From Scyliorhinus canicula (taxonomy: Eukaryota): a stretch of 64,000 bases of DNA. The DNA lies in assembly GCF_902713615.1 (NCBI RefSeq), contig NC_052161.1, positions 86,840,236 to 86,904,235 on the forward strand, read 5' to 3'. The position numbers and the translations under genes are program-made. This document shows, piece after piece, positions 1 through 64,000 of this stretch. The notes beneath the pieces are model-generated. The model ran no database searches. It had not been told where the DNA came from and worked only from the letters and a program-made list of their open reading frames with translations. The first letter of the stretch is position 1. Every line of letters starts with the position of its first letter.

Positions 1-703
1 GTGCTGCCCGTGTGCCAGGCTCAGCCCCTGATACAATTCAAGGTGGTTCACTGGGCACACATGACGGTGGCCCGGATGAGCAGGTTTTTTGGAGTGCAGG
101 ATAGGTGTATGAGGTGTGCAGGAGGGCCCACAAATCATGTCCACAAGGTTTGGGCACGTCTGAAGCTTGGGGGATTCAGGCAGAGATTTGCGGATGTCAT
201 GTCCACGGTACTAAAAACGAGGGTGGCACCGAATCCAGAGGTGGCGATTTCGGGAGTGTCGAAAGACCCGGGAGACCAGGGGGCAAGAGAGGCTGACATC
301 TTGGTCTTTGCCTCCTTGGGAGCCCAGAGGCAGATATGATTGGCATGGGGAGACTCAAAGCCCCCGAAATCGGGGATATGGGTTAGTGACATGGCCGGGT
401 TTCTCAGGCTTGAGAAAATGAAGTTCGCTCTGCGAGGATCAACGTTAGGGTTCGTCAGGAGGTGGCAGCCGTTTATCAACTTCTTCGGGGAAAATTAAAC
501 TGTTAGCAGATACAATAAGGGGGAGGTTAGGGGTAAGGGGGGGGGGGTAGGGGGGAATTAGGCTAGTTTTGGTCTAGATTGGACAGGAACAGTGGGAGAT
601 GGAGGAATGTGTTATGCACTGAATTATATTTACATTTGCATTTGTATCTTTTATTGTCATAAAACCATAAATACCTTAATATAAAATGTTTGTAAAAAAA
701 AAA
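1..703 (+). mobile_element. L1/Tx1-like LINE 3' end (ORF2 C-terminal Cys/His region, 3'UTR, poly-A)
   Basis: Translation ..RMSRFFGVQDRCMRCAGGPTNHVHKVW..FLRLEKMKF..WQPFINFF resembles the L1-clade ORF2 C-terminus. AATAA-like signal and A-run at 694-703. Confidence 0.75.
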
Positions 704-2494
704 TGATGCCCTTGGAGGGACGGAGGTGGCAGCCGCTATGGACATGGAGGAGGCCTTTGATTGGGTAGAATGGGAATATTTGTCGGAGGTACTGGGACAG
801 TTCGGTTCAGGTAAGGGTTTGTGGATTGGGTCCGGTTGTTGTATCGGGCGGCGGTAGCAAGTGTAAGGACGAATCAGGTAAGTTTGGGGTATTTCGGGCT
901 GCATTGTGGGACAAGGCAGGTTTCTCACTCTCCCCATTGTTTGCATTTGTGATAGAGCCACTGGTAATGGCACTGAGAGCTTCAAGAAGCTGGCAGGGCA
1001 TAGTGCAGGGGAGGGGGCTGGATCACAGGGTCTCGCTATATGTGGACATAGAACATAGAACATAGAACAGTACAGCACAGAACAGGCCCTTCGGCCCTCA
1101 ATGTTGTGCCGAGCCATGATCACCCTACTCAAACTCACGTATCCACCCTATACCCGTAACCCAACAACCCCCCCCTTAACCTTACTTTTATTAGGACACT
1201 ACGGGCAATTTAGCATGGCCAATCCACCTAACCCGCACATCTTTGGACTGTGGGAGGAAACCGGAGCACCCAGAGGAAACCCACGCACACAGGGGGAGGA
1301 CGTGCAGACTCCACACAGACAGTGACCCAGCCGGGAATCGAACCTGGGACCCTGGAGCTGTGAAGCATTTATGCTAACCACCATGCTACCCTGCCGCCCT
1401 GTTGCTTTACAGACCGGATCCATTGAAATTATTGGAGGGATCGTGGACATTTTAGTGGAATTCGGGCGGTTTTCCGGGTAAAGTGAAACTTCGGGAAGAG
1501 TGAGGTCTTTCCGATCCAGGCGAGGGGGCAGGAGAGGAGATTGGGTGAGCTGCCATTTAAGGTAGTGGGGGTGAGTTTCCGGTATCAGGGCATCCAGGTG
1601 GAGTGGGGGTGGGAGCAGCTACATAAATTGAATTTGGCACAGTTGGTGGAGCAGATGAAGGGTGATTTTAAGAGGTGTGACGTGCTCCCATTGTCATTGG
1701 CGAGGGTAGGGTTTTGGAGATCTATAAGGTGTTAATGGACTGGGAGGGAGCCCCGATAGGAGACGTTAAGTGGAAGTTGGAGGGAGAGCTGGGGAGTGAG
1801 GTGGAGGCAGGGTATGGAAGCAGGGTCTGAGGAGGGTGAATGCATCTTCTTTGCGTGTTGGGCTTAGCCTTATTCAATTTAAGGTACTCCATATGGCGGT
1901 GGGCAGAATGAGCAGGTTTTTTGAGGGGGTGGGGGATAGGGGTGGGCGGTGTATGGGGGGACCTGCGAACCATATTCACATGTTCTGGGCCTGTCCGAAG
2001 CTGGAGGGATTCTGACGAGGGTTCGCTGGTGTGATGTCTGAGGTGTTGAGGGCGAAGTCCCAAGTCCAGAAGTGGCGATTTGTGGAGTGTCGGAAGAACC
2101 GGAGTCCAGGGGGGGGAGAGAGGCCGATCTTTTCGCCTTTGCCTCTCTGGTAACCCGGAGACAGATCTCGCTGGCAGGGAGGGAATCGGGGTTGCCAAAA
2201 CCGGGGGTGTGGGTCAGCGCCCTCGCGAAATTCCTTCGGTTAGAAAAAATTAAGTTCACCTTGAAAGGGTCTGTGGAGGGTTTGCCCGGAGATGGAAACC
2301 GTTTATCGACTTCTTCAAGGATAGTTAAGAAGTCAGCAGTAGGGGGGGGGGGTTAGAAAATGGTGGCAGGGAGAATGGAGGGGAATGGCAGGGAGGGTTT
2401 GTTAGGCAATTTCCTGTTCTCTTTTTGGTTTTGGTTGTGCTTGTTGTATGTATACAGTATAAATGCCTCACTATAAACATTTATAAAAAAAAAA
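704..2494 (+). mobile_element. Second degenerate L1/Tx1-like LINE (RT core to 3' end), interrupted by a SINE
   Basis: DMEEAFDWVEWEYL, PLSPLFAFVIEPL and RVSLYVD|..LLLY RT motifs flank the SINE at 1047-1399. C-terminal FLRLEKIKFTLKGS..WKPFIDFF. Poly-A at 2485-2494. Confidence 0.75.
1047..1399 (-). mobile_element. HE1-like V-SINE with CR1-type tail
   Basis: Minus strand has a tRNA-like head with A/B boxes (GGTAGCATGGTGGTTAG..GGTTCGATTCCC), the V-domain (GTGGGTTTCCTC..GCTCCGGTTTCCTCCCACAGTCCAAAGA) and a (TTCTATG)n tail. Confidence 0.9.
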
Positions 2495-3748
2495 GAACTG
2501 GGGGAAGTCATGGAGAGCATCAACTCCATGCAGGCAGGGTAGACGTTGGGACCAGATGGATTCCCGGCGGACTTCCAGAAAACATTTGCAACAGCACTGG
2601 CCCCACATTTGCGGGAGATGTTCGCATACTCACTAGTAAGGGGCTCCCAGCCACCAACAGTAGCACAAGCATCAATATAGTTCATACTTGTGGTGAACGT
2701 ATTATAGTAACCATTCACCACTGTACTACATTGGACCATGGTGTTGCACATGTGGGCTCCACCTATGGACCATTGTACTGTACTACACTGATTGTATCAT
2801 GTTGGTGCCATTGTGGGCTCCGCCCCTGGCTCCGCCCCCTTGAGGGGAGGTATAAAGAGCAGCTTACCCTGTAGGCGGCTCTCATTGTAGAGCAGTAGCA
2901 GGCAGGCACGGTTCTAGTCGATTAAAGCCACTGTTCACTTCAACTCTCTGTCTCGTGTGAATTGATGGCTGCATCAATAAACAACAAGGACAAAGACTCG
3001 ACTGAGTGCGGGTCCTCCAGACCCATTCTCGCTGCTCAATGTAGACTCAAAGATCCTGGCGAAGGCCTTGGTGAGGTGGCTAGAGAGTGGCATTCCAGAG
3101 GTAAGTCGCGGAAGATCAGAGGGGCTTTTCAAGGGTAGGCAGCTAACATCGAAATTCAGGGGCCTGCTGAATATGACCCCATCCGAGGAGAGAACATTTG
3201 AAGTGATCATCTCCCCGGATGCAGAAAAGACCGTCGACAGAATCGAGTGGAGGCTTGGACCAGGATTCCTGCCTGGGTGAAACTCCTGTACAACGTTCCC
3301 ATAGAGAGCGTACGGACAAACACCACCAGCTCTAAATACTTCCAGCTGCACAGAGGCACGAGGCCCAGGTTCCTCTTCCTGTTCAGATCCCTCCCGATCT
3401 ACAGCCCCAAAGCCTTTTTCAACATGGTCAACAAACTAATCATGGCATTTGTGTGGCGGGGGGTGGAGGGGGAAGAGATCCCGAAGATCCAAAGGAAGGT
3501 CCTACAAAGGAATGGAAGGATGGGTGGCCTGGGCCCTCCCAAACCTACAATCAAGAGTGAGGGGATGGATGAAGGAACCGGGAGCAGCGTGGGCAAAGAT
3601 AGAGGACAGTTCCTGCTCAAGGACATCCCTCTGAGCCCTCATCACAGCCGCTCTCCTACCCCTCCCGGCCAAATACCCAAGAAGCCCAATAGTGGTAGCC
3701 ACGCTCCAAATTTGGCATCAAATGAGGCAACACTTTGGCCTAACCAGA
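2495..3748 (+). mobile_element. L1/Tx1-like RT fragment interrupted by a solo LTR
   Basis: GPDGFPADF.., RPISLLNVDSKILAKAL, DAEKTVDRIEW and LFRSLPIY..GGLGLPNL motifs, frameshifted. Confidence 0.7.
2689..2976 (+). mobile_element. Solo Gypsy LTR
   Basis: TG...CA ends (TGTGGTGAAC...GCATCA), TATAAA and ATTAAA. Homologous to the LTR at 4446-4669. L1 coding sequence resumes on both sides. No clean TSD. Confidence 0.8.
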
Positions 3749-3977
3749 GGGCAGCACGGTAGCACAGTGGTTGGCACAGTTGCTTCACACCTCTAGTGTC
3801 CCAGGTCTAATTCCCAGCTGGGTCACTGTCTGTGCGGAGTCTGTATGGTCTCCTCGTGTCTGCGTGGGTTTCTCCCACAGTCCAAAGATGTGCAGGTTAG
3901 GTGAATTGGCCATGGTAAATTGTCCTTAGTGACCAAAAAGGTTGAGTGGGGTTACTGGGATAGAGTGGAGGTGTGGG
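3749..3977 (+). mobile_element. HE1-like V-SINE (3'-truncated)
   Basis: GGGCAGCACGGTAGCACAGTGGTT head followed by the V-domain. Confidence 0.85.
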
Positions 3978-4669
3978 AAATCCTCCGGAGTCTCGCTTCT
4001 GTCCTGGCTGACAACACCGGGGTCTGTCCTCCTCCGGAAACACGTGAGGAGCCATCAGTCCGACCCCCTGGTTGAGAGGGTCCAGCTCCTACAAGACGGC
4101 CGACAAGATACAATCTCCCTCCGGGATCTGGCACCCGCCGGTTACCCAGCGACCTTCACCCCCCACACCGAACATCGCCCCTGTCCCTACACCGCCTACA
4201 CACCCCCTCCCCCATCGCCGACCCACCGTGATGAAGCTCCAGACGACACGCTCCAAGAGTCAACGAGCCCAACACCTGTGCCCGCAGCGACAAGTTCAAC
4301 ACCCGTGCCCGCAGCAAAGCCAGAGCTGAGGCGATCACGGAGAACGATCAAGGCGCCGGACAGGCTTGATCTGTGAGCCCACTTCACCCCTGCTGGACTT
4401 CAATTTTTTTTTTTTTGGGACGTCAATTTTTTAACAGGTGGTGAATGTGGTGAACGTATTGCTGCTAAAATTCACCACTGTATTGCACTGTATTACGTTG
4501 ATGTCCTTGTGGGCTCTGCCCGTGGCTCCGCCCCCTCGGGGGTGGTATATAAAACTGCAGCTTGTCGGCGGCACTCAGTACAGAGCAGTCACAGGCAGGC
4601 ACAGATCTAGCTGATTAAAACCATTGTTCACTTCTACTAACCGTCTCGTGTGAATTGATGGTTGCATCA
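3978..4669 (+). mobile_element. Gypsy 3' end (integrase C-terminus, PPT, 3' LTR 4446-4669)
   Basis: LLRKHVRSHQSDPLVERVQLL..DTISLRDLAPAG..LRRSRR matches the pol end of the element at 5641-10847. AACAGGTGGTGAA PPT precedes a TG..CA LTR. Confidence 0.85.
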
Positions 4670-4762
4670 CTCCTGACAGACAGTGACCCAAGCCAGGAAT
4701 CGAACCTTGGGACTCTGGAGCTGTGAAGCAACTGTGCTAACCACCGTGCTACCATGCTGCCC
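4670..4762 (-). mobile_element. HE1-like SINE head fragment
   Basis: Reverse complement of GGGCAGCATGGTAGCACGGTGGTTAGCACAGTTGCTTCACAGC..TTCGATTCC. Confidence 0.8.
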
Positions 4763-4764
4763 AT

Positions 4765-5360
4765 ATGAAAGAGCCTTTTGATAAAAGAGCCTTTGCCTCC
4801 CTGATCACCCGCCGGAGAATCCTGCTCGGTTGGCGATCAGCAGCGCCATTCAAGGCTGCAGATTGGCCGGCAGACCTGGCAGAATTTCTCCAAATGGAGA
4901 AAATAAAATGTTTCCATCCGGGGGTTGGAAGAGGGCTTCCACAGGACATGTTCCAAGATCTGTCCATAGCCAGCAAACAATAGAGCAGGGGAGGAAGCAT
5001 GGACAAGCCACGGGGCAGGGAGGAACGAAAAAGGGGGGGGGGGTGGCGAGGTGGAGGGAGGGGGTGAAGGCAAGCAAAGAGAACGCAAGGAACAAAGGAC
5101 AAAGCCGCAGGGGACTGGGCAAGGTGGAGCCCAAACCAAACTGTAAATAGACACTTGGCAGTACGTGCTGTGGCCATACTGGGGACTGTAACATATGTAT
5201 GCTGGCTAAAGGGGTGTCACAGCCATAGTGGGAGGGAAGACACTGGATTGGAAAGAGATGTGTTGGCTTCAGTTTCTCTTTTCCATTTTCATTTTTGCTG
5301 CGGTTTTGTAATTTGTAATTTATGAATTGTTGAATATAAAATATGAAAATCCAATGAAAG
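4765..5360 (+). mobile_element. L1/Tx1-like 3' end fragment
   Basis: AFASLITRRRILLGW..LAEFLQMEKIK is homologous to the ORF2 C-termini at 300-430 and 2130-2260. The right boundary is approximate. Confidence 0.6.
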
Positions 5361-5364
5361 CATT

Positions 5365-5605
5365 TCTATTTCTTTATTTAATTTTTAATAAATTCAGAGG
5401 GCTTAATTTAGTTTTTCAATTAAGGGGCAATTTAACATGTCCAATTTACCGACCTGCACATCTTTGGGTTGTGGGGGTGAAACCCACGCAAAAACACTGG
5501 GAGAAATGTGCAAACTCCACACGGACAGTGATCCGGGGCCGGGATCGTACCTGGGATTTGGCGCCATGAGGCAGCAGTGCCAACCACTGTGCCACCGTGC
5601 TGTTC
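5365..5605 (-). mobile_element. HE1-like V-SINE, AT-rich-tail subfamily
   Basis: tRNA-like head and V-domain, with the tail (TTGCCCCTTAATTG..) seen at 29335-29558 and 42116-42342. Confidence 0.8.
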
Positions 5606-5640
5606 TGAAAACATTAAAAAAAAATACTGTGGTTACCAGA

Positions 5641-5894
5641 TGTGATGATATGATCTGCATACTCGTCTGCCATTGGGCCAGAACGTCGGCTTACCATTGG
5701 CCCTGGTCGGTCATGTGCCTCTCGACCGATTGGCCGAGAGGCTGAGTTAACCACGCCTCTATTAACGAGGTATAAATGTTCAAACACCTGACGATCGTCC
5801 CTTTCCACTGTAGACGATCGCAGAGCTGTGTTCTAGTTAATTAAAGCCAGACTTTGGTAAATCACTCGCCTCGCGTGCAATCGATGGTACATCA
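5641..5894 (+). repeat. 5' LTR (TATAAA 5771-5776; ATTAAA 5840-5845)
   Basis: TG..CA termini. Near-identical copy at 10594-10847. Confidence 0.95.
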
Positions 5895-5918
5895 ATTTAA
5901 TTAACTACGACTTTGAAG

Positions 5919-7094
5919 ATGGAGTTCCGCATGAAGCCCGAATGCCTCCGCATCAGCCCGCAAACTCCGAACTCTGCTGAACTTTTCCAACTCTGGCTGA
6001 CTTGCCTTGAAGGGTTCCTAGCATCTACAACCACCCCCCCCCCCACCGGGGCACAGAAGCTGCACGTCCTCCACTCCAGCGTGGGTATTGACGCTTATGC
6101 CATAATCAAAGAGGAAACGGATTTTGATGACGCTATACAAAAGCTAAAAGGACAATTCATCAAACCGATCAACAGGGTATTCGCTCGACATCTGCTGGCC
6201 ACCAGAAAGCAGGTCCCCGGTGAGTCTCTAGACCAATACGCCCGGGCCCTCTATGCCCTGGGGCGAGGTTGCGCCTGTGTAGCGGTGTCCGCTACAGAGC
6301 ACATGGAGCTCCTCATCAGAGACGCTTACGTGGCTGGGATGCTGTCTCCCATGATCCGCCAGCGGATGCTGGAAAGAGACGAACTCAGTTTAACGGAGAC
6401 GCTGACTCTCTCCGCCTCCCTGGAGGTCACAGATCTAAGCGCTCGCACCTATGACCCTGGCCAGGCCGCCTCCTGGCACGTTTCCCACCAGCCACCCGCC
6501 GCTCCCGGCCTCCCTCAGGCTTGTGCCGCGGGGCGCCCCGATAAATCCGCGGGGCCCCGCTGCTACTTTTGTGGGTACGCTAAACACCCTCGCTCGCGCT
6601 GCCCAGCCCGCTCCGCCCTCTGTAAGAGCTGCGGGAAGAAGGGCCACTACTCCACGGTCTGCCAGGCCAAAACGCTGGCTGCAGCGCTTCTGGAAGCTGC
6701 ACAGCACTCTCCCCCCCTCCCCCAGGCCTCTGCAAACGGCCTGTGTGCCTCCCTCTCTCCCCCAGGTCCGCCCCAGCTGCTCCCGACTCGCGCCCCGCCG
6801 GCCGACATGCGCACCTCCCCGGCCCCTCCAGGCCTCTGCCTGCCCGCCGCGCACGTTTCTCCCCCCCGCCCCCGGGCCCCGGCGCCCGACCGGCTCGCCT
6901 CTCCGGGCCCCCCCGGTCCCTGCCTGCCCGCAGCGGCCCTGCTTCCCTCGCTCCCGGACCCCGGCTCCCCCCACCCCGGGCCCCGGCGCCCGACCGGCTC
7001 GCCTCTCCGGGCCCCCCCGGTCCCTGCCTGCCCGCAGCGCGACTCGGCTCCCCCCCGCACCCGGCCCGCGCGCCTTACCTCCGCCCACAGCTGA
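5919..7094 (+). CDS. gag: Gypsy Gag (two CCHC zinc knuckles)
   Basis: ATG at 5919. CYFCGYAKHPRSRC and CKSCGKKGHYSTVC knuckles are followed by a Pro-rich low-complexity region. Confidence 0.85.
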   Translation: MEFRMKPECLRISPQTPNSAELFQLWLTCLEGFLASTTTPPPTGAQKLHVLHSSVGIDAYAIIKEETDFDDAIQKLKGQFIKPINRVFARHLLATRKQVPGESLDQYARALYALGRGCACVAVSATEHMELLIRDAYVAGMLSPMIRQRMLERDELSLTETLTLSASLEVTDLSARTYDPGQAASWHVSHQPPAAPGLPQACAAGRPDKSAGPRCYFCGYAKHPRSRCPARSALCKSCGKKGHYSTVCQAKTLAAALLEAAQHSPPLPQASANGLCASLSPPGPPQLLPTRAPPADMRTSPAPPGLCLPAAHVSPPRPRAPAPDRLASPGPPGPCLPAAALLPSLPDPGSPHPGPRRPTGSPLRAPPVPACPQRDSAPPRTRPARLTSAHS

Positions 7095-10000
7095 TGCACC
7101 TAGCCGGCGTCCTGGAGCCGGCTTCCGCATCCCCACAGCTGATGCACCTAGCCGGCGTCCTGGAGCCGGCTTCCGCATCCCCACAGCTGATGCACCTAGC
7201 CGGCGTCCTGGAGCCGCCTTGTGCATCCCCACAGCTGATGCACCTAGCCGGCGTCCTGGAGCCGGCTTCCGCATCCCCACAGCTGATGCCGGTCACTCAC
7301 CTCTTGGAGCCGGCCTGCGCGCCTCTCCGCTCACAGCGCCGGCAATGCTAGCTCCGCCTCCAGCGGCCACGAGGGCTTCCTGGGCGCCGCCATCTTGGGC
7401 TGCCGAACCCACGTGCGGGTCCTGGGCGCCGCCATCTTGGGGCCCCGACCCCACGTGCGGATACTGGGCGCCGCCATCTTGGGGAACAGACCTCACATAT
7501 GGATCCTGGCCACCGACTTCCACATCTGCCACGCAAGGTCCCTCCAGCATCGACTCGGACGGCGACGACGGATTTTCTCCACGGCTCGCGGCCGTTCAAC
7601 TCGACCACTCTCATCCACGCACGCTCGCCAAAACGACTACGCTGATCCACCTCAACGACCACGAGACGGGCTGCCTGCTGGACTCCGGGAGCACGGAAAG
7701 CTTCGTTCACCCTGACACGGTAAGACGCTGCGCGCTCCCTGTCCATCCCGTAACACGCAAAATCGGTTTAGCCTCAGGTTCGCACTCCGTCCACATCACC
7801 GGGTGCTGCATCGCGGACCTCACGGTCCAAAGGAAGGTTTTTAAAAATTATAAATTCCTTGTCCTCCCTGACCTTTGCGCACCGGCACTCCTAGGACTGG
7901 ACTTCCAGTGCAACTTGCAGAGCTTGACCTTTCAATTCGGCGGCCCTATACCCACCCTCACTGTCTGCAGCCTCGCGTCCCTCAAAGTGGACCCTCCCTC
8001 CCTGTTTGCTAACCTCACCCCCGATTGCAAACCCGTCACCACACGGAGCAGACGGTACAGCGCCCAGGACCGATCCTTCATCAGGTCCGAGGTCCAGAGG
8101 TTGCTGACGGAAGGGGTCATTGAGGCCAGCAACAGTCCCTGGCGAGCCCAAGTGCTGGTGGTCCGGACGGGGGAGAAAAACCGGATGGTCATCGATTACA
8201 GCCAAACCATCAATCGGTTTACGCAACTGGACGCGTATCCTCTTCCCCGTATTTCTACCATGGTAAACGAGATCACGACATACAAGGTCTTCTCAACTGT
8301 GGACCTTAAGTCCGCTTACCACCAGCTCCCCATCCGCGCGAGTGACCGACTGTACACCGCGTTCGAGGCTGACGGGCGCCTCTACCACTTCCTTAGGGTT
8401 CCGTTTGGTGTCACAAATGGGGTCTCGGTCTTCCAACGGGAGATGGACCGAATGGTCGACAAGTACGGATTACAGGCTACCTTCCCGTACCTTGATAATG
8501 TCACCATCTGCGGCCACGACCAGCAGGACCATGACGCCAACCTCCAGAAATTCCTCCAAACCGCAAAACTCCTTAACCTCACATACAATAAGGATAAATG
8601 CGTGTTCAGCACCGACCGCCTAGCCATCCTCGGCTACGTAGTGCGTAACGGAGTGATAGGCCCCGACCCCGAACGCATGCGCCCCCTGATGGAACTCCCT
8701 CTCCCCAATACCCCCAAATCCCTCAAACGCTGCCTGGGGTTTTTCGCATACTACGCTCAATGGGTTCCCAACTACGCGGACAAGGCCCGTCCCCTCATGC
8801 AAACCACGACCTTCCCACCGTCGACGGAGGCCTGCCAGGCCTTTAGCCGCATCAAAGCGGACATCGCAAAGGCCACGATGCGCGCCATCGACGAGGCCCT
8901 CCCCTTCCAGGTCGAGAGCGACGCTTCAGAAGTAGCTCTGGCGGCCACCCTGAACCAAGCGGGCAGACCCGTGGCCTTCTCCAGAACCCTCCAGGCTTCC
9001 GAACTCCGCCACCCCTCTGTGGAAAAGGAAGCCCAGGCCATAGTCGAAGCCGTGCGACATTGGAGGCACTATTTGGCCGGCAGGAGGTTTACCCTCCTCA
9101 CAGACCAACGGTCAGTAGCCTTCATGTTTGATAATGCACAAAGGGGCAAGATCAAAAATGACAAGATTTTACGGTGGCGGATCGAGTTGTCCACGTACAA
9201 CTATGATATCTTGTATCGTCCTGGGAAGCTCAATGAGCCTCCTGATGCCCTGTCCCGCGGTACCTGCGCCAGCGCGCAGATAGACCGCCTCCGCTCCCTC
9301 CACGCAGACCTCTGCCATCCAGGAGTGACCCGCCTACACCACTTCATTAAGGCCCGCAACCTGCCCTACTCCATCGAGGAAGTCAGGTCAGTAACCCATG
9401 ACTGCCACATCTGCGCCGAGTGCAAACCGCACTTCTACCGCCCCGAGCGCGCACACCTGATCAAAGCATCCCGCCCCTTCAAACGTCTTAGCATTGACTT
9501 CAAGGGGCCCCTTCCCTCTAACAACCGCAACATTTACTTCCTGGCGGTTATCGACGAACACTCCCGCTTCCCCTTCGCCATTCCCTGTCCTGACATGACC
9601 ACATCGACTGTCATTAAGGCCCTACTCTCCATCTTCTCACTGTTCGGCTACCCCGCGTACATTCACAGCGATCGGGGGTCCTCATTTATGAGCGACGAGC
9701 TGCGTCAAATCCTGCTCAACAGGGGCATCGCCTCTAGCAGGACGACCAGCTATAACCCCCTGGGTAACAGACAGGTCGAGCGGGAGAATGGTACCATCTG
9801 GAAGACCATACTACTGGCCCTCCAGTCTAGAAATCTCCCTATTTCCCGATGGCAAGAGGTGCTCCCCGATGCACTGCACTTTATCCGCTCACTCCTCTGT
9901 ACTGCAACTAATCAGACACCCCATGAACGTCTTCTTGTTTTCCCCAGGAAGTCGTCCTCCGGATCCCCTCTCCCGACGTGGCTGGTCACCCCCGGGCCCA

Positions 10001-10257
10001 TCTTGCTCCGGAAGCATGTGCGGGTACACAAGTCCGACCCGTTGGTTGAGCATGTCCAGTTACTCCACGCTAACCCGCAGTACGCGTATATGGAGTACCC
10101 CGACGGTCGGCAGGACACGGTCTCCCTCCGGGACCTGGCACCCGCCGGCGTGCGGCCCCCCCCCCCACCACAGACCCCCCGTCCCCTTTTTCACCCCAGC
10201 ACCCCACTCAGCTTCCCCATCCCTCATCCATGGCGTCTCCGCGGCCAGCTCAGGTGA
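6451..10257 (+). CDS. pol: Gypsy Pol (PR-RT-RNase H-IN); true C-terminus probably 10394
   Basis: LLDSGS protease. RT VDLKSAYHQ..VPFG..YLDN. RNase H ESDAS..EKEA..TDQ. IN H-x3-H..CHIC, IDFKG, HSDRGSSF, VERE. The open frame begins at 6451 without an ATG, so it is expressed by fusion or shift from gag. Confidence 0.9.
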   Translation: MTLARPPPGTFPTSHPPLPASLRLVPRGAPINPRGPAATFVGTLNTLARAAQPAPPSVRAAGRRATTPRSARPKRWLQRFWKLHSTLPPSPRPLQTACVPPSLPQVRPSCSRLAPRRPTCAPPRPLQASACPPRTFLPPAPGPRRPTGSPLRAPPVPACPQRPCFPRSRTPAPPTPGPGARPARLSGPPRSLPARSATRLPPAPGPRALPPPTADAPSRRPGAGFRIPTADAPSRRPGAGFRIPTADAPSRRPGAALCIPTADAPSRRPGAGFRIPTADAGHSPLGAGLRASPLTAPAMLAPPPAATRASWAPPSWAAEPTCGSWAPPSWGPDPTCGYWAPPSWGTDLTYGSWPPTSTSATQGPSSIDSDGDDGFSPRLAAVQLDHSHPRTLAKTTTLIHLNDHETGCLLDSGSTESFVHPDTVRRCALPVHPVTRKIGLASGSHSVHITGCCIADLTVQRKVFKNYKFLVLPDLCAPALLGLDFQCNLQSLTFQFGGPIPTLTVCSLASLKVDPPSLFANLTPDCKPVTTRSRRYSAQDRSFIRSEVQRLLTEGVIEASNSPWRAQVLVVRTGEKNRMVIDYSQTINRFTQLDAYPLPRISTMVNEITTYKVFSTVDLKSAYHQLPIRASDRLYTAFEADGRLYHFLRVPFGVTNGVSVFQREMDRMVDKYGLQATFPYLDNVTICGHDQQDHDANLQKFLQTAKLLNLTYNKDKCVFSTDRLAILGYVVRNGVIGPDPERMRPLMELPLPNTPKSLKRCLGFFAYYAQWVPNYADKARPLMQTTTFPPSTEACQAFSRIKADIAKATMRAIDEALPFQVESDASEVALAATLNQAGRPVAFSRTLQASELRHPSVEKEAQAIVEAVRHWRHYLAGRRFTLLTDQRSVAFMFDNAQRGKIKNDKILRWRIELSTYNYDILYRPGKLNEPPDALSRGTCASAQIDRLRSLHADLCHPGVTRLHHFIKARNLPYSIEEVRSVTHDCHICAECKPHFYRPERAHLIKASRPFKRLSIDFKGPLPSNNRNIYFLAVIDEHSRFPFAIPCPDMTTSTVIKALLSIFSLFGYPAYIHSDRGSSFMSDELRQILLNRGIASSRTTSYNPLGNRQVERENGTIWKTILLALQSRNLPISRWQEVLPDALHFIRSLLCTATNQTPHERLLVFPRKSSSGSPLPTWLVTPGPILLRKHVRVHKSDPLVEHVQLLHANPQYAYMEYPDGRQDTVSLRDLAPAGVRPPPPPQTPRPLFHPSTPLSFPIPHPWRLRGQLR
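7085..7290 (+). repeat. 48-bp tandem repeat (about 4 copies) in the Gag-PR linker
   Basis: Unit CCCCACAGCTGATGCACCTAGCCGGCGTCCTGGAGCCGGCTTCCGCAT encodes PTADAPSRRPGAGFRI. Confidence 0.9.
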
Positions 10258-10593
10258 CGGAGACTACTCGAAGTCTATCGCTCCCGGACTCCAGGACATC
10301 AGCAGGACCATCAGCCGATCCGACGACAACTCCTCCACTACGGCGCTCGGCCAGGATGTCAAGGACCACCAAAAGACTGATCGAATCCTTCTAGAGTTCT
10401 AAGCCCCATGGACTTTCTTTTGTAAATATTGTTATGTCTGGGCCAGTGGCAAGCCCCCAAATTTGATAAGGGTACGGAGAGAAAATTATTCTCCCGACGG
10501 CTACTCATATCATCAGTTCTCCCCCCCCCCCCCACCCTGGGTCTCGTTCACACCCCCCCCCCCCCCCCGCCTTCCTTCTCCGTAAGGGGTGAA

Positions 10594-10847
10594 TGTGATG
10601 ATATGATCTGCATACTCGTCTGCCATTGGGCCAGAACGTCGGCTTACCATTGGCCCTGGTCGGTCATGTGCCTCTCGACCGATTGGCCGAGAGGCTGAGT
10701 TAACCACGCCTCTATTAACGAGGTATAAATGCTCAAACACCTGACGATCGTCCCTTTCCACTGTAGACGATCGCAGAGCTGTGTTCTAGTTAATTAAAGC
10801 CAGACTTTGGTAAATCACTCGCCTCGCGTGCAATCGATGGTACATCA
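10594..10847 (+). repeat. 3' LTR
   Basis: Matches 5641-5894 except ATGTTC/ATGCTC. Confidence 0.95.
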
Positions 10848-11440
10848 CCAGAGTAGGTCAGAGGCTGGGAATCCTGTGGAGAGTAACTCACCTCCTGACT
10901 CCCCCCAAAGCCCGCCCACCATCTACAAGGACACAAGTCAGGAGTGTGATGGGAAACTCTCCCACTTGCCTGGACGAGTGCAGCTCCCAACAACATTCGA
11001 GAAGCTCGACAACATCCAGGACAAAGCAGTCCGGCTTGACTGACACGCTAACCACAAATATTCACTCCCTCCTCACTGACGCACAGCGGCAGTCATGTGT
11101 AATGTCTATAAGATGCACCGCAGCGACTCGCCAAGGCTTCTTTAACAACACCTTCCAAACCCTCCACCACTACCGTCAAGAAGGACAAGGGGGGGGGGGG
11201 GTGGTCAGCACATACATGGGGAACACCCACCAGCTGCAAAGATCCCCTTCCAAGCCCCACACACACCATCCCCACTGGCAAATATACTGACCCTTCACTG
11301 TCACTGGGTCAGAATCCTGGAGCTTCCTCCCTAACAGCGCCATGGATGTACCTACACAACGCAGGGACTGCAGCGAGTCCAAGATGGCGGCTCACCCACC
11401 ATCTTCTCAAGGGGGGCAATTAGGGGTGGGGGGATAAACG
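10848..11440 (+). mobile_element. CR1-group (L2/Crack-like) LINE 3' part; target of the Gypsy insertion
   Basis: Decayed QRLGILWRVTHLL..IYK..VRSVM..SPLAWTSA..LDNIQDKA, IHSL..R and GSESWSFLP RT C-terminal motifs. Confidence 0.65.
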
Positions 11441-11498
11441 TACCAACACATTCTAACCGGTCCCTGGAGATGCGCTCTCTCCCCGAGGAATGAGTTAC

Positions 11499-11867
11499 CT
11501 GTGATCACGTCAAGATGTATTTTTGCGCGAGCTTCATAAGCCTTGAATCTGAATTCACACACGAAATAGCCGACGTCCCCAGGCTGAACGTTGGAGACAG
11601 TGAGCGAGAAGTTTCCAGAATGCCACTTGCTGGATATGCGGCTCCTCTTCACCAGGTCCATGTTCCCCTTGCTGGGAGTAGAGCTGTAGTCATAGCGTAA
11701 GATCGTCTTAGCAGACTGGTCGCTCTCGCTCGGATGCCATTTCCACCCGCCCGCGATTTTGGTGATCAGGGTCTGACTCGGAATGTTCACCTGGCAGAGG
11801 AAGGTCACCGTGTCACCCACAGAGGCGTAGATTTTGTCCCTTTCGGTCACCGGCCGGGAATACGATA
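11499..11867 (-). CDS. Host exon: Ig V-set domain of an IgSF cell-surface receptor (CD4/LAG-3/G6F-like candidate)
   Basis: 369-bp stop-free exon with phase-1/phase-1 boundaries. Polypyrimidine..TTGGCAG acceptor (11869-11868) and ACAG|GTAACT donor. IYASVGDTVTFLC, WKW, GNFSLTVSNVQPGDVGYFVC and LDVIT are V-set hallmarks. Confidence 0.9.
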
Positions 11868-11971
11868 CTGCCAAGGTGAAACACAGAGAGAGAGACAGGG
11901 TGAGAGAGACGGAGAGAGAGCGACAGAGTGAGAGAAAGAGACAGAGAGATGGAGTGAGAGAGACAGAATGA

Positions 11972-13198
11972 GAGACAGGGTAAGAGTCAGATTGAGAGAG
12001 AGACAGGGTAAGAGTCAGATTGAGAGAGAGACAGGGTTAGAGTCAGATTGAGAGAGAGACAGGGTAAGAGTCAGATTGAGAGATAGACAGGGTAAGAGTC
12101 AGATTGAGAGAGAGACAGGGTAAGAGTCAGATTGAGAGAGAGACAGGGTAAGAGTCAGATTGAGAGAGAGACAGGGTAAGAGTCAGATTGAGAGAGAGAC
12201 AGGGTAAGAGTCAGATTGAGAGAGAGACAGGGTAAGAGTCAGATTGAGAGAGAGACAGGGTAAGAGTCAGATTGAGAGAGAGACAGGGTAAGAGTCAGAT
12301 TGAGAGAGAGACAGGGTAAGAGTCAGATTGAGAGAGAGACAGGGTTAGAGTCAGATTGAGAGAGAGACAGGGTAAGAGTCAGATTGAGAGAGAGACAGGG
12401 TTAGAGTCAGATTGAGAGAGAGACAGGGTAAGAGTCAGATTGAGAGAGAGACAGGGTAAGAGTCAGATTGAGAGAGAGACAGGGTAAGAGTCAGATTGAG
12501 AGAGAGACAGGGTTAGAGTCAGATTGAGAGAGAGACAGGGTAAGAGTCAGATTGAGAGAGAGACAGGGTTAGAGTCAGATTGAGAGAGAGACAGGGTAAG
12601 AGTCAGATTGAGAGAGAGACAGGGTTAGAGTCAGATTGAGAGAGAGACAGGGTAAGAGTCAGATTGAGAGAGAGACAGGGTAAGAGTCAGATTGAGAGAG
12701 AGACAGGGTAAGAGTCAGATTGAGAGAGACAGGGTAAGAGTCAGATTGAGAGAGAGACAGGGTAAGAGTCAGATTGAGAGAGAGACAGGGTTAGAGTCAG
12801 ATTGAGAGAGAGACAGGGTTAGAGTCAGATTGAGAGAGAGACAGGGTAAGAGTCAGATTGAGAGAGAGACAGGGTAAGAGTCAGATTGAGAGAGAGACAG
12901 GGTAAGAGTCAGATTGAGAGAGAGACAGGGTAAGAGTCAGATTGAGAGATAGACAGGGTTAGAGTCAGATTGAGAGAGAGACAGGGTAAGAGTCAGATTG
13001 AGAGATAGACAGGGTAAGAGTCAGATTGAGAGAGAGACAGGGTAAGAGTCAGATTGAGAGAGAGACAGGGTAAGAGTCAGATTGAGAGAGAGACAGGGTA
13101 AGAGTCAGATTGAGAGAGAGACAGGGTAAGAGTCAGATTGAGAGAGACACAGGGTAAGAGTCAGATTGAGAGAGAGACAGGGTAAGAGTCAGATTGAG
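11972..13198. repeat. 28-bp GA-rich tandem repeat (about 44 copies)
   Basis: Unit GAGACAGGGTAAGAGTCAGATTGAGAGA is highly homogeneous and flanked by degenerate (GA)n. Confidence 0.95.
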
Positions 13199-13478
13199 CG
13201 AGACAAAGAAAGAGAGAGATAGAGAATGACACACAGAGACACCAAGAGACGGAGACAGACAAATAGAGAGTGACAGAGAGAAAGAGAGGGAGGCAGACAG
13301 ATAGGGATAGCGACGGAGACAGAGAGAGCAAAAGAGAGAGAGAGGTGGAGAGCGAGACGGAGCGGGGGAAAGATGGAGAGTGACGGAAAGAATAAGACGG
13401 AGAGAGAGAGAGAGTGTGTAAGAGAGGGAGAACAACAGAGACAGAGTCAATTACAGTTTCAAACACAAGTCAATCAGC

Positions 13479-16400
13479 CACTCCCAGGAAAGGGACAGCA
13501 CGGGGTTAGACACAGAGTAAAGCTCGCTCTGCCCTGTCCCCATCAAACACTCCCAGGACAGATACAGCACGGGGTTAGATACAGAGTAAAGCTCCCTCTA
13601 CACTGTCCCCATCAAACACTCCCAGGACAGGTACAGCACAGGGTTAGATACAGAGTAAAGCTCCCTCTACACTGTCCCTATCAAACACTCCCAAGACAGG
13701 CACAGCACGGGGTTAGATACAGAGTAAAGCTCCCTCTACACTGTCCCCATCAAACACTCCCAGGGTAGGTACAGCACTGGGTTAGAGACAGAGTAAAGCT
13801 CCCTCTACACTGTCCCCATCAAACACTCGTAGGACAGGTACAGCACGGGGTGAGATACAGAGTAAAGCTCCCTTGACACTGTCCCCATCAAACACTCCCA
13901 GGACAGGTACAGCATGGGGTTATATACAGAGTAAACCTCCCTGTTTACACTGTCCCCATCAAACACTCCCAAGACAGGTACAGCACAGGGTTAGATACTG
14001 AGTAAAGCTCCCTCTACACTGTCCCCATCAAACACTCCCAGGACAGATACAGCACGGGGTGAGATACAGAGTAAAGCTCCCTCTATACTGTCCCCATCAA
14101 ACACTCCCAGGACAGGTACAGCACGGGGTTAGATACAGAGTAAAGCTCCCTCTACACTGTCTCCATCAAACACTCCCAGGACAGGTACAGCACGGGTTTA
14201 GATACAGAGTAATGCTCCCTCTACACTGTCCCCATCAAACACTCCCAGGACAGGGACAGCATGGGATTAGATACAGAGTAAAGCTCCCTCTACACTGTCC
14301 CCATCAAACACTCCCAGGACAGATACAGCACGGGGTGAGTGTGGTGAGATAACCACTGTAGTTAAGTGTACTGCAGTAGGGGGATGTATGCCTGTACCTG
14401 TATTACAGGTTCCTCCGGTCAGCCCCTGCCGGCTAGCTCCGCCCACAGGGAGCTTATGTATAAATGTATGAGAGCTACTCAGTCCCTCAGTCTACAGTTG
14501 CGGATGGAGGGACAACATCGTACAGCAATAAAGCCTCTATTGTACTAGTCTCTCGGCTTTGAGTATAATTGTTAGCGCCACAGTGAGATACAGAGTAAAG
14601 CTCCCTCGGCACTGTCCCCATCAAACAATCCCAAGACAGGTCCAGCACTGGGTTAGATACAGAGTAAAGCTCCCTCTACACTGTCCCCATCAAACCCTTC
14701 CAGGACAGATACAGCATGGGGTGAGATACAAAGTAAAGCTCCCTTTACACTGGCCCCATCAAACACTCCCAGCACAGGTACAGCACTGGGTTAGATACAG
14801 AGTAAAGCTCCCTCTACACTGTCCCCATCAAACACTCCCAGGACAGGTACAGCACGGGTTTAGATACAGAGTAATGCTCCCTCTACACTGTCCCCATCAA
14901 ACACTCCCAGGACAGGGACAGCATGGGATTAGATACAGAGTAAAGCTCCCTCTACACTGTCCTCATCAAACACTCCCAGGACAGGTACAGCACTGGGTTA
15001 GATACACAGTAAAGCTCCCTCTGCACTGTCCCCATCAAACACTCCCAGGACAGGGACAGCATGGGTTTAGATACAGAGTAATGCTCCCTCTACACTGTCC
15101 CCATCAAAAACTCCCAGGACAGGACCAGCACGGGTTTAGGTACAGAGTGAAGCTCCCTCTACACTGTCCCCATCAAACACTCCCAGGATGGGTACATCAC
15201 GGGGTTAGATATAGAGTAAAGCTCCATCTACACTGCCCCCATCAAACATTCCCAGGACAGGTACAGCACAGGGTTAGATACAGAGTAAATCTCCCTCTAC
15301 ACTGTCCCCATCAAACACTCCCAGGGCAGGTACAGCACTGGGTTAGATACAGAGTAAAGCTCCCTCTACACTGTCCCCATCAAACACTCGTAGGACAGGT
15401 ACAGCACGGGGTGAGATACAGAGTAAAGCTCCCTCGACACTATCCCCGTCAAACACTCCCAGGACAGGAACAGCACTGGGTTAGATACAGAGTAAAGCTC
15501 CCTCTACACTGTCCCCATCAAACACTCGTAGGACAGGTACAGCACGGGGTGAGATACAGAGTAAAGCTCCCTCGACACTGTCCCCATCAAACACTCCCAG
15601 GACTGATACAGCACGGGGTGAGATACAGAGTAAAGCTCCCTCGACACTGTCCCCATCAAACACTCCCAGTACAGGTCCAGCACTGGGTTAGATACAGAGT
15701 AAAGCTCCCTCTACACTGTCCCCATCAAAAACTCCCAGGACAGGTACAGCACGGGGCTAGATAAAAAGTAAAGGTCCCTCTGCACTGTCCCCATCAAAAA
15801 CTCCCAGGACAGGACCAGCACGGGTTTAGGTACAGAGTGAAGCTCCCTCTACACTGTCCCCATCAAACATTCCCAGGACAGGTACAGCATGGGGTTAGAT
15901 ACAGAGTAAAGCTCCCTCTACACTGCCCCCATCAAACACTCGTAGGACAGGTACAGCACGGGGTGAGATACAGAGTAAAGCTCCCTCGACACTGTCCCCG
16001 TCAAACACTCCCAGGACAGGGACAGCACGGGGTTAGATAAAGAGTGAAGCTCCCTCTGCACTGTCCCCATCAAACACTCCCAGGACAGGTACAGCACGGG
16101 GTTAGATACAGAGCAAAGCTCCCTCTACACTGTCCCCATCAAACACTCCCAGGACAGGTACAGCACGGGGTTAGATACACGGTAAAGCTCCGTGCGCTGT
16201 CCCCATCAAACACTCCCAGGAGAGGTGTAGCACGGGGTTAGATACAGAGTAAAGCTCCCTCTACACTGTCCCCATCAAACACTCGTAGGCCAGGTACAGC
16301 ACGGGGTGAGATACAGAGTAAAGCTCCCTTGACACTGTCCCCATCAAACACTCCCAGGACAGGTACAGCATGGGGTTATATACAGAGTAAACCTCCCCGT

Positions 16401-19400
16401 TTACACTGTCCCCATCAAACACTCCCAAGACAGGTACAGCACAGGGTTAGATACAGAGTAAAGTTCCCTCTGCACTGTCCCCATCAAACACTCCCAGGAC
16501 AGGTACAGCACAGGGTTAGATACAGAGTAAAGTTCCCTCTACACTGTCCACATTAAACACTCCCAGGACAGGTACAGCACGGGGTTAGATACAGAGTAAA
16601 GCTCCCTCGACACTGTCCCCGTCAAACACTCCCAGGACAGGGACAGCACGGGGTTAAATACTGAGTAAAGCTCCCTCTAAACTGTCCCCATCAAACACTC
16701 CCAGGACATATACAGCACGGGGTGAGATACAGAGTAAAGCTCCCTCTATACTGTCCCCATCAAACACTCCCAGGACAGGTACAGCACGGGGTTAGATACA
16801 GAGTAAAACTCCCTCTACACTGTCTCCATCAAACACTCCCAGGACAGGTACAGCACGGGTTTAGATACAGAGTAATGCTCCCTCTACACTGTCCCCATCA
16901 AACACTCCCAGGACAGGGACAGCATGGGATTAGATACAGAGTAAAGCTCCCTCTACACTGTCCCCATCAAACACTCCCAGGACAGGTACAGCACGGGGTG
17001 AGATACAAAGTAAAGCTCCCTCGGCACTGTCCCCATCAAACACTCCCAGGACAGGTCCAGCACTGGGTTAGATACAGAGTAAAGCTCCCTCTACACTGTC
17101 CCCATCAAAAACTCCCAGGACAGGTACAGCACGGGGTTAGATACAGAGTAAAGCTCCCTCTACACTGTCCCCACCAAAACTCCCAGGACAGATACAGCAC
17201 GGGGTGAGATAGAGTAAAGCTCCCTCTACATTGTCCCCATTAAACACTCCCAGGACAGGTACAGCACGGGGTTAGATACAGAGTAAAGCTCCCTCGACAC
17301 TGTCCTCGTCAAACTCCCAGGACAGGGACAGCACGGGGTTAGATACAGAGTAAAGCTCCCTCTACACTGTCCCCATCAAACACTCCCAACACAGATACTG
17401 CATGGGGTGAGATACAGAGTAAAGCTCCCTTTACACTGTCCCCATCAAACACTCCCAGCACAGGTACAGCACTGGGTTAGATACAGAGTAAAGCTCCCTC
17501 TACACTGTCCCCATCAAACACTCCCAGGACAGGGACAGCATGGGATTAGATACAGAGTAAAGCTCCCTCTACACTGTCCTCATCAAACACTCCCAGGACA
17601 GGTACAGCACTGGGTTAGATACACAGTAAAGCTCCCTCTGCACTGTCCCCATCAAAAACTCCCAGGACAGGACCAGCACGGGTTTAGGTTCAGAGTGAAG
17701 CTCCCTCCACACTGTCCCCATCAAAACTCCCAGGACAGGTACAACACGGGGTTAGATAAAAGTAAAGGTCCCTCTGCACTGTCCCCATCAAAAACTCCCA
17801 GGACAGGACCAGCACGGGTTTAGGTACAGAGTGAAGCTCCCTCTACACTGTCCCCATCAAACACTCCGTAGGACAGGTACAGCACAGGGTTAGATACAGA
17901 GTAAAGTTCCCTCTGCACTGTCCCCATCAAACACTCCCAGGACAGGTACAGCACGGGGTTAGATACAGAGTAAAGGCTCCCTCTACACTGTCCCCATCAA
18001 ACACTCTCAGGACAGGTACAGCACGGGGTTAGATACAGAGTAAAGCTTCCCTCTACACTGTCCCCATAAACACTCCCAGGACAGGTACAGCACTGGGTTA
18101 GATACAGAGTAAAGCTCCCTCCACACTGTCCCCGTCAAGCACTCCCAGGACAGGGACAGCACGAGGTTAGATACAGAGTAAAGCTCCCTCTACACTGTCC
18201 CCATCAAACATTCCCAGGACAGGTACAGCACAGGGTTAGATACAGAAGTAAAGCTCCCTCTGCACTGTCCCTATCAAACACTCCCAGGACAGGCACAGCA
18301 CGGGGTTAGATACAGAGTAAAGCTCCCTCTACACTGTACCCATCAAACACTCCCAGGACAGGTACAGCACTGGGTTAGATACAGAGTAAAGCTCCCTCTA
18401 CACTGTCCCCATCAAACACTCCCAGGACAGGTACAGCACGGGGTTAGATACAGAGTAAAGCTCCCTCTACACTGTCCCCATCAAAAACTCCCAGGACAGA
18501 TACAGCACGGGGTGAGATAGAGTAAAGCTCCCTCTACACTGTCCCCATCAAACACTCCCAGGACAGGTACAGCACGGGGTTAGATACAGAGTAAAGCTCC
18601 CTCGACACTGTCCCCATCAAACACTCCCAGGACAGGGACAGCACGGGGTTAGATACAGAGTAAAGCTCCCTCTAAACTGTCCCCATCAAACACTCCCAGA
18701 CAGGATACAGCACTGGGGTTAGATACAGAGTAAAGCTCCCTCTACACTGTCCCCATCAAACACTCCCAGCACAGGTACAGCACTGGGTTAGATACAGAGT
18801 AAAGCTCCCTCTACACTGTCCCCATCAAACACTCCCAGGACAGGTACAGCATGGGATTAGATACAGAGTAAAGCTCCCTCTACACTGTCCTCATCAAACA
18901 CTCCCAGGACAGGTACAGCACTGGGTTAGATACACAGTAAAGCTCCCTCTGCACTGTCCCCATCAAAAACTCCCAGGACAGGACCAGCACGGGTTTAGGT
19001 TCAGAGTGAAGCTCCCTCCACACTGTCCCCATCAAAACTCCCAGGACAGGTACAACACGGGGTTAGATAAAAAGTAAAGGTCCCTCTGCACTGTCCCCAT
19101 CAAAAACTCCCAGGACAGGACCAGCACGGGTTTAGGTACAGAGTGAAGCTCCCTCTACACTGTCCCCATCAAACACTCGTAGGACAGGTACAGCACAGGG
19201 TTAGATACAGAGTAAAGTTCCCTCTGCACTGTCCCCATTAAACACTCCCAGGACAGGTACAGCACGGGGTTAGATACAGAGTAAAGGTCCCTCTACACTG
19301 TCCCCATAAAACACTCTCAGGACAGGTACAGCACGGGGTTAGATACAGAGTAAAGTTCCCTCTACACTGTCCCCATTAAACACTCCCAGGACAGGTACAG

Positions 19401-22400
19401 CACTGGGTTAGATACAGAGTAAAGCTCCCTCCACACTGTCCCCGTCCAGCACTCCCAGGACAGGGACAGCACGGGGTTTAGATACAGAGTAAAGCTCCCT
19501 CTACACTGTCCCCATCAAACATTCCCAGGACAGGTACAGCACAGGGTTAGATACAGAATAAAGCTCCCTCTGCACTGTCCCTATCAAACACTCCCAGGAC
19601 AGGCACAGCACGGGGTTAGATACAGAGTAAAGCTCCCTCTACACTGTACCCATCAAACACTCCCAGGGCAGGTACAGCACTGGGTTAGATACAGAGTAAA
19701 GCTTCCTCTACACTGTCCCCATCAAACACTCCCAGGACAGGTACAGCATGGGGTTAGATACAGAGTAAAGCTCCCTCTACACTGTCCCCATCAAACACTC
19801 CCAGGACAGGTACAGCACGGGGTTAGATAAAGATTGAAGCTCCCTCTACACTGTCCCCATCAAACACTCCCAGGACAGGAACAGCACTGGGTTAGATACA
19901 GAGTAAACCTCCCCGTTTACACTGTCCCCATCAAACACTCCCAGGACAGGTACAGCACGGGGTTAGATATAGAGTAAAGCTCCCTCTACACTGTCCCCAT
20001 CAAACACTCGCTAGGACAGGTACAGCACGGGTGAGATACAGAGTAAAGCTCCCTCTACACTGTCCCATCAAACACTCCCAGGACAGGTTAAGCATGGGGT
20101 TATATAGAGTAAAGCACCGTTACACTGTCCCCATCAAACACTCCCAGGACAGGTACAGCTCAGGGTTAGATACACAGTAAAGTTCCCTCTGCACTGTCCC
20201 CATCAAACACTCCCAGGACAGGTACAACAGAGGGTTAGATACAGAGTAAAGTTCCCTCTACACTGTCCCCATTAAACACTCCCAGGACAGGTACAGCACG
20301 GGGTTAGATACAGAGTAAAGCTCCCTCGACACTGTCCCCGTCAAACACTCCCAGGACAGGTACAGCACGGGGTTAGATACAGAGTAAAGCTCCCTCTACA
20401 CTGTCCCCATCAAACACTCCCAGGACAGGTACAGCACGGGGTTAGATACAGAGTAAAGCTCCCTCTACACTGTCCCCATCAAACACTCCCAGGACAGGTA
20501 CAGCACGGGGTTAGATACAGAGTAATGCTCCCTCTACACTGTCCCCATCAAACACTCCCAGGACAGGTACAGCACGGGTTAGATACAGAGTAAAGCTCCC
20601 TCTACACTGTCCCCATCAAACACTCCCAGGACAGGTACAGCACGGGGTTAGATACAGAGTAAAGCTCCCTCTACACTGTCCCCATCAAACACTCCCAGGA
20701 CAGGTACAGCACGGGGTTAGATACAGAGTAAAGCTCCCTCTACACTGTCCCCATCAAACACTCCCAGGACAGGTACAGCACGGGGTTAGATACAGAGTAA
20801 AGCTCCCTCTACACTGTCCCCATCAAACACTCCCAGGACAGGTACAGCATGGGGTTATATACAGAGTAAACCTCCCCGTTTACACTGTCCCCATCAAACA
20901 CTCCCAAGACAGGTACAGCACAGGGTTAGATACAGAGTAAAGTTCCCTCTGCACTGTCCCCATCAAACACTCCCAGGACAGGTACAGCACAGGGTTAGAT
21001 ACAGAGTAAAGTTCCCTCTACACTGTCCACATTAAACACTCCCAGGACAGGTACAGCACGGGGTTAGATACAGAGTAAAGCTCCCTCGACACTGTCCCCG
21101 TCAAACACTCCCAGGACAGGGACAGCACGGGGTTAAATACTGAGTAAAGCTCCCTCTACACTGTCCCCATCAAACACTCCCAGGACATATACAGCACGGG
21201 GTGAGATACAGAGTAAAGCTCCCTCTATACTGTCCCCATCAAACACTCCCAGGACAGGTACAGCACGGGGTTAGATACAGAGTAAAACTCCCTCTACACT
21301 GTCTCCATCAAACACTCCCAGGACAGGTACAGCACGGGTTAGATACAGAGTAATGCTCCCTCTACACTGTCCCCATCAAACACTCCCAGGACAGGGACAG
21401 CATGGGATTAGATACAGAGTAAAGCTCCCTCTACACTGCCCCCATCAAACACTCCCAGGACAGGTACAGCACGGGGTGAGATACAAAGTAAAGCTCCCTC
21501 GGCACTGTCCCCATCAAACACTCCCAGGACAGGTCCAGCACTGGGTTAGATACAGAGTAAAGCTCCCTCTACACTGTCCCCATCAAAAACTCCCAGGACA
21601 GGTACAGCACGGGGTTAGATACAGAGTAAAGCTCCCTCTACACTGTCCCCATCAAAAACTCCCAGGACAGATACAGCACGGGGTGAGATAGAGTAAAGCT
21701 CCCTCTACATTGTCCCCATTAAACACTCCCAGGACAGGTACAGCACGGGGTTAGATACAGAGTAAAGCTCCCTCGACACTGTCCTCGTCAAACTCCCAGG
21801 ACAGGGACAGCACGGGGTTAGATACAGAGTAAAGCTCCCTCTACACTGTCCCCATCAAACACTCCCAACACAGATACTGCATGGGGTGAGATACAGAGTA
21901 AAGCTCCCTTTACACTGTCCCCATCAAACACTCCCAGCACAGGTACAGCACTGGGTTAGATACAGAGTAAAGCTCCCTCTACACTGTCCCCATCAAACAC
22001 TCCCAGGACAGGTACAGCACGGGTTTAGATACAGAGTTTTGCTCCCTCTACACTGTCCCCATCAAACACTCCCAGGACAGGGACAGCATGGGATTAGATA
22101 CAGAGTAAAGCTCCCTCTACACTGTCCTCATCAAACACTCCCAGGACAGGTACAGCACTGGGTTAGATACACAGTAAAGCTCCCTCTGCACTGTCCCCAT
22201 CAAAAACTCCCAGGACAGGACCAGCACGGGTTTAGGTTCAGAGTGAAGCTCCCTCCACACTGTCCCCATCAAAACTCCCAGGACAGGTACAACACGGGGT
22301 TAGATAAAAGTAAAGGTCCCTCTGCACTGTCCCCATCAAAAACTCCCAGGACAGGACCAGCACGGGTTTAGGTACAGAGTGAAGCTCCCTCTACACTGTC

Positions 22401-24930
22401 CCCATCAAACACTCGTAGGACAGGTACAGCACAGGGTTAGATACAGAGTAAAGTTCCCTCTGCACTGTCCCCATTAAACACTCCCAGGACAGGTACAGCA
22501 CGGGGTTAGATACAGAGTAAAGGTCCCTCTACACTGTCCCCATAAAACACTCTCAGGACAGGTACAGCACGGGGTTAGATACAGAGTAAAGTTCCCTCTA
22601 CACTGTCCCCATTAAACACTCCCAGGACAGGTACAGCACTGGGTTAGATACAGAGTAAAGCTCCCTCCACACTGTCCCCGTCCAGCACTCCCAGGACAGG
22701 GACAGCACGGGGTTTAGATACAGAGTAAAGCTCCCTCTACACTGTCCCCATCAAACATTCCCAGGACAGGTACAGCACAGGGTTAGATACAGAATAAAGC
22801 TCCCTCTGCACTGTCCCTATCAAACACTCCCAGGACAGGCACAGCACGGGGTTAGATACAGAGTAAAGCTCCCTCTACACTGTACCCATCAAACACTCCC
22901 AGGGCAGGTACAGCACTGGGTTAGATACAGAGTAAAGCTTCCTCTACACTGTCCCCATCAAACACTCCCAGGACAGGTACAGCATGGGGTTAGATACAGA
23001 GTAAAGCTCCCTCTACACTGTCCCCATCAAACACTCCCAGGACAGGTACAGCACGGGGTTAGATAAAGATTGAAGCTCCCTCTACACTGTCCCCATCAAA
23101 CACTCCCAGGACAGGAACAGCACTGGGTTAGATACAGAGTAAACCTCCCCGTTTACACTGTCCCCATCAAACACTCCCAGGACAGGTACAGCACGGGGTT
23201 AGATATAGAGTAAAGCTCCCTCTACACTGTCCCCATCAAACACTCGTAGGACAGGTACAGCACGGGGTGAGATACAGAGTAAAGCTCCCTTGACACTGTC
23301 CCCATCAAACACTCCCAGGACAGGTACAGCATGGGGTTATATACAGAGTAAACCTCCCCGTTTACACTGTCCCCATCAAACACTCCCAAGACAGGTACAG
23401 CTCAGGGTTAGATACAGAGTAAAGTTCCCTCTGCACTGTCCCCATCAAACACTCCCAGGACAGGTACAGCAGAGGGTTAGATACAGAGTAAAGTTCCCTC
23501 TACACTGTCCACATTAAACACTCCCAGGACAGGTACAGCACGGGGTTAGATACAGAGTAAAGCTCCCTCGACACTGTCCCCGTCAAACACTCCCAGGACA
23601 GGGACAGCACGGGGTTAGATACTGAGTAAAGCTCCCTCTACACTGTCCCCATCAAACACTCCCAGGACAGATACAGCACGGGGTGAGATACAGAGTAAAG
23701 CTCCCTCTATACTGTCCCCATCAAACACTCCCAGGACAGGTACAGCACGGGTTTAGATACAGAGTAATGCTCCCTCTACACTGTCCCCATCAAACACTCC
23801 CAGGACAGGGACAGCATGGGATTAGATACAGAGTAAAGCTCCCTCTGCACTGTCCTCATCAAACACTCCCAGGACAGGTACAGCACTGGGTTAGATACAC
23901 AGTAAAGCTCCCTCTGCACTGTCCCCATCAAAAACTCCCAGGACAGGACCAGCACGGGTTTAGGTACAGAGTGAAGCTCCCTCCACACTGTCCCCATCAA
24001 ACACTCCCAGGACAGGTACATCACGGTGTTAGATATAGAGTAAAGCTCCCCCTTTACACTGTCCCCATCAAACACTCGTTGGACAGGTACAGCACGGGGT
24101 TAGATACAGAGTAAAGCTCCCTCGACACTGTCCCCATCAAACACTCCCAGGACAGGTACAGCATGGGGTTATATACAGAGTAAACCTCCCCGTTTACACT
24201 GTCCCCATCAAACACTCCCAGGAGAGGGACAGCACGGGGTTAGATACAGAGTAAAGCTCCCTCTACACTGTCCCCATCAAACACTCCCAGGACAGGTACA
24301 GCACGGGGTTAGATACTGAGTAAAGCTCCCTCTACACTGTCCCCATCAAACACTCCCAGGACAGGTACAGCACGGGGTTAGATACACGGTAAAGCTCCGT
24401 GCGCTGTCCCCATCAAACACTCCCAGGAGAGGGACAGCACGGGGTTAGATACAGAGTAAAGCTTCCTCTACACTGTCCCCATCAAACACTCCCAGGACAG
24501 GTACAGCACGGGGTTAGATACAGAGTAAAGCTCCCTCTACACTGTCCCCATCAAACACTCCCAGGACAGGTACAGCATGGGGTTAGATACAGAGTAAAGC
24601 TCCCTCTATACTGTCCCCATCAAACACTCCCAGGACAGGTACAGCACGGGGTTAGATAGTGTAAAGCTCCCTCTACACTGTCCCCATCAAACACTCCCAG
24701 GACAGGGACAGCACGGGGTTAGATACAGAGTAAAGCTCCCTCTACACTGTCCCCATCAAACACTCCCAGGACAGGTACAGCACGGGGTTAGATACAGAGT
24801 AAAGCTCCCTCTACACTGTCCCCATCAACTACTCCCAGGACAGGGACAGCACGGGGTTAGATACAGAGTAAAGCTCCCTCTACACTGTCCCCATCAGGAC
24901 AGGTGCAGCACGAGGTTAAATACAGAGTAA
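13479..24930. repeat. 69-bp satellite array (about 160 copies)
   Basis: Unit CACTGTCCCCATCAAACACTCCCAGGACAGGTACAGCACGGGGTTAGATACAGAGTAAAGCTCCCTCTA, with variant monomers recurring in blocks. Confidence 0.97.
14340..14582 (+). mobile_element. Solo LTR inserted in the 69-bp satellite
   Basis: TGTGG..CCACA termini, TATAAA and AATAAA. Perfect 5-bp TSD GTGAG (14335-14339, 14583-14587). Confidence 0.9.
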
Positions 24931-24938
24931 AATCTTAC

Positions 24939-24996
24939 CATGTTGCAGTGATGTTAGGAACAGCACCAGCTCATATATTCTCCCTTGAGCACACAT
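24939..24996 (-). CDS. Predicted leader (signal peptide) coding exon of the IgSF gene
   Basis: ATG TGT GCT..(MCAQGRIYELVLFLTSLQH+G) ends at a strong CATG|GTAAGA phase-1 donor. In-frame joining to the V exon gives a signal-peptide-like MCAQGRIYELVLFLTSLQHVSYS/RPV. Candidate upstream acceptors at 25057 and 25225. Confidence 0.6.
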
Positions 24997-25318
24997 TTCA
25001 GTGATGGGTATTTTTCCTGTGCTTTTGTTAGTGCAGCTTGCTGATCTTTACCCCTTCTGTGAAGTTAGAAATTGAACATTTTGGTTATTGAATGTTTGGT
25101 GTAGTTAAGTCACTGATGTTGTTCACAACTGTGGACACATGACCACCTTAGAAATGAGAGTACAGCTTGGATTCAGAAACTAGCAGCAGTTTTATATGAC
25201 TTGCGCAGACCTCTTGTGGCGTTACTGAAATGAAAATCCGCATGGACCCGTGCTGCCAATGGCATCACTCACGAACACTGACACTTGCTAAAGACCTCCA
25301 TATATATATATATATAAT

Positions 25319-28300
25319 TGATATGCATCAATTAAGACGGAGAACGCAGAGTGAATTAACTATGGCTTTAATTGACTTACAACAGAATTGGCAATGTGGC
25401 TCAGAATGAGGCCGTGTGAAAGGTCGCAGCCTATGTACCCAGGCCCTAGGGGGAGGAGCATGGGCCGAGCCAAAACCGTACAACATGTAATATAGTGGCA
25501 ATACCATACAATACGTAATACTGTGGCAGCACAATACAACACAGTGGTTTCACCACATTCACCCCCTGTTTAAAAAAAGTCCGGCGGGGACGAAGTGAAG
25601 TGAAGCGAACATATTATATCAGAGATTGAGCCTGATTGTCCGCCGTGACCGCCTGAGGTGTGGGCATAGTAGTCGGCGGAAGCGTGAGGCCGGCGTGTCC
25701 GGGAGAATGACAGCTTCTGTGTTCCCAGATGGGGGGGGCAGCAACGGGGGAAGGGGGTATAGGGTTGGGTTGAGTAGTAGTAGAGAGGGGAGGAATAGGG
25801 TTGGGAGCGCCGGTCGCTGGGGAACCTGCGGGTGCCAAATCTCTAAGGGAGACTGTGTCATCCTGCCCGTCATGGTGAGCCACGTAGGCGTACTGGGGAT
25901 TCGCATGGAGAAGACGAACCCTCGCGACCACAGGATCTGACTTATGAGTCCTCACATGCCGTCGGAGGAGGACGGGCCGTGGAACCGTCAGCCAGGTCGG
26001 GAGCGAGACCCCCGAGGTGGACCTTCTGGGGAAGGCAAACATCCTCTCGTGGGGGGTCACATTAGTAGCGGTGCAGAGCAGCGACCGGATGGATTGGAGT
26101 GCCTCGGGAAGGACCTCCTGCCAGCGGGAGACTGGGAGAACTCTAGACCGTAGGGCCAGAAGGACGGCCTTCCAGACCGTCGCGTTCTCTCTCTCCACCT
26201 GTCCCTTTCCCCGGGGATTGTAGCTGGTAGTCCTGCTTGAGGCGATGCCCTTGCTAAGCAGGAACTGACGGATCTTATCACTCTTGAAGGAGGAACCCCG
26301 ATCACTCTGGATGTAAGCGGGGAAACCGAACAAGGCGAAGACACTGCTCAGGGCCTTGATGACAGTGGCAGAGGTCATGTCAGGGCATGGGATGGCGAAA
26401 GGGAAGCATGAGTACTCGTCAAGGATGTTGAGGAAGTACACGTTACGGTTAGTGGAGGGGAGGGGCCCTTTGAAATCCATGCTGAGGAGCTCAAAGGGGC
26501 GTGAGGCCTTTACCAGGCGTGCTCTATCTGGCCGATAGAAGTGCGGTTTGCAGTCCGCGCAGACCTGGCAGTCCCTGGTCGTGGTTCTGACCTCCTCGAT
26601 GGAGTAAAGCAGGTTGCGGGCCTTGATATAATGGAAAAGCCGGGTGACCCCCGGGTGACAGAAGCCATTGTCGAGGGCCCGCAGTTGGTCAACTTGTGCG
26701 CTGGCACAAGTACCGATGGAAAAGGCATCTGGGGGCTCATTAAGCTTCCCAGGACGATGCTGGATATCATAGCTGTAGGTGGAGAGTTCGATCCTCAGCC
26801 GTCAGGGGAAATGTATTGGTTTTAATAAGTGGGCGGGCTTTGTCCGCTTAGTTGGGGTCCCACTGTGCATAGTAGGAGAAAAGCACCAGGCATCGTTTGA
26901 GGACCTTGAGGCTGCGAGGAGGGGGAAATTCTGTGAGGGGGCGCATGCGGTCGGGGTCGGGCCCTCTGACTCCGTTTTCACGACATAGCCGAGGATGGCC
27001 AGCCGGGTTGTGTGGAAAACGCACTCCTCCTTGTTGTAGGTCAGGTTCAGGAGCTGGGCAGAGTGGAGGAATTTCTTGAGGTTAGCGTCGTGGTCCTGCT
27101 GATCATGGCTGCAGATAGTGACATTATCTAAGTACAGGTATGTAGCCCACAGCCCGTACTAGTCCACCATTCCATCCATCACTCGCTGGAAGACCGAGAC
27201 CCCATTGATGATGCCAAAGGGAACCCGGAGAAAGTGGTAGAGGCGGCCAGCTGCCTCAAAGGCAGTGTACTTGCGGTCCTCTGGGCGGATGGGGAGCTGG
27301 TGGTATGCGGACTTCAGGTCCACAGTGGAGAAGACCCGGTACTGCACAATCTGATTGACCATGTCAGATATGCGGGGGAGGGGGTACGCATCAAGCTGTG
27401 TGTACCGGTTGATGGTCTGACTGTAGTCGATGACCAACCAGAGCTTCTCCCCAGTCTTGACGACCACCACCTGTGCTCTCCAGGGGCTGTTACTGCCCTC
27501 TATGATCCTTTCTCTCAGGAGTCGCTGAACGTCCGACATGATGAAGGTCATGTCCCGAGCACTGTATTATCTGCTCTTAGTGACGACGGGCTTACAGTCT
27601 GGAGTGAGGTTGGCGAAGAGCGAGGGAGGGGTGACCCTAAGGGTCGAGAGGCTACAGATGGTGAGAGGCGCCAGGGGTCCATCGAACTTCAGGGTTCGGA
27701 GGTTGGACTGGAAGTCGAGACCCAGAAGAATTGCCGCGCAGAGGTGTGGGAGGTCAAAGAGCTTAAAATTTTTGAAAGATATGCCCCATACCATGAGGGT
27801 CACAGCACAGTACCCACGGATTTGCTCGGTATGCGACCTAGAGGCCAGGCAGATTTTCTGGGCTGCGGGTAAAATGGGAAGGGAGCAGCGCCGGACCGTG
27901 TCCGGGTGTATGAAGCTGTCTGTGCTCCCAGAGTCAAAAAGGCAGGCCGTCCCGTGGCCATTGACGGCCCACCATTGTAGATTTAGCGAGGCCACGAGGT
28001 TGAGACTGGTCTAGGGTGATGGAGGCGACCACGGGACGGCGGGCTGGCTTCGGACGGCGGGTTGGGTTCGGACAGCAGGCGGGCTGGTCGAGAGTAGCGG
28101 AGGCCAACTGATGGACGGGCAAGCCGGAGTTCCAGGAGGTGGCGGTGGACTTCAAAAATGGTGGAGATGGCAGCCCCCGCGGGTCGTACGTGGCGGTTGG
28201 TGTCGAGGATACCGGACCCCGCGGGTCGCACGTGGCGGGTGGCATCGAAGATGGCGGCCCCCGCGTCCCCAAGGGTGCCGCCTGGTCTGAGGCATGGGCA

Positions 28301-29084
28301 CCCATGTCACGGAAGGCCACCTCCAGCAACCTGCACCGTTTCCTGGAGGTCGAGTGCCTCCCTCTCTAGCAGGTGTTGGCGAACGCAGTGTGAGTCAATG
28401 CCGGCAACATAGGTGTCCCGGATCAGGAGGTCGGTGGGCTTAGCAGCCATTGCAGGCCCCGCCGAGCACCCGCAAAACGCACAGAAATTCTGCCAGCGAC
28501 TCTCCAGGGAGCTGACGCCATGTGGCAAGGAGGTACCTGGCGAACAGTCCGTTAACCCGCCTCACAGACCGTCCTTTCAAGAGAGAGTAATGGCTTCATC
28601 AAACGAGGCCGCGTCCCGGAAGATGAGAACAATTTGCGGGCTCACCCGGGAGATGAGGACTCGCAGCTTGTGTTCCTCGGAGACGGCGACAGCGGCAGAA
28701 TTGATGAAAGATTCTGGACAATGAAGCCAGTGTGCGAAGAAGACATCAACGTCGGCTGATTGGGGGTCGACCTGCGGGAGGTCCGGTTTGAGACCCCGAT
28801 CCATGTTAAACAGCTCTTTGATTCAATGTAAGTCAATTAAATTGATATGCCATCAATTAAGACGGAGAACGCAGAGTGAATTAACTATGGCTTTAATTGA
28901 CTTACACCAGAATTGGCTGTGTGCCCCAGAATGAGGCAGTGTGAAAGGTCAGCAGCCTATATACACAGGCCCTCGGGGGACGAGACACGATAAGAGCCAA
29001 AATTGTACAACAAATATTATAGTGGCAGTACTGTACAACATGTAATACTGTGGCAGCACAATACAGCACAGTGGTTTCAACACA
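25319..29084 (-). mobile_element. Older, internally deleted Gypsy element related to 5641-10847
   Basis: Visibly diverged LTRs at 28843-29084 (5') and 25319-25557 (3'). TSD ATAAT on both sides. PPT AACAGGGGGTGAA. Remnants of gag (ATG 28804), PR LFDSGS, RT YLDN and IN MDFKG..SDRG..VERE. Confidence 0.92.
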
Positions 29085-29334
29085 ATAATCAAATAGGAAC
29101 ATGCTTACTATAACAATCAGAACTTCTTCAACTCCAAATCTATTGTGTTCCACAATAACTTCTCTTCCAATGTCACAGTGCCACCTACATCCCTTTTCTA
29201 TACAAGGATCCGTCTATTTAAACCTGGTTTTCCCTGTGTATTCTGTTTATCCTTCTGTTATCCTTTGCTATTATACCTTTTTGTGCCTGGACAGCTGCTG
29301 AGATTAATGCCTTTTGAATGGGCTTCACTTAGAA

Positions 29335-29558
29335 TTTTTAAAATATAAATTTAGAGTACCCAATTCTTTTTTCCAATTTAGCAATTTAGCGTGGCCAATC
29401 TACCTACTCTGCACATTTTTGGGTTGTGGGGGTGAAACCCACGCAGACACGGGGAGAATGTGCAAACTCCACACGGACAGTTACCCAGAGCCAGGATCGA
29501 ACCTGGGACCTCAGCACCGTGAGGCAGCAGTGCTAACCACTACGCCATCATGCTGCCC
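29335..29558 (-). mobile_element. HE1-like V-SINE, AT-rich-tail subfamily
   Basis: GGGCAGCATGATGGCGTAGTGGTTAGCAC head, V-domain and A-rich tail. Confidence 0.85.
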
Positions 29559-29599
29559 TTTACACTTTACATTTTTAAACGATTACTCAAACCACCGAC

Positions 29600-32500
29600 C
29601 CCCCCCCCCCCCGGCAGATGTGCTATTTGGTTTGGCCTCTGGAGACCCCGTTATCAGCGCTATTTGGTCCGGCCCAGCGGAGGATGTTCCAGAATGTTCT
29701 GCCGAACTGAGGCAGACTCCATTTTGCCGAGGGAAGCATACTTCTTCTTTGGATATCGGCCTGAAGAGACAGTTAATCTCTCCCTTTCCTGATGAACACT
29801 CTTTTGATTACTAGGTTTGAAGCGGCAGGTTATCTCTTCTCGGCCTGGTGATTTCGAGAGCATCCGACAGCCAGCAGATCTGGTTGAAGGCATCATTTGG
29901 AGATTACTGGCTACAAAGACCGCTATGTCGACAACAAAGAACCATCTCGTATTGCTTAGTCCCTGTTATGCTTGAACCTTCCCCTCTCTCTCCACCATGT
30001 GTCTGTCCTGTGTGTGCCGGGGTGGAGGATGGGTCAGGGTTTTGGGAATGGTTAGATTAGCAGACCATTGTTCTATGTTTATCATTATTTACCCATCTTT
30101 TTTTTTGTTTCACTTCTAAATCTGGTGTCTGTAACTCATTGGGACAGTCTACGGCCACAATCTCAACAGGTTTATAAGAATTATTTGTTAATTCACTTAT
30201 GTTGTGACCTTGGGTCGATGGGGGGGGGGGCTGGAATTGACCGCCCACTCGCCCAGGGGGTTGTAACATAAATTGGGGGCTCGGGTCTGGGACTTGAAAC
30301 ATCAGATGGTGAGTTTGAGGTACAGAGTAAATTATAAAGAGACACCAGGTTTGTAGTATTATAACACAAGGGCTTTAGAAACAGCTGAATATTTTCTCCA
30401 GGTGGAAGGCTTATCGCTGGTCTACTTATTGGGGCTTCCCAAAGGCAAGCTTGTCGAGTGGCAGGTGAATTTACAACTGGGAGTATCGGCTAAAACAGCG
30501 AAGGCGGAGTTGCTGTGATTGCTGAACATTTCAATCTTATACAGGTGCCAGGAGCACAGGGAAGCCGAGGAGTGAGTGGAGCATCAGAGGCTTCGTCAAG
30601 TGGGGAAACGGAGCTGGAGAGATCCCGGTTACAATTGGATCATGAAAGGGAGTGTTACAAAATGGAGAGGAAGCGGAATGAAATGGAAATGAAGAGGAAA
30701 GAGAGAATGAGAGAAAGGGAAGAGAAAGAGTGAGGGAGAGAGCAGAAGGGAAAAGAAATGGAGTTGGAAACGAGGAAGCTACTGAAGGTACTGGAAAGGG
30801 ATGGGAAGCTTCCAGAACGTATAGGGGAGCCTAGTCCAACAACAGAACTCAGTGGGGATATGTTTAAATTTATCCCAGCCCGCGGCAAAGTGTCCACGCC
30901 ATCGTAAACGCCATTGTGTTTTACGACAGCGTGAACGGGTCACTCCCAGGACAGGTGGACAGCACGGCGCTGGAGTGGTTCGCGACGCTCCTTCATCACG
31001 CCGGCCCCGATACAACATGGCGCAGGAATACAGGGGCCGGTGTGTAGGAAAGGAGGCCCCCAGCCATAGAGGCCGGCCCACCGATCTGTGAGCCCCGATC
31101 GTGGGCCAGGCCACATCGGAGGCCCCTCCCAGGCTCAGACCCCCCTCCCACCCCCCACAGGCCAGCACCCGACCCCTCCTCGCCGAGACCCCGCTGGTCC
31201 AGAGCAGGTTAGAACGGCGCCGGCGCCGGCGAGACTCGGCTCTTTTCCTACGGCCGCTCGGCCCATCCGGACCAGAGAATCGGCGGGCCGGCCGTGTAGA
31301 ACGACCCGCGACCGACGCCGCGCCACCCACGCCGGTGCCAATGGTGCCGATTCTCCGCTCTGCAGAGAATCGCGTGCCGGCGTTGGGGCGGCGTGGCCCG
31401 GTCACGAGGATTCTTCGGCCCAGGGCTGGGAGAATCCCGCCCAGGGTCTCTCAAAATTTGAAGAGAAAGAAATATTAACGTTCTTTTGGGCTTTCGAGAA
31501 ACTAGCAACCCAAATGGAGTAGCCAAAAGAGAAGTGGACATTACCCCTACAGAGTATGTTGACAGGGAGGGAACAGGAAGTTTATGCCACCTTGTCAGAG
31601 CAGGATTCTAGGGATTATAACACAGTAAAAAAGGCCATTCTGGAAGGATATGAATTGGTTCCCGAAGCATATAGACAAAAATATCTGAATTTGAAGAGAC
31701 TGCCAGGACAGACATATGCAGAGTTTGAAAGGATTAAGCAGAACAATTTTAATAGATGTGTGTGAGCATTGGGAGTTGCGACTGTCTATGAGGCTCTGAG
31801 AGAGGTCATTCTCTCAGAAGAGTTTAAGAATTCCTTACCTTCGATAATAAGAACCCATGTTGAAGATCAGAGATTACAAACTGCTAGGCAGCAGCAATTA
31901 TGATTGACGTTATGAGCTAATCCATAAATTTAAACCTTTGTTCCATTACATGGGTAATTTTGCAAAGGATGGGAAATGGCGGAGTGAGAGGATGGCAGGT
32001 TGCCAAGGTCAGGAATGGATCGCTGGGAAGGCTCCGTGATCTCCGCCTCAGACCAGGAAGGTAGGTACTGGGGGTCGAAGTGAGACTTGGATGCCGAGAT
32101 GTTACCATTGTAACATGGTGGGACACGTTCAGTCCGCATGTTGGTAGTTGCAGGGAAAGCCCGTGGCACTTGTGGGGGTTCGGAAGGAGGATTCTGAGAA
32201 GGGAGTGAAAGTGGAGAATGCTACGTTGCAGACGGTATCATTAGCTGGACTTAGGAGTCTCAAGGTGAACTCTGCTGTGGGAACAGGTGTAGAGAATAAA
32301 GTAGATGAGAGATATACTGGTTTTGTGCTGGAGGGAAAAGTCACCCCATTATCCTCGACAGAGGTAGCCAAAACTGACTGCACAGCATTAGTTAGTCAGT
32401 AAGAGGACAGTAAGGACCATGGTGTGATACCAAGCGAGTGACTGGTTGACCCACATCCTTTTGAAGGGTTACAGCCCTTGAGGTGGCAGAGGTGGATAGC

Positions 32501-32960
32501 CAGGAACGTGAAGTAATTGGCCATCAGTTCCTTTCAAGAGTTAAAGGGAAGCTGGGTGGAAAATTCGGTGGCGGTTCTACAACTACAGAGGTCAGGAAAA
32601 GCCAAACTGTTCATGGAGTCAGTGATGTCCCAAACTCAAATTCCAAAAGTGGAAATGCAGACGGTGGTTACAAAAACTCAGATGAGGAAGTAAAAGTTGC
32701 CACCCCAGGAATAGGGCCTGTTGAATCAATTAACCCTGTGTGGATTGAACCCTTCAGTAGCTCCTGGTGCTGAAGGTGGCCCTGTGAAGGCCAAGAGCAA
32801 ACGTGAGGCTGGTGGCGTTGAACGTTGTCCGTTGGTTACCAGTGAACCCACTACTTTCAGCGTTCGCAATCCTACTCCTGGACTGGTGGTACGAAACTTT
32901 CAACAGTTAGGCAGACATTCATCAGGCAATCAGGAAGGACTGTTGTTGGTACATGTTGGT
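29600..32960 (+). mobile_element. Degenerate Gmr1-like Gypsy (LTR ending 30268, tRNA-Pro-like PBS, SCAN-related Gag remnant)
   Basis: ..TGTAACA is followed by TGGGGGCTCG.. (30274). Gag FFWAFEKLA..LTGREQEVYATLSEQDSRDYNTVKKAILEGYELVPEAYRQKY is typical of Gmr1-like capsids. Outer boundaries are approximate. Confidence 0.7.
30874..31442. mobile_element. GC/CpG-rich non-autonomous (MITE-like) insertion in the Gmr1-like gag
   Basis: Splits gag FKFI|..KFEEKE. Ends carry CCCAGCCC and GGGCTGGGAGAATCCCGCCC, a partial inverted repeat. Confidence 0.55.
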
Positions 32961-32964
32961 AACA

Positions 32965-33156
32965 GGGGCTGTTTAGCACACTGGGCTAAATTGCTGGCTT
33001 TTTAAAGCAGACCAAGGCAGGCCAGCAGCACGGTTCGATTCCCATATCAGCCTCCCCGAACAGGTGCCGGAATGTGGCGACTAGGGGCTTTTCACAGTAA
33101 CTTCATTGAAGCCGACTCGTGACAGTAAGCGATTTTCATTTCATTTCATTTTCATT
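32965..33156 (+). mobile_element. Short tRNA-derived SINE with L2-like tail and (TTTCA)n
   Basis: GGGGCTGTTTAGCACACTGG..GGTTCGATTCCC head; GTGGCGACTAGGGGCTTTTCACAGTAACTTCATTG tail; ATTTCATTTCA end. Confidence 0.7.
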
Positions 33157-33269
33157 ACATGTGGGTTAGGAAGCAGCAAGTGTAGTGAGGTTGCTGCTTC
33201 ATAGTGAGTAACAGGAAACACACTTATTCTTTGGCAATTGGCCCAGAGAGACACAATTAATATCTAACT

Positions 33270-35230
33270 CCTGAATGGACACAGTTAATCTCTCTCTCTC
33301 CTGAAGGTACACAGTTAATCTCTCTCTCTCCTGAAGGTACACAGTTAATCTCTCTCTCTCCTGAAGGGACACAGTTAATCTCTCTCTCCTGAAGGGACAC
33401 AGTTAATCTCTCTCTCTCCTGAAGGAACACAGTTAATCTCTCTCTCTCCTGAAGGGACACAGTTAATCTCTCTCTCTCCTGAAGAGACACAGTTAATCTC
33501 TCTCTCCTGAAGAGACACAGTTAATCTCTCTCTCTCCTGAAGAGACACAATTAATCTCTCTCTCCTGAAGAGACACAGTTAATCTCTCTCTCCTGAAGAG
33601 ACACAGTTAATCTCTCTCTCCCCTGAAGAGACACAATTAATCTCTCTCTCCTGAAGGGACACAGATAATCTCTCTCTCCTGAAGGGACACAGTTAATCTC
33701 TCTCTCTCCTGAAGAGACACAGTTAATCTCTCTCTCTCCTGAAGAGACACAGTTAATCTCTCTCTCTCTTGAAGGGACACAGTTAATCTCTCTCTCTCCT
33801 GAAGAGACACAGTTAATCTCTCTCTCTCCTGAAGAGACACAGTTAATCTCTCTCTCTCTTGAAGGGACACAGTTAATCTCTCTCTCTCCTGAAGAGACAC
33901 AGTTGATCTCTCTCTGCCCTAAAGAGACACAGTTAATCTCTCTCTCTCCTGAAGAGACACAGTTAATCTCTCTCTCTCTTGAAGGGACACAGTTAATCTC
34001 TCTCTCTTGAAGGGACACAGTTAATCTCACTCTCTCCTGAAGAGACACAATTAATCTCTCTCTCCTGAAGAGACACAATTAATCTCTCTCTCCTGAAGAG
34101 ACACAGTTAATCTCTCTCTCCTGAAGAGACACAGTTAATCTCTCTCTCCTGAAGAGACACAGTTAATCTCTCTCTCCTGAAGGGACACAGTTAATCTCTC
34201 TCTCCTGAAGGGACACAGATAATCTCTCTCTCCTGAAGAGACACAGTTAATCTCTCTCTCTCCTGAAGAGACACAGTTAATCTCTCTCTCTCTTGAAGAG
34301 ACACAGTTAATCTCTCTCTCTCTTGAAGGGACACAGTTAATCTCACTCTCTCCTGAAGGGACACAGTTAATCTCTCTCTCTGCTGAAGAGACACAGTTAA
34401 TCTCTCTCTCTCTTGAAGGGACACAGTTAATCTCTCTCTCTCTTGAAGGGACACAGTTAATCTCTCTCTCTCCTGAAGAGACACAGTTAATCTCTCTCTC
34501 TCCTGAAGGGACACAGTTAATCTCTCTCTCCTGAAGAGACACAGTTAATCTCTCTCTCCTGAAGGGACACAGTTAATCTCTCTCTCTTCTGATGGGACAC
34601 AGTTAATCTCTCTCTCCTGAAGAGACACAGTTAATCTCTCTCTTCTGATGGGACACAGTTAATCTCTCTCTCCTGAAGAGACACAGTTAATCTCTCTCTC
34701 CTGAAGAGACACAGTTAATCTCTCTCTCTCTCCTGAAGAGACACAGTTAATCTCTCTCTCCTGAAGGGACACAGTTAATCTCTCTATTCTGATGGGACAC
34801 AGTTAATCTCTCTCTCTCCTGAAGAGACACAGTTAATCTCTCTCTCCTGAAGAGACACAGTTAATCTCTCTCTCCTGAAGAGACACAGTTAATCTCTCTC
34901 TCTCCTGAAGAGACACAGTTAATCTCTCTCTCCTGAAGAGACACAGTTAATCTCTCTCTCCTGAAGGGACACAGTTAATCTCTCTCTCCTGAAGGGACAC
35001 AGTTAATCTCTCTCTCCTGAAGGGACACAGTTAATCTCTCTCTCCTGAAGGGACACAGTTAATCTCTCTCTCTCCTGAAGAGACACAGTTAATCTCTCTC
35101 TCCTGAAGAGACACAGTTAATCTCTCTCTCTCCTGAAGAGACACAGTTAATCTCTCTCTCCTGAAGAGACACAATTAATCTCTCTCACTTTCCTGAAGGG
35201 ACACAGTTAGTCTCTCTCTCTCTCCTGAAG
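33270..35230. repeat. ~28-32-bp satellite GACACAGTTAAT(CT)nCCTGAAG[A/G], left arm
   Basis: Continuous tandem array with variable (CT)n length. Confidence 0.95.
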
Positions 35231-35752
35231 ATGAGATAGTGAAGCAAGTGTTAATAGCTAGAACAAGCCAGAATTAAGGGGACACATTAGTGGAAAATTA
35301 CTAATAGGGGAGTTGTTATTGAATTCGTGAGCCGACTCATGACTGTGAGCCGAATAGCCTTGAGAAACAAGGAAGATGGCTGGATGACGGAATATGAAAT
35401 GTGGGAGCCGCTTGCAACTATAGCTAAACACCTGCTGTTTATGCTAAGACTATTATATACTCATGTGCCAATAGATAACCTCAAAGTCTGTAAAATCATG
35501 TATCGAAACTATGGCAAAAACAAGTTTATGCTTTGTAATGGGGGCAAGCTCAAGTGAATGTAAGGGACAGCCTCTTAAAAAAACATATAAAAAAGGAGGT
35601 TTTGAGCAATACTTTGGCACTCTCCGAGGTGTTTCTCCGGAATACCTAGAGAGCTGCCCCGATCGCAATAAAGATTATTCTGACGTATGGACGTGTTCGA
35701 GACCGTTTGTTCCGGACTGAGAGACAAGTGAATTAGAGACGCATTCACATTT

Positions 35753-35771
35753 TGGTGGCAGCGGTGGGATT
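35753..35771 (+). promoter_or_regulatory. Primer-binding site, tRNA-Leu
   Basis: TGGTGGCAGCGGTGGGATT directly after the LTR CA is complementary to the tRNA-Leu 3' end. Confidence 0.85.
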
Positions 35772-35964
35772 TCAAAGAGTCTCCGCTGAGCCTGGCGGCA
35801 TAAGCGACTGAGTGAGTTCGGGAGCGAAGGAGGAATTGGGCCACCATTGTGAGTAAAGTTTTTGGCACTTTGGTATTCCCCTCCGCTGTACCGTCCTTGA
35901 TTCGGCCCCGCTGCCAGCGCTCAGGGACGCTCTTACGAAATCCAGGTCAGTCCGGCGAACCCGT

Positions 35965-36297
35965 TTAAGGGAGGGAGTGTGACCCCTACAGTTATAGTCA
36001 CAGGCACAGTCAGGGACTAGTGTCTTAAGGGAGGGAGTGTGACCCCTACAGTTATAGTCACAGGCACAGTCAGGGACTAGTGTCTTAACGGAGGGAGTGT
36101 GACCCCTACAGTTATAGTCAGAGGCACAGTCAGGGACTAGTGTCTTAAGGGAGGGAGTGTGACCCCTACAGTTATAGTCACAGGCACAGTCAGGGACTAG
36201 TGTCTTAAGGGAGGGAGTTTGACCCCTACAGTTATAGTCACAGGCACAGTCAGGGACTAGTGCTTTAAGGGAGGGTGTGTAGCCCCTACAGTTATAG
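35965..36297. repeat. 60-bp tandem repeat (about 5.5 copies) in the ERV-A leader
   Basis: Unit AAGGGAGGGAGTGTGACCCCTACAGTTATAGTCACAGGCACAGTCAGGGACTAGTGTCTT is in register across consecutive 60-nt lines. Confidence 0.95.
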
Positions 36298-36502
36298 CTA
36301 CAGAAGAGGTTTCGGCATCATCATGATCCTTGCCTTTGTCTAAAAGTGCCCCCGCGATAAGATGCTTTAGAAGGGTGCGTGATCAACCCTAAGATAACAA
36401 TATAACAAGGACGTTATAACCTTGTAGTTAGATAGGCTTGCAGGCACGGATGAGCCTGCCTGAATTGGGCAACGAAGCAGGATAACTCCGTTTAAATTCA
36501 TG

Positions 36503-39500
36503 ATTGAATTTGGATCATTCTTGAGGCAGAGGGGGTCATAGATAGAAGCTTCAGGGAGGTAGTTATGCCAAAGAATAAAGATAGATGGGTGACAGTGAGA
36601 GGGGCTGGGGGTAAGCAGTCAGTACAGGGATCCCCTGTGGTTGTTCCCCTTAGTAACAGGTATACCGCTTTGGATACTGTTGGGGGGGGATGACTTACCA
36701 GGGGTCAGCCATGGGGTACTGGTCTCTGGCACAGAGTCTGTCCCTGTTGCTCAAAAGGGAAGTGAAGGAAAGGAGTAGAACATTAGTCATTGGAGACTCC
36801 ATAGTTAGGGGGATAGATAGGAGATTCTGTGGTAACGAGAGAGACTCGCGGTTGGTGTGTTGCCTCCCAGGTGCCAGGGTCCGCGATGTCTCAGATCGTG
36901 TTTTCGGGATCCTTAATGGGGAGGGGGAGCAGCCCCGAGTCGTGGTCCACAGAGGTACCAAAGACATAGGTAGGAAAAGGGATAGGGAAGTAAGGCAGGA
37001 ATTCAGGGAGCTAGGGTGGAAACTTAGAGCTAGAACAAACAGAGTTATTATCTCTGGGTTGTTACCCGTGCCACGTGCTAGCGAGTCGAGGAATAGGGAG
37101 AGAGAGCAGTTGAACACGTGGCTGCAGGGATGGTGCAGGAGGGAGGGTTTCAGATTCCTGGACAATTGGGGCTCATTCTGGGGTAGGTGGGACCTCTACA
37201 AACGGGATGGTCTACACCTGGACCAGAGGGGTACTAATATCCTCGGGGGGAGGTTTGCTAATGCTCTTCGGGAGGGTTTAAACTAGTTCAGCAGGGGATT
37301 GGGAGCCTGAATTGTAGCTCCAGTACACAAGAAGCTGAGAGTAGTGAGGTCATGAGTAAGGTTTCAAAGTTGCAGGAGTGTACCGGCAGGAAGGAAGGTG
37401 GTCTAAAGTGCGTCTACTTCAATGCCAGGAGCATCCGGAATAAGGTGGGTGAGCTTGCGGCATGGGTTAGTACCTGGGACTTCGATGTTGTGGCCATTTC
37501 GGAGACATGGATAGAGCAGGGCGAGGAATGGTTGTTGCAGGTGCCGGGGTTTAGATATTTCAGTAAGTTCAGGGAAGGTGGTAAGAGAGGGGGAGGGGTG
37601 GCATTGTTAGTCAAGGACAGTATTACGGTGGCTGAGAGGACATGGGCTGAGTTAAGAAACAGGAAAGGAGAGGTCACCTTGTTAGGGCTTTTCTATAGGC
37701 CTCCGAAAAGTTCCAGAGATGTAGAGGAAAGGATTGCAAAGATGATTCTGGATAGGAGCGAAAATAACAGGGTAGTTGTTATGGGGGACTTTAACTTTCC
37801 AAGTATTGACTGGAAACACTATAGTTCGAGTACTTTAGATGGATCCGTTTTTGTCCAATGTGTGCAGGAGGGTTTCCTGATGCAGTTTGTAGATAGGCCA
37901 ACAAGAGGCGAGGCCATATTGGATTTGGTACTGGGTAATGAACCAGGACAGGTGTTAGATTTGGAGGTAGGTGAGCATTTTGGTGATAGTGACCACAATT
38001 CGATTACGTTTACTTTAGCGATGGAAAGGGATAGGTATAAACCGCAGGGCAAGAGTTATTGCTGGGGGAAAGGCAATTATGATGCGATGAGACAAGACTT
38101 AGGATGCATCACCTGGAGAGGAAAACTGCAGGGGATGGACACAATGGAAATATGGAGCATGTTCAAGGAACAGCTACTGCGTGTCCTTGATAAGTATGTA
38201 CCTGTTAGGCAGGGAGGAAGTGGTCGAGCGAGGGAACCATGGGTTACTAAAGCAGTTGAATCACTTGTCAAGAGGAAGAAGGATTCTTATGTGAAGATGA
38301 GACGTGATGGTTCATTTGGGTCGCTTGAGAGTTACAAGTTAGCTAGGAAGGCTCTAAAGAGAGAGCTAAGAAGAGCCAAGCGAGGACATGAGAAGTCTTT
38401 GGCAGGTATGATCAAGGATAACCAAACAGCTTTCTATAGGTGTGTCAGGAATAAAAGAATGACTAAGGTAAGAGTAGGGCCAGTCAAGGACAGTAGTGGG
38501 AAGTTGTGCGTAGAGTCCGAGGAGATAGGAGAGGTGCTAAATTAGTATTTTTCGTCAGTATTCACACAGGAAAAAGACAAAGTTGTCGAGGAGAATACTG
38601 AGATACAGGCTACTAGACTAGAAGGACTTGAGGTTCATAAGGAGGTGTTAGCGATTCTGGAAAGTGTGAAAATAGATAAGTCCCCTGGGCCGGATGGGAT
38701 TTATCCTAGGATTCTCTGGGAAGCTAGGGAGGAGATTGCTGAGCCTTTGGCTTTGATCTTCAAGTCATCTTTGTCTACAGGAATAGTGCCAGAGGACTGG
38801 AGGATAGCAAATGTTGTCCCCTTGTACAAGAAGGGGAGTAGAGATAACCCCGGTAACTATAGGCCAGTGAGCCTTGCTTCTGTTGTGGGAAAAGTCTTGG
38901 AAAGGTTTATAAGAGATAGGATGTATAATCATCTGGAAAGGAATAATTTGATTAGAGATAATCAACATGGTTTTGTGAAGGGTAGGTTGTGCCTCACAAA
39001 CCTCATTGAGTTCTTCGAGAAGGTGACCAAACAGGTGGATGAGGGTAAAGCAGTTGATGTGGTGTATATGGATTTCAGTAAAGCGTTTGATAAGGTTCCC
39101 CACGGTAGGCTATTGCAGAAAATACAGAGGCATGGGACTCAGGGTGATTTAGCAGTTTGGATCAGAAATTGGCTAGCTGATAGAAGACAAAGAGTGGTGG
39201 TTGATGGGAAATGCTCTGACTGGTGTCCAGTTACTAGTGGTGTGCCACAAGGATCTGTTTTGGGGCCGTTTCTGTTTGTCATTTTTATAAATGACCTGGA
39301 GGAGGGCGTAGAAGGATGGGTGAGTAAATTTGCAGATGACACTAAAGTCGGTGAAGTTGTGGACAGTGCAGAAGGATGTTACAAGTTACAGAGGGACATA
39401 GATAAGCTGCAGAGCTGGGCTGACAGGTGGCAAATGGAGTTTAATGCAGAAAAGTGTGAGGTGATTCATTTTGGAAGGAATAACAGAAAGGCAGAGTACT

Positions 39501-40220
39501 GGGCTAATGATAAGATTCTTGGTAGTGTGGTCGAGCAGAGAGATCTCGGTGTCCATGTCCATAGATCCCTGAAAGTTGCCACCCAGGTTGAGAGGGTTGT
39601 TAAGAAGGCGTACGGTGTGTGAGCTTTTATTGGTAGAGGAATTGAGTTTCGGAGCCATGAGGTCATGTTGCTGTTGTACAAAACTCTGGTGCGGCCGCAT
39701 TTGGAGTATTGTGTGCAGTTCTGGTCGCCACATTATAGGAAGGATGTGGAAGCATTGGAAAGGTTACAGAGGAGATTTACAAGAATGTTGCCTGGTATGG
39801 AGGGAAGATCATATGAGGAAAGGCTGAAGGACTTGAGGCTGTTTTCGTTAGAGAGAAGAAGGTTAAGAGGTGACTTAATTGAGGCATACAAGATGATCAG
39901 AGGATTAGATAGGGTGGACAGTGAGAGCCTTTTTCCTCGGATGGTGATGTCCAGCACGAAGGGACATAGCTTTAAATTGAGGGGAGATAGATATAGGACA
40001 GATGTCAGAGGTAGGTTCTTTACTCAGAGAGTAGTAAGGGCGTGGAATGCCCTGCCTGCAACAGTAATGGACTCGCCAACACTAAACGCATTCAAATGGT
40101 CATTGGATAGGCATATGGACGATAAGGGAATCGTGTAGAGGGACTTTAGAGGGGTTTCACAGGACGGCGCAACTTCGTGGGCCGAAGGGCCTGTACTGCG
40201 CTGTAATGTTCTATGTTCTA
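36503..40220 (+). mobile_element. 5'-truncated CR1 LINE inserted in the ERV-A leader
   Basis: ORF1 SGNH-esterase (LVIGDSIVRG). ORF2 APE (YFNARSI, SETW, GDFNFP, SDHN) and RT (GVPQGSVLGP, FADD) share one frame with stops at 38543 and 39620. (TGTTCTA)n tail. Confidence 0.93.
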
Positions 40221-40289
40221 AGTGGTCCAGGACCATTTCGCCAAATAAACAATAATCGCAAGGATCATTAACTGCCAATAGTGTTAGAG

Positions 40290-40520
40290 ATGGGTAATAC
40301 ATTAAATACAACCTCTGATAGTGGAAGCGCGCTTCAAACCTTGTGTGAACAATATCCGGAATATTCCAAGCAACTGAGACAATTGTCAGGAGAATTGCAT
40401 TAAAATTTAGGAGAAGAAAAATGGCCACTGGGGGAAAACTAATGCATTAAAATTGGGTATAAAATTGACAGAGAAATGAATAGCTAAAACAGCCAAGGTC
40501 TTAAAAAAAAAGGAATGCGC
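40290..40520 (+). pseudogene. gag: ERV-A gag matrix remnant
   Basis: MGNTLNTTSDSGSALQTLCEQYPEYSKQLRQLSG aligns with ERV-B Gag at 53476. Confidence 0.85.
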
Positions 40521-42115
40521 ATATGGGAAAAGAACCAAGTCATTCGGCTATCCGCCTTGAATCTGTATATTAATCCATGTGAGTTTAAGCTTAAGTGGGA
40601 TAAGGTGCTGTCAGGGACTGCGGAGTTCCCAAATCTTATCTCCCAGAATTCTGACATCAAAAACTGCTTTGTTACTGATACTCAGGCCTTCGTGTGAATA
40701 TTTTCACCCTTAACATTTAGTGTGAGTCTGGAAGGATTTGCTGAGCTGGACGCCGCTCGAGCCGGTGGACAAGGCGAGTAGTCAAACCTTTGACCGCCTA
40801 AAATTAGAATCACTCGGCAAGGCGGACAGACGGTGAGGTAACATCCAATAAATCTAGTATCAAGGCCAAATGAGTAAAAAAGTCAGTTTAAATTTTTTTT
40901 TTGGTTTTTGAAGAGCAAAATCCTCTGAAAAAAAACAATGATCAAAGATGGGTGTGATTTCTGTGGAACAGAGAAAAATGGTGAGATACACAGAAGTAAA
41001 GATAAGACAAATAAAGTTAGAAGCACAAATGACATAAATTAAACCTTCACACCATTTGGAAGACAGGCTGGTTTGAAGGAATTGAGCTCTAACTCCTTTA
41101 AGCATAGCAATAAAGCGGGTAAAGATACTGCAGTACAGATTGTGAAAACTAGCAAAAGACATCACAAAACTGCCAACAATTACGGCTAATGGCTGACCCG
41201 GAATGTCTCAAGGAGGAAAAAAAAATCAAATTAAGTGAAGTCCAAAAGATCAGAAAGGGGCTAAAACACTCAATTAGTTTTGTTCAGGAATATCTGAGGA
41301 TGACTAATTCCCCCCTCCCAAAACAAAAAAATTGGGAAGAAAATCAATACAAGATTACGGTTAGAAATTAAACAATGGATACATGTCGAGAATAACTTCA
41401 GATTGTTTCAAGCCGTCCAGATAAATTCGGCAGTAATTCAACTCATTTGAAATAAAAGAAAAATAAACATCCAGTAATGTCTCTTTCCAAAAACCGGTTA
41501 AATAACGAACATTGAAAATTGAAAGAAAGGATGGATAATGTCTGAGGTCACATGGCAGATGGAGATGGCATCATGCCAAGTTCTCCACCACTTTCGATTC
41601 TGTACAAAAGTTTAGCCATTTGAGGAAGCAGGTCATCTGCACAAAGACATATACACCTCTAAGAATAGCGAATGCCTCTAAATTAATCAGTGGAAATTGA
41701 CTTAAATGGAATGACACAGATAAAGTTTTCGAAGGAGAATGAAAAATTTTGTTTAGTATTTTAATTGAGCTCCATTTTAGAGAAAGAGTGAGAGGGTTAG
41801 AGAGAGAGAGCCAGAGACTGAGAGAGGGACTGATAGAGACAGCGAAAGTTGAGAGAGCGAAAGAGAGCGAGTTAGGGAAAGACAGAGACGGGGAGAGGTA
41901 GTTAGATAAAGAGAAAGAGTGGCAAGAGTTCCAGAGACAGGCAGAGTTACGTAGAGAGATAGACAGAGAGAGAGTTTTAGGCATCTAAACTTTGTTCTGA
42001 ACTATTCACTGTCTCTGTATTCATGTTTCATTTTCAGACTTTGACTTCAGACTTTGACTTTTAAAAGTTTTGTTACGAGCTGTGATTATTTGAAAGCTTC
42101 AAATTGTCTACGTAT

Positions 42116-42342
42116 GGGCAGCACGGTGGCACAGTGGTTATCCCTGCAACCTCACGGCGTCGAGGTCCCAGGTTCGAATCCCAGCTCTGGGTCACTGTCC
42201 ATGTGGAGTTTGCACATTCTCCCCGTCTTTGCGTGGGTTTCACCCCCACAACCCAAAGATGTGCAGGGTAGGTGGATTGGCCACGTTAAATTGCCCCTTA
42301 ATTGGAAAAAATGAACTGGGTGCTCTAAATTTAAAAAAAAAA
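42116..42342 (+). mobile_element. HE1-like V-SINE with poly-A tail and 15-bp TSD
   Basis: Flanked by AAATTGTCTACGTAT (42101-42115) and AAATTGTCTACGCAT (42341-42355). Confidence 0.9.
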
Positions 42343-43112
42343 ATTGTCTACGCATTGCCTTTAAAGATTACAGTTTGAGTATAGTTAACAATTTTTTATT
42401 TTCAAAAGCTATCATTGGCATTGCCAGGGTAATTTTGATACACAAGGAATTTTAATCAGGGTGCAAAATCACGTATGTAAGAATAAGAAAATATTAGTTT
42501 TATGGTGTTCAGTGGAAGTTAGGATAATTGAAATACATATGACAAGTTGCAATACATATGACAAATATGAACAAGCCGGTGTTTCATTAGTTCAGGGTTA
42601 AAACTTCCCTGACACAAATAATCATCAGTAGGGTGAAACTTACCTGTCCAACAACGCAGATGTTTTAATGATGAGATTGCAGAATTACTTATTAACAACA
42701 GATGGGTAAATGAAATATGTCCATAATCATGCTCGTCTGGGAAAGAACCACGCAAAATTGGTTCACTCAGAGTTTCAATAACATATTGTGTTTGCTGAAA
42801 GACTTGATAACGAGAATTTGGCAGCACTCCAACTCTTACTTCCAGTTCATTTGAGTGAAAAATATAAAAAAACGTTTAGAGATGCGAATGGCATCATTCC
42901 AATTGATCCACCCACTATACGCCCCTTTTTGTCTCTGCAAGAAAATTAACCCTTTCAACAAGCTCTTGTGTGTAATCCAGAAGATGTCTTGACACTCCCA
43001 TGCTGGGTTTGCCTGTGAGCTCTGGCCCTTTTAATTCTGATAAAGTAATGAACAGTCCACACGGCTGAAGATGCATTTTAATTGGAACTTACCGATCTTA
43101 AATTTAGAATTT

Positions 43113-45120
43113 TCACCCCCTTAACGACCCAGACCTGACCATGTTCACAGATGGAAGTGCTTTTATCGGTGAAAGGGGGGAGCGGTTATCAGGATATGCT
43201 ATAGTCAACCAGGGTGGGGAGACAGTAGAATCAGCAGCATTTGAAACTCCATTCTCGGCCCAGCAAGTAGAATTGTTCGCACTAATACGCGCATGCGCAC
43301 TAGGAGCAGGCAAAAAAGTAAATATTTATACAGACTCCAGATATGCCTTTGGAGTCGTACATGATTTTGGACAATTATGGAAGAACAGAGGATTTTTAAC
43401 ATCCGCTGGCACCCCAATTTCCCATCAGCAGCTAGCAACCCAGTTACTCCAAGCTCTTATGCTCCTAGAAAAGGTAGCAGTGATAAAGTGTACTGCCCAT
43501 ACGAAAGGAAAAACTCCAGTAGATGAAGGAAATAGGCATGCCAACCACCAAGCAAAAGAAGCCTCAAAGTCAAAAGCCATGGTAGTGCCCAAAATGATGA
43601 GCCAGACTAAAAACTCAAAGAACAAGTCTCCCTCTGAAAAACCTATGCCGACCATTACTGACGTAATCCAGCTACAGGAGGACGCTCCTGCTAGCGATAA
43701 AAAGTTATGGGAAGAATTGGGATGTACATATGATAAAGAAAGTAAGCTGTGGGTCACCCCAGCAGGGCAGACATGTATGCCCGATGCTTTGGCAGCCTGG
43801 GTGGCCAAATGTGTACACTTTGCAATTCACTGTGGTGCTCGCGCTACAGGTGATATATTGTTAAAAACCTGGTGGCATCCTAGGTTGCAGGAGATAGCCC
43901 AACGAATTAGCAGTCGCTGCTTGATATGTCAGCAGTATAACCCTGGGAAGGCTGTCCCCTGCGAGCAGGGGAAAACACCATTGCCCCTTTGAGACCCTGC
44001 AACTGGACTACATTGAGTTGGAAAGATGTCAGTGTTACAAGCATGTATTAGTAATTGTTGATGTGTTTAGTAAATGGATAGAGTCCTATCCTACTGTAGA
44101 TAATAAGGCTTCAACTGTAGTAAAAGTTCTTATGCGTGAAATTGTACCAAGATTTGGAATTCCCTATCGTTGAAGCTCTGATAATGGACCTCACTTTGTG
44201 GGACAGATCAATAAAGAATTCTGCACTCAACTGGGAATTAAACAGCAGTTACACTGCGCCTACAGACCCCAGGCAGCTGGGATAGTGGAAAGAGCTAACC
44301 AGACTCTGAAAACCAAACTTGCTAAGCTACAAGCAGAGACCGGAGCCACTTGGCTCAAACTTTTACCTGTTGCACTTTTCCAGATCAGAACCACCCCTGC
44401 GGGAAAGACTCGATTGAGCCCCGCTGAAATCTTGTACGGAAGACCCCTTCGCACCCCCTGGGACTGTCATACATCCCGAGACATTCAGTTCCACCACATG
44501 ACTACAGAAATGGCTAATTACATAATACAGTAGCCTTGACTAAAGTATTAAAGAGTCTCCACTTACAAGTACGTGCCGCACAAGAGGAAGTGCCACCCTT
44601 AGCTAGCTCCGACATTGTGCAACCGGGAGATCATGTGAAGATCCGCAATTGGATGTGGAAGGGGTTGGAACCACGTTGGGAAGGACCGTTCCAAGTTAGA
44701 ACATAGAACATAGAACATAGAACAGCACAGAACAGGCCCTTCGGCCCTCGATGTTGTGCCGAGCAATGATCACCCTACTTAAACCCACGTAACCCGTATA
44801 CCCGTAACCAAACAATCCCCCCATTAACCTTACACTACGGGCAATTTAGTATGGCCAATCCACCTAACCCGCACATCTTTGGACTGTGGGAGGAAACCGG
44901 AGCACCCGGAGGAAACCCACGCACACACGGGGAGGACGTGCAGACTCCACACAGACAGTGACCCAGCCGGGAATCGAACCTGGGACCCTGGAGCTGTGAA
45001 GCATTGATGCTAACCACCATGCTACCGTGAGGCCCTTACCACCCCCTAACCACCCCCACGGCAGTCAAAGTTGAAGGACGAAATGCGTGGATTCACACCC
45101 ACCACTGTAAGCTAGTGAAG
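43113..45120 (+). pseudogene. pol: ERV-A RNase H and integrase remnant
   Basis: FTDGS..AQQVELFAL..YTDSRYAFG; HFAIHCG..CLIC; SDNGPHF; VERANQTLK. Frameshifts and stops. Confidence 0.9.
44697..45035 (-). mobile_element. HE1-like V-SINE with CR1-type tail, inserted in the integrase 3' end
   Basis: Near-identical in structure to 1047-1399, with a (TAGAACA)n tail on the plus strand. Confidence 0.9.
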
Positions 45121-45195
45121 TTTTCGTGGTTATTAACTCTTGTTTTAAGTTTTAGGTACATACGACCTTACTCGGAATAGGAGCAGGACCCCACG

Positions 45196-46194
45196 ATGAA
45201 GCTGCTCTTTTTACTAGTGATCCTCGCCAGCGCCATCCAGTTTACATTTACTAGCGACCGGCAATGTAGACCCGGCGGACGAATTCTGCACCTTTGTCGT
45301 GAGGACACCTTTAGCTGTGCCAACAGCACCACAGATGAGACCTTGCGGACGGCGACCCCGGTAGATACCTGCACCACCATCATTCATCAAGACGAGCAGA
45401 AGCCTCGGTTCCTGACTACCCGCGGATCCCTGACCTGCGATCGCTACGCTTGCCGGTGGGACTACCAGTGTACGAGGAAAGGCAAGCCACGAGTTCCTGA
45501 ATGTAAGACTATCCATACTCACCCGCCTACCAGGAGGAAGCGGGCAACGCACCATGTGACTGCAAATTCATTCCTGTTTATGTCTTATACTTATGCAAAG
45601 AAATTAAATGTCTCCTCTTGTTGGGAATGTACGCATGTTCCCAGCCATGCCCATGGGGGTATTCCCTTGGTCCCTCTTTCCTATTTGATTGAGGAGGTTG
45701 CAGAATGGGCTCTGCGACATAATCGCACCGATCCTGATAATAATACCGCGGAAGGACTCAGTGAGCTCAACGTAGAGCTAGTAGCTGTTCGGACGGTCGC
45801 CTTACAGAACCGCATGGTTCTAGACTACCTCCTCGCCAGCGAGGGAGGTACGTGTGCTGTAGTGGGTTCTGAGTGCTGTACTTATATCCCTGATAGCTCG
45901 GAGAACATTACTCACCTAGTGCACCACATTAGGGATGGGGTAAAGAGACTCCGCCAGTCCTCCTCAGACGACTGGTGGGGATGGCTGTGGTCTAGTTCCT
46001 GGACCACCTATCTGTTTCATGGATTTATTATCTTTATCATTATTTGCCTTTTGCTATGTATCAACGTAACCTGTGTTAAATGCTTTTGTAATCGTTTAGG
46101 TGCCTCTGTGATGCCACAGATGCTGCAGCGGCTTCCCCAGTTAGACAAGCAGAACTTAGTAGATGCCGGAAATGGTATTAGGACATTGGACTAA
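45196..46194 (+). CDS. env: ERV-A env ORF with in-frame internal deletion (332 aa)
   Basis: Signal peptide, RRKR, CWEC, immunosuppressive-domain-like LQNRMVLDYLL, CX6CC and TM helix. Upstream acceptor TTTTAG at about 45155. Confidence 0.75.
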   Translation: MKLLFLLVILASAIQFTFTSDRQCRPGGRILHLCREDTFSCANSTTDETLRTATPVDTCTTIIHQDEQKPRFLTTRGSLTCDRYACRWDYQCTRKGKPRVPECKTIHTHPPTRRKRATHHVTANSFLFMSYTYAKKLNVSSCWECTHVPSHAHGGIPLVPLSYLIEEVAEWALRHNRTDPDNNTAEGLSELNVELVAVRTVALQNRMVLDYLLASEGGTCAVVGSECCTYIPDSSENITHLVHHIRDGVKRLRQSSSDDWWGWLWSSSWTTYLFHGFIIFIIICLLLCINVTCVKCFCNRLGASVMPQMLQRLPQLDKQNLVDAGNGIRTLD

Positions 46195-46384
46195 AGGATG
46201 ATTTCCCGGAGGAATTCCTCAGACTCTCAAGGATATGGGTGGCTGTGTGATCATGGAATGATCAAAGGGGGGAATGAGAATGTGAAGCAAGGGTTAATAG
46301 CTAGAACAAGCCAGAATGAATGGGACACATTAGTGGAAAATTACAAATAAGGGAGTTGTTATTAAATTCGTGAGCCGACTCACG

Positions 46385-48040
46385 AAGGGTCTCTCTCCTG
46401 AAGGGTCACAGTTAATCTCTCTCTCCTGAAGAGACACAGTTAATCTCTCTCTCTCCTGAAGGGTAACAGTTAATCTCTCTCTCTCTCCTGACGAGACACA
46501 GTTAATCTCTCTCTCCTGAAGAGACACAGTTAATCTCTCTCTCCTGAAGGGACACAGTTAATCTCTCTCTCCTGAAGAGACACGGTTAATCTCTCTCTCT
46601 TGAAGAGACACAGTTAATCTCTCTCTTCTGAAGAGACACAGTTAATCTCTCTCTTCTGAAGGGACACAGTTAATCTCTCTCTCCTGAAGAGACACAGTTA
46701 ATCTCTCTCTTCTGAAGGGACACAGTTAATCTCTCTCTCCTGAAGAGACACAGTTAATCTCTCTCTTCTGAAGAGACACAGTTAATCTCTCTCTTCTGAA
46801 GGGACACAGTTAATCTCTCTCTCCTAAAGAGACACAGTTAATCTCTCTCTTCTGAAGGGACACAGTTAATCTCTCTCTCCTGAAGAGACACAGTTAATCT
46901 CTCTCTCCTGAAGAGACACAGTTAATCTCTCTCTCCTGAAGAGACACAGTTAATCTCTCTCTCCTGAAGGGACACAGATAATCTCTCTCTCCTGAAGGGT
47001 CACAGTTAATCTCTCTCTCTCCTGAAGATACACAGTTAATCTCTCTCTCTCTTGAAGGGACACAGTTAATCTCTCTCTTTCCTGAAGATACACAGTTAAT
47101 CTCTCTCTTTCCTGAAGGGTCACAGTTAATCTCTCTCTCTCCTGAAGATACACAGTTAATCTCTCTCTCTCCTGAAGGGACACAGTTGATCTCTCTCTCT
47201 TGAAGGGACACAGTTAATCTCTCTCTTTCCTGAAGAGACACAGTTAATCTCTCTCTTTCCTGAAGAGACACAGTTAATCTCTCTCTTTCCTGAAGAGACA
47301 CAGTTAATCTCTCTCTTTCCTGAAGAGACACAGTTAATCTCTCTCTTTCCTGAAGAGACACAGTTAATCTCTCTCTCTCCTGAAGAGACACAGTTAATCT
47401 CTCTCTCCTGAAGAGACAGTTAATCTCTCTCTCTCCTGAAGGGACACAGTTAATCTCTCTCTCCTGAAGGGACACAGTTAATCTCTCTCTCCTGAAGAGA
47501 CACAGTTAATCTCTCTCTCTTGAAGGGACACAGTTAATCTCTCTCTCTTTCCTGAAGAGACACAGTTAATCTCTCTCTCCTGAAGGGACACAGTTAATCT
47601 CTCTCTCTCCTGAAGGGACACAGTTAATCTCTCTCTCCTGAAGAGACACAGTTAATCTCTCTCTCTCCTGAAGGGACACAGTTAATCTCTCTCTCTCCTG
47701 AAGGGACACAGTTAATCTCTCTCTCTCCTGAAGAGACAGTTAATCTCTCTCTCTCTTGAAGAGACACAGTTAATCTCTCTCTCTCCTGAAGGGACACAGT
47801 TTATCTCTCTCTCTCCTGAAGGGACACAGTTAATCTCTCTCTCCTGAAGAGACAGTTAATCTCTCTCTCTCCTGAAGGGACACAGTTAATCTCTCTCTCC
47901 TGAAGAGACAGTTAATCTCTCTCTCTCCTGAAGGGACACAGTTAATCTCTCTGTCTCTCCTGAAGAGACACAGTTAATCTCTCTCTCTCCTGAAGAGACA
48001 CAGTTAATCTCTCTCTCTCCTGAAGAGACACAGTTAATCT
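46385..48040. repeat. ~28-32-bp satellite, right arm
   Basis: Same unit and orientation as 33270-35230. Confidence 0.95.
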
Positions 48041-51000
48041 TGCATACGTGCAGTGCAGTCAGCCTAATTTGAAGGTGGTTTGTGGAGGGGCTGTTGTCAA
48101 GTGACAGTTAAACCCGAAACACTTCGTTAGTGTTTCCCACCCTATCTCCTCCTCTAACCAAAAAAAAAACCACGGTTGTTGGGAAGCGGGAGCAGGGGCC
48201 TGTCGTGAAGGTGAGTGAGTGCCTTTAAATTTGCTTACCTTTCAGCGGCAGCAGGGTTTGAGGGAATATCAGGTAAGCTCTTCCTTTCTTTTTCTTTTTC
48301 TTGTTTTTTTTTAAATCTAGAGGTGATGTCAGGGAAGGCAGTACAATGCTCCTCCTGCAGAATGTTTGAGGTGAGGGACCTCACCGTAGCATGGTGGTTA
48401 GCATCAATGCTTCACAGCTCCAGGGTCCCAGGTTCGATTCCCGGCTGGGTCACTGTCTGTGTGGAGTCTGCACGTCCTCCCCGTGTGTGCGTGGGTTTCC
48501 TCCGGGTGCTCCGGTTTCCTCCCACAGTCCAAAGATGTGCGGGTTAGGTGAATTGGCCATACTAAATTGCCCGTAGTGTAAGGTTAATGGGGGGATTGTT
48601 GGGTTACGGGTATGTGGGTTTAAGTGGGGTTATCATTGCTCGGCACAACATCGAGGGCCGAAGGGCCTGTTCTGTGCTGTACTGTTCTATGTTCTATGTC
48701 AGTGTCCCTGCTGATTTCATCTGTGGGAAGTGCACCCAACTCCAGCTCCTCAAAAACCGTGTTAGGGAGCTTGAGCTGGATGAACTTCGGATCATTCGGG
48801 AGGCAGAGGGGGTCATAGATAGGAGCTTCAGGGAAGTAGTTACACCAAAGGCTGGAGATAGATGGGTAACTGTAAGAGGGACTGGGAAGAAGCAGTCAGT
48901 GCAGGGACCCCCTGCGGTCGTTCCCCTGAGTAACAAGTATACCGTTTTGGATACTTGTGGGGGGGGGGACTTACCAGGGGTAAGCCATGGGGTACGGGCC
49001 TCTGGCACGGAGTCTGTCCCTGTTGCTCAGAAGGGAAGGGGGGAAAGGAGTAGAACATTAGTAATTGGGGACTCAATAGTCAGGGGCACAGATAGGAGAT
49101 TTTGTGGGAGCGAGAGAGACTCACGTTTGGTATGTTGCCTCCCAGGTGCAAGGGTACGTGATGTCTCGGATCGTGTTTTCCGGGTCCTTAAGGGGGAGGG
49201 GGAGCAGCCCCAAGTCGTAGTCCACATTGGCACTAACGACATAGGTAGGAAAGGGGACAAGGATGTCAGGCAGGCCTTTAGGGACCTTGATGGAAGCTCA
49301 GAGCGAGAACAAACAGAGTTGTTATCTCTGGGTTGTTGCCCGTGCCACGTGATAGTGAGATGAGGAATAGGGAGAGAGAGCAATTAAACACGTGGCTACA
49401 GGGATGGTGCAGGCGGGAGGGATTCAGATTTCTGGATAACTGGGGCTCTTTCTGGGGAAGGTGGGACCTCTATAGACAGGATGGTCTACATCTGAACCTG
49501 AGGGGCACCAATATCCTGGGGGGGGAGATTTGTTAGTGCTCTTTGGGGGGGTTTAAACTAATTCAGCAGGGGCATGGGAACCTGGATTGTAGTTTTGGGG
49601 TACGGGAGATTGAGAGTATGGAGGTCAGGAGCACAGATTTGACTTCGCAGGAGGGTGCCAGTGTTCAGGTAGGTGGTTTGAAGTGTGTCTACTTCAATGC
49701 CAGGAGTATACGAAATAAGGTAGGGGAACTGGCAGCATGGGTTGGTACCTGGGACTTTGATGTTGTGGCCATTTCAGAGACATGGATAGAGCAGGGACAG
49801 GAATGGTTGTTGCAGGTTCCAGGGTTTAGGTGTTTTAGTAAGCTCAGAGAAGGGGGCAAAAGAGGGGGAGGTGTGGCGCTGCTAGTCAAGGACAGTATTA
49901 CGGTGGCGGAAAGGATGCTAGATGGGGACTCTTCTTCCAAGGTAGTATGGGCTGAGGTTAGAAACAGGAAAGGAGAGGTCACCCTGTTGGGAGTTTTAAG
50001 GATGTTCTAAGGATGTAGAGGAAAGGATAGCGAAGATGATTCTGGAAAAGAGCGAAAGTAACAGGGTAGTTGTTATGGGAGACTTTAACTTTCCAAATAT
50101 TGACTGGAAAAGATATAGTTCGAGTACATTAGATGGGTCGTTCTTTGTACAATGTGTGCAGGAGGGTTTCCTGACACAATATGTTGACAGGCCAACAAGA
50201 GGCGAGGCCACATTGGATTTGGTTTTGGGTAATGAACCAGGCCAGGTGTTAGATCTGGAGGTAGGTGAGCACTTTGGAAACAGTGACCACAATTCGGTGA
50301 CCTTTACGTTAGTGATGGAATTGGATAAGTATACCCCGCAGGGCAAGAGTTATAGCTGGGGGAAGGGCAATTATGATGCCATTAGACATGACTTAGGATG
50401 TGTAGGTTGGAGAAGTAGGCTGCAAGGGTTGGGCACACTGGATATGTGGAGCTTGTTCAAGGAACAGCTATTGCATGTTCTTGATAAGTACGTACCAGTC
50501 AGGCAGGGAGGAAGGGGTCGAGCGAGGGAACCGTGGTTTACCAAAGAAGTGGAATCTCTTGTTAAGAGGAAGAAGGAGGCCTATGTGAAGATGAGGCGTG
50601 AAGTTTCAGTTGGGGCGCTTGATAGTTACAAGGAAGCGAGGAAGGATCTAAAGAGAGAGCTAAGACGAGCAAGGAGGGGACATGAGAAGTCTTTGGCAGG
50701 TAGGATCAAGGAAAACCCAAAAGCTTTCTATAGGTATGTCAGGAATAAAAGAATGACTAGGGTAAGAGCAGGGCCAGTCAAGGACAGTGGTGGGAAGTTG
50801 TGTGTGGAGGCTGAGGAGATAAGCGAGATACTAAATGAATACTTTTCGTCAGTATTCACTCAGGAAAAAGATAATATTATGGAGGAGAATGCTGAGACCC
50901 AGGCTATTAGAATAGATGGCATTGAGGTGCGTAGGGAAGAGGTGTTGGCAATTCTGGACAAGGTGAAAATAGATAAGTCCCCGGGGCCTGATGGGATTTA

Positions 51001-52349
51001 TCCTAGGATTCTCTGGGAAGCCAGGGAAGAGATTGCTGAGCCTTTGGCTTTGATTTTTAGGTCATCATTGGCTACAGGAATAGTGCCAGAGGACTGGAGG
51101 ATAGCAAATGTGGTCCCTTTGTTCAAGAAGGGGAGTAGAGATAACCCCGGTAACTATAGGCCGGTGAGCCTAACGTCTGTGGTGGGTAAAGTCTTGGAGA
51201 GGATTATAAAAGATACGATTTATAATCATCTAGATAGGAATAATATGATTAGGGAAAGTCAGCATGGTTTTGTGAAGGGTAGGTCATGCCTCACAAACCT
51301 TATCGAGTTCTTTGAGAAGGTGACTGAACAGGTAGACAAGGGTAGAGCAGTTGATGTGGTGTATATGGATTTCAGTAAAGCGTTTGATAAGGTTCCCCAC
51401 GGTCGGCTATTGCAGAAAATACGGAGGCTGGGGATTGAGGGTGATTTAGAGATGTGGATCAGAAATTGGCTAGTTGAAAGAAGACAGAAAGTGGTAGTTG
51501 ATGGAAAATGTTCAGAATGGAGTTCAGTTACGAGTGGCGTACCACAAGGATCTGTTCTGGGGCCGTTGCTGTTTGTCATTTTTATAAATGACCTAGAGGA
51601 GGGCGCAGAAGGATGGGTGAGTAAATTTGCAGACGACACTAAAGTCGGTGGAGTTGTAGACAGTGCGGAAGGATGTTGCAGGTTACAGAGGGACATAGAT
51701 AAGCTGCAGAGCTGGGCTGAGAGGTGGCAAATGGAGTTTAATGTGGAGAAGTGTGAGGTGATTCACTTTGGAAAGAATAACAGGAATGCGGAATATTTGG
51801 CTAATGGTAAAATTCTTGGTAGTGTGGATGAGCAGAGGGATCTCGGTGTCCATGTACATAGATCCCTGAAAGTTGCCACCCAGGTTGATAGGGTTGTGAA
51901 GAAGGCCTATGGTGTGTTGGCCTTTATTGGTAGAGGGATTGAGTTCCGGAGCCATGAGGTCATGTTGCAGCTGTGCAAAACTCTGGTACGGCCGCATTTG
52001 GAGTATTGCGTACAGTTCTGGTCGCCTCATTATAGGAAGGACGTGGAAGCTTTGGAACGTGTGCAGAGGAGATTTACCAGGATGTTGCCTGGTATGGAGG
52101 GAAAATCTTATGAGGAAAGGCTGATGCACTTGAGGTTGTTTTCGTTAGAGAGAAGAAGGTTAAGAGGTGACTTAATAGAGGCATACAAAATGATCAGAGG
52201 GTTAGATAGGGTGGACAATGCGAGCCTTCTCCCGCGGATGGAGGTGGCCAGCACGAGGGGACATAGCCTTAAATTGAGGGGTAATAGATATAGGACAGAG
52301 GTCAGAGGTAGGTTTTTTACGCAAAGAGTGGTGAGGCCGTGGAATGCCC
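48041..52349 (+). mobile_element. Near full-length CR1 LINE (5'UTR, ORF1 from 48326, ORF2), interrupted by a SINE and by ERV-B
   Basis: ORF1 has CSSC..CGKC, a coiled region and a GDS esterase. ORF2 has APE plus an intact RT ORF (50036 onward). It stops at ..RPWNA where the ERV-B LTR begins. Confidence 0.92.
48375..48699 (+). mobile_element. HE1-like V-SINE inserted in CR1 ORF1
   Basis: Head, V-domain and a (TTCTATG)n tail split ORF1 between FEVRD and VSVPADFICGKC. Confidence 0.9.
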
Positions 52350-53016
52350 TGTGGAAGTGGATTTCATTTTGTTATAACTTTGCTGCTATGTTTAATATCG
52401 AAGTTCCGAAAAGCTCTGTGAAAGAGATGTCAAAAGGTCAGGGGACTGGAATGAAAGGAAGCATGACTTTACTATAATCAAGGTTCTGAAAAGCATCTGT
52501 GAAAGCAGAGATGTCAAAAGGTCAAGGGAATGGAATGTAAGGAAGCGTGACTTTACTGCAGAGACAGCGAAACTAAGCTTGTTTGACCAACTGAAACAAT
52601 AAGCATTGAAATGTAAAGGCAACTGGCTCTGGAGTAAGTGAAGGGAGAAGATGAGGAAGTTGGGCCAGATGGCCATGGGATAAGAGAAACCTTTGTAACA
52701 GCATTAATAGTGACCTGTGTTAATGATTATGTCAAAAATAACCTCCCGACCTCGAAGAAGAATAATTCCATATAAGTACATGTTCTGGATCCTTGCCAAA
52801 TCATTGGTGTATCTAGGAATTTAAGGGGACCACCCCTAAGCTGTGAAATGTATAAAGATACAGTCCTTATTCTGGGACTTTGGCACTTCTCGAAGGTGGT
52901 TACCCGACTGCTTAGAGATTTGTCCCGGCCGTGAATAAACGAATATTCGTTACTGACGTGTTCGAGTGTTTTACTTCTGGACTGACGAACGGTTATGTGA
53001 AAGCGCAATTCACATT

Positions 53017-53034
53017 TGGTGGCAGCGGTGGGAT
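53017..53034 (+). promoter_or_regulatory. Primer-binding site, tRNA-Leu
   Basis: TGGTGGCAGCGGTGGGAT, 2 nt after the LTR end. Confidence 0.9.
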
Positions 53035-53475
53035 CTCCAGAGGTGTCTGCGCTACCCAACCGGCGTAATCGACTGAGCTCGTTCAAAGTAGAGGACGAAT
53101 TTGGCCCCCAACGTGAGTAAAATTTCTTTTCCACCTTGGTATTCGCCTACTACTAGTTTGATCGTTGCTCAGCCTTGCCGTTGGTTTGTCGAGAAGCCTC
53201 TGCGAGATCCAGGTCAGTCCAGCGTACCCGTTTTAAAGAGGGTAAGTGAGTGACGCCTGCGGTTATCGTCACTAGGGGCGGTCTGGGACTGCCGCCATAA
53301 TTCCGGGCTGTGTTCTCTAGAATTTACGGGCGGGGTTCTCGGGGCCGCTAGGAGACGACTCCGGGCTGTGGGCTCCGGACGGGACTGCCGCCGTAATTCC
53401 GGGCTGTGTTCTCTAGAATTTTCGGGCAGTGTTCTCAGGACTACTAGGAAACGAGAGTGGAATTAGAATTCCACC

Positions 53476-55466
53476 ATGGGTAATACAGTAGATACTTGTG
53501 ATGACCCGGGCAGTGCGCTCCAGACTCTCTGTGAACAATACCCCAAACACTCAAAGCAACTCCGACAATTGTCTGGGGCCCTCCATAAAAACCTAGGCAA
53601 GGATAAATGGCCTCTGGGGGGACCTAAAGACTTGGGTCCTGTCCTAGAGGCCCAACAGGTGATCTGGAAAACCAATCGCGGTTCCACCTCAAAGAAATTA
53701 ATTGCTTTATGGAGGGAATACTGTCAGTCAGTGAAAGATGCATCTACACTGGCTAGCTGGCAGGCTAATGCCTCGAAATTGGGCATTGGCCTCACCAAAG
53801 GGGGAATTGTTAAAACAGTAGAGGTCTTAAAAAGGAATGTAAAGAATGAAAGAATGCTACTCCTACCCCGGCGCCGGTCAGCAATGCGAAGCAAGGTTGG
53901 GAGGACGGGGACGATGGGGATGAGGAACATCTGTTCCATTGTGGGGGACGTCGGAAGCCTCCACAGCCACCACAGCCGCCGCCTCTACCACCCCTCCCTA
54001 ATGCACCGATCCAATTTATTATACCCCTCCCAAGTCAGAATCCACCACCTTATGCACCACCGCCGCCCCAACCAGCATATCAACCCCCGGCCATGAGTAC
54101 AAGGTCGAGAACAAGGGGAGGAGGGGGACCATTCACGCAATTGGTCCAGTTGAAGGAACAAGTGGGAGAACAATTAGACAGTCTTTTCCAAAATCTGGAT
54201 AAGGACGAGGATTTCCCTCCTCCTCTTCCACCAGCCCTCGACCATCCCTTACCCCCACCACGACAGATGCCAATGCGCCAGGTGCCAAATCCTACCTATG
54301 ACCCTGTTACTGCCGTGGGCAACCCTAATGCTGAACGTACCATGAATATTTATGTCCCGTGGAAACCCAATGAGATTATGTCCATACTAGCTGGAATACC
54401 AAATCGAAAAGAGTCCCCTGCTGCCTTTGTTGACCAACTCCAATGTACAATTCGTGTATATGAGGCCGAAGCACGGGACTTATGGGCCTTGGTCCAGCAG
54501 GTCTTGCGCCCAGAAGAACACGTTCGCTTCTGCAATGTCTTACAACAGCAGGATCCTACTATTACCCTCCCTGTGTCTTTAGTGGCCCTTAACGTGCTCC
54601 ACCAGGCGGACCGGCAACGCCAAGATGCAATTTTTGCTGCATTAAACACTACCCTTCAAAAGCCTGTAGATATTACTAAAATGCTTGAGACCAAACCCCG
54701 CAAGGATGAGGAAGCCGACACCTTTTTAGAGCGTTTTAATGAGTCCTAGCGTAATCAGGCCGGAGACACTAATTACCGTGCTGGCAACAACAGCCCACAG
54801 TATTGTGCCATGGTCTTGAGCTGCCTGCCCATCTCCTTATCAGATGCGATTAAGACTAACAATATGGATTGGTCCGATAATAGTCCCACCCAAATGGCAC
54901 GAGCTGTGAGGTACTACTGGAAAAACGGCTCACCTGAGACTACGTCTAAAGCAACCCCTAAAATTAAAACTGTGTATGTCCTTAGAAAAGACGTCCAGGA
55001 GGTACCAATACCCTCTCGGGCGCCTGATAACACGGGCTGCCAGGTGGAACCTCAATGCCGCGCCCCTGGTTGGGTGACCCCACAAGGTGGAGGATACACC
55101 TCCCATCCAAACGGGCCCCAAGCACCGCTCTATGGCCCTCCGTATGCCCCCCCGGGAGCAGCGTCGGCCTATGCACCACCCCCACCTTATTCTTATGCCA
55201 CACCCTACCAACACCCCTCCCATCCCCCACCACCCTATTATCCACCGATGCCGACCCAGGTAGCACTTACCCCCACACAACCACCACAACATGCAAGGCT
55301 CTGTTATAGTTGTGGTCAGCCAGGACATTATGCTCGTAACTGTTACACGCACCCTAACCGCGGCAGAGGGGGTCGTGGAGGGGGAGGACGGGGCAGAGGA
55401 GCGCCCGCAGTGGCTGCTCCAGTCACTACTCCGTTCACTCAGAATAACCCCTTCCAACAATACTGA
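53476..55466 (+). pseudogene. gag: ERV-B gag (frameshift ~53830, internal stops)
   Basis: N-terminal MG, PPPY late-domain motifs, capsid (YVPWKPNEI), CYSCGQPGHYARNC knuckle. Ends in TGA, in frame with pro-pol. Confidence 0.9.
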
Positions 55467-58400
55467 TTGTCGATGTTGCCTTCTCGTTTAACCTCCCCTG
55501 ACTCTGAGCCTGTTCTCTCTTTAACCATTTATGGTCACTCCTATCCGTTTCTCATAGACACGGGGGCTACCATGTCTTCCGTACAGTCTCACCTCAACCT
55601 TCCCCTCTCATAAGCGACCCAACAACTATCTGGTTTCCAGGGACAGGTAGCTAGTTATCCCATTTCTTTCCCTGTGCCCGTTTCCTTCCAGGGCTACACC
55701 CTACAGCACCGATTTATTGTTACAACCGGACTAGATTGTAATCTACTGGCCCGAGACCTTCTCTGTGCCTTTGGAATACATCTCGAATGTGGGGATAACG
55801 GGATCACTGTCCATTCGCCCAGCATACCACGCCAGTTGATCACTCATGTGCACCCGCAATGGTGGGCACTTCATTTGATGCCTGAGCGGTTGTTCCACGT
55901 CACGCTGGCCTACGATTCGACCGGAGCCGACGAGGGCCTGGTCGACTCTTACAGCCCTCACCTTGAACAGGAATTCTCAGTCACCCTTTTTGCTTCTGTG
56001 AGCAGGCCCCAAGGGACTGCGGATGCGGCGCAAGTGCCTACCTGGCTATGGCACCAAGATGGGTACACCGCCCCGCATGTCACCCGCCATGTCCACTACC
56101 CCCACCATGCCAAGGATCTAGGGCCAATGGTCCGACAGGCGTTGGACCAGTCTGACCCCTCTCTTCTGGAACCCCAACTCCTCCCTGGCGGTCTCACCAT
56201 TACATACATGTCACAACCAGCTACATCCCAGTCCATTCTTTTACACCATCGCGCCCGGACCGATGCGACTGTTTCTCCCCACGTATGGGCTGCGGATAAG
56301 TTTGATGTTGGTCTCGTCCCTACCCAGCCTATCACTATTCCTCTCCTCCCCGATGTTCAGCTCCCCTCGATCCGACAATATCCCATTAAGGCCCAAGCTC
56401 GCCACTCCATCGATGCACTCATAGCTAAACTTCTCGACCAGGGTATCCTGGTTCCTTGTCAGTCTCCGTGCAATACCCCCATCCTAGCGGTGCCCAAACC
56501 TGGGAAACCAGATCAGTACCGCCTCGTCCAGGACTTACGTGCTATCAATTCTATTGTCCAGCCTCTCCACGCCCTTGTTCCTAACCCTGCGCATATTCTA
56601 GCCCAGGTTCCTGCAGACGCACTATTCTTCTCCCTTGTAGACCTCCAGCATGCCTTTTTCGCTCTGCCACTCGATCCATCATGCCAATATCTTTTTGCAT
56701 TCACTTATAATGGCCAACAGTATACTTGGATACGTTTGCCTCAAGGTTTCATTCACTCTCCCACTCTTTTCTCCCGCTGTCTCCAACACCAACTACAATT
56801 CCTCTCCTTCTTCCGAGGCTCCACTCTTGTTCAGTACGTCGACGATCTCTTGATCGCTAACCCTACTGAGGGGGGATGTCGGGCCGACACTCAACTTTTA
56901 CTCAATTTTCTGGCTTCCCTTGGTTACATTGTCTCTCCCTCGAAAGTTATGATTGCTCAACCTACTGTTAAGTTCCTAGGTGTTAGGATATCTGCCACCT
57001 CTCGTTCCTTAGATCCAGACCGGATCCGCCCTATCTGCGATTTCCCACCCCCAACGACGGCCAAGCAGCTCCGTCAGTGGCTGGGCATGGTCAATTATTG
57101 CCGTCAGTGGATCCCGAATATTACTCTGGATTCCCGCCTCCTTACCCCCTACACCAATGAACCCGGTACTTTTTCCTTTTCCCCGGAAGCCGCACTGGCC
57201 TTTAACCGCCTCAAGGAGGCACTCCTCCAGGCCCCTGCCCTTGGTCGACCCTTATATGATCGCCCTTTTCAGCTCTATTGCACGGTCCTTGCCGACTGCG
57301 CCACAGCTGTCCTGACCCAACGCCACGGCGACCGCTGTCGCCCGGTTGCATACTACTCCTCTAAACTCGATCCGGTGGCCCTTGGCTATCCTATCTGTAC
57401 CCAAATTCTTGCAGCTATCTACAACAGCCTGCAATCGGCTGCTAATATTACCCTCCAACAAGATATCACTGTCTATAGTTCCCATTCCGTTACAGCTCTT
57501 TTGGGACAGCTACAGACTCAGCATCTCACGATGGCTCGTCAGAATAGATATGAGATTGCTCTCCTTAATAACCCGAAGGTCCAGTTTGCCCACTGCACCA
57601 CTATCAACCCTGCTAACTTTTTGACGTATCCTCCCACGGACATGCTCGACCGAACTCATGACTGTCTGCAACTGTTGCGAGAAGTCTCCTCGGTCCGAGA
57701 CGACCTCTCCGATATACCCCTCCCAAGTGCAGATTGTTCCTTTTTCACCGATGGAAGTTCTTCCATCGGCGAAAGGGGGGATAGACAATCTGGCTATGCA
57801 ATCATCGATCAAGACGGTGACGTAGTAGAAGCAGCAGCATTTGAAGTTCCCTTTTCTGCCCAACAAGCAGAATTATTTGCGTTAATACGAGCATGCATAT
57901 TGGCAAAGGGAAGGAAGGTTAATATTTATACGGATTCCCGATACGCCTTCGGGGTAGTACATGATTTCGGGCAATTATGGAAAAACAGAGGATTTCTAAC
58001 CTCTGCTGGTACACCCATCTCACACCAGCAGTTAGTAACACAGTTATTGCAGGCCCTTATGCTCCCAGACAAGATAGCGGTGGTAAAATGCGCAGCGCAT
58101 ACAAAAGGCACGGAACTGGTGGAAACGGGCAACAGGAGAGCGGACGAGAAGGCAAAAGAAATTTCTAAATCTGGCAAACTAATGGTGCCTAGAATGATGA
58201 GGCAGACTAAAACCCCCCCGGAAAAGTCTCCCTCTGAAAAACCTATGCCAACCATTGCTGACATAATCCAAATGCAGGAGGACGCTCCTGCAACTGCTGT
58301 AAATATGTGGAAAAACTTAGGATGTATGATAATGAAAATAAGCTGTGGGTCACCCCGGTAGGACAAACATGTATGACCGATGCATTAGCAGCCTGGGTGA

Positions 58401-59383
58401 CCGAATGTGTACACTTTGCAACTCACTGTGGAGCTCGTGCCACAGGGGACATATTGTTAAAAAGCTGGTGGCACCCACGACTGCAGGAGATGGCCCAACA
58501 AATTAGCAGTCGGTGCCTAATCTGTCAACAGCACAACCCCGGTAAGGCCGTCCCCTGTGATCTTGGCACAACCCCCTTACCTGAGGGTCCATTTGAGACC
58601 CTACAAATGGATTACATTGAGTTGGAAAGATGTCAATGCTATAAATATGTGTTAGTCATTGTGGACACTTTTAGCAAATGGATCGAGGCCTACCCGACTA
58701 CGGATAACAAGGCCTCGACAGTAGTTAAGGTGTTAATGCGAGAAATTGTTCCGCGATTTGGAATTCCAGCCCGGCTGAGCTCTGACAATGGTCCACACTT
58801 CATAGGTCAAATCAATAAGGAATTCTGTGCTCTGCTTGGAATAAAGCAACAGTTTCATTGTGCCTACAGACCACAAGCCGCTGGAGTGGTGGAAAGGGCT
58901 AATCAGACTCTAAAGACTAAACTCGCTAAACTACAAGCAGACACTGGGGCCACTTGGCTCAAACTCCTGCCTTTAGCACTCTTCCAGCTACGTGCCACCC
59001 CTGCAGGAAAAACCCGCCTAAGCCCAGCGGAAATACTATATGGCAGACCCTTTCGAACGCCTTGGGACAGCAGTGTTCCACGGAATGTTCAATTCCATTA
59101 CATGACTACTGAGATGACTAATTATATATTAACACTAACTAGAATTTTGAAAGGATTACATTCCCGGGTCCGTGCCACCCAGGAAGAAGTCCCATCCATT
59201 ACTCATGACATCTCCATCAACCCTGGGGATTATGTCCTAATTCGAAATTGGACACGTAAAGGTTTGGAACCGCGATGGGATGGTCCCCTAAAGGTTCTAC
59301 TCACTACCCCCACTGCAGTAAAAGTGGAGGGACGAAACGCATGGGTACATATGCACCATTGTAAGTTAATTAAGTATCCATGA
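55467..59383 (+). pseudogene. pol: ERV-B pro-pol (PR, 2H-like insert, RT, tether, RNase H, IN); stop ~55610 and frameshift ~58325
   Basis: LIDTGA, LPQGFIHSP, YVDDLL, FTDGS, HFATH..CLIC, QMDY..SDNG..VERAN. Confidence 0.92.
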
Positions 59384-59427
59384 TGTTCTAAACTTTTCCT
59401 TTAAGTCTTAGGAACACGAGTACCAGG

Positions 59428-61088
59428 ATGAGGCCCCTCTTCGCTGTCACGATGCTCGCTACCCTGCTCTCTCTCGCTGCATCCGAAGGAAGAAGATGCC
59501 CGTATGGAAGCCGACGTCCACCCCTGTGCCGAGAAGGAACCCCACGATGTGGAACAACGACAGATCTCCGATGGATCACCACCCCTATCAACACCTGCCC
59601 GACCACCGTTCATCCCGACGACCAGAAGCCCCGATTCCTGACTACGTACATGGTTCTGATCTACGATCGCCGCACATGCCGGTGGAACTACCGGTGCATC
59701 GATAAGAACAGGGTACAAATTTCTGTACCAAGGACTACTCACCCCTACTCGCCTTCCAGAAGGAAGCGGGCAACGCACCATGTAACGGCAAATTCATTTC
59801 TGTTTATGTCCTATGTCTATGCTAAGAAAATGGATGTCTCCTCTTGCTGGGTATGTACACATGTCCCGACCCATGCCCATGGAGGCGTTCCCTTGATATC
59901 TGTTCCTTTCTCAATCGAACAGACGGCTGAATGGGTTATATTCCAGAACAGGACAGTAACTAGTCACTCTGCCTTACCAACCAGGGCCTCCAGGTCCTCC
60001 TCTGTAAACCACAGGGAAGCAGCCCAAGAATGGCTGAGTGCCGGCTACCCTTTGCGGGATTTTTTTGGTTGGCGACAGCCATCTTACTCAGCAGATCACA
60101 CACCCCGTTCTTTAATATCCAGAACCCCAGACCGGAACGGTCTGCTTACTCCGGGAAGTAAGAACTCCTGGAACAAATGTGTTAGGAACCAGTTCATGTA
60201 GGTACACTTTTAGTCTTACTGACTGGAAAGGCCACGCCATCATCAATAACATTGTTAACCACACAGGGGGCCCTGATTGGACTCAAATATGGACCTCCTC
60301 GATGGTAACTAGCCTCACCTCCTATAATGGCACCTACTTCATTTGTGGCCATAGGCTTACCCTGGCTCCCCACTGACTGGGCAGGGTCGTGCTACTTGGG
60401 TTTCGTTGTTCCGGGTACTACACACTATGCCCAGCTCGAACATCATCCCCACTTTCGAGCCCAGAGGTCAATACCACCTTGGGAGGTAGTGACTTCCCTC
60501 TTATGGCCCCAAATAGGCGCCATCTGGTCCCTCCAGAAGTACGCGCTCCTCCGCGACCTATTGGAACAGGTTGCAAATGACACCGCGGAAGGACTTAGTG
60601 AACTCAGTGCAGAGTTGGTAGCCATACGAACGGTAGCCCTACAGAATCGTATGGCCCTGGATTACTTATTGGCCAAAGAAGGGGGGACCTGTGCTATCAT
60701 AGGGACCGAATGTTGCACTTACATTCCAGACAGTTCAGAGAATATCACGCGTCTGGTAACCCATATCAGAGATGGAGTACAGCGCTTGCGACTCGCCGGT
60801 CAGGCTGACTGGTGGAACTGGATGTGGACCAATCCTTGGGCCACTTACCTGTTCCAGGGGCTCATTATCTTCGTTACCATCTGTTTGTTGCTCTGTATCA
60901 TAGCTACTGGTGTGAAATGTCTATGCAACCGTTTGGGTGCTGCTGCATTACCACAGATGCTTCAGAGATCCGCCCTAGACGAAAAGGAAAAACTGGTTCC
61001 ACCTACCCCTGACCTATATGAGGAAGTGGCATCCTGCCGGAGCCTAGTAGAGGAGGAGTACCTCCGCCTCGCTCTCATTTCCATTTAA
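59428..61088 (+). pseudogene. env: ERV-B gamma-type env (two frameshifts at ~60125 and ~60355)
   Basis: Acceptor TTAAGTCTTAG at 59411, signal peptide, RRKR, CWVC, RAQR/SIPP cleavage, LQNRMALDYLL, CAIIGTECC and TM. Confidence 0.9.
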
Positions 61089-61913
61089 AGTATCCTGAGT
61101 GTTATATGATCAAGGAATGATCAAAGGGGGGAATGTAGAAGTGGATTTCATTTGGAACTTAACTGATAGGGTTAATATAACAGTTCTGAAAAGCTCTGTG
61201 AAAGAGATGTCAACAGGTCAAGGGATGAAATAAAGGGAGTGTGTTCTGACCGTATCTGTAAAAGCAAAGATGTCAGAAGGTTATGGGATGGAATATAGGG
61301 AGTGTGGCATTGGTACTAATTAATGTTCTGACCGTATCTGTAAAAGCAAAGATGTCAGAAGGTTATGGGATGGAATATAGGGAGTGTGGCATTGGTACTA
61401 ATTAATGTTCTGACCGAATCTGCAAAAGCAGAGAGGTCAAAAAGGCAAAGAATGGAATGAATGGGAACCGTTACTTTATTGCAGAGATAACATAATTGAG
61501 CTCGTTTGACCAGTTGGAACAAATAAACATTGAAATGTTAAAGGAAGGGCCTTGGAATGAGATAAGCCAGATGGCCATGGGATACAAAAACCTTTGTATT
61601 AATATTAATAGTGACTTGTGCTAATGATTATGTCAAAAATAACCTCCCGACCTCGAAGAATAATTCCATATATGTACATGTTCTGGATCCTTGCCAAATC
61701 ATAGGTGTATCTAGGAATTTAAAGGGACCACCTCTAAGCTGTGATTGTATAAAGAGACAGTCCATATTTTGGACTTTGGCACTTCTCGAAGGTGGTTACC
61801 CGACTGCTTAGAGATTTGTCCCGGCCGTAAATAAACGAATATTCGTTACTGACGTGTTCGAGTGTTTTACTTCTGGACTGACGATCAGATACGTGAAAGC
61901 GCAATTCACACAC

Positions 61914-62413
61914 NNNNNNNNNNNNNNNNNNNNNNNNNNNNNNNNNNNNNNNNNNNNNNNNNNNNNNNNNNNNNNNNNNNNNNNNNNNNNNNNNNNNNNN
62001 NNNNNNNNNNNNNNNNNNNNNNNNNNNNNNNNNNNNNNNNNNNNNNNNNNNNNNNNNNNNNNNNNNNNNNNNNNNNNNNNNNNNNNNNNNNNNNNNNNNN
62101 NNNNNNNNNNNNNNNNNNNNNNNNNNNNNNNNNNNNNNNNNNNNNNNNNNNNNNNNNNNNNNNNNNNNNNNNNNNNNNNNNNNNNNNNNNNNNNNNNNNN
62201 NNNNNNNNNNNNNNNNNNNNNNNNNNNNNNNNNNNNNNNNNNNNNNNNNNNNNNNNNNNNNNNNNNNNNNNNNNNNNNNNNNNNNNNNNNNNNNNNNNNN
62301 NNNNNNNNNNNNNNNNNNNNNNNNNNNNNNNNNNNNNNNNNNNNNNNNNNNNNNNNNNNNNNNNNNNNNNNNNNNNNNNNNNNNNNNNNNNNNNNNNNNN
62401 NNNNNNNNNNNNN
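61914..62413. other. Assembly gap (500 N)
   Basis: Run of N. Confidence 1.
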
Positions 62414-64000
62414 CCCCTCACGTATGTAGCCTCGCGACCCTTAAGGTCGCCCCCTCCCTCGCTCTTCGCGAACCTCACCTCCGACTGTAAACCCGTCGCC
62501 ACCAGGAGCAGGCGGTATAGTGCCCACAATAGGACTTTTTTCAAGTCCGAGGTCCAGCGGTTCTTGAGGGAAGGGACCATCGAGGCCAGTAATAGCCCCT
62601 GGAGAGCCCGAGTGGTGGTCATCAGGACTGGGGAAAAGAACCAGATGGTTGTAGACTATAGCCAGACCATGAATCGGTACACGCACCTCGATGTGTACCC
62701 CCTTCTCCGCATAGCAAACATGGTTAATCAGATTGCACACTACCGGGTTTTCTCTACGGTAGATCTGCATTCCGCATACCATTACGATGCCGCCATGCTA
62801 AAGCTGAATGGACAATTCGTTAAACCAGTCAACAGAGTATTCGCCCGACATCTGCTGGCCACCAGACAACAGCTCCCCGGTGAGTCATTAGACCAATTTT
62901 ACCAGGCCTTCGCAATCCTGGGGAGGAACTGCTCCTGCCTCCCAGTTTCAGCTACGGGGCACATGGAAACTGCCGATCAGAGACGCTTACGTGGCTGGGA
63001 TGCAGTCCCCCGCTATCCGCCAGCGGATGCTGGAGAAAGACGACCTCAGCTTAACTGAGGCACGGACTCTCTCCACCTCCCTGGAGGTCGCCGATCTAAA
63101 CGCCCACGCCTATGTCCCCAGCCGCGCTGCAGCACCCTGGGCCTCCTGGCACGCTTCCCCACCGCCATCCGCCGCTCCCGACCTCCCTCAGGCCTGCGCC
63201 GCGGGACGCCCCGACAAGTCCACGGGGCCCCGCTGCTGCTTTTGTGGGTTCGCGAAACACCCTCGCCTGTGCTGCCCAGCCCGCTCCGCCCTCTGTAAGA
63301 GCTGCGGGAAGAAGGGCCACTTCTCCACTGTCTGCCAGGCCAAAACGGTCGCTGCGGTTCCACGCAGCGACCAGGGATCCCCCCCTCCGGGTCCTTGCTG
63401 GGCCCCTCCTGGACGCCGCGCAACACTCTCCCCCCCCCCCCCCCCGCCCTGGGGCCCCTGCGCCCGACCTGCGCGCCTCTCTCTCCCCCCCGCCCCCGGG
63501 CCCCTGCGCCCGGCCCTGCACGTCTCTCTCTCTCCTCCGGGCCCTCCCGGTCCCCTCCTGGACGCCGCGCAACTTTCCCCTCCCCGCCCCTGGGCCCCCG
63601 CGCCTGGCCTGCCCGCCTCTCTCTCTCCTCCGGGGCCCCTCCAGTGCACTGCGCTACTCTCCGCTCGCCGCCCCCGGGCCCCCGCGCCTGGCCTGTGCGC
63701 CTCTCTGCCCCCGCTCCCAGCCGCTCCGATCAGCCCGCCGGCACCGCTAACCCCGCCCCCAGCTACCACGAGGGCCCCACGGGCGCCGCCATCTTGGGGC
63801 GCCGACTCCACATGTGGGCCCTGGGCGCCGCCATCTTGGGGCCCCGACTTCACGTGAGGGTCCTGGGCGCCGCCATCTTGGGGCCCCGACTCCACGTGCG
63901 GGTCCTGGGCGCCGCCATCTTGGGGCCCCGACTCTCAGTGCGGATCCTGGGCACCACCTTCCGGGACTGGCACGCAAGGTTCTTCCAGCATCTACTCGGA
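62414..64000 (+). mobile_element. Rearranged Gypsy fragments (RT N-terminus joined to mid-Gag), same family as 5641-10847
   Basis: RT ..FSTVDLHSAYH runs into Gag YDAAMLKLNGQFVKPVNRVFARH at ~62783. Two CCHC knuckles and 42-bp repeats follow. Confidence 0.85.

Follow-up and report, generated by a model that had tools for sequence, protein, structure and literature searches.

Known 2H phosphoesterase domains in retroviruses and related enzymes

Domains of the 2H phosphoesterase class have been known by computation since 2002 in bony-fish retroviruses, and the shark domain described here is a further member of this class. The available text of PMC9503650 records 2H domains for WDSV with reference to Mazumder 2002, and that of PMC4977317, citing Basta 2009, reports CNPase or macro domains as an occasional feature of epsilon-like ERVs in teleosts, which agrees with the remark in the initial annotation of this locus that the class had already been noted computationally in fish retroviral polyproteins. 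A literature search covering few subscription papers and no supplements returned neither a retroviral 2H domain that had been assayed nor any record of one in sharks. The domain is not mentioned in PMC6001957 or PMC8672886, and the accessible part of the main text of 10.1101/2025.08.21.671373 does not mention retroviruses; the supplementary tables of that work concern 2H domains fused to proteases and other domains and may bear on the present case.

Vertebrate CNPase, with the yeast Trl1 CPDase group listed beside it, is a close known system. According to the accessible sections of PMC5283653 and PMC4643303, helix alpha-7 is specific to CNPase, where it places the attacking water and obstructs the side used by 2-5A, and CNPase can substitute for the CPDase of yeast tRNA ligase on RNA ends and tRNA halves (available part of PMC5434554). 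The viral accessory enzymes ns2, NS4b and VP3-CTD, and AKAP7/18, have the same 2H fold and motifs as the shark domain but lack alpha-7 and leave the 2-5A side open, whereas the shark domain has an alpha-7-like predicted helix. The cGAMP PDEs (Acb1, PDE-9 and penguinpox PDE) resemble the shark domain in their 2H fold, in being viral and in a host that has STING. Closely related viral 2H enzymes vary in specificity (10.1101/2025.08.21.671373, accessible text).

An insert between protease and RT in an epsilon-like provirus

The window, the whole 64,000-nt stretch of Scyliorhinus canicula DNA that was analyzed, holds an epsilon-like provirus at 52350-61910 on the forward strand, in which LTRs, gag, pol and env are recognizable. 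The 5' LTR (TG...CA, 52350..53014) lies inside a LINE 3' end, with reads parting from the window sequence at 52350, and precedes a primer binding site (53017..53034) complementary to tRNA-Leu(AAG); an extended pattern of this site had 47 matches in the genome, and all three that were scanned were tRNA-Leu(AAG) genes. The gag gene (53476..55466) has a Met-Gly start, one CCHC zinc knuckle and a terminal TGA in frame with pol, and CA likely starts at the Pro at 54270, preceded by Gln-Met. The TGA was found at an identical offset in 81 of the 91 copies whose junction is readable, and pol would be expressed through its readthrough. The protease (PR; FLIDTGA...NLLARD) occupies 55467..55838, and RT, tether and RNase H (Pfam RVT_1, RT_RNaseH and RNase_H) occupy 56280..58358. 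These are followed by an integrase with an MLV-type C-terminal domain (58262..59383), an env with gamma-type TM and TLV_coat that is split over two frames (59392..61088), and the polypurine tract (61123-61133) with the 3' LTR (together 61123..61910), beyond which lies an assembly gap. The single CCHC of NC, the in-frame gag-pol stop, P2-Gln sites, and gamma-type IN and TM make this an epsilon-like class I ERV, whose RT matches WEHV1 Pol at 44% and is related to WEHV/gamma.

This copy is defective, with frameshifts in gag, pol and env and stops in gag and PR. In gag, the reading frame shifts near 53850 and meets a stop at 54747, and the PR stop codon (55611-55613) occurs in this copy alone among 110 (7 unreadable at that column). 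A further frameshift lies ahead of the integrase, and the open pol frame extends over 55614-58358.

The start of RT lies 180 aa from NLLARD, the C-terminal motif of PR, whereas in most related Pol proteins whose PR adjoins RT this distance is 48-72 aa. The insert thus amounts to ~110-125 extra residues, and the initial annotation, which had counted about 125, was right in this respect as well as in placing two HxT motifs 60 aa apart: both His codons, 55896 and 56076, were found exactly there, 60 codons apart inside the open pol frame. Motif 1 (HVT in LFHVTLAY, 55896..55913) includes a Tyr at His+5, the position of CNPase Phe235. Motif 2 (HVT in APHVTRHV...AKDLGPMV, 56076..56084) is followed by the AKDLG turn and a predicted helix (56109..56150; model residues 98-107), with Lys at His+12 and Gly at His+15. 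The CNPase-like 2H domain as delimited by AlphaFold, Foldseek and VIA-align spans 55839..56255 in frame with RT, so that the earlier bounds of 55851-56228 located the domain but were too narrow. Likewise, the hydrophobic context attributed to the motifs holds for HVT in both, but motif 2 has Arg as its fourth residue in shark lineages.

As 660 of 20,000 shuffles of the domain yielded two H-hydrophobic-T/S motifs 55-90 residues apart, the motif pair alone is weak evidence that needs other support, and the reality of the domain rests on conservation and fold. Pfam gave no significant match for the domain, and the Pfam CNPase model matched 2 of 48 aligned homologues with a best E of 2.7e-4, below the cut-off. 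A sequence search of the PDB returned chance ferredoxin matches alone (E of at least 0.23), and two profiles also gave nothing there. A word-index search with the single domain sequence found nothing; homologues were reached through profiles.

Predicted fold and similarity to CNPase

Given a 16-row alignment, AlphaFold predicted a two-lobed 2H fold, the outcome that the initial annotation had expected, with a pLDDT of 90.5 and a pTM of 0.81 for the best of five models (pLDDT 90.5, 88.4, 77.7, 46.6 and 40.3). Mouse CNPase was the best PDB match of this model by Foldseek (E 2.6e-6), and among the 40 matches listed, 39 were CNPase or goldfish RICH and one was a fungal RNA kinase entry. In a comparison with 48,161 chains by VIA-align, mouse CNPase scored a Z of 13.1 (rmsd 4.1, 140 aligned, model residues 3-142), and all non-CNPase 2H enzymes scored 6.3 or less. 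The next was drCPDase (6.3), and the 2-5A-type group matched far more weakly than CNPase (4.2-5.9; rotavirus VP3 5.9, MHV ns2 4.7, AKAP18 4.3). The remaining scores were 5.7 for plant Appr>p CPDase and, for the cGAMP PDEs, just 5.5 (PDE-9), 5.3 (Acb1) and 4.8 (penguinpox PDE). An atlas search was led by tRNA_lig_CPD and 2H-SAK clusters, with recognition under the threshold of the tool. A family profile aligned both HxT motifs to those of the host's own CNPase with a score of 6.3, which was reached by 1 of 2,000 shuffles, and both His begin predicted strands (E23-29 and E83-88) and align to the CNPase motifs.

The predicted helix at model residues 98-107 begins at the Gly 15 residues past the second His. 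Of 44 fish Pol, 43 have this Gly, as do 108 of 110 copies, and host CNPase has it at the identical offset. The AKDLG turn with this helix is likely the equivalent of the CNPase beta5-alpha7 loop and alpha-7; this and the pocket equivalences are set by sequence offsets and profile alignment. At the Phe235 position (first His+5), 41 of 44 Pol have an aromatic residue (Tyr or Phe). The Val321 position (second His+12) is Lys or Arg in 110/110 copies and 41/44 Pol, and the Arg307 position (second His-2) is Arg in 0/44 Pol, being mostly Ala. The 44-45 Pol of this set had been cut by a pattern that needs the second motif, and their count for the second His is not independent. At ~20-30% identity, the best-kept positions are both His, both Thr/Ser, Tyr+5 and Gly+15.

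The shark domain therefore has in common with vertebrate CNPase, its best structural match, both HxT motifs, the aromatic residue and the predicted alpha-7 with its Gly, but is ~140 aa rather than 216 aa long, with 15% identity. It also lacks CNPase's N-terminal PNK-like domain, being flanked by PR and fused to RT instead. We did not file it as CNPase proper because the positions of Val321 and Arg307 differ (Lys and Ala here), and its specificity may have shifted for the same reason.

Conservation and selection among genomic copies

A search of the host's own genome for the domain gave 746 candidates, of which 150 were scored. Nearly the whole domain was spanned at 92-100% identity by 67 of these, the rest being more distant subfamilies or fragments, and 19 of the 150 sit in open frames of 1,306 aa. 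We analyzed 110 of the 150 in four groups (64, 10, 1 and 35 copies), which had been picked by similarity to the query, a choice that favors intact copies. Conservation of the motifs across copies, which had been proposed as a check, was high: of the 110 copies, 108 retain the first His and 108 the second, 105 and 107 have the two Thr, and 106 the Tyr at the first His+5.

Selection, the other proposed check, was assessed from pN/pS in three subfamilies. For variants common to at least three copies, the ratios were 0.15, 0.13 and 0.18 in the domain, 0.09, 0.06 and 0.11 in RT and 0.15, 0.09 and 0.14 in PR; for singleton variants in the domain, they were 1.31, 0.44 and 0.85. Pairwise dN/dS of the domain was 0.12-0.48 in 10 of 17 pairs, dS being saturated in the other seven. 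Given the low pN/pS among common variants, we concluded that the domain was under purifying selection during virus replication. RNA reads on the domain were sparse (mean depth ~2, 0 and 0.1 in three RNA runs) and came from sibling copies, as they were mostly 95-99% alike.

Distribution among retroviruses

Searching 1.84 billion representatives with a profile yielded 79 matches, and when the clusters of 29 proteins were looked up, every named one was elasmobranch or teleost; a second profile search gave 38 matches, in which all the named ones were teleost. The nearest named homologues were from catsharks, sevengill shark and skates, and the description of the element as a shark ERV was thus borne out. 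Among 120 Pol found through RT alone, the domain was present in 28 (3 skate, 1 shark, 14 teleost, 1 hagfish and 9 unnamed); a script classed 49 of the 120 as having PR adjacent to RT, one of them a parsing artefact, and 43 as not classifiable. The domain was present in none of 52 named tetrapod or gammaretroviral Pol, 24 of which were properly testable, and in 14 of 15 testable teleost Pol, mostly with both motifs, the sole one without it being an internally deleted relative. One teleost clade retains the domain without the second HxT.

The teleost ERV form is the same in kind, many teleost ERVs having 2H homologues that sit between PR and RT, but its PR-to-RT span is ~225-250 aa, compared with which the 180 aa of the shark form are ~50 aa shorter. 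The present domain further differs from the known fish retroviral 2H domains in its cartilaginous fish host and in the Arg that follows the second HxT in sharks, where skates and teleosts mostly have Leu.

The top three viral fold matches were Q2VF30, which we take to be the polyprotein of salmon swim bladder sarcoma virus, WEHV1 Env and WDSV Env (E 1.7e-7 to 8.4e-7). We dropped the view that all fish retroviruses fuse the domain to RT, the walleye matches being Env entries and WEHV1 Pol having no such domain; for the same two reasons, not every lineage needs the domain to be covalently joined to RT. The walleye viruses thus differ from the shark element in carrying the fold match in Env instead of Pol. 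WDSV Env has a 170-aa cytoplasmic loop at aa 875-1044 (available text of PMC3185748), and this loop would be the site of the walleye-virus 2H match.

In a quick, midpoint-rooted RT tree of 74 rows with presence and absence marked, carriers were spread across deep fish branches and non-carriers fell mostly in tetrapod groups, with six changes, two of them forced by strong branches. The tree is compatible with ancestral presence followed by losses and is no proof of the ancestral state.

Predicted processing and attachment to RT

Protease sites of WDSV bear Gln at P2 (PMC3185560, in its available part). In the shark element, the Gln-Leu-Ile at 55833..55841 is a predicted P2-Gln site between PR and the 2H domain, and Gln is found directly past PR in 109 of 110 copies. 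For a wider comparison, 46 Pol were given, of which one was dropped for lack of a motif match and four for lack of a PR end. Among the resulting 41 fish Pol, 27 showed a Gln-hydrophobic-hydrophobic pattern at the PR junction and 2 at the RT junction, and each of four control windows had it in 2-10, counts that come from related sequences and from a pattern picked after viewing the data. Since there is a conserved Gln-type site ahead of the domain and, in sharks, none behind it, it is probably the N-terminal domain of RT: judging from these sequences, the 2H domain likely stays attached to the mature RT in the shark lineage. In a second set of 25 carriers, three matched the pattern before RT and six had Gln-Met there, mainly in one teleost clade; these carriers could possibly release the domain.

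Trees of 2H and RT for 38 sequences (seven dropped as short) had a patristic rho of 0.84 and no supported conflict, with 9 of 9 strong splits of the domain tree present in the RT tree and 7 of 12 in the reverse direction.

Candidate functions

The best explanation, to which we give an even chance, is a virion-borne putative 2',3'-cyclic phosphodiesterase that is likely carried on RT. On this explanation, the domain would be made via readthrough from gag into pol and taken into the virion, and it would be cleaved from PR at the P2-Gln site while remaining joined to RT; packaging into virions, as the initial annotation had also proposed, would follow from its position in Pol. The predicted CNPase-type chemistry would convert 2',3'-cyclic phosphates to a 2'-phosphate and a free 3'-OH, with one His activating water at the N-terminus of alpha-7, the other protonating the 3'-O and the Tyr at His+5 stacking the base. 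Speculatively, host RNases would leave cyclic-phosphate ends on the tRNA primer or nicked genomic RNA in the core, and the domain would act on these ends or else on free 2',3'-cNMPs, so that reverse transcription might be shielded from RNase-type host defence. This explanation has against it the six of 25 carriers that could release the domain before RT, the teleost clade without the second HxT, and the gammaretroviruses, which replicate without the domain.

A possible but doubtful alternative is that the virion carries a nuclease for immune evasion that degrades 2'3'-cGAMP or another cyclic dinucleotide and dampens STING signalling, the cGAMP arising from cGAS sensing of reverse-transcribed DNA or being packaged into particles. 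Fish retain cGAS-STING, and virions can carry cGAMP. The host has STING, the placements in Pol and, probably, in the Env loop both put the enzyme in the virion or cytosol, the basic residue at the Val321 position could hold a second phosphate, and cGAMP is a substrate of 2H enzymes from poxvirus, iridovirus and phage (10.1101/2025.08.21.671373, accessible text); the model is nevertheless far from all three cGAMP PDEs, the alpha-7 helix narrows the cleft, Pol is produced in small amounts, and tetrapods have STING too, yet none of the 52 tetrapod or gammaretroviral Pol carries the domain. The analogy to which the initial annotation gave the lead was with ns2, NS4b and VP3, by which a 2',5'-phosphodiesterase would destroy 2-5A and block OAS-RNase L. 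The 2H fold and both motifs would suit such an enzyme, and OAS-family genes were found at three places in the host genome, where a look for RNase L found two KEN-domain loci that, judging by their motifs, may be IRE1. The Z of only 4.2-5.9 to VP3, ns2 and AKAP18 against 13.1 to CNPase disfavors this analogy, as does the alpha-7-like helix, given that alpha-7 in CNPase blocks the 2-5A side. The available text of PMC10400998 cuts both ways: the ghost shark, a cartilaginous fish, has a working OAS-RNase L pair, but the pathway was lost in ray-finned fish, and nearly all testable teleost Pol still carry the domain. We consider 2-5A destruction very improbable; the predicted activity is better matched by the other option of the initial annotation, cyclic-phosphate ends or cyclic nucleotides.

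The remaining two readings concern another substrate and the absence of catalysis. We strongly doubt the reading in which the substrate is a different cyclic phosphate, for example ADP-ribose-1'',2''-cyclic phosphate, and the enzyme works with macro domains in an NAD/ADP-ribose conflict: it draws on the fish ERVs reported with CNPase or macro domains (PMC4977317, available text), on the placement of viral 2H domains in this network (PMC9503650, available text) and on plant Appr>p CPDase among the structural matches, a match far below that to CNPase, and Pfam found no macro domain in eight scanned frames of this element. A non-catalytic domain that binds RNA or Gag or serves as a spacer, retained for its structure, seems unlikely to us, as the positions best kept at such low identity are the two His, the two Thr/Ser, Tyr+5 and Gly+15, although the teleost clade without the second HxT keeps the domain and host CNPase binds HIV Gag and stops assembly (cited in the available part of PMC5434554).

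Beyond the putative cyclic phosphodiesterase, we tentatively propose, as a doubtful extension, that the ancestral class I (epsilon/gamma) RT bore an N-terminal CNPase-derived domain with an anti-immune or end-healing role in the core, acting on cyclic-phosphate RNA ends or, via its Lys-modified pocket, on cGAMP. The domain would have been kept from hagfish to sharks and teleosts, repeatedly lost toward tetrapods, and moved to the Env cytoplasmic loop in walleye viruses.

Implications

The present analysis extends the domain to sharks, skates and hagfish and shows selection acting on it in a shark ERV family that amplified recently. Its likely role is narrowed, as far as the model indicates, to a CNPase-type pocket that is probably part of RT, rather than a 2-5A enzyme. 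As a small domain of 140 residues with a confident model, it makes the question cheap to test. If healing of RNA ends or degradation of cGAMP proved true, this would be an unrecognized retroviral enzyme, and if the domain was ancestral to RT, it would be a sixth one beside PR, RT, RNase H, IN and dUTPase. The finding would then bear on why fish, and not tetrapod, class I retroviruses retain the domain, and on the purpose of CNPase-type chemistry, including that of the host enzyme.

LTRs and genomic surroundings of the provirus

The two LTRs of the epsilon-like provirus (52350-53014 and 61134-61910 in the window) were about 96% alike in their R/U5 blocks, and over 606 bases the pair was only 82% alike, with many indels and with U3 tandem units that differed between the two. 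Despite this LTR divergence, the internal region was 98% like that of sibling copies. The mismatch possibly arose when different LTR variants recombined, or it possibly reflects a join made in assembly beside the N gap. No target-site duplication was readable for this provirus.

A further ERV of the same group, more strongly decayed, was found at 40290-46300. Its protein identity to the main provirus was 56-86% in MA, RNase H, IN and env, and the region from CA through PR and the 2H phosphoesterase domain to RT was missing, its place being occupied by other sequence. Directly upstream of each ERV lay a LINE copy with endonuclease and RT frames (37262-40138 and 49537-52477), the 3' end of one of the two being interrupted by the main provirus. 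The window also contained a tandem array of 28-30-base units (46300-48000) and, past the N gap, a Gypsy-like fragment (62414-64000) in which an RT piece and a gag zinc-knuckle region were judged by eye and which was accompanied by GC-rich repeats. Elsewhere in the genome, a tandem cluster (G000:C17:109231502-109293147) comprised about 29 sites that matched the tRNA-Leu 3' pattern, at a spacing of about 1.4 kb.

Gag-pol junction and transcripts

In 81 of the 91 copies that could be read at this point, gag is closed by a TGA in frame with pol (55464-55466), implying opal readthrough at the gag-pol junction of this shark ERV family. Amber is the norm at this stop in gamma- and epsilonretroviruses. 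RNA reads and contigs skipped 157 bases at 57819-57977 and 783 bases at 59939-60723, in both cases with GT-AG ends absent, and the skipping transcripts probably come from deletion variants of the family.

The 2H domain in other fish retroviruses

One teleost ERV clade (Pol survey proteins P0139, P0140 and P0144) kept the 2H domain with the second HxT motif lost or altered. In the walleye viruses (BFVD entries Q9WHI8 and A4GTG3; survey protein P0158), the CNPase-like fold match fell in Env and not in Pol; in these viruses the domain has probably been relocated to Env.
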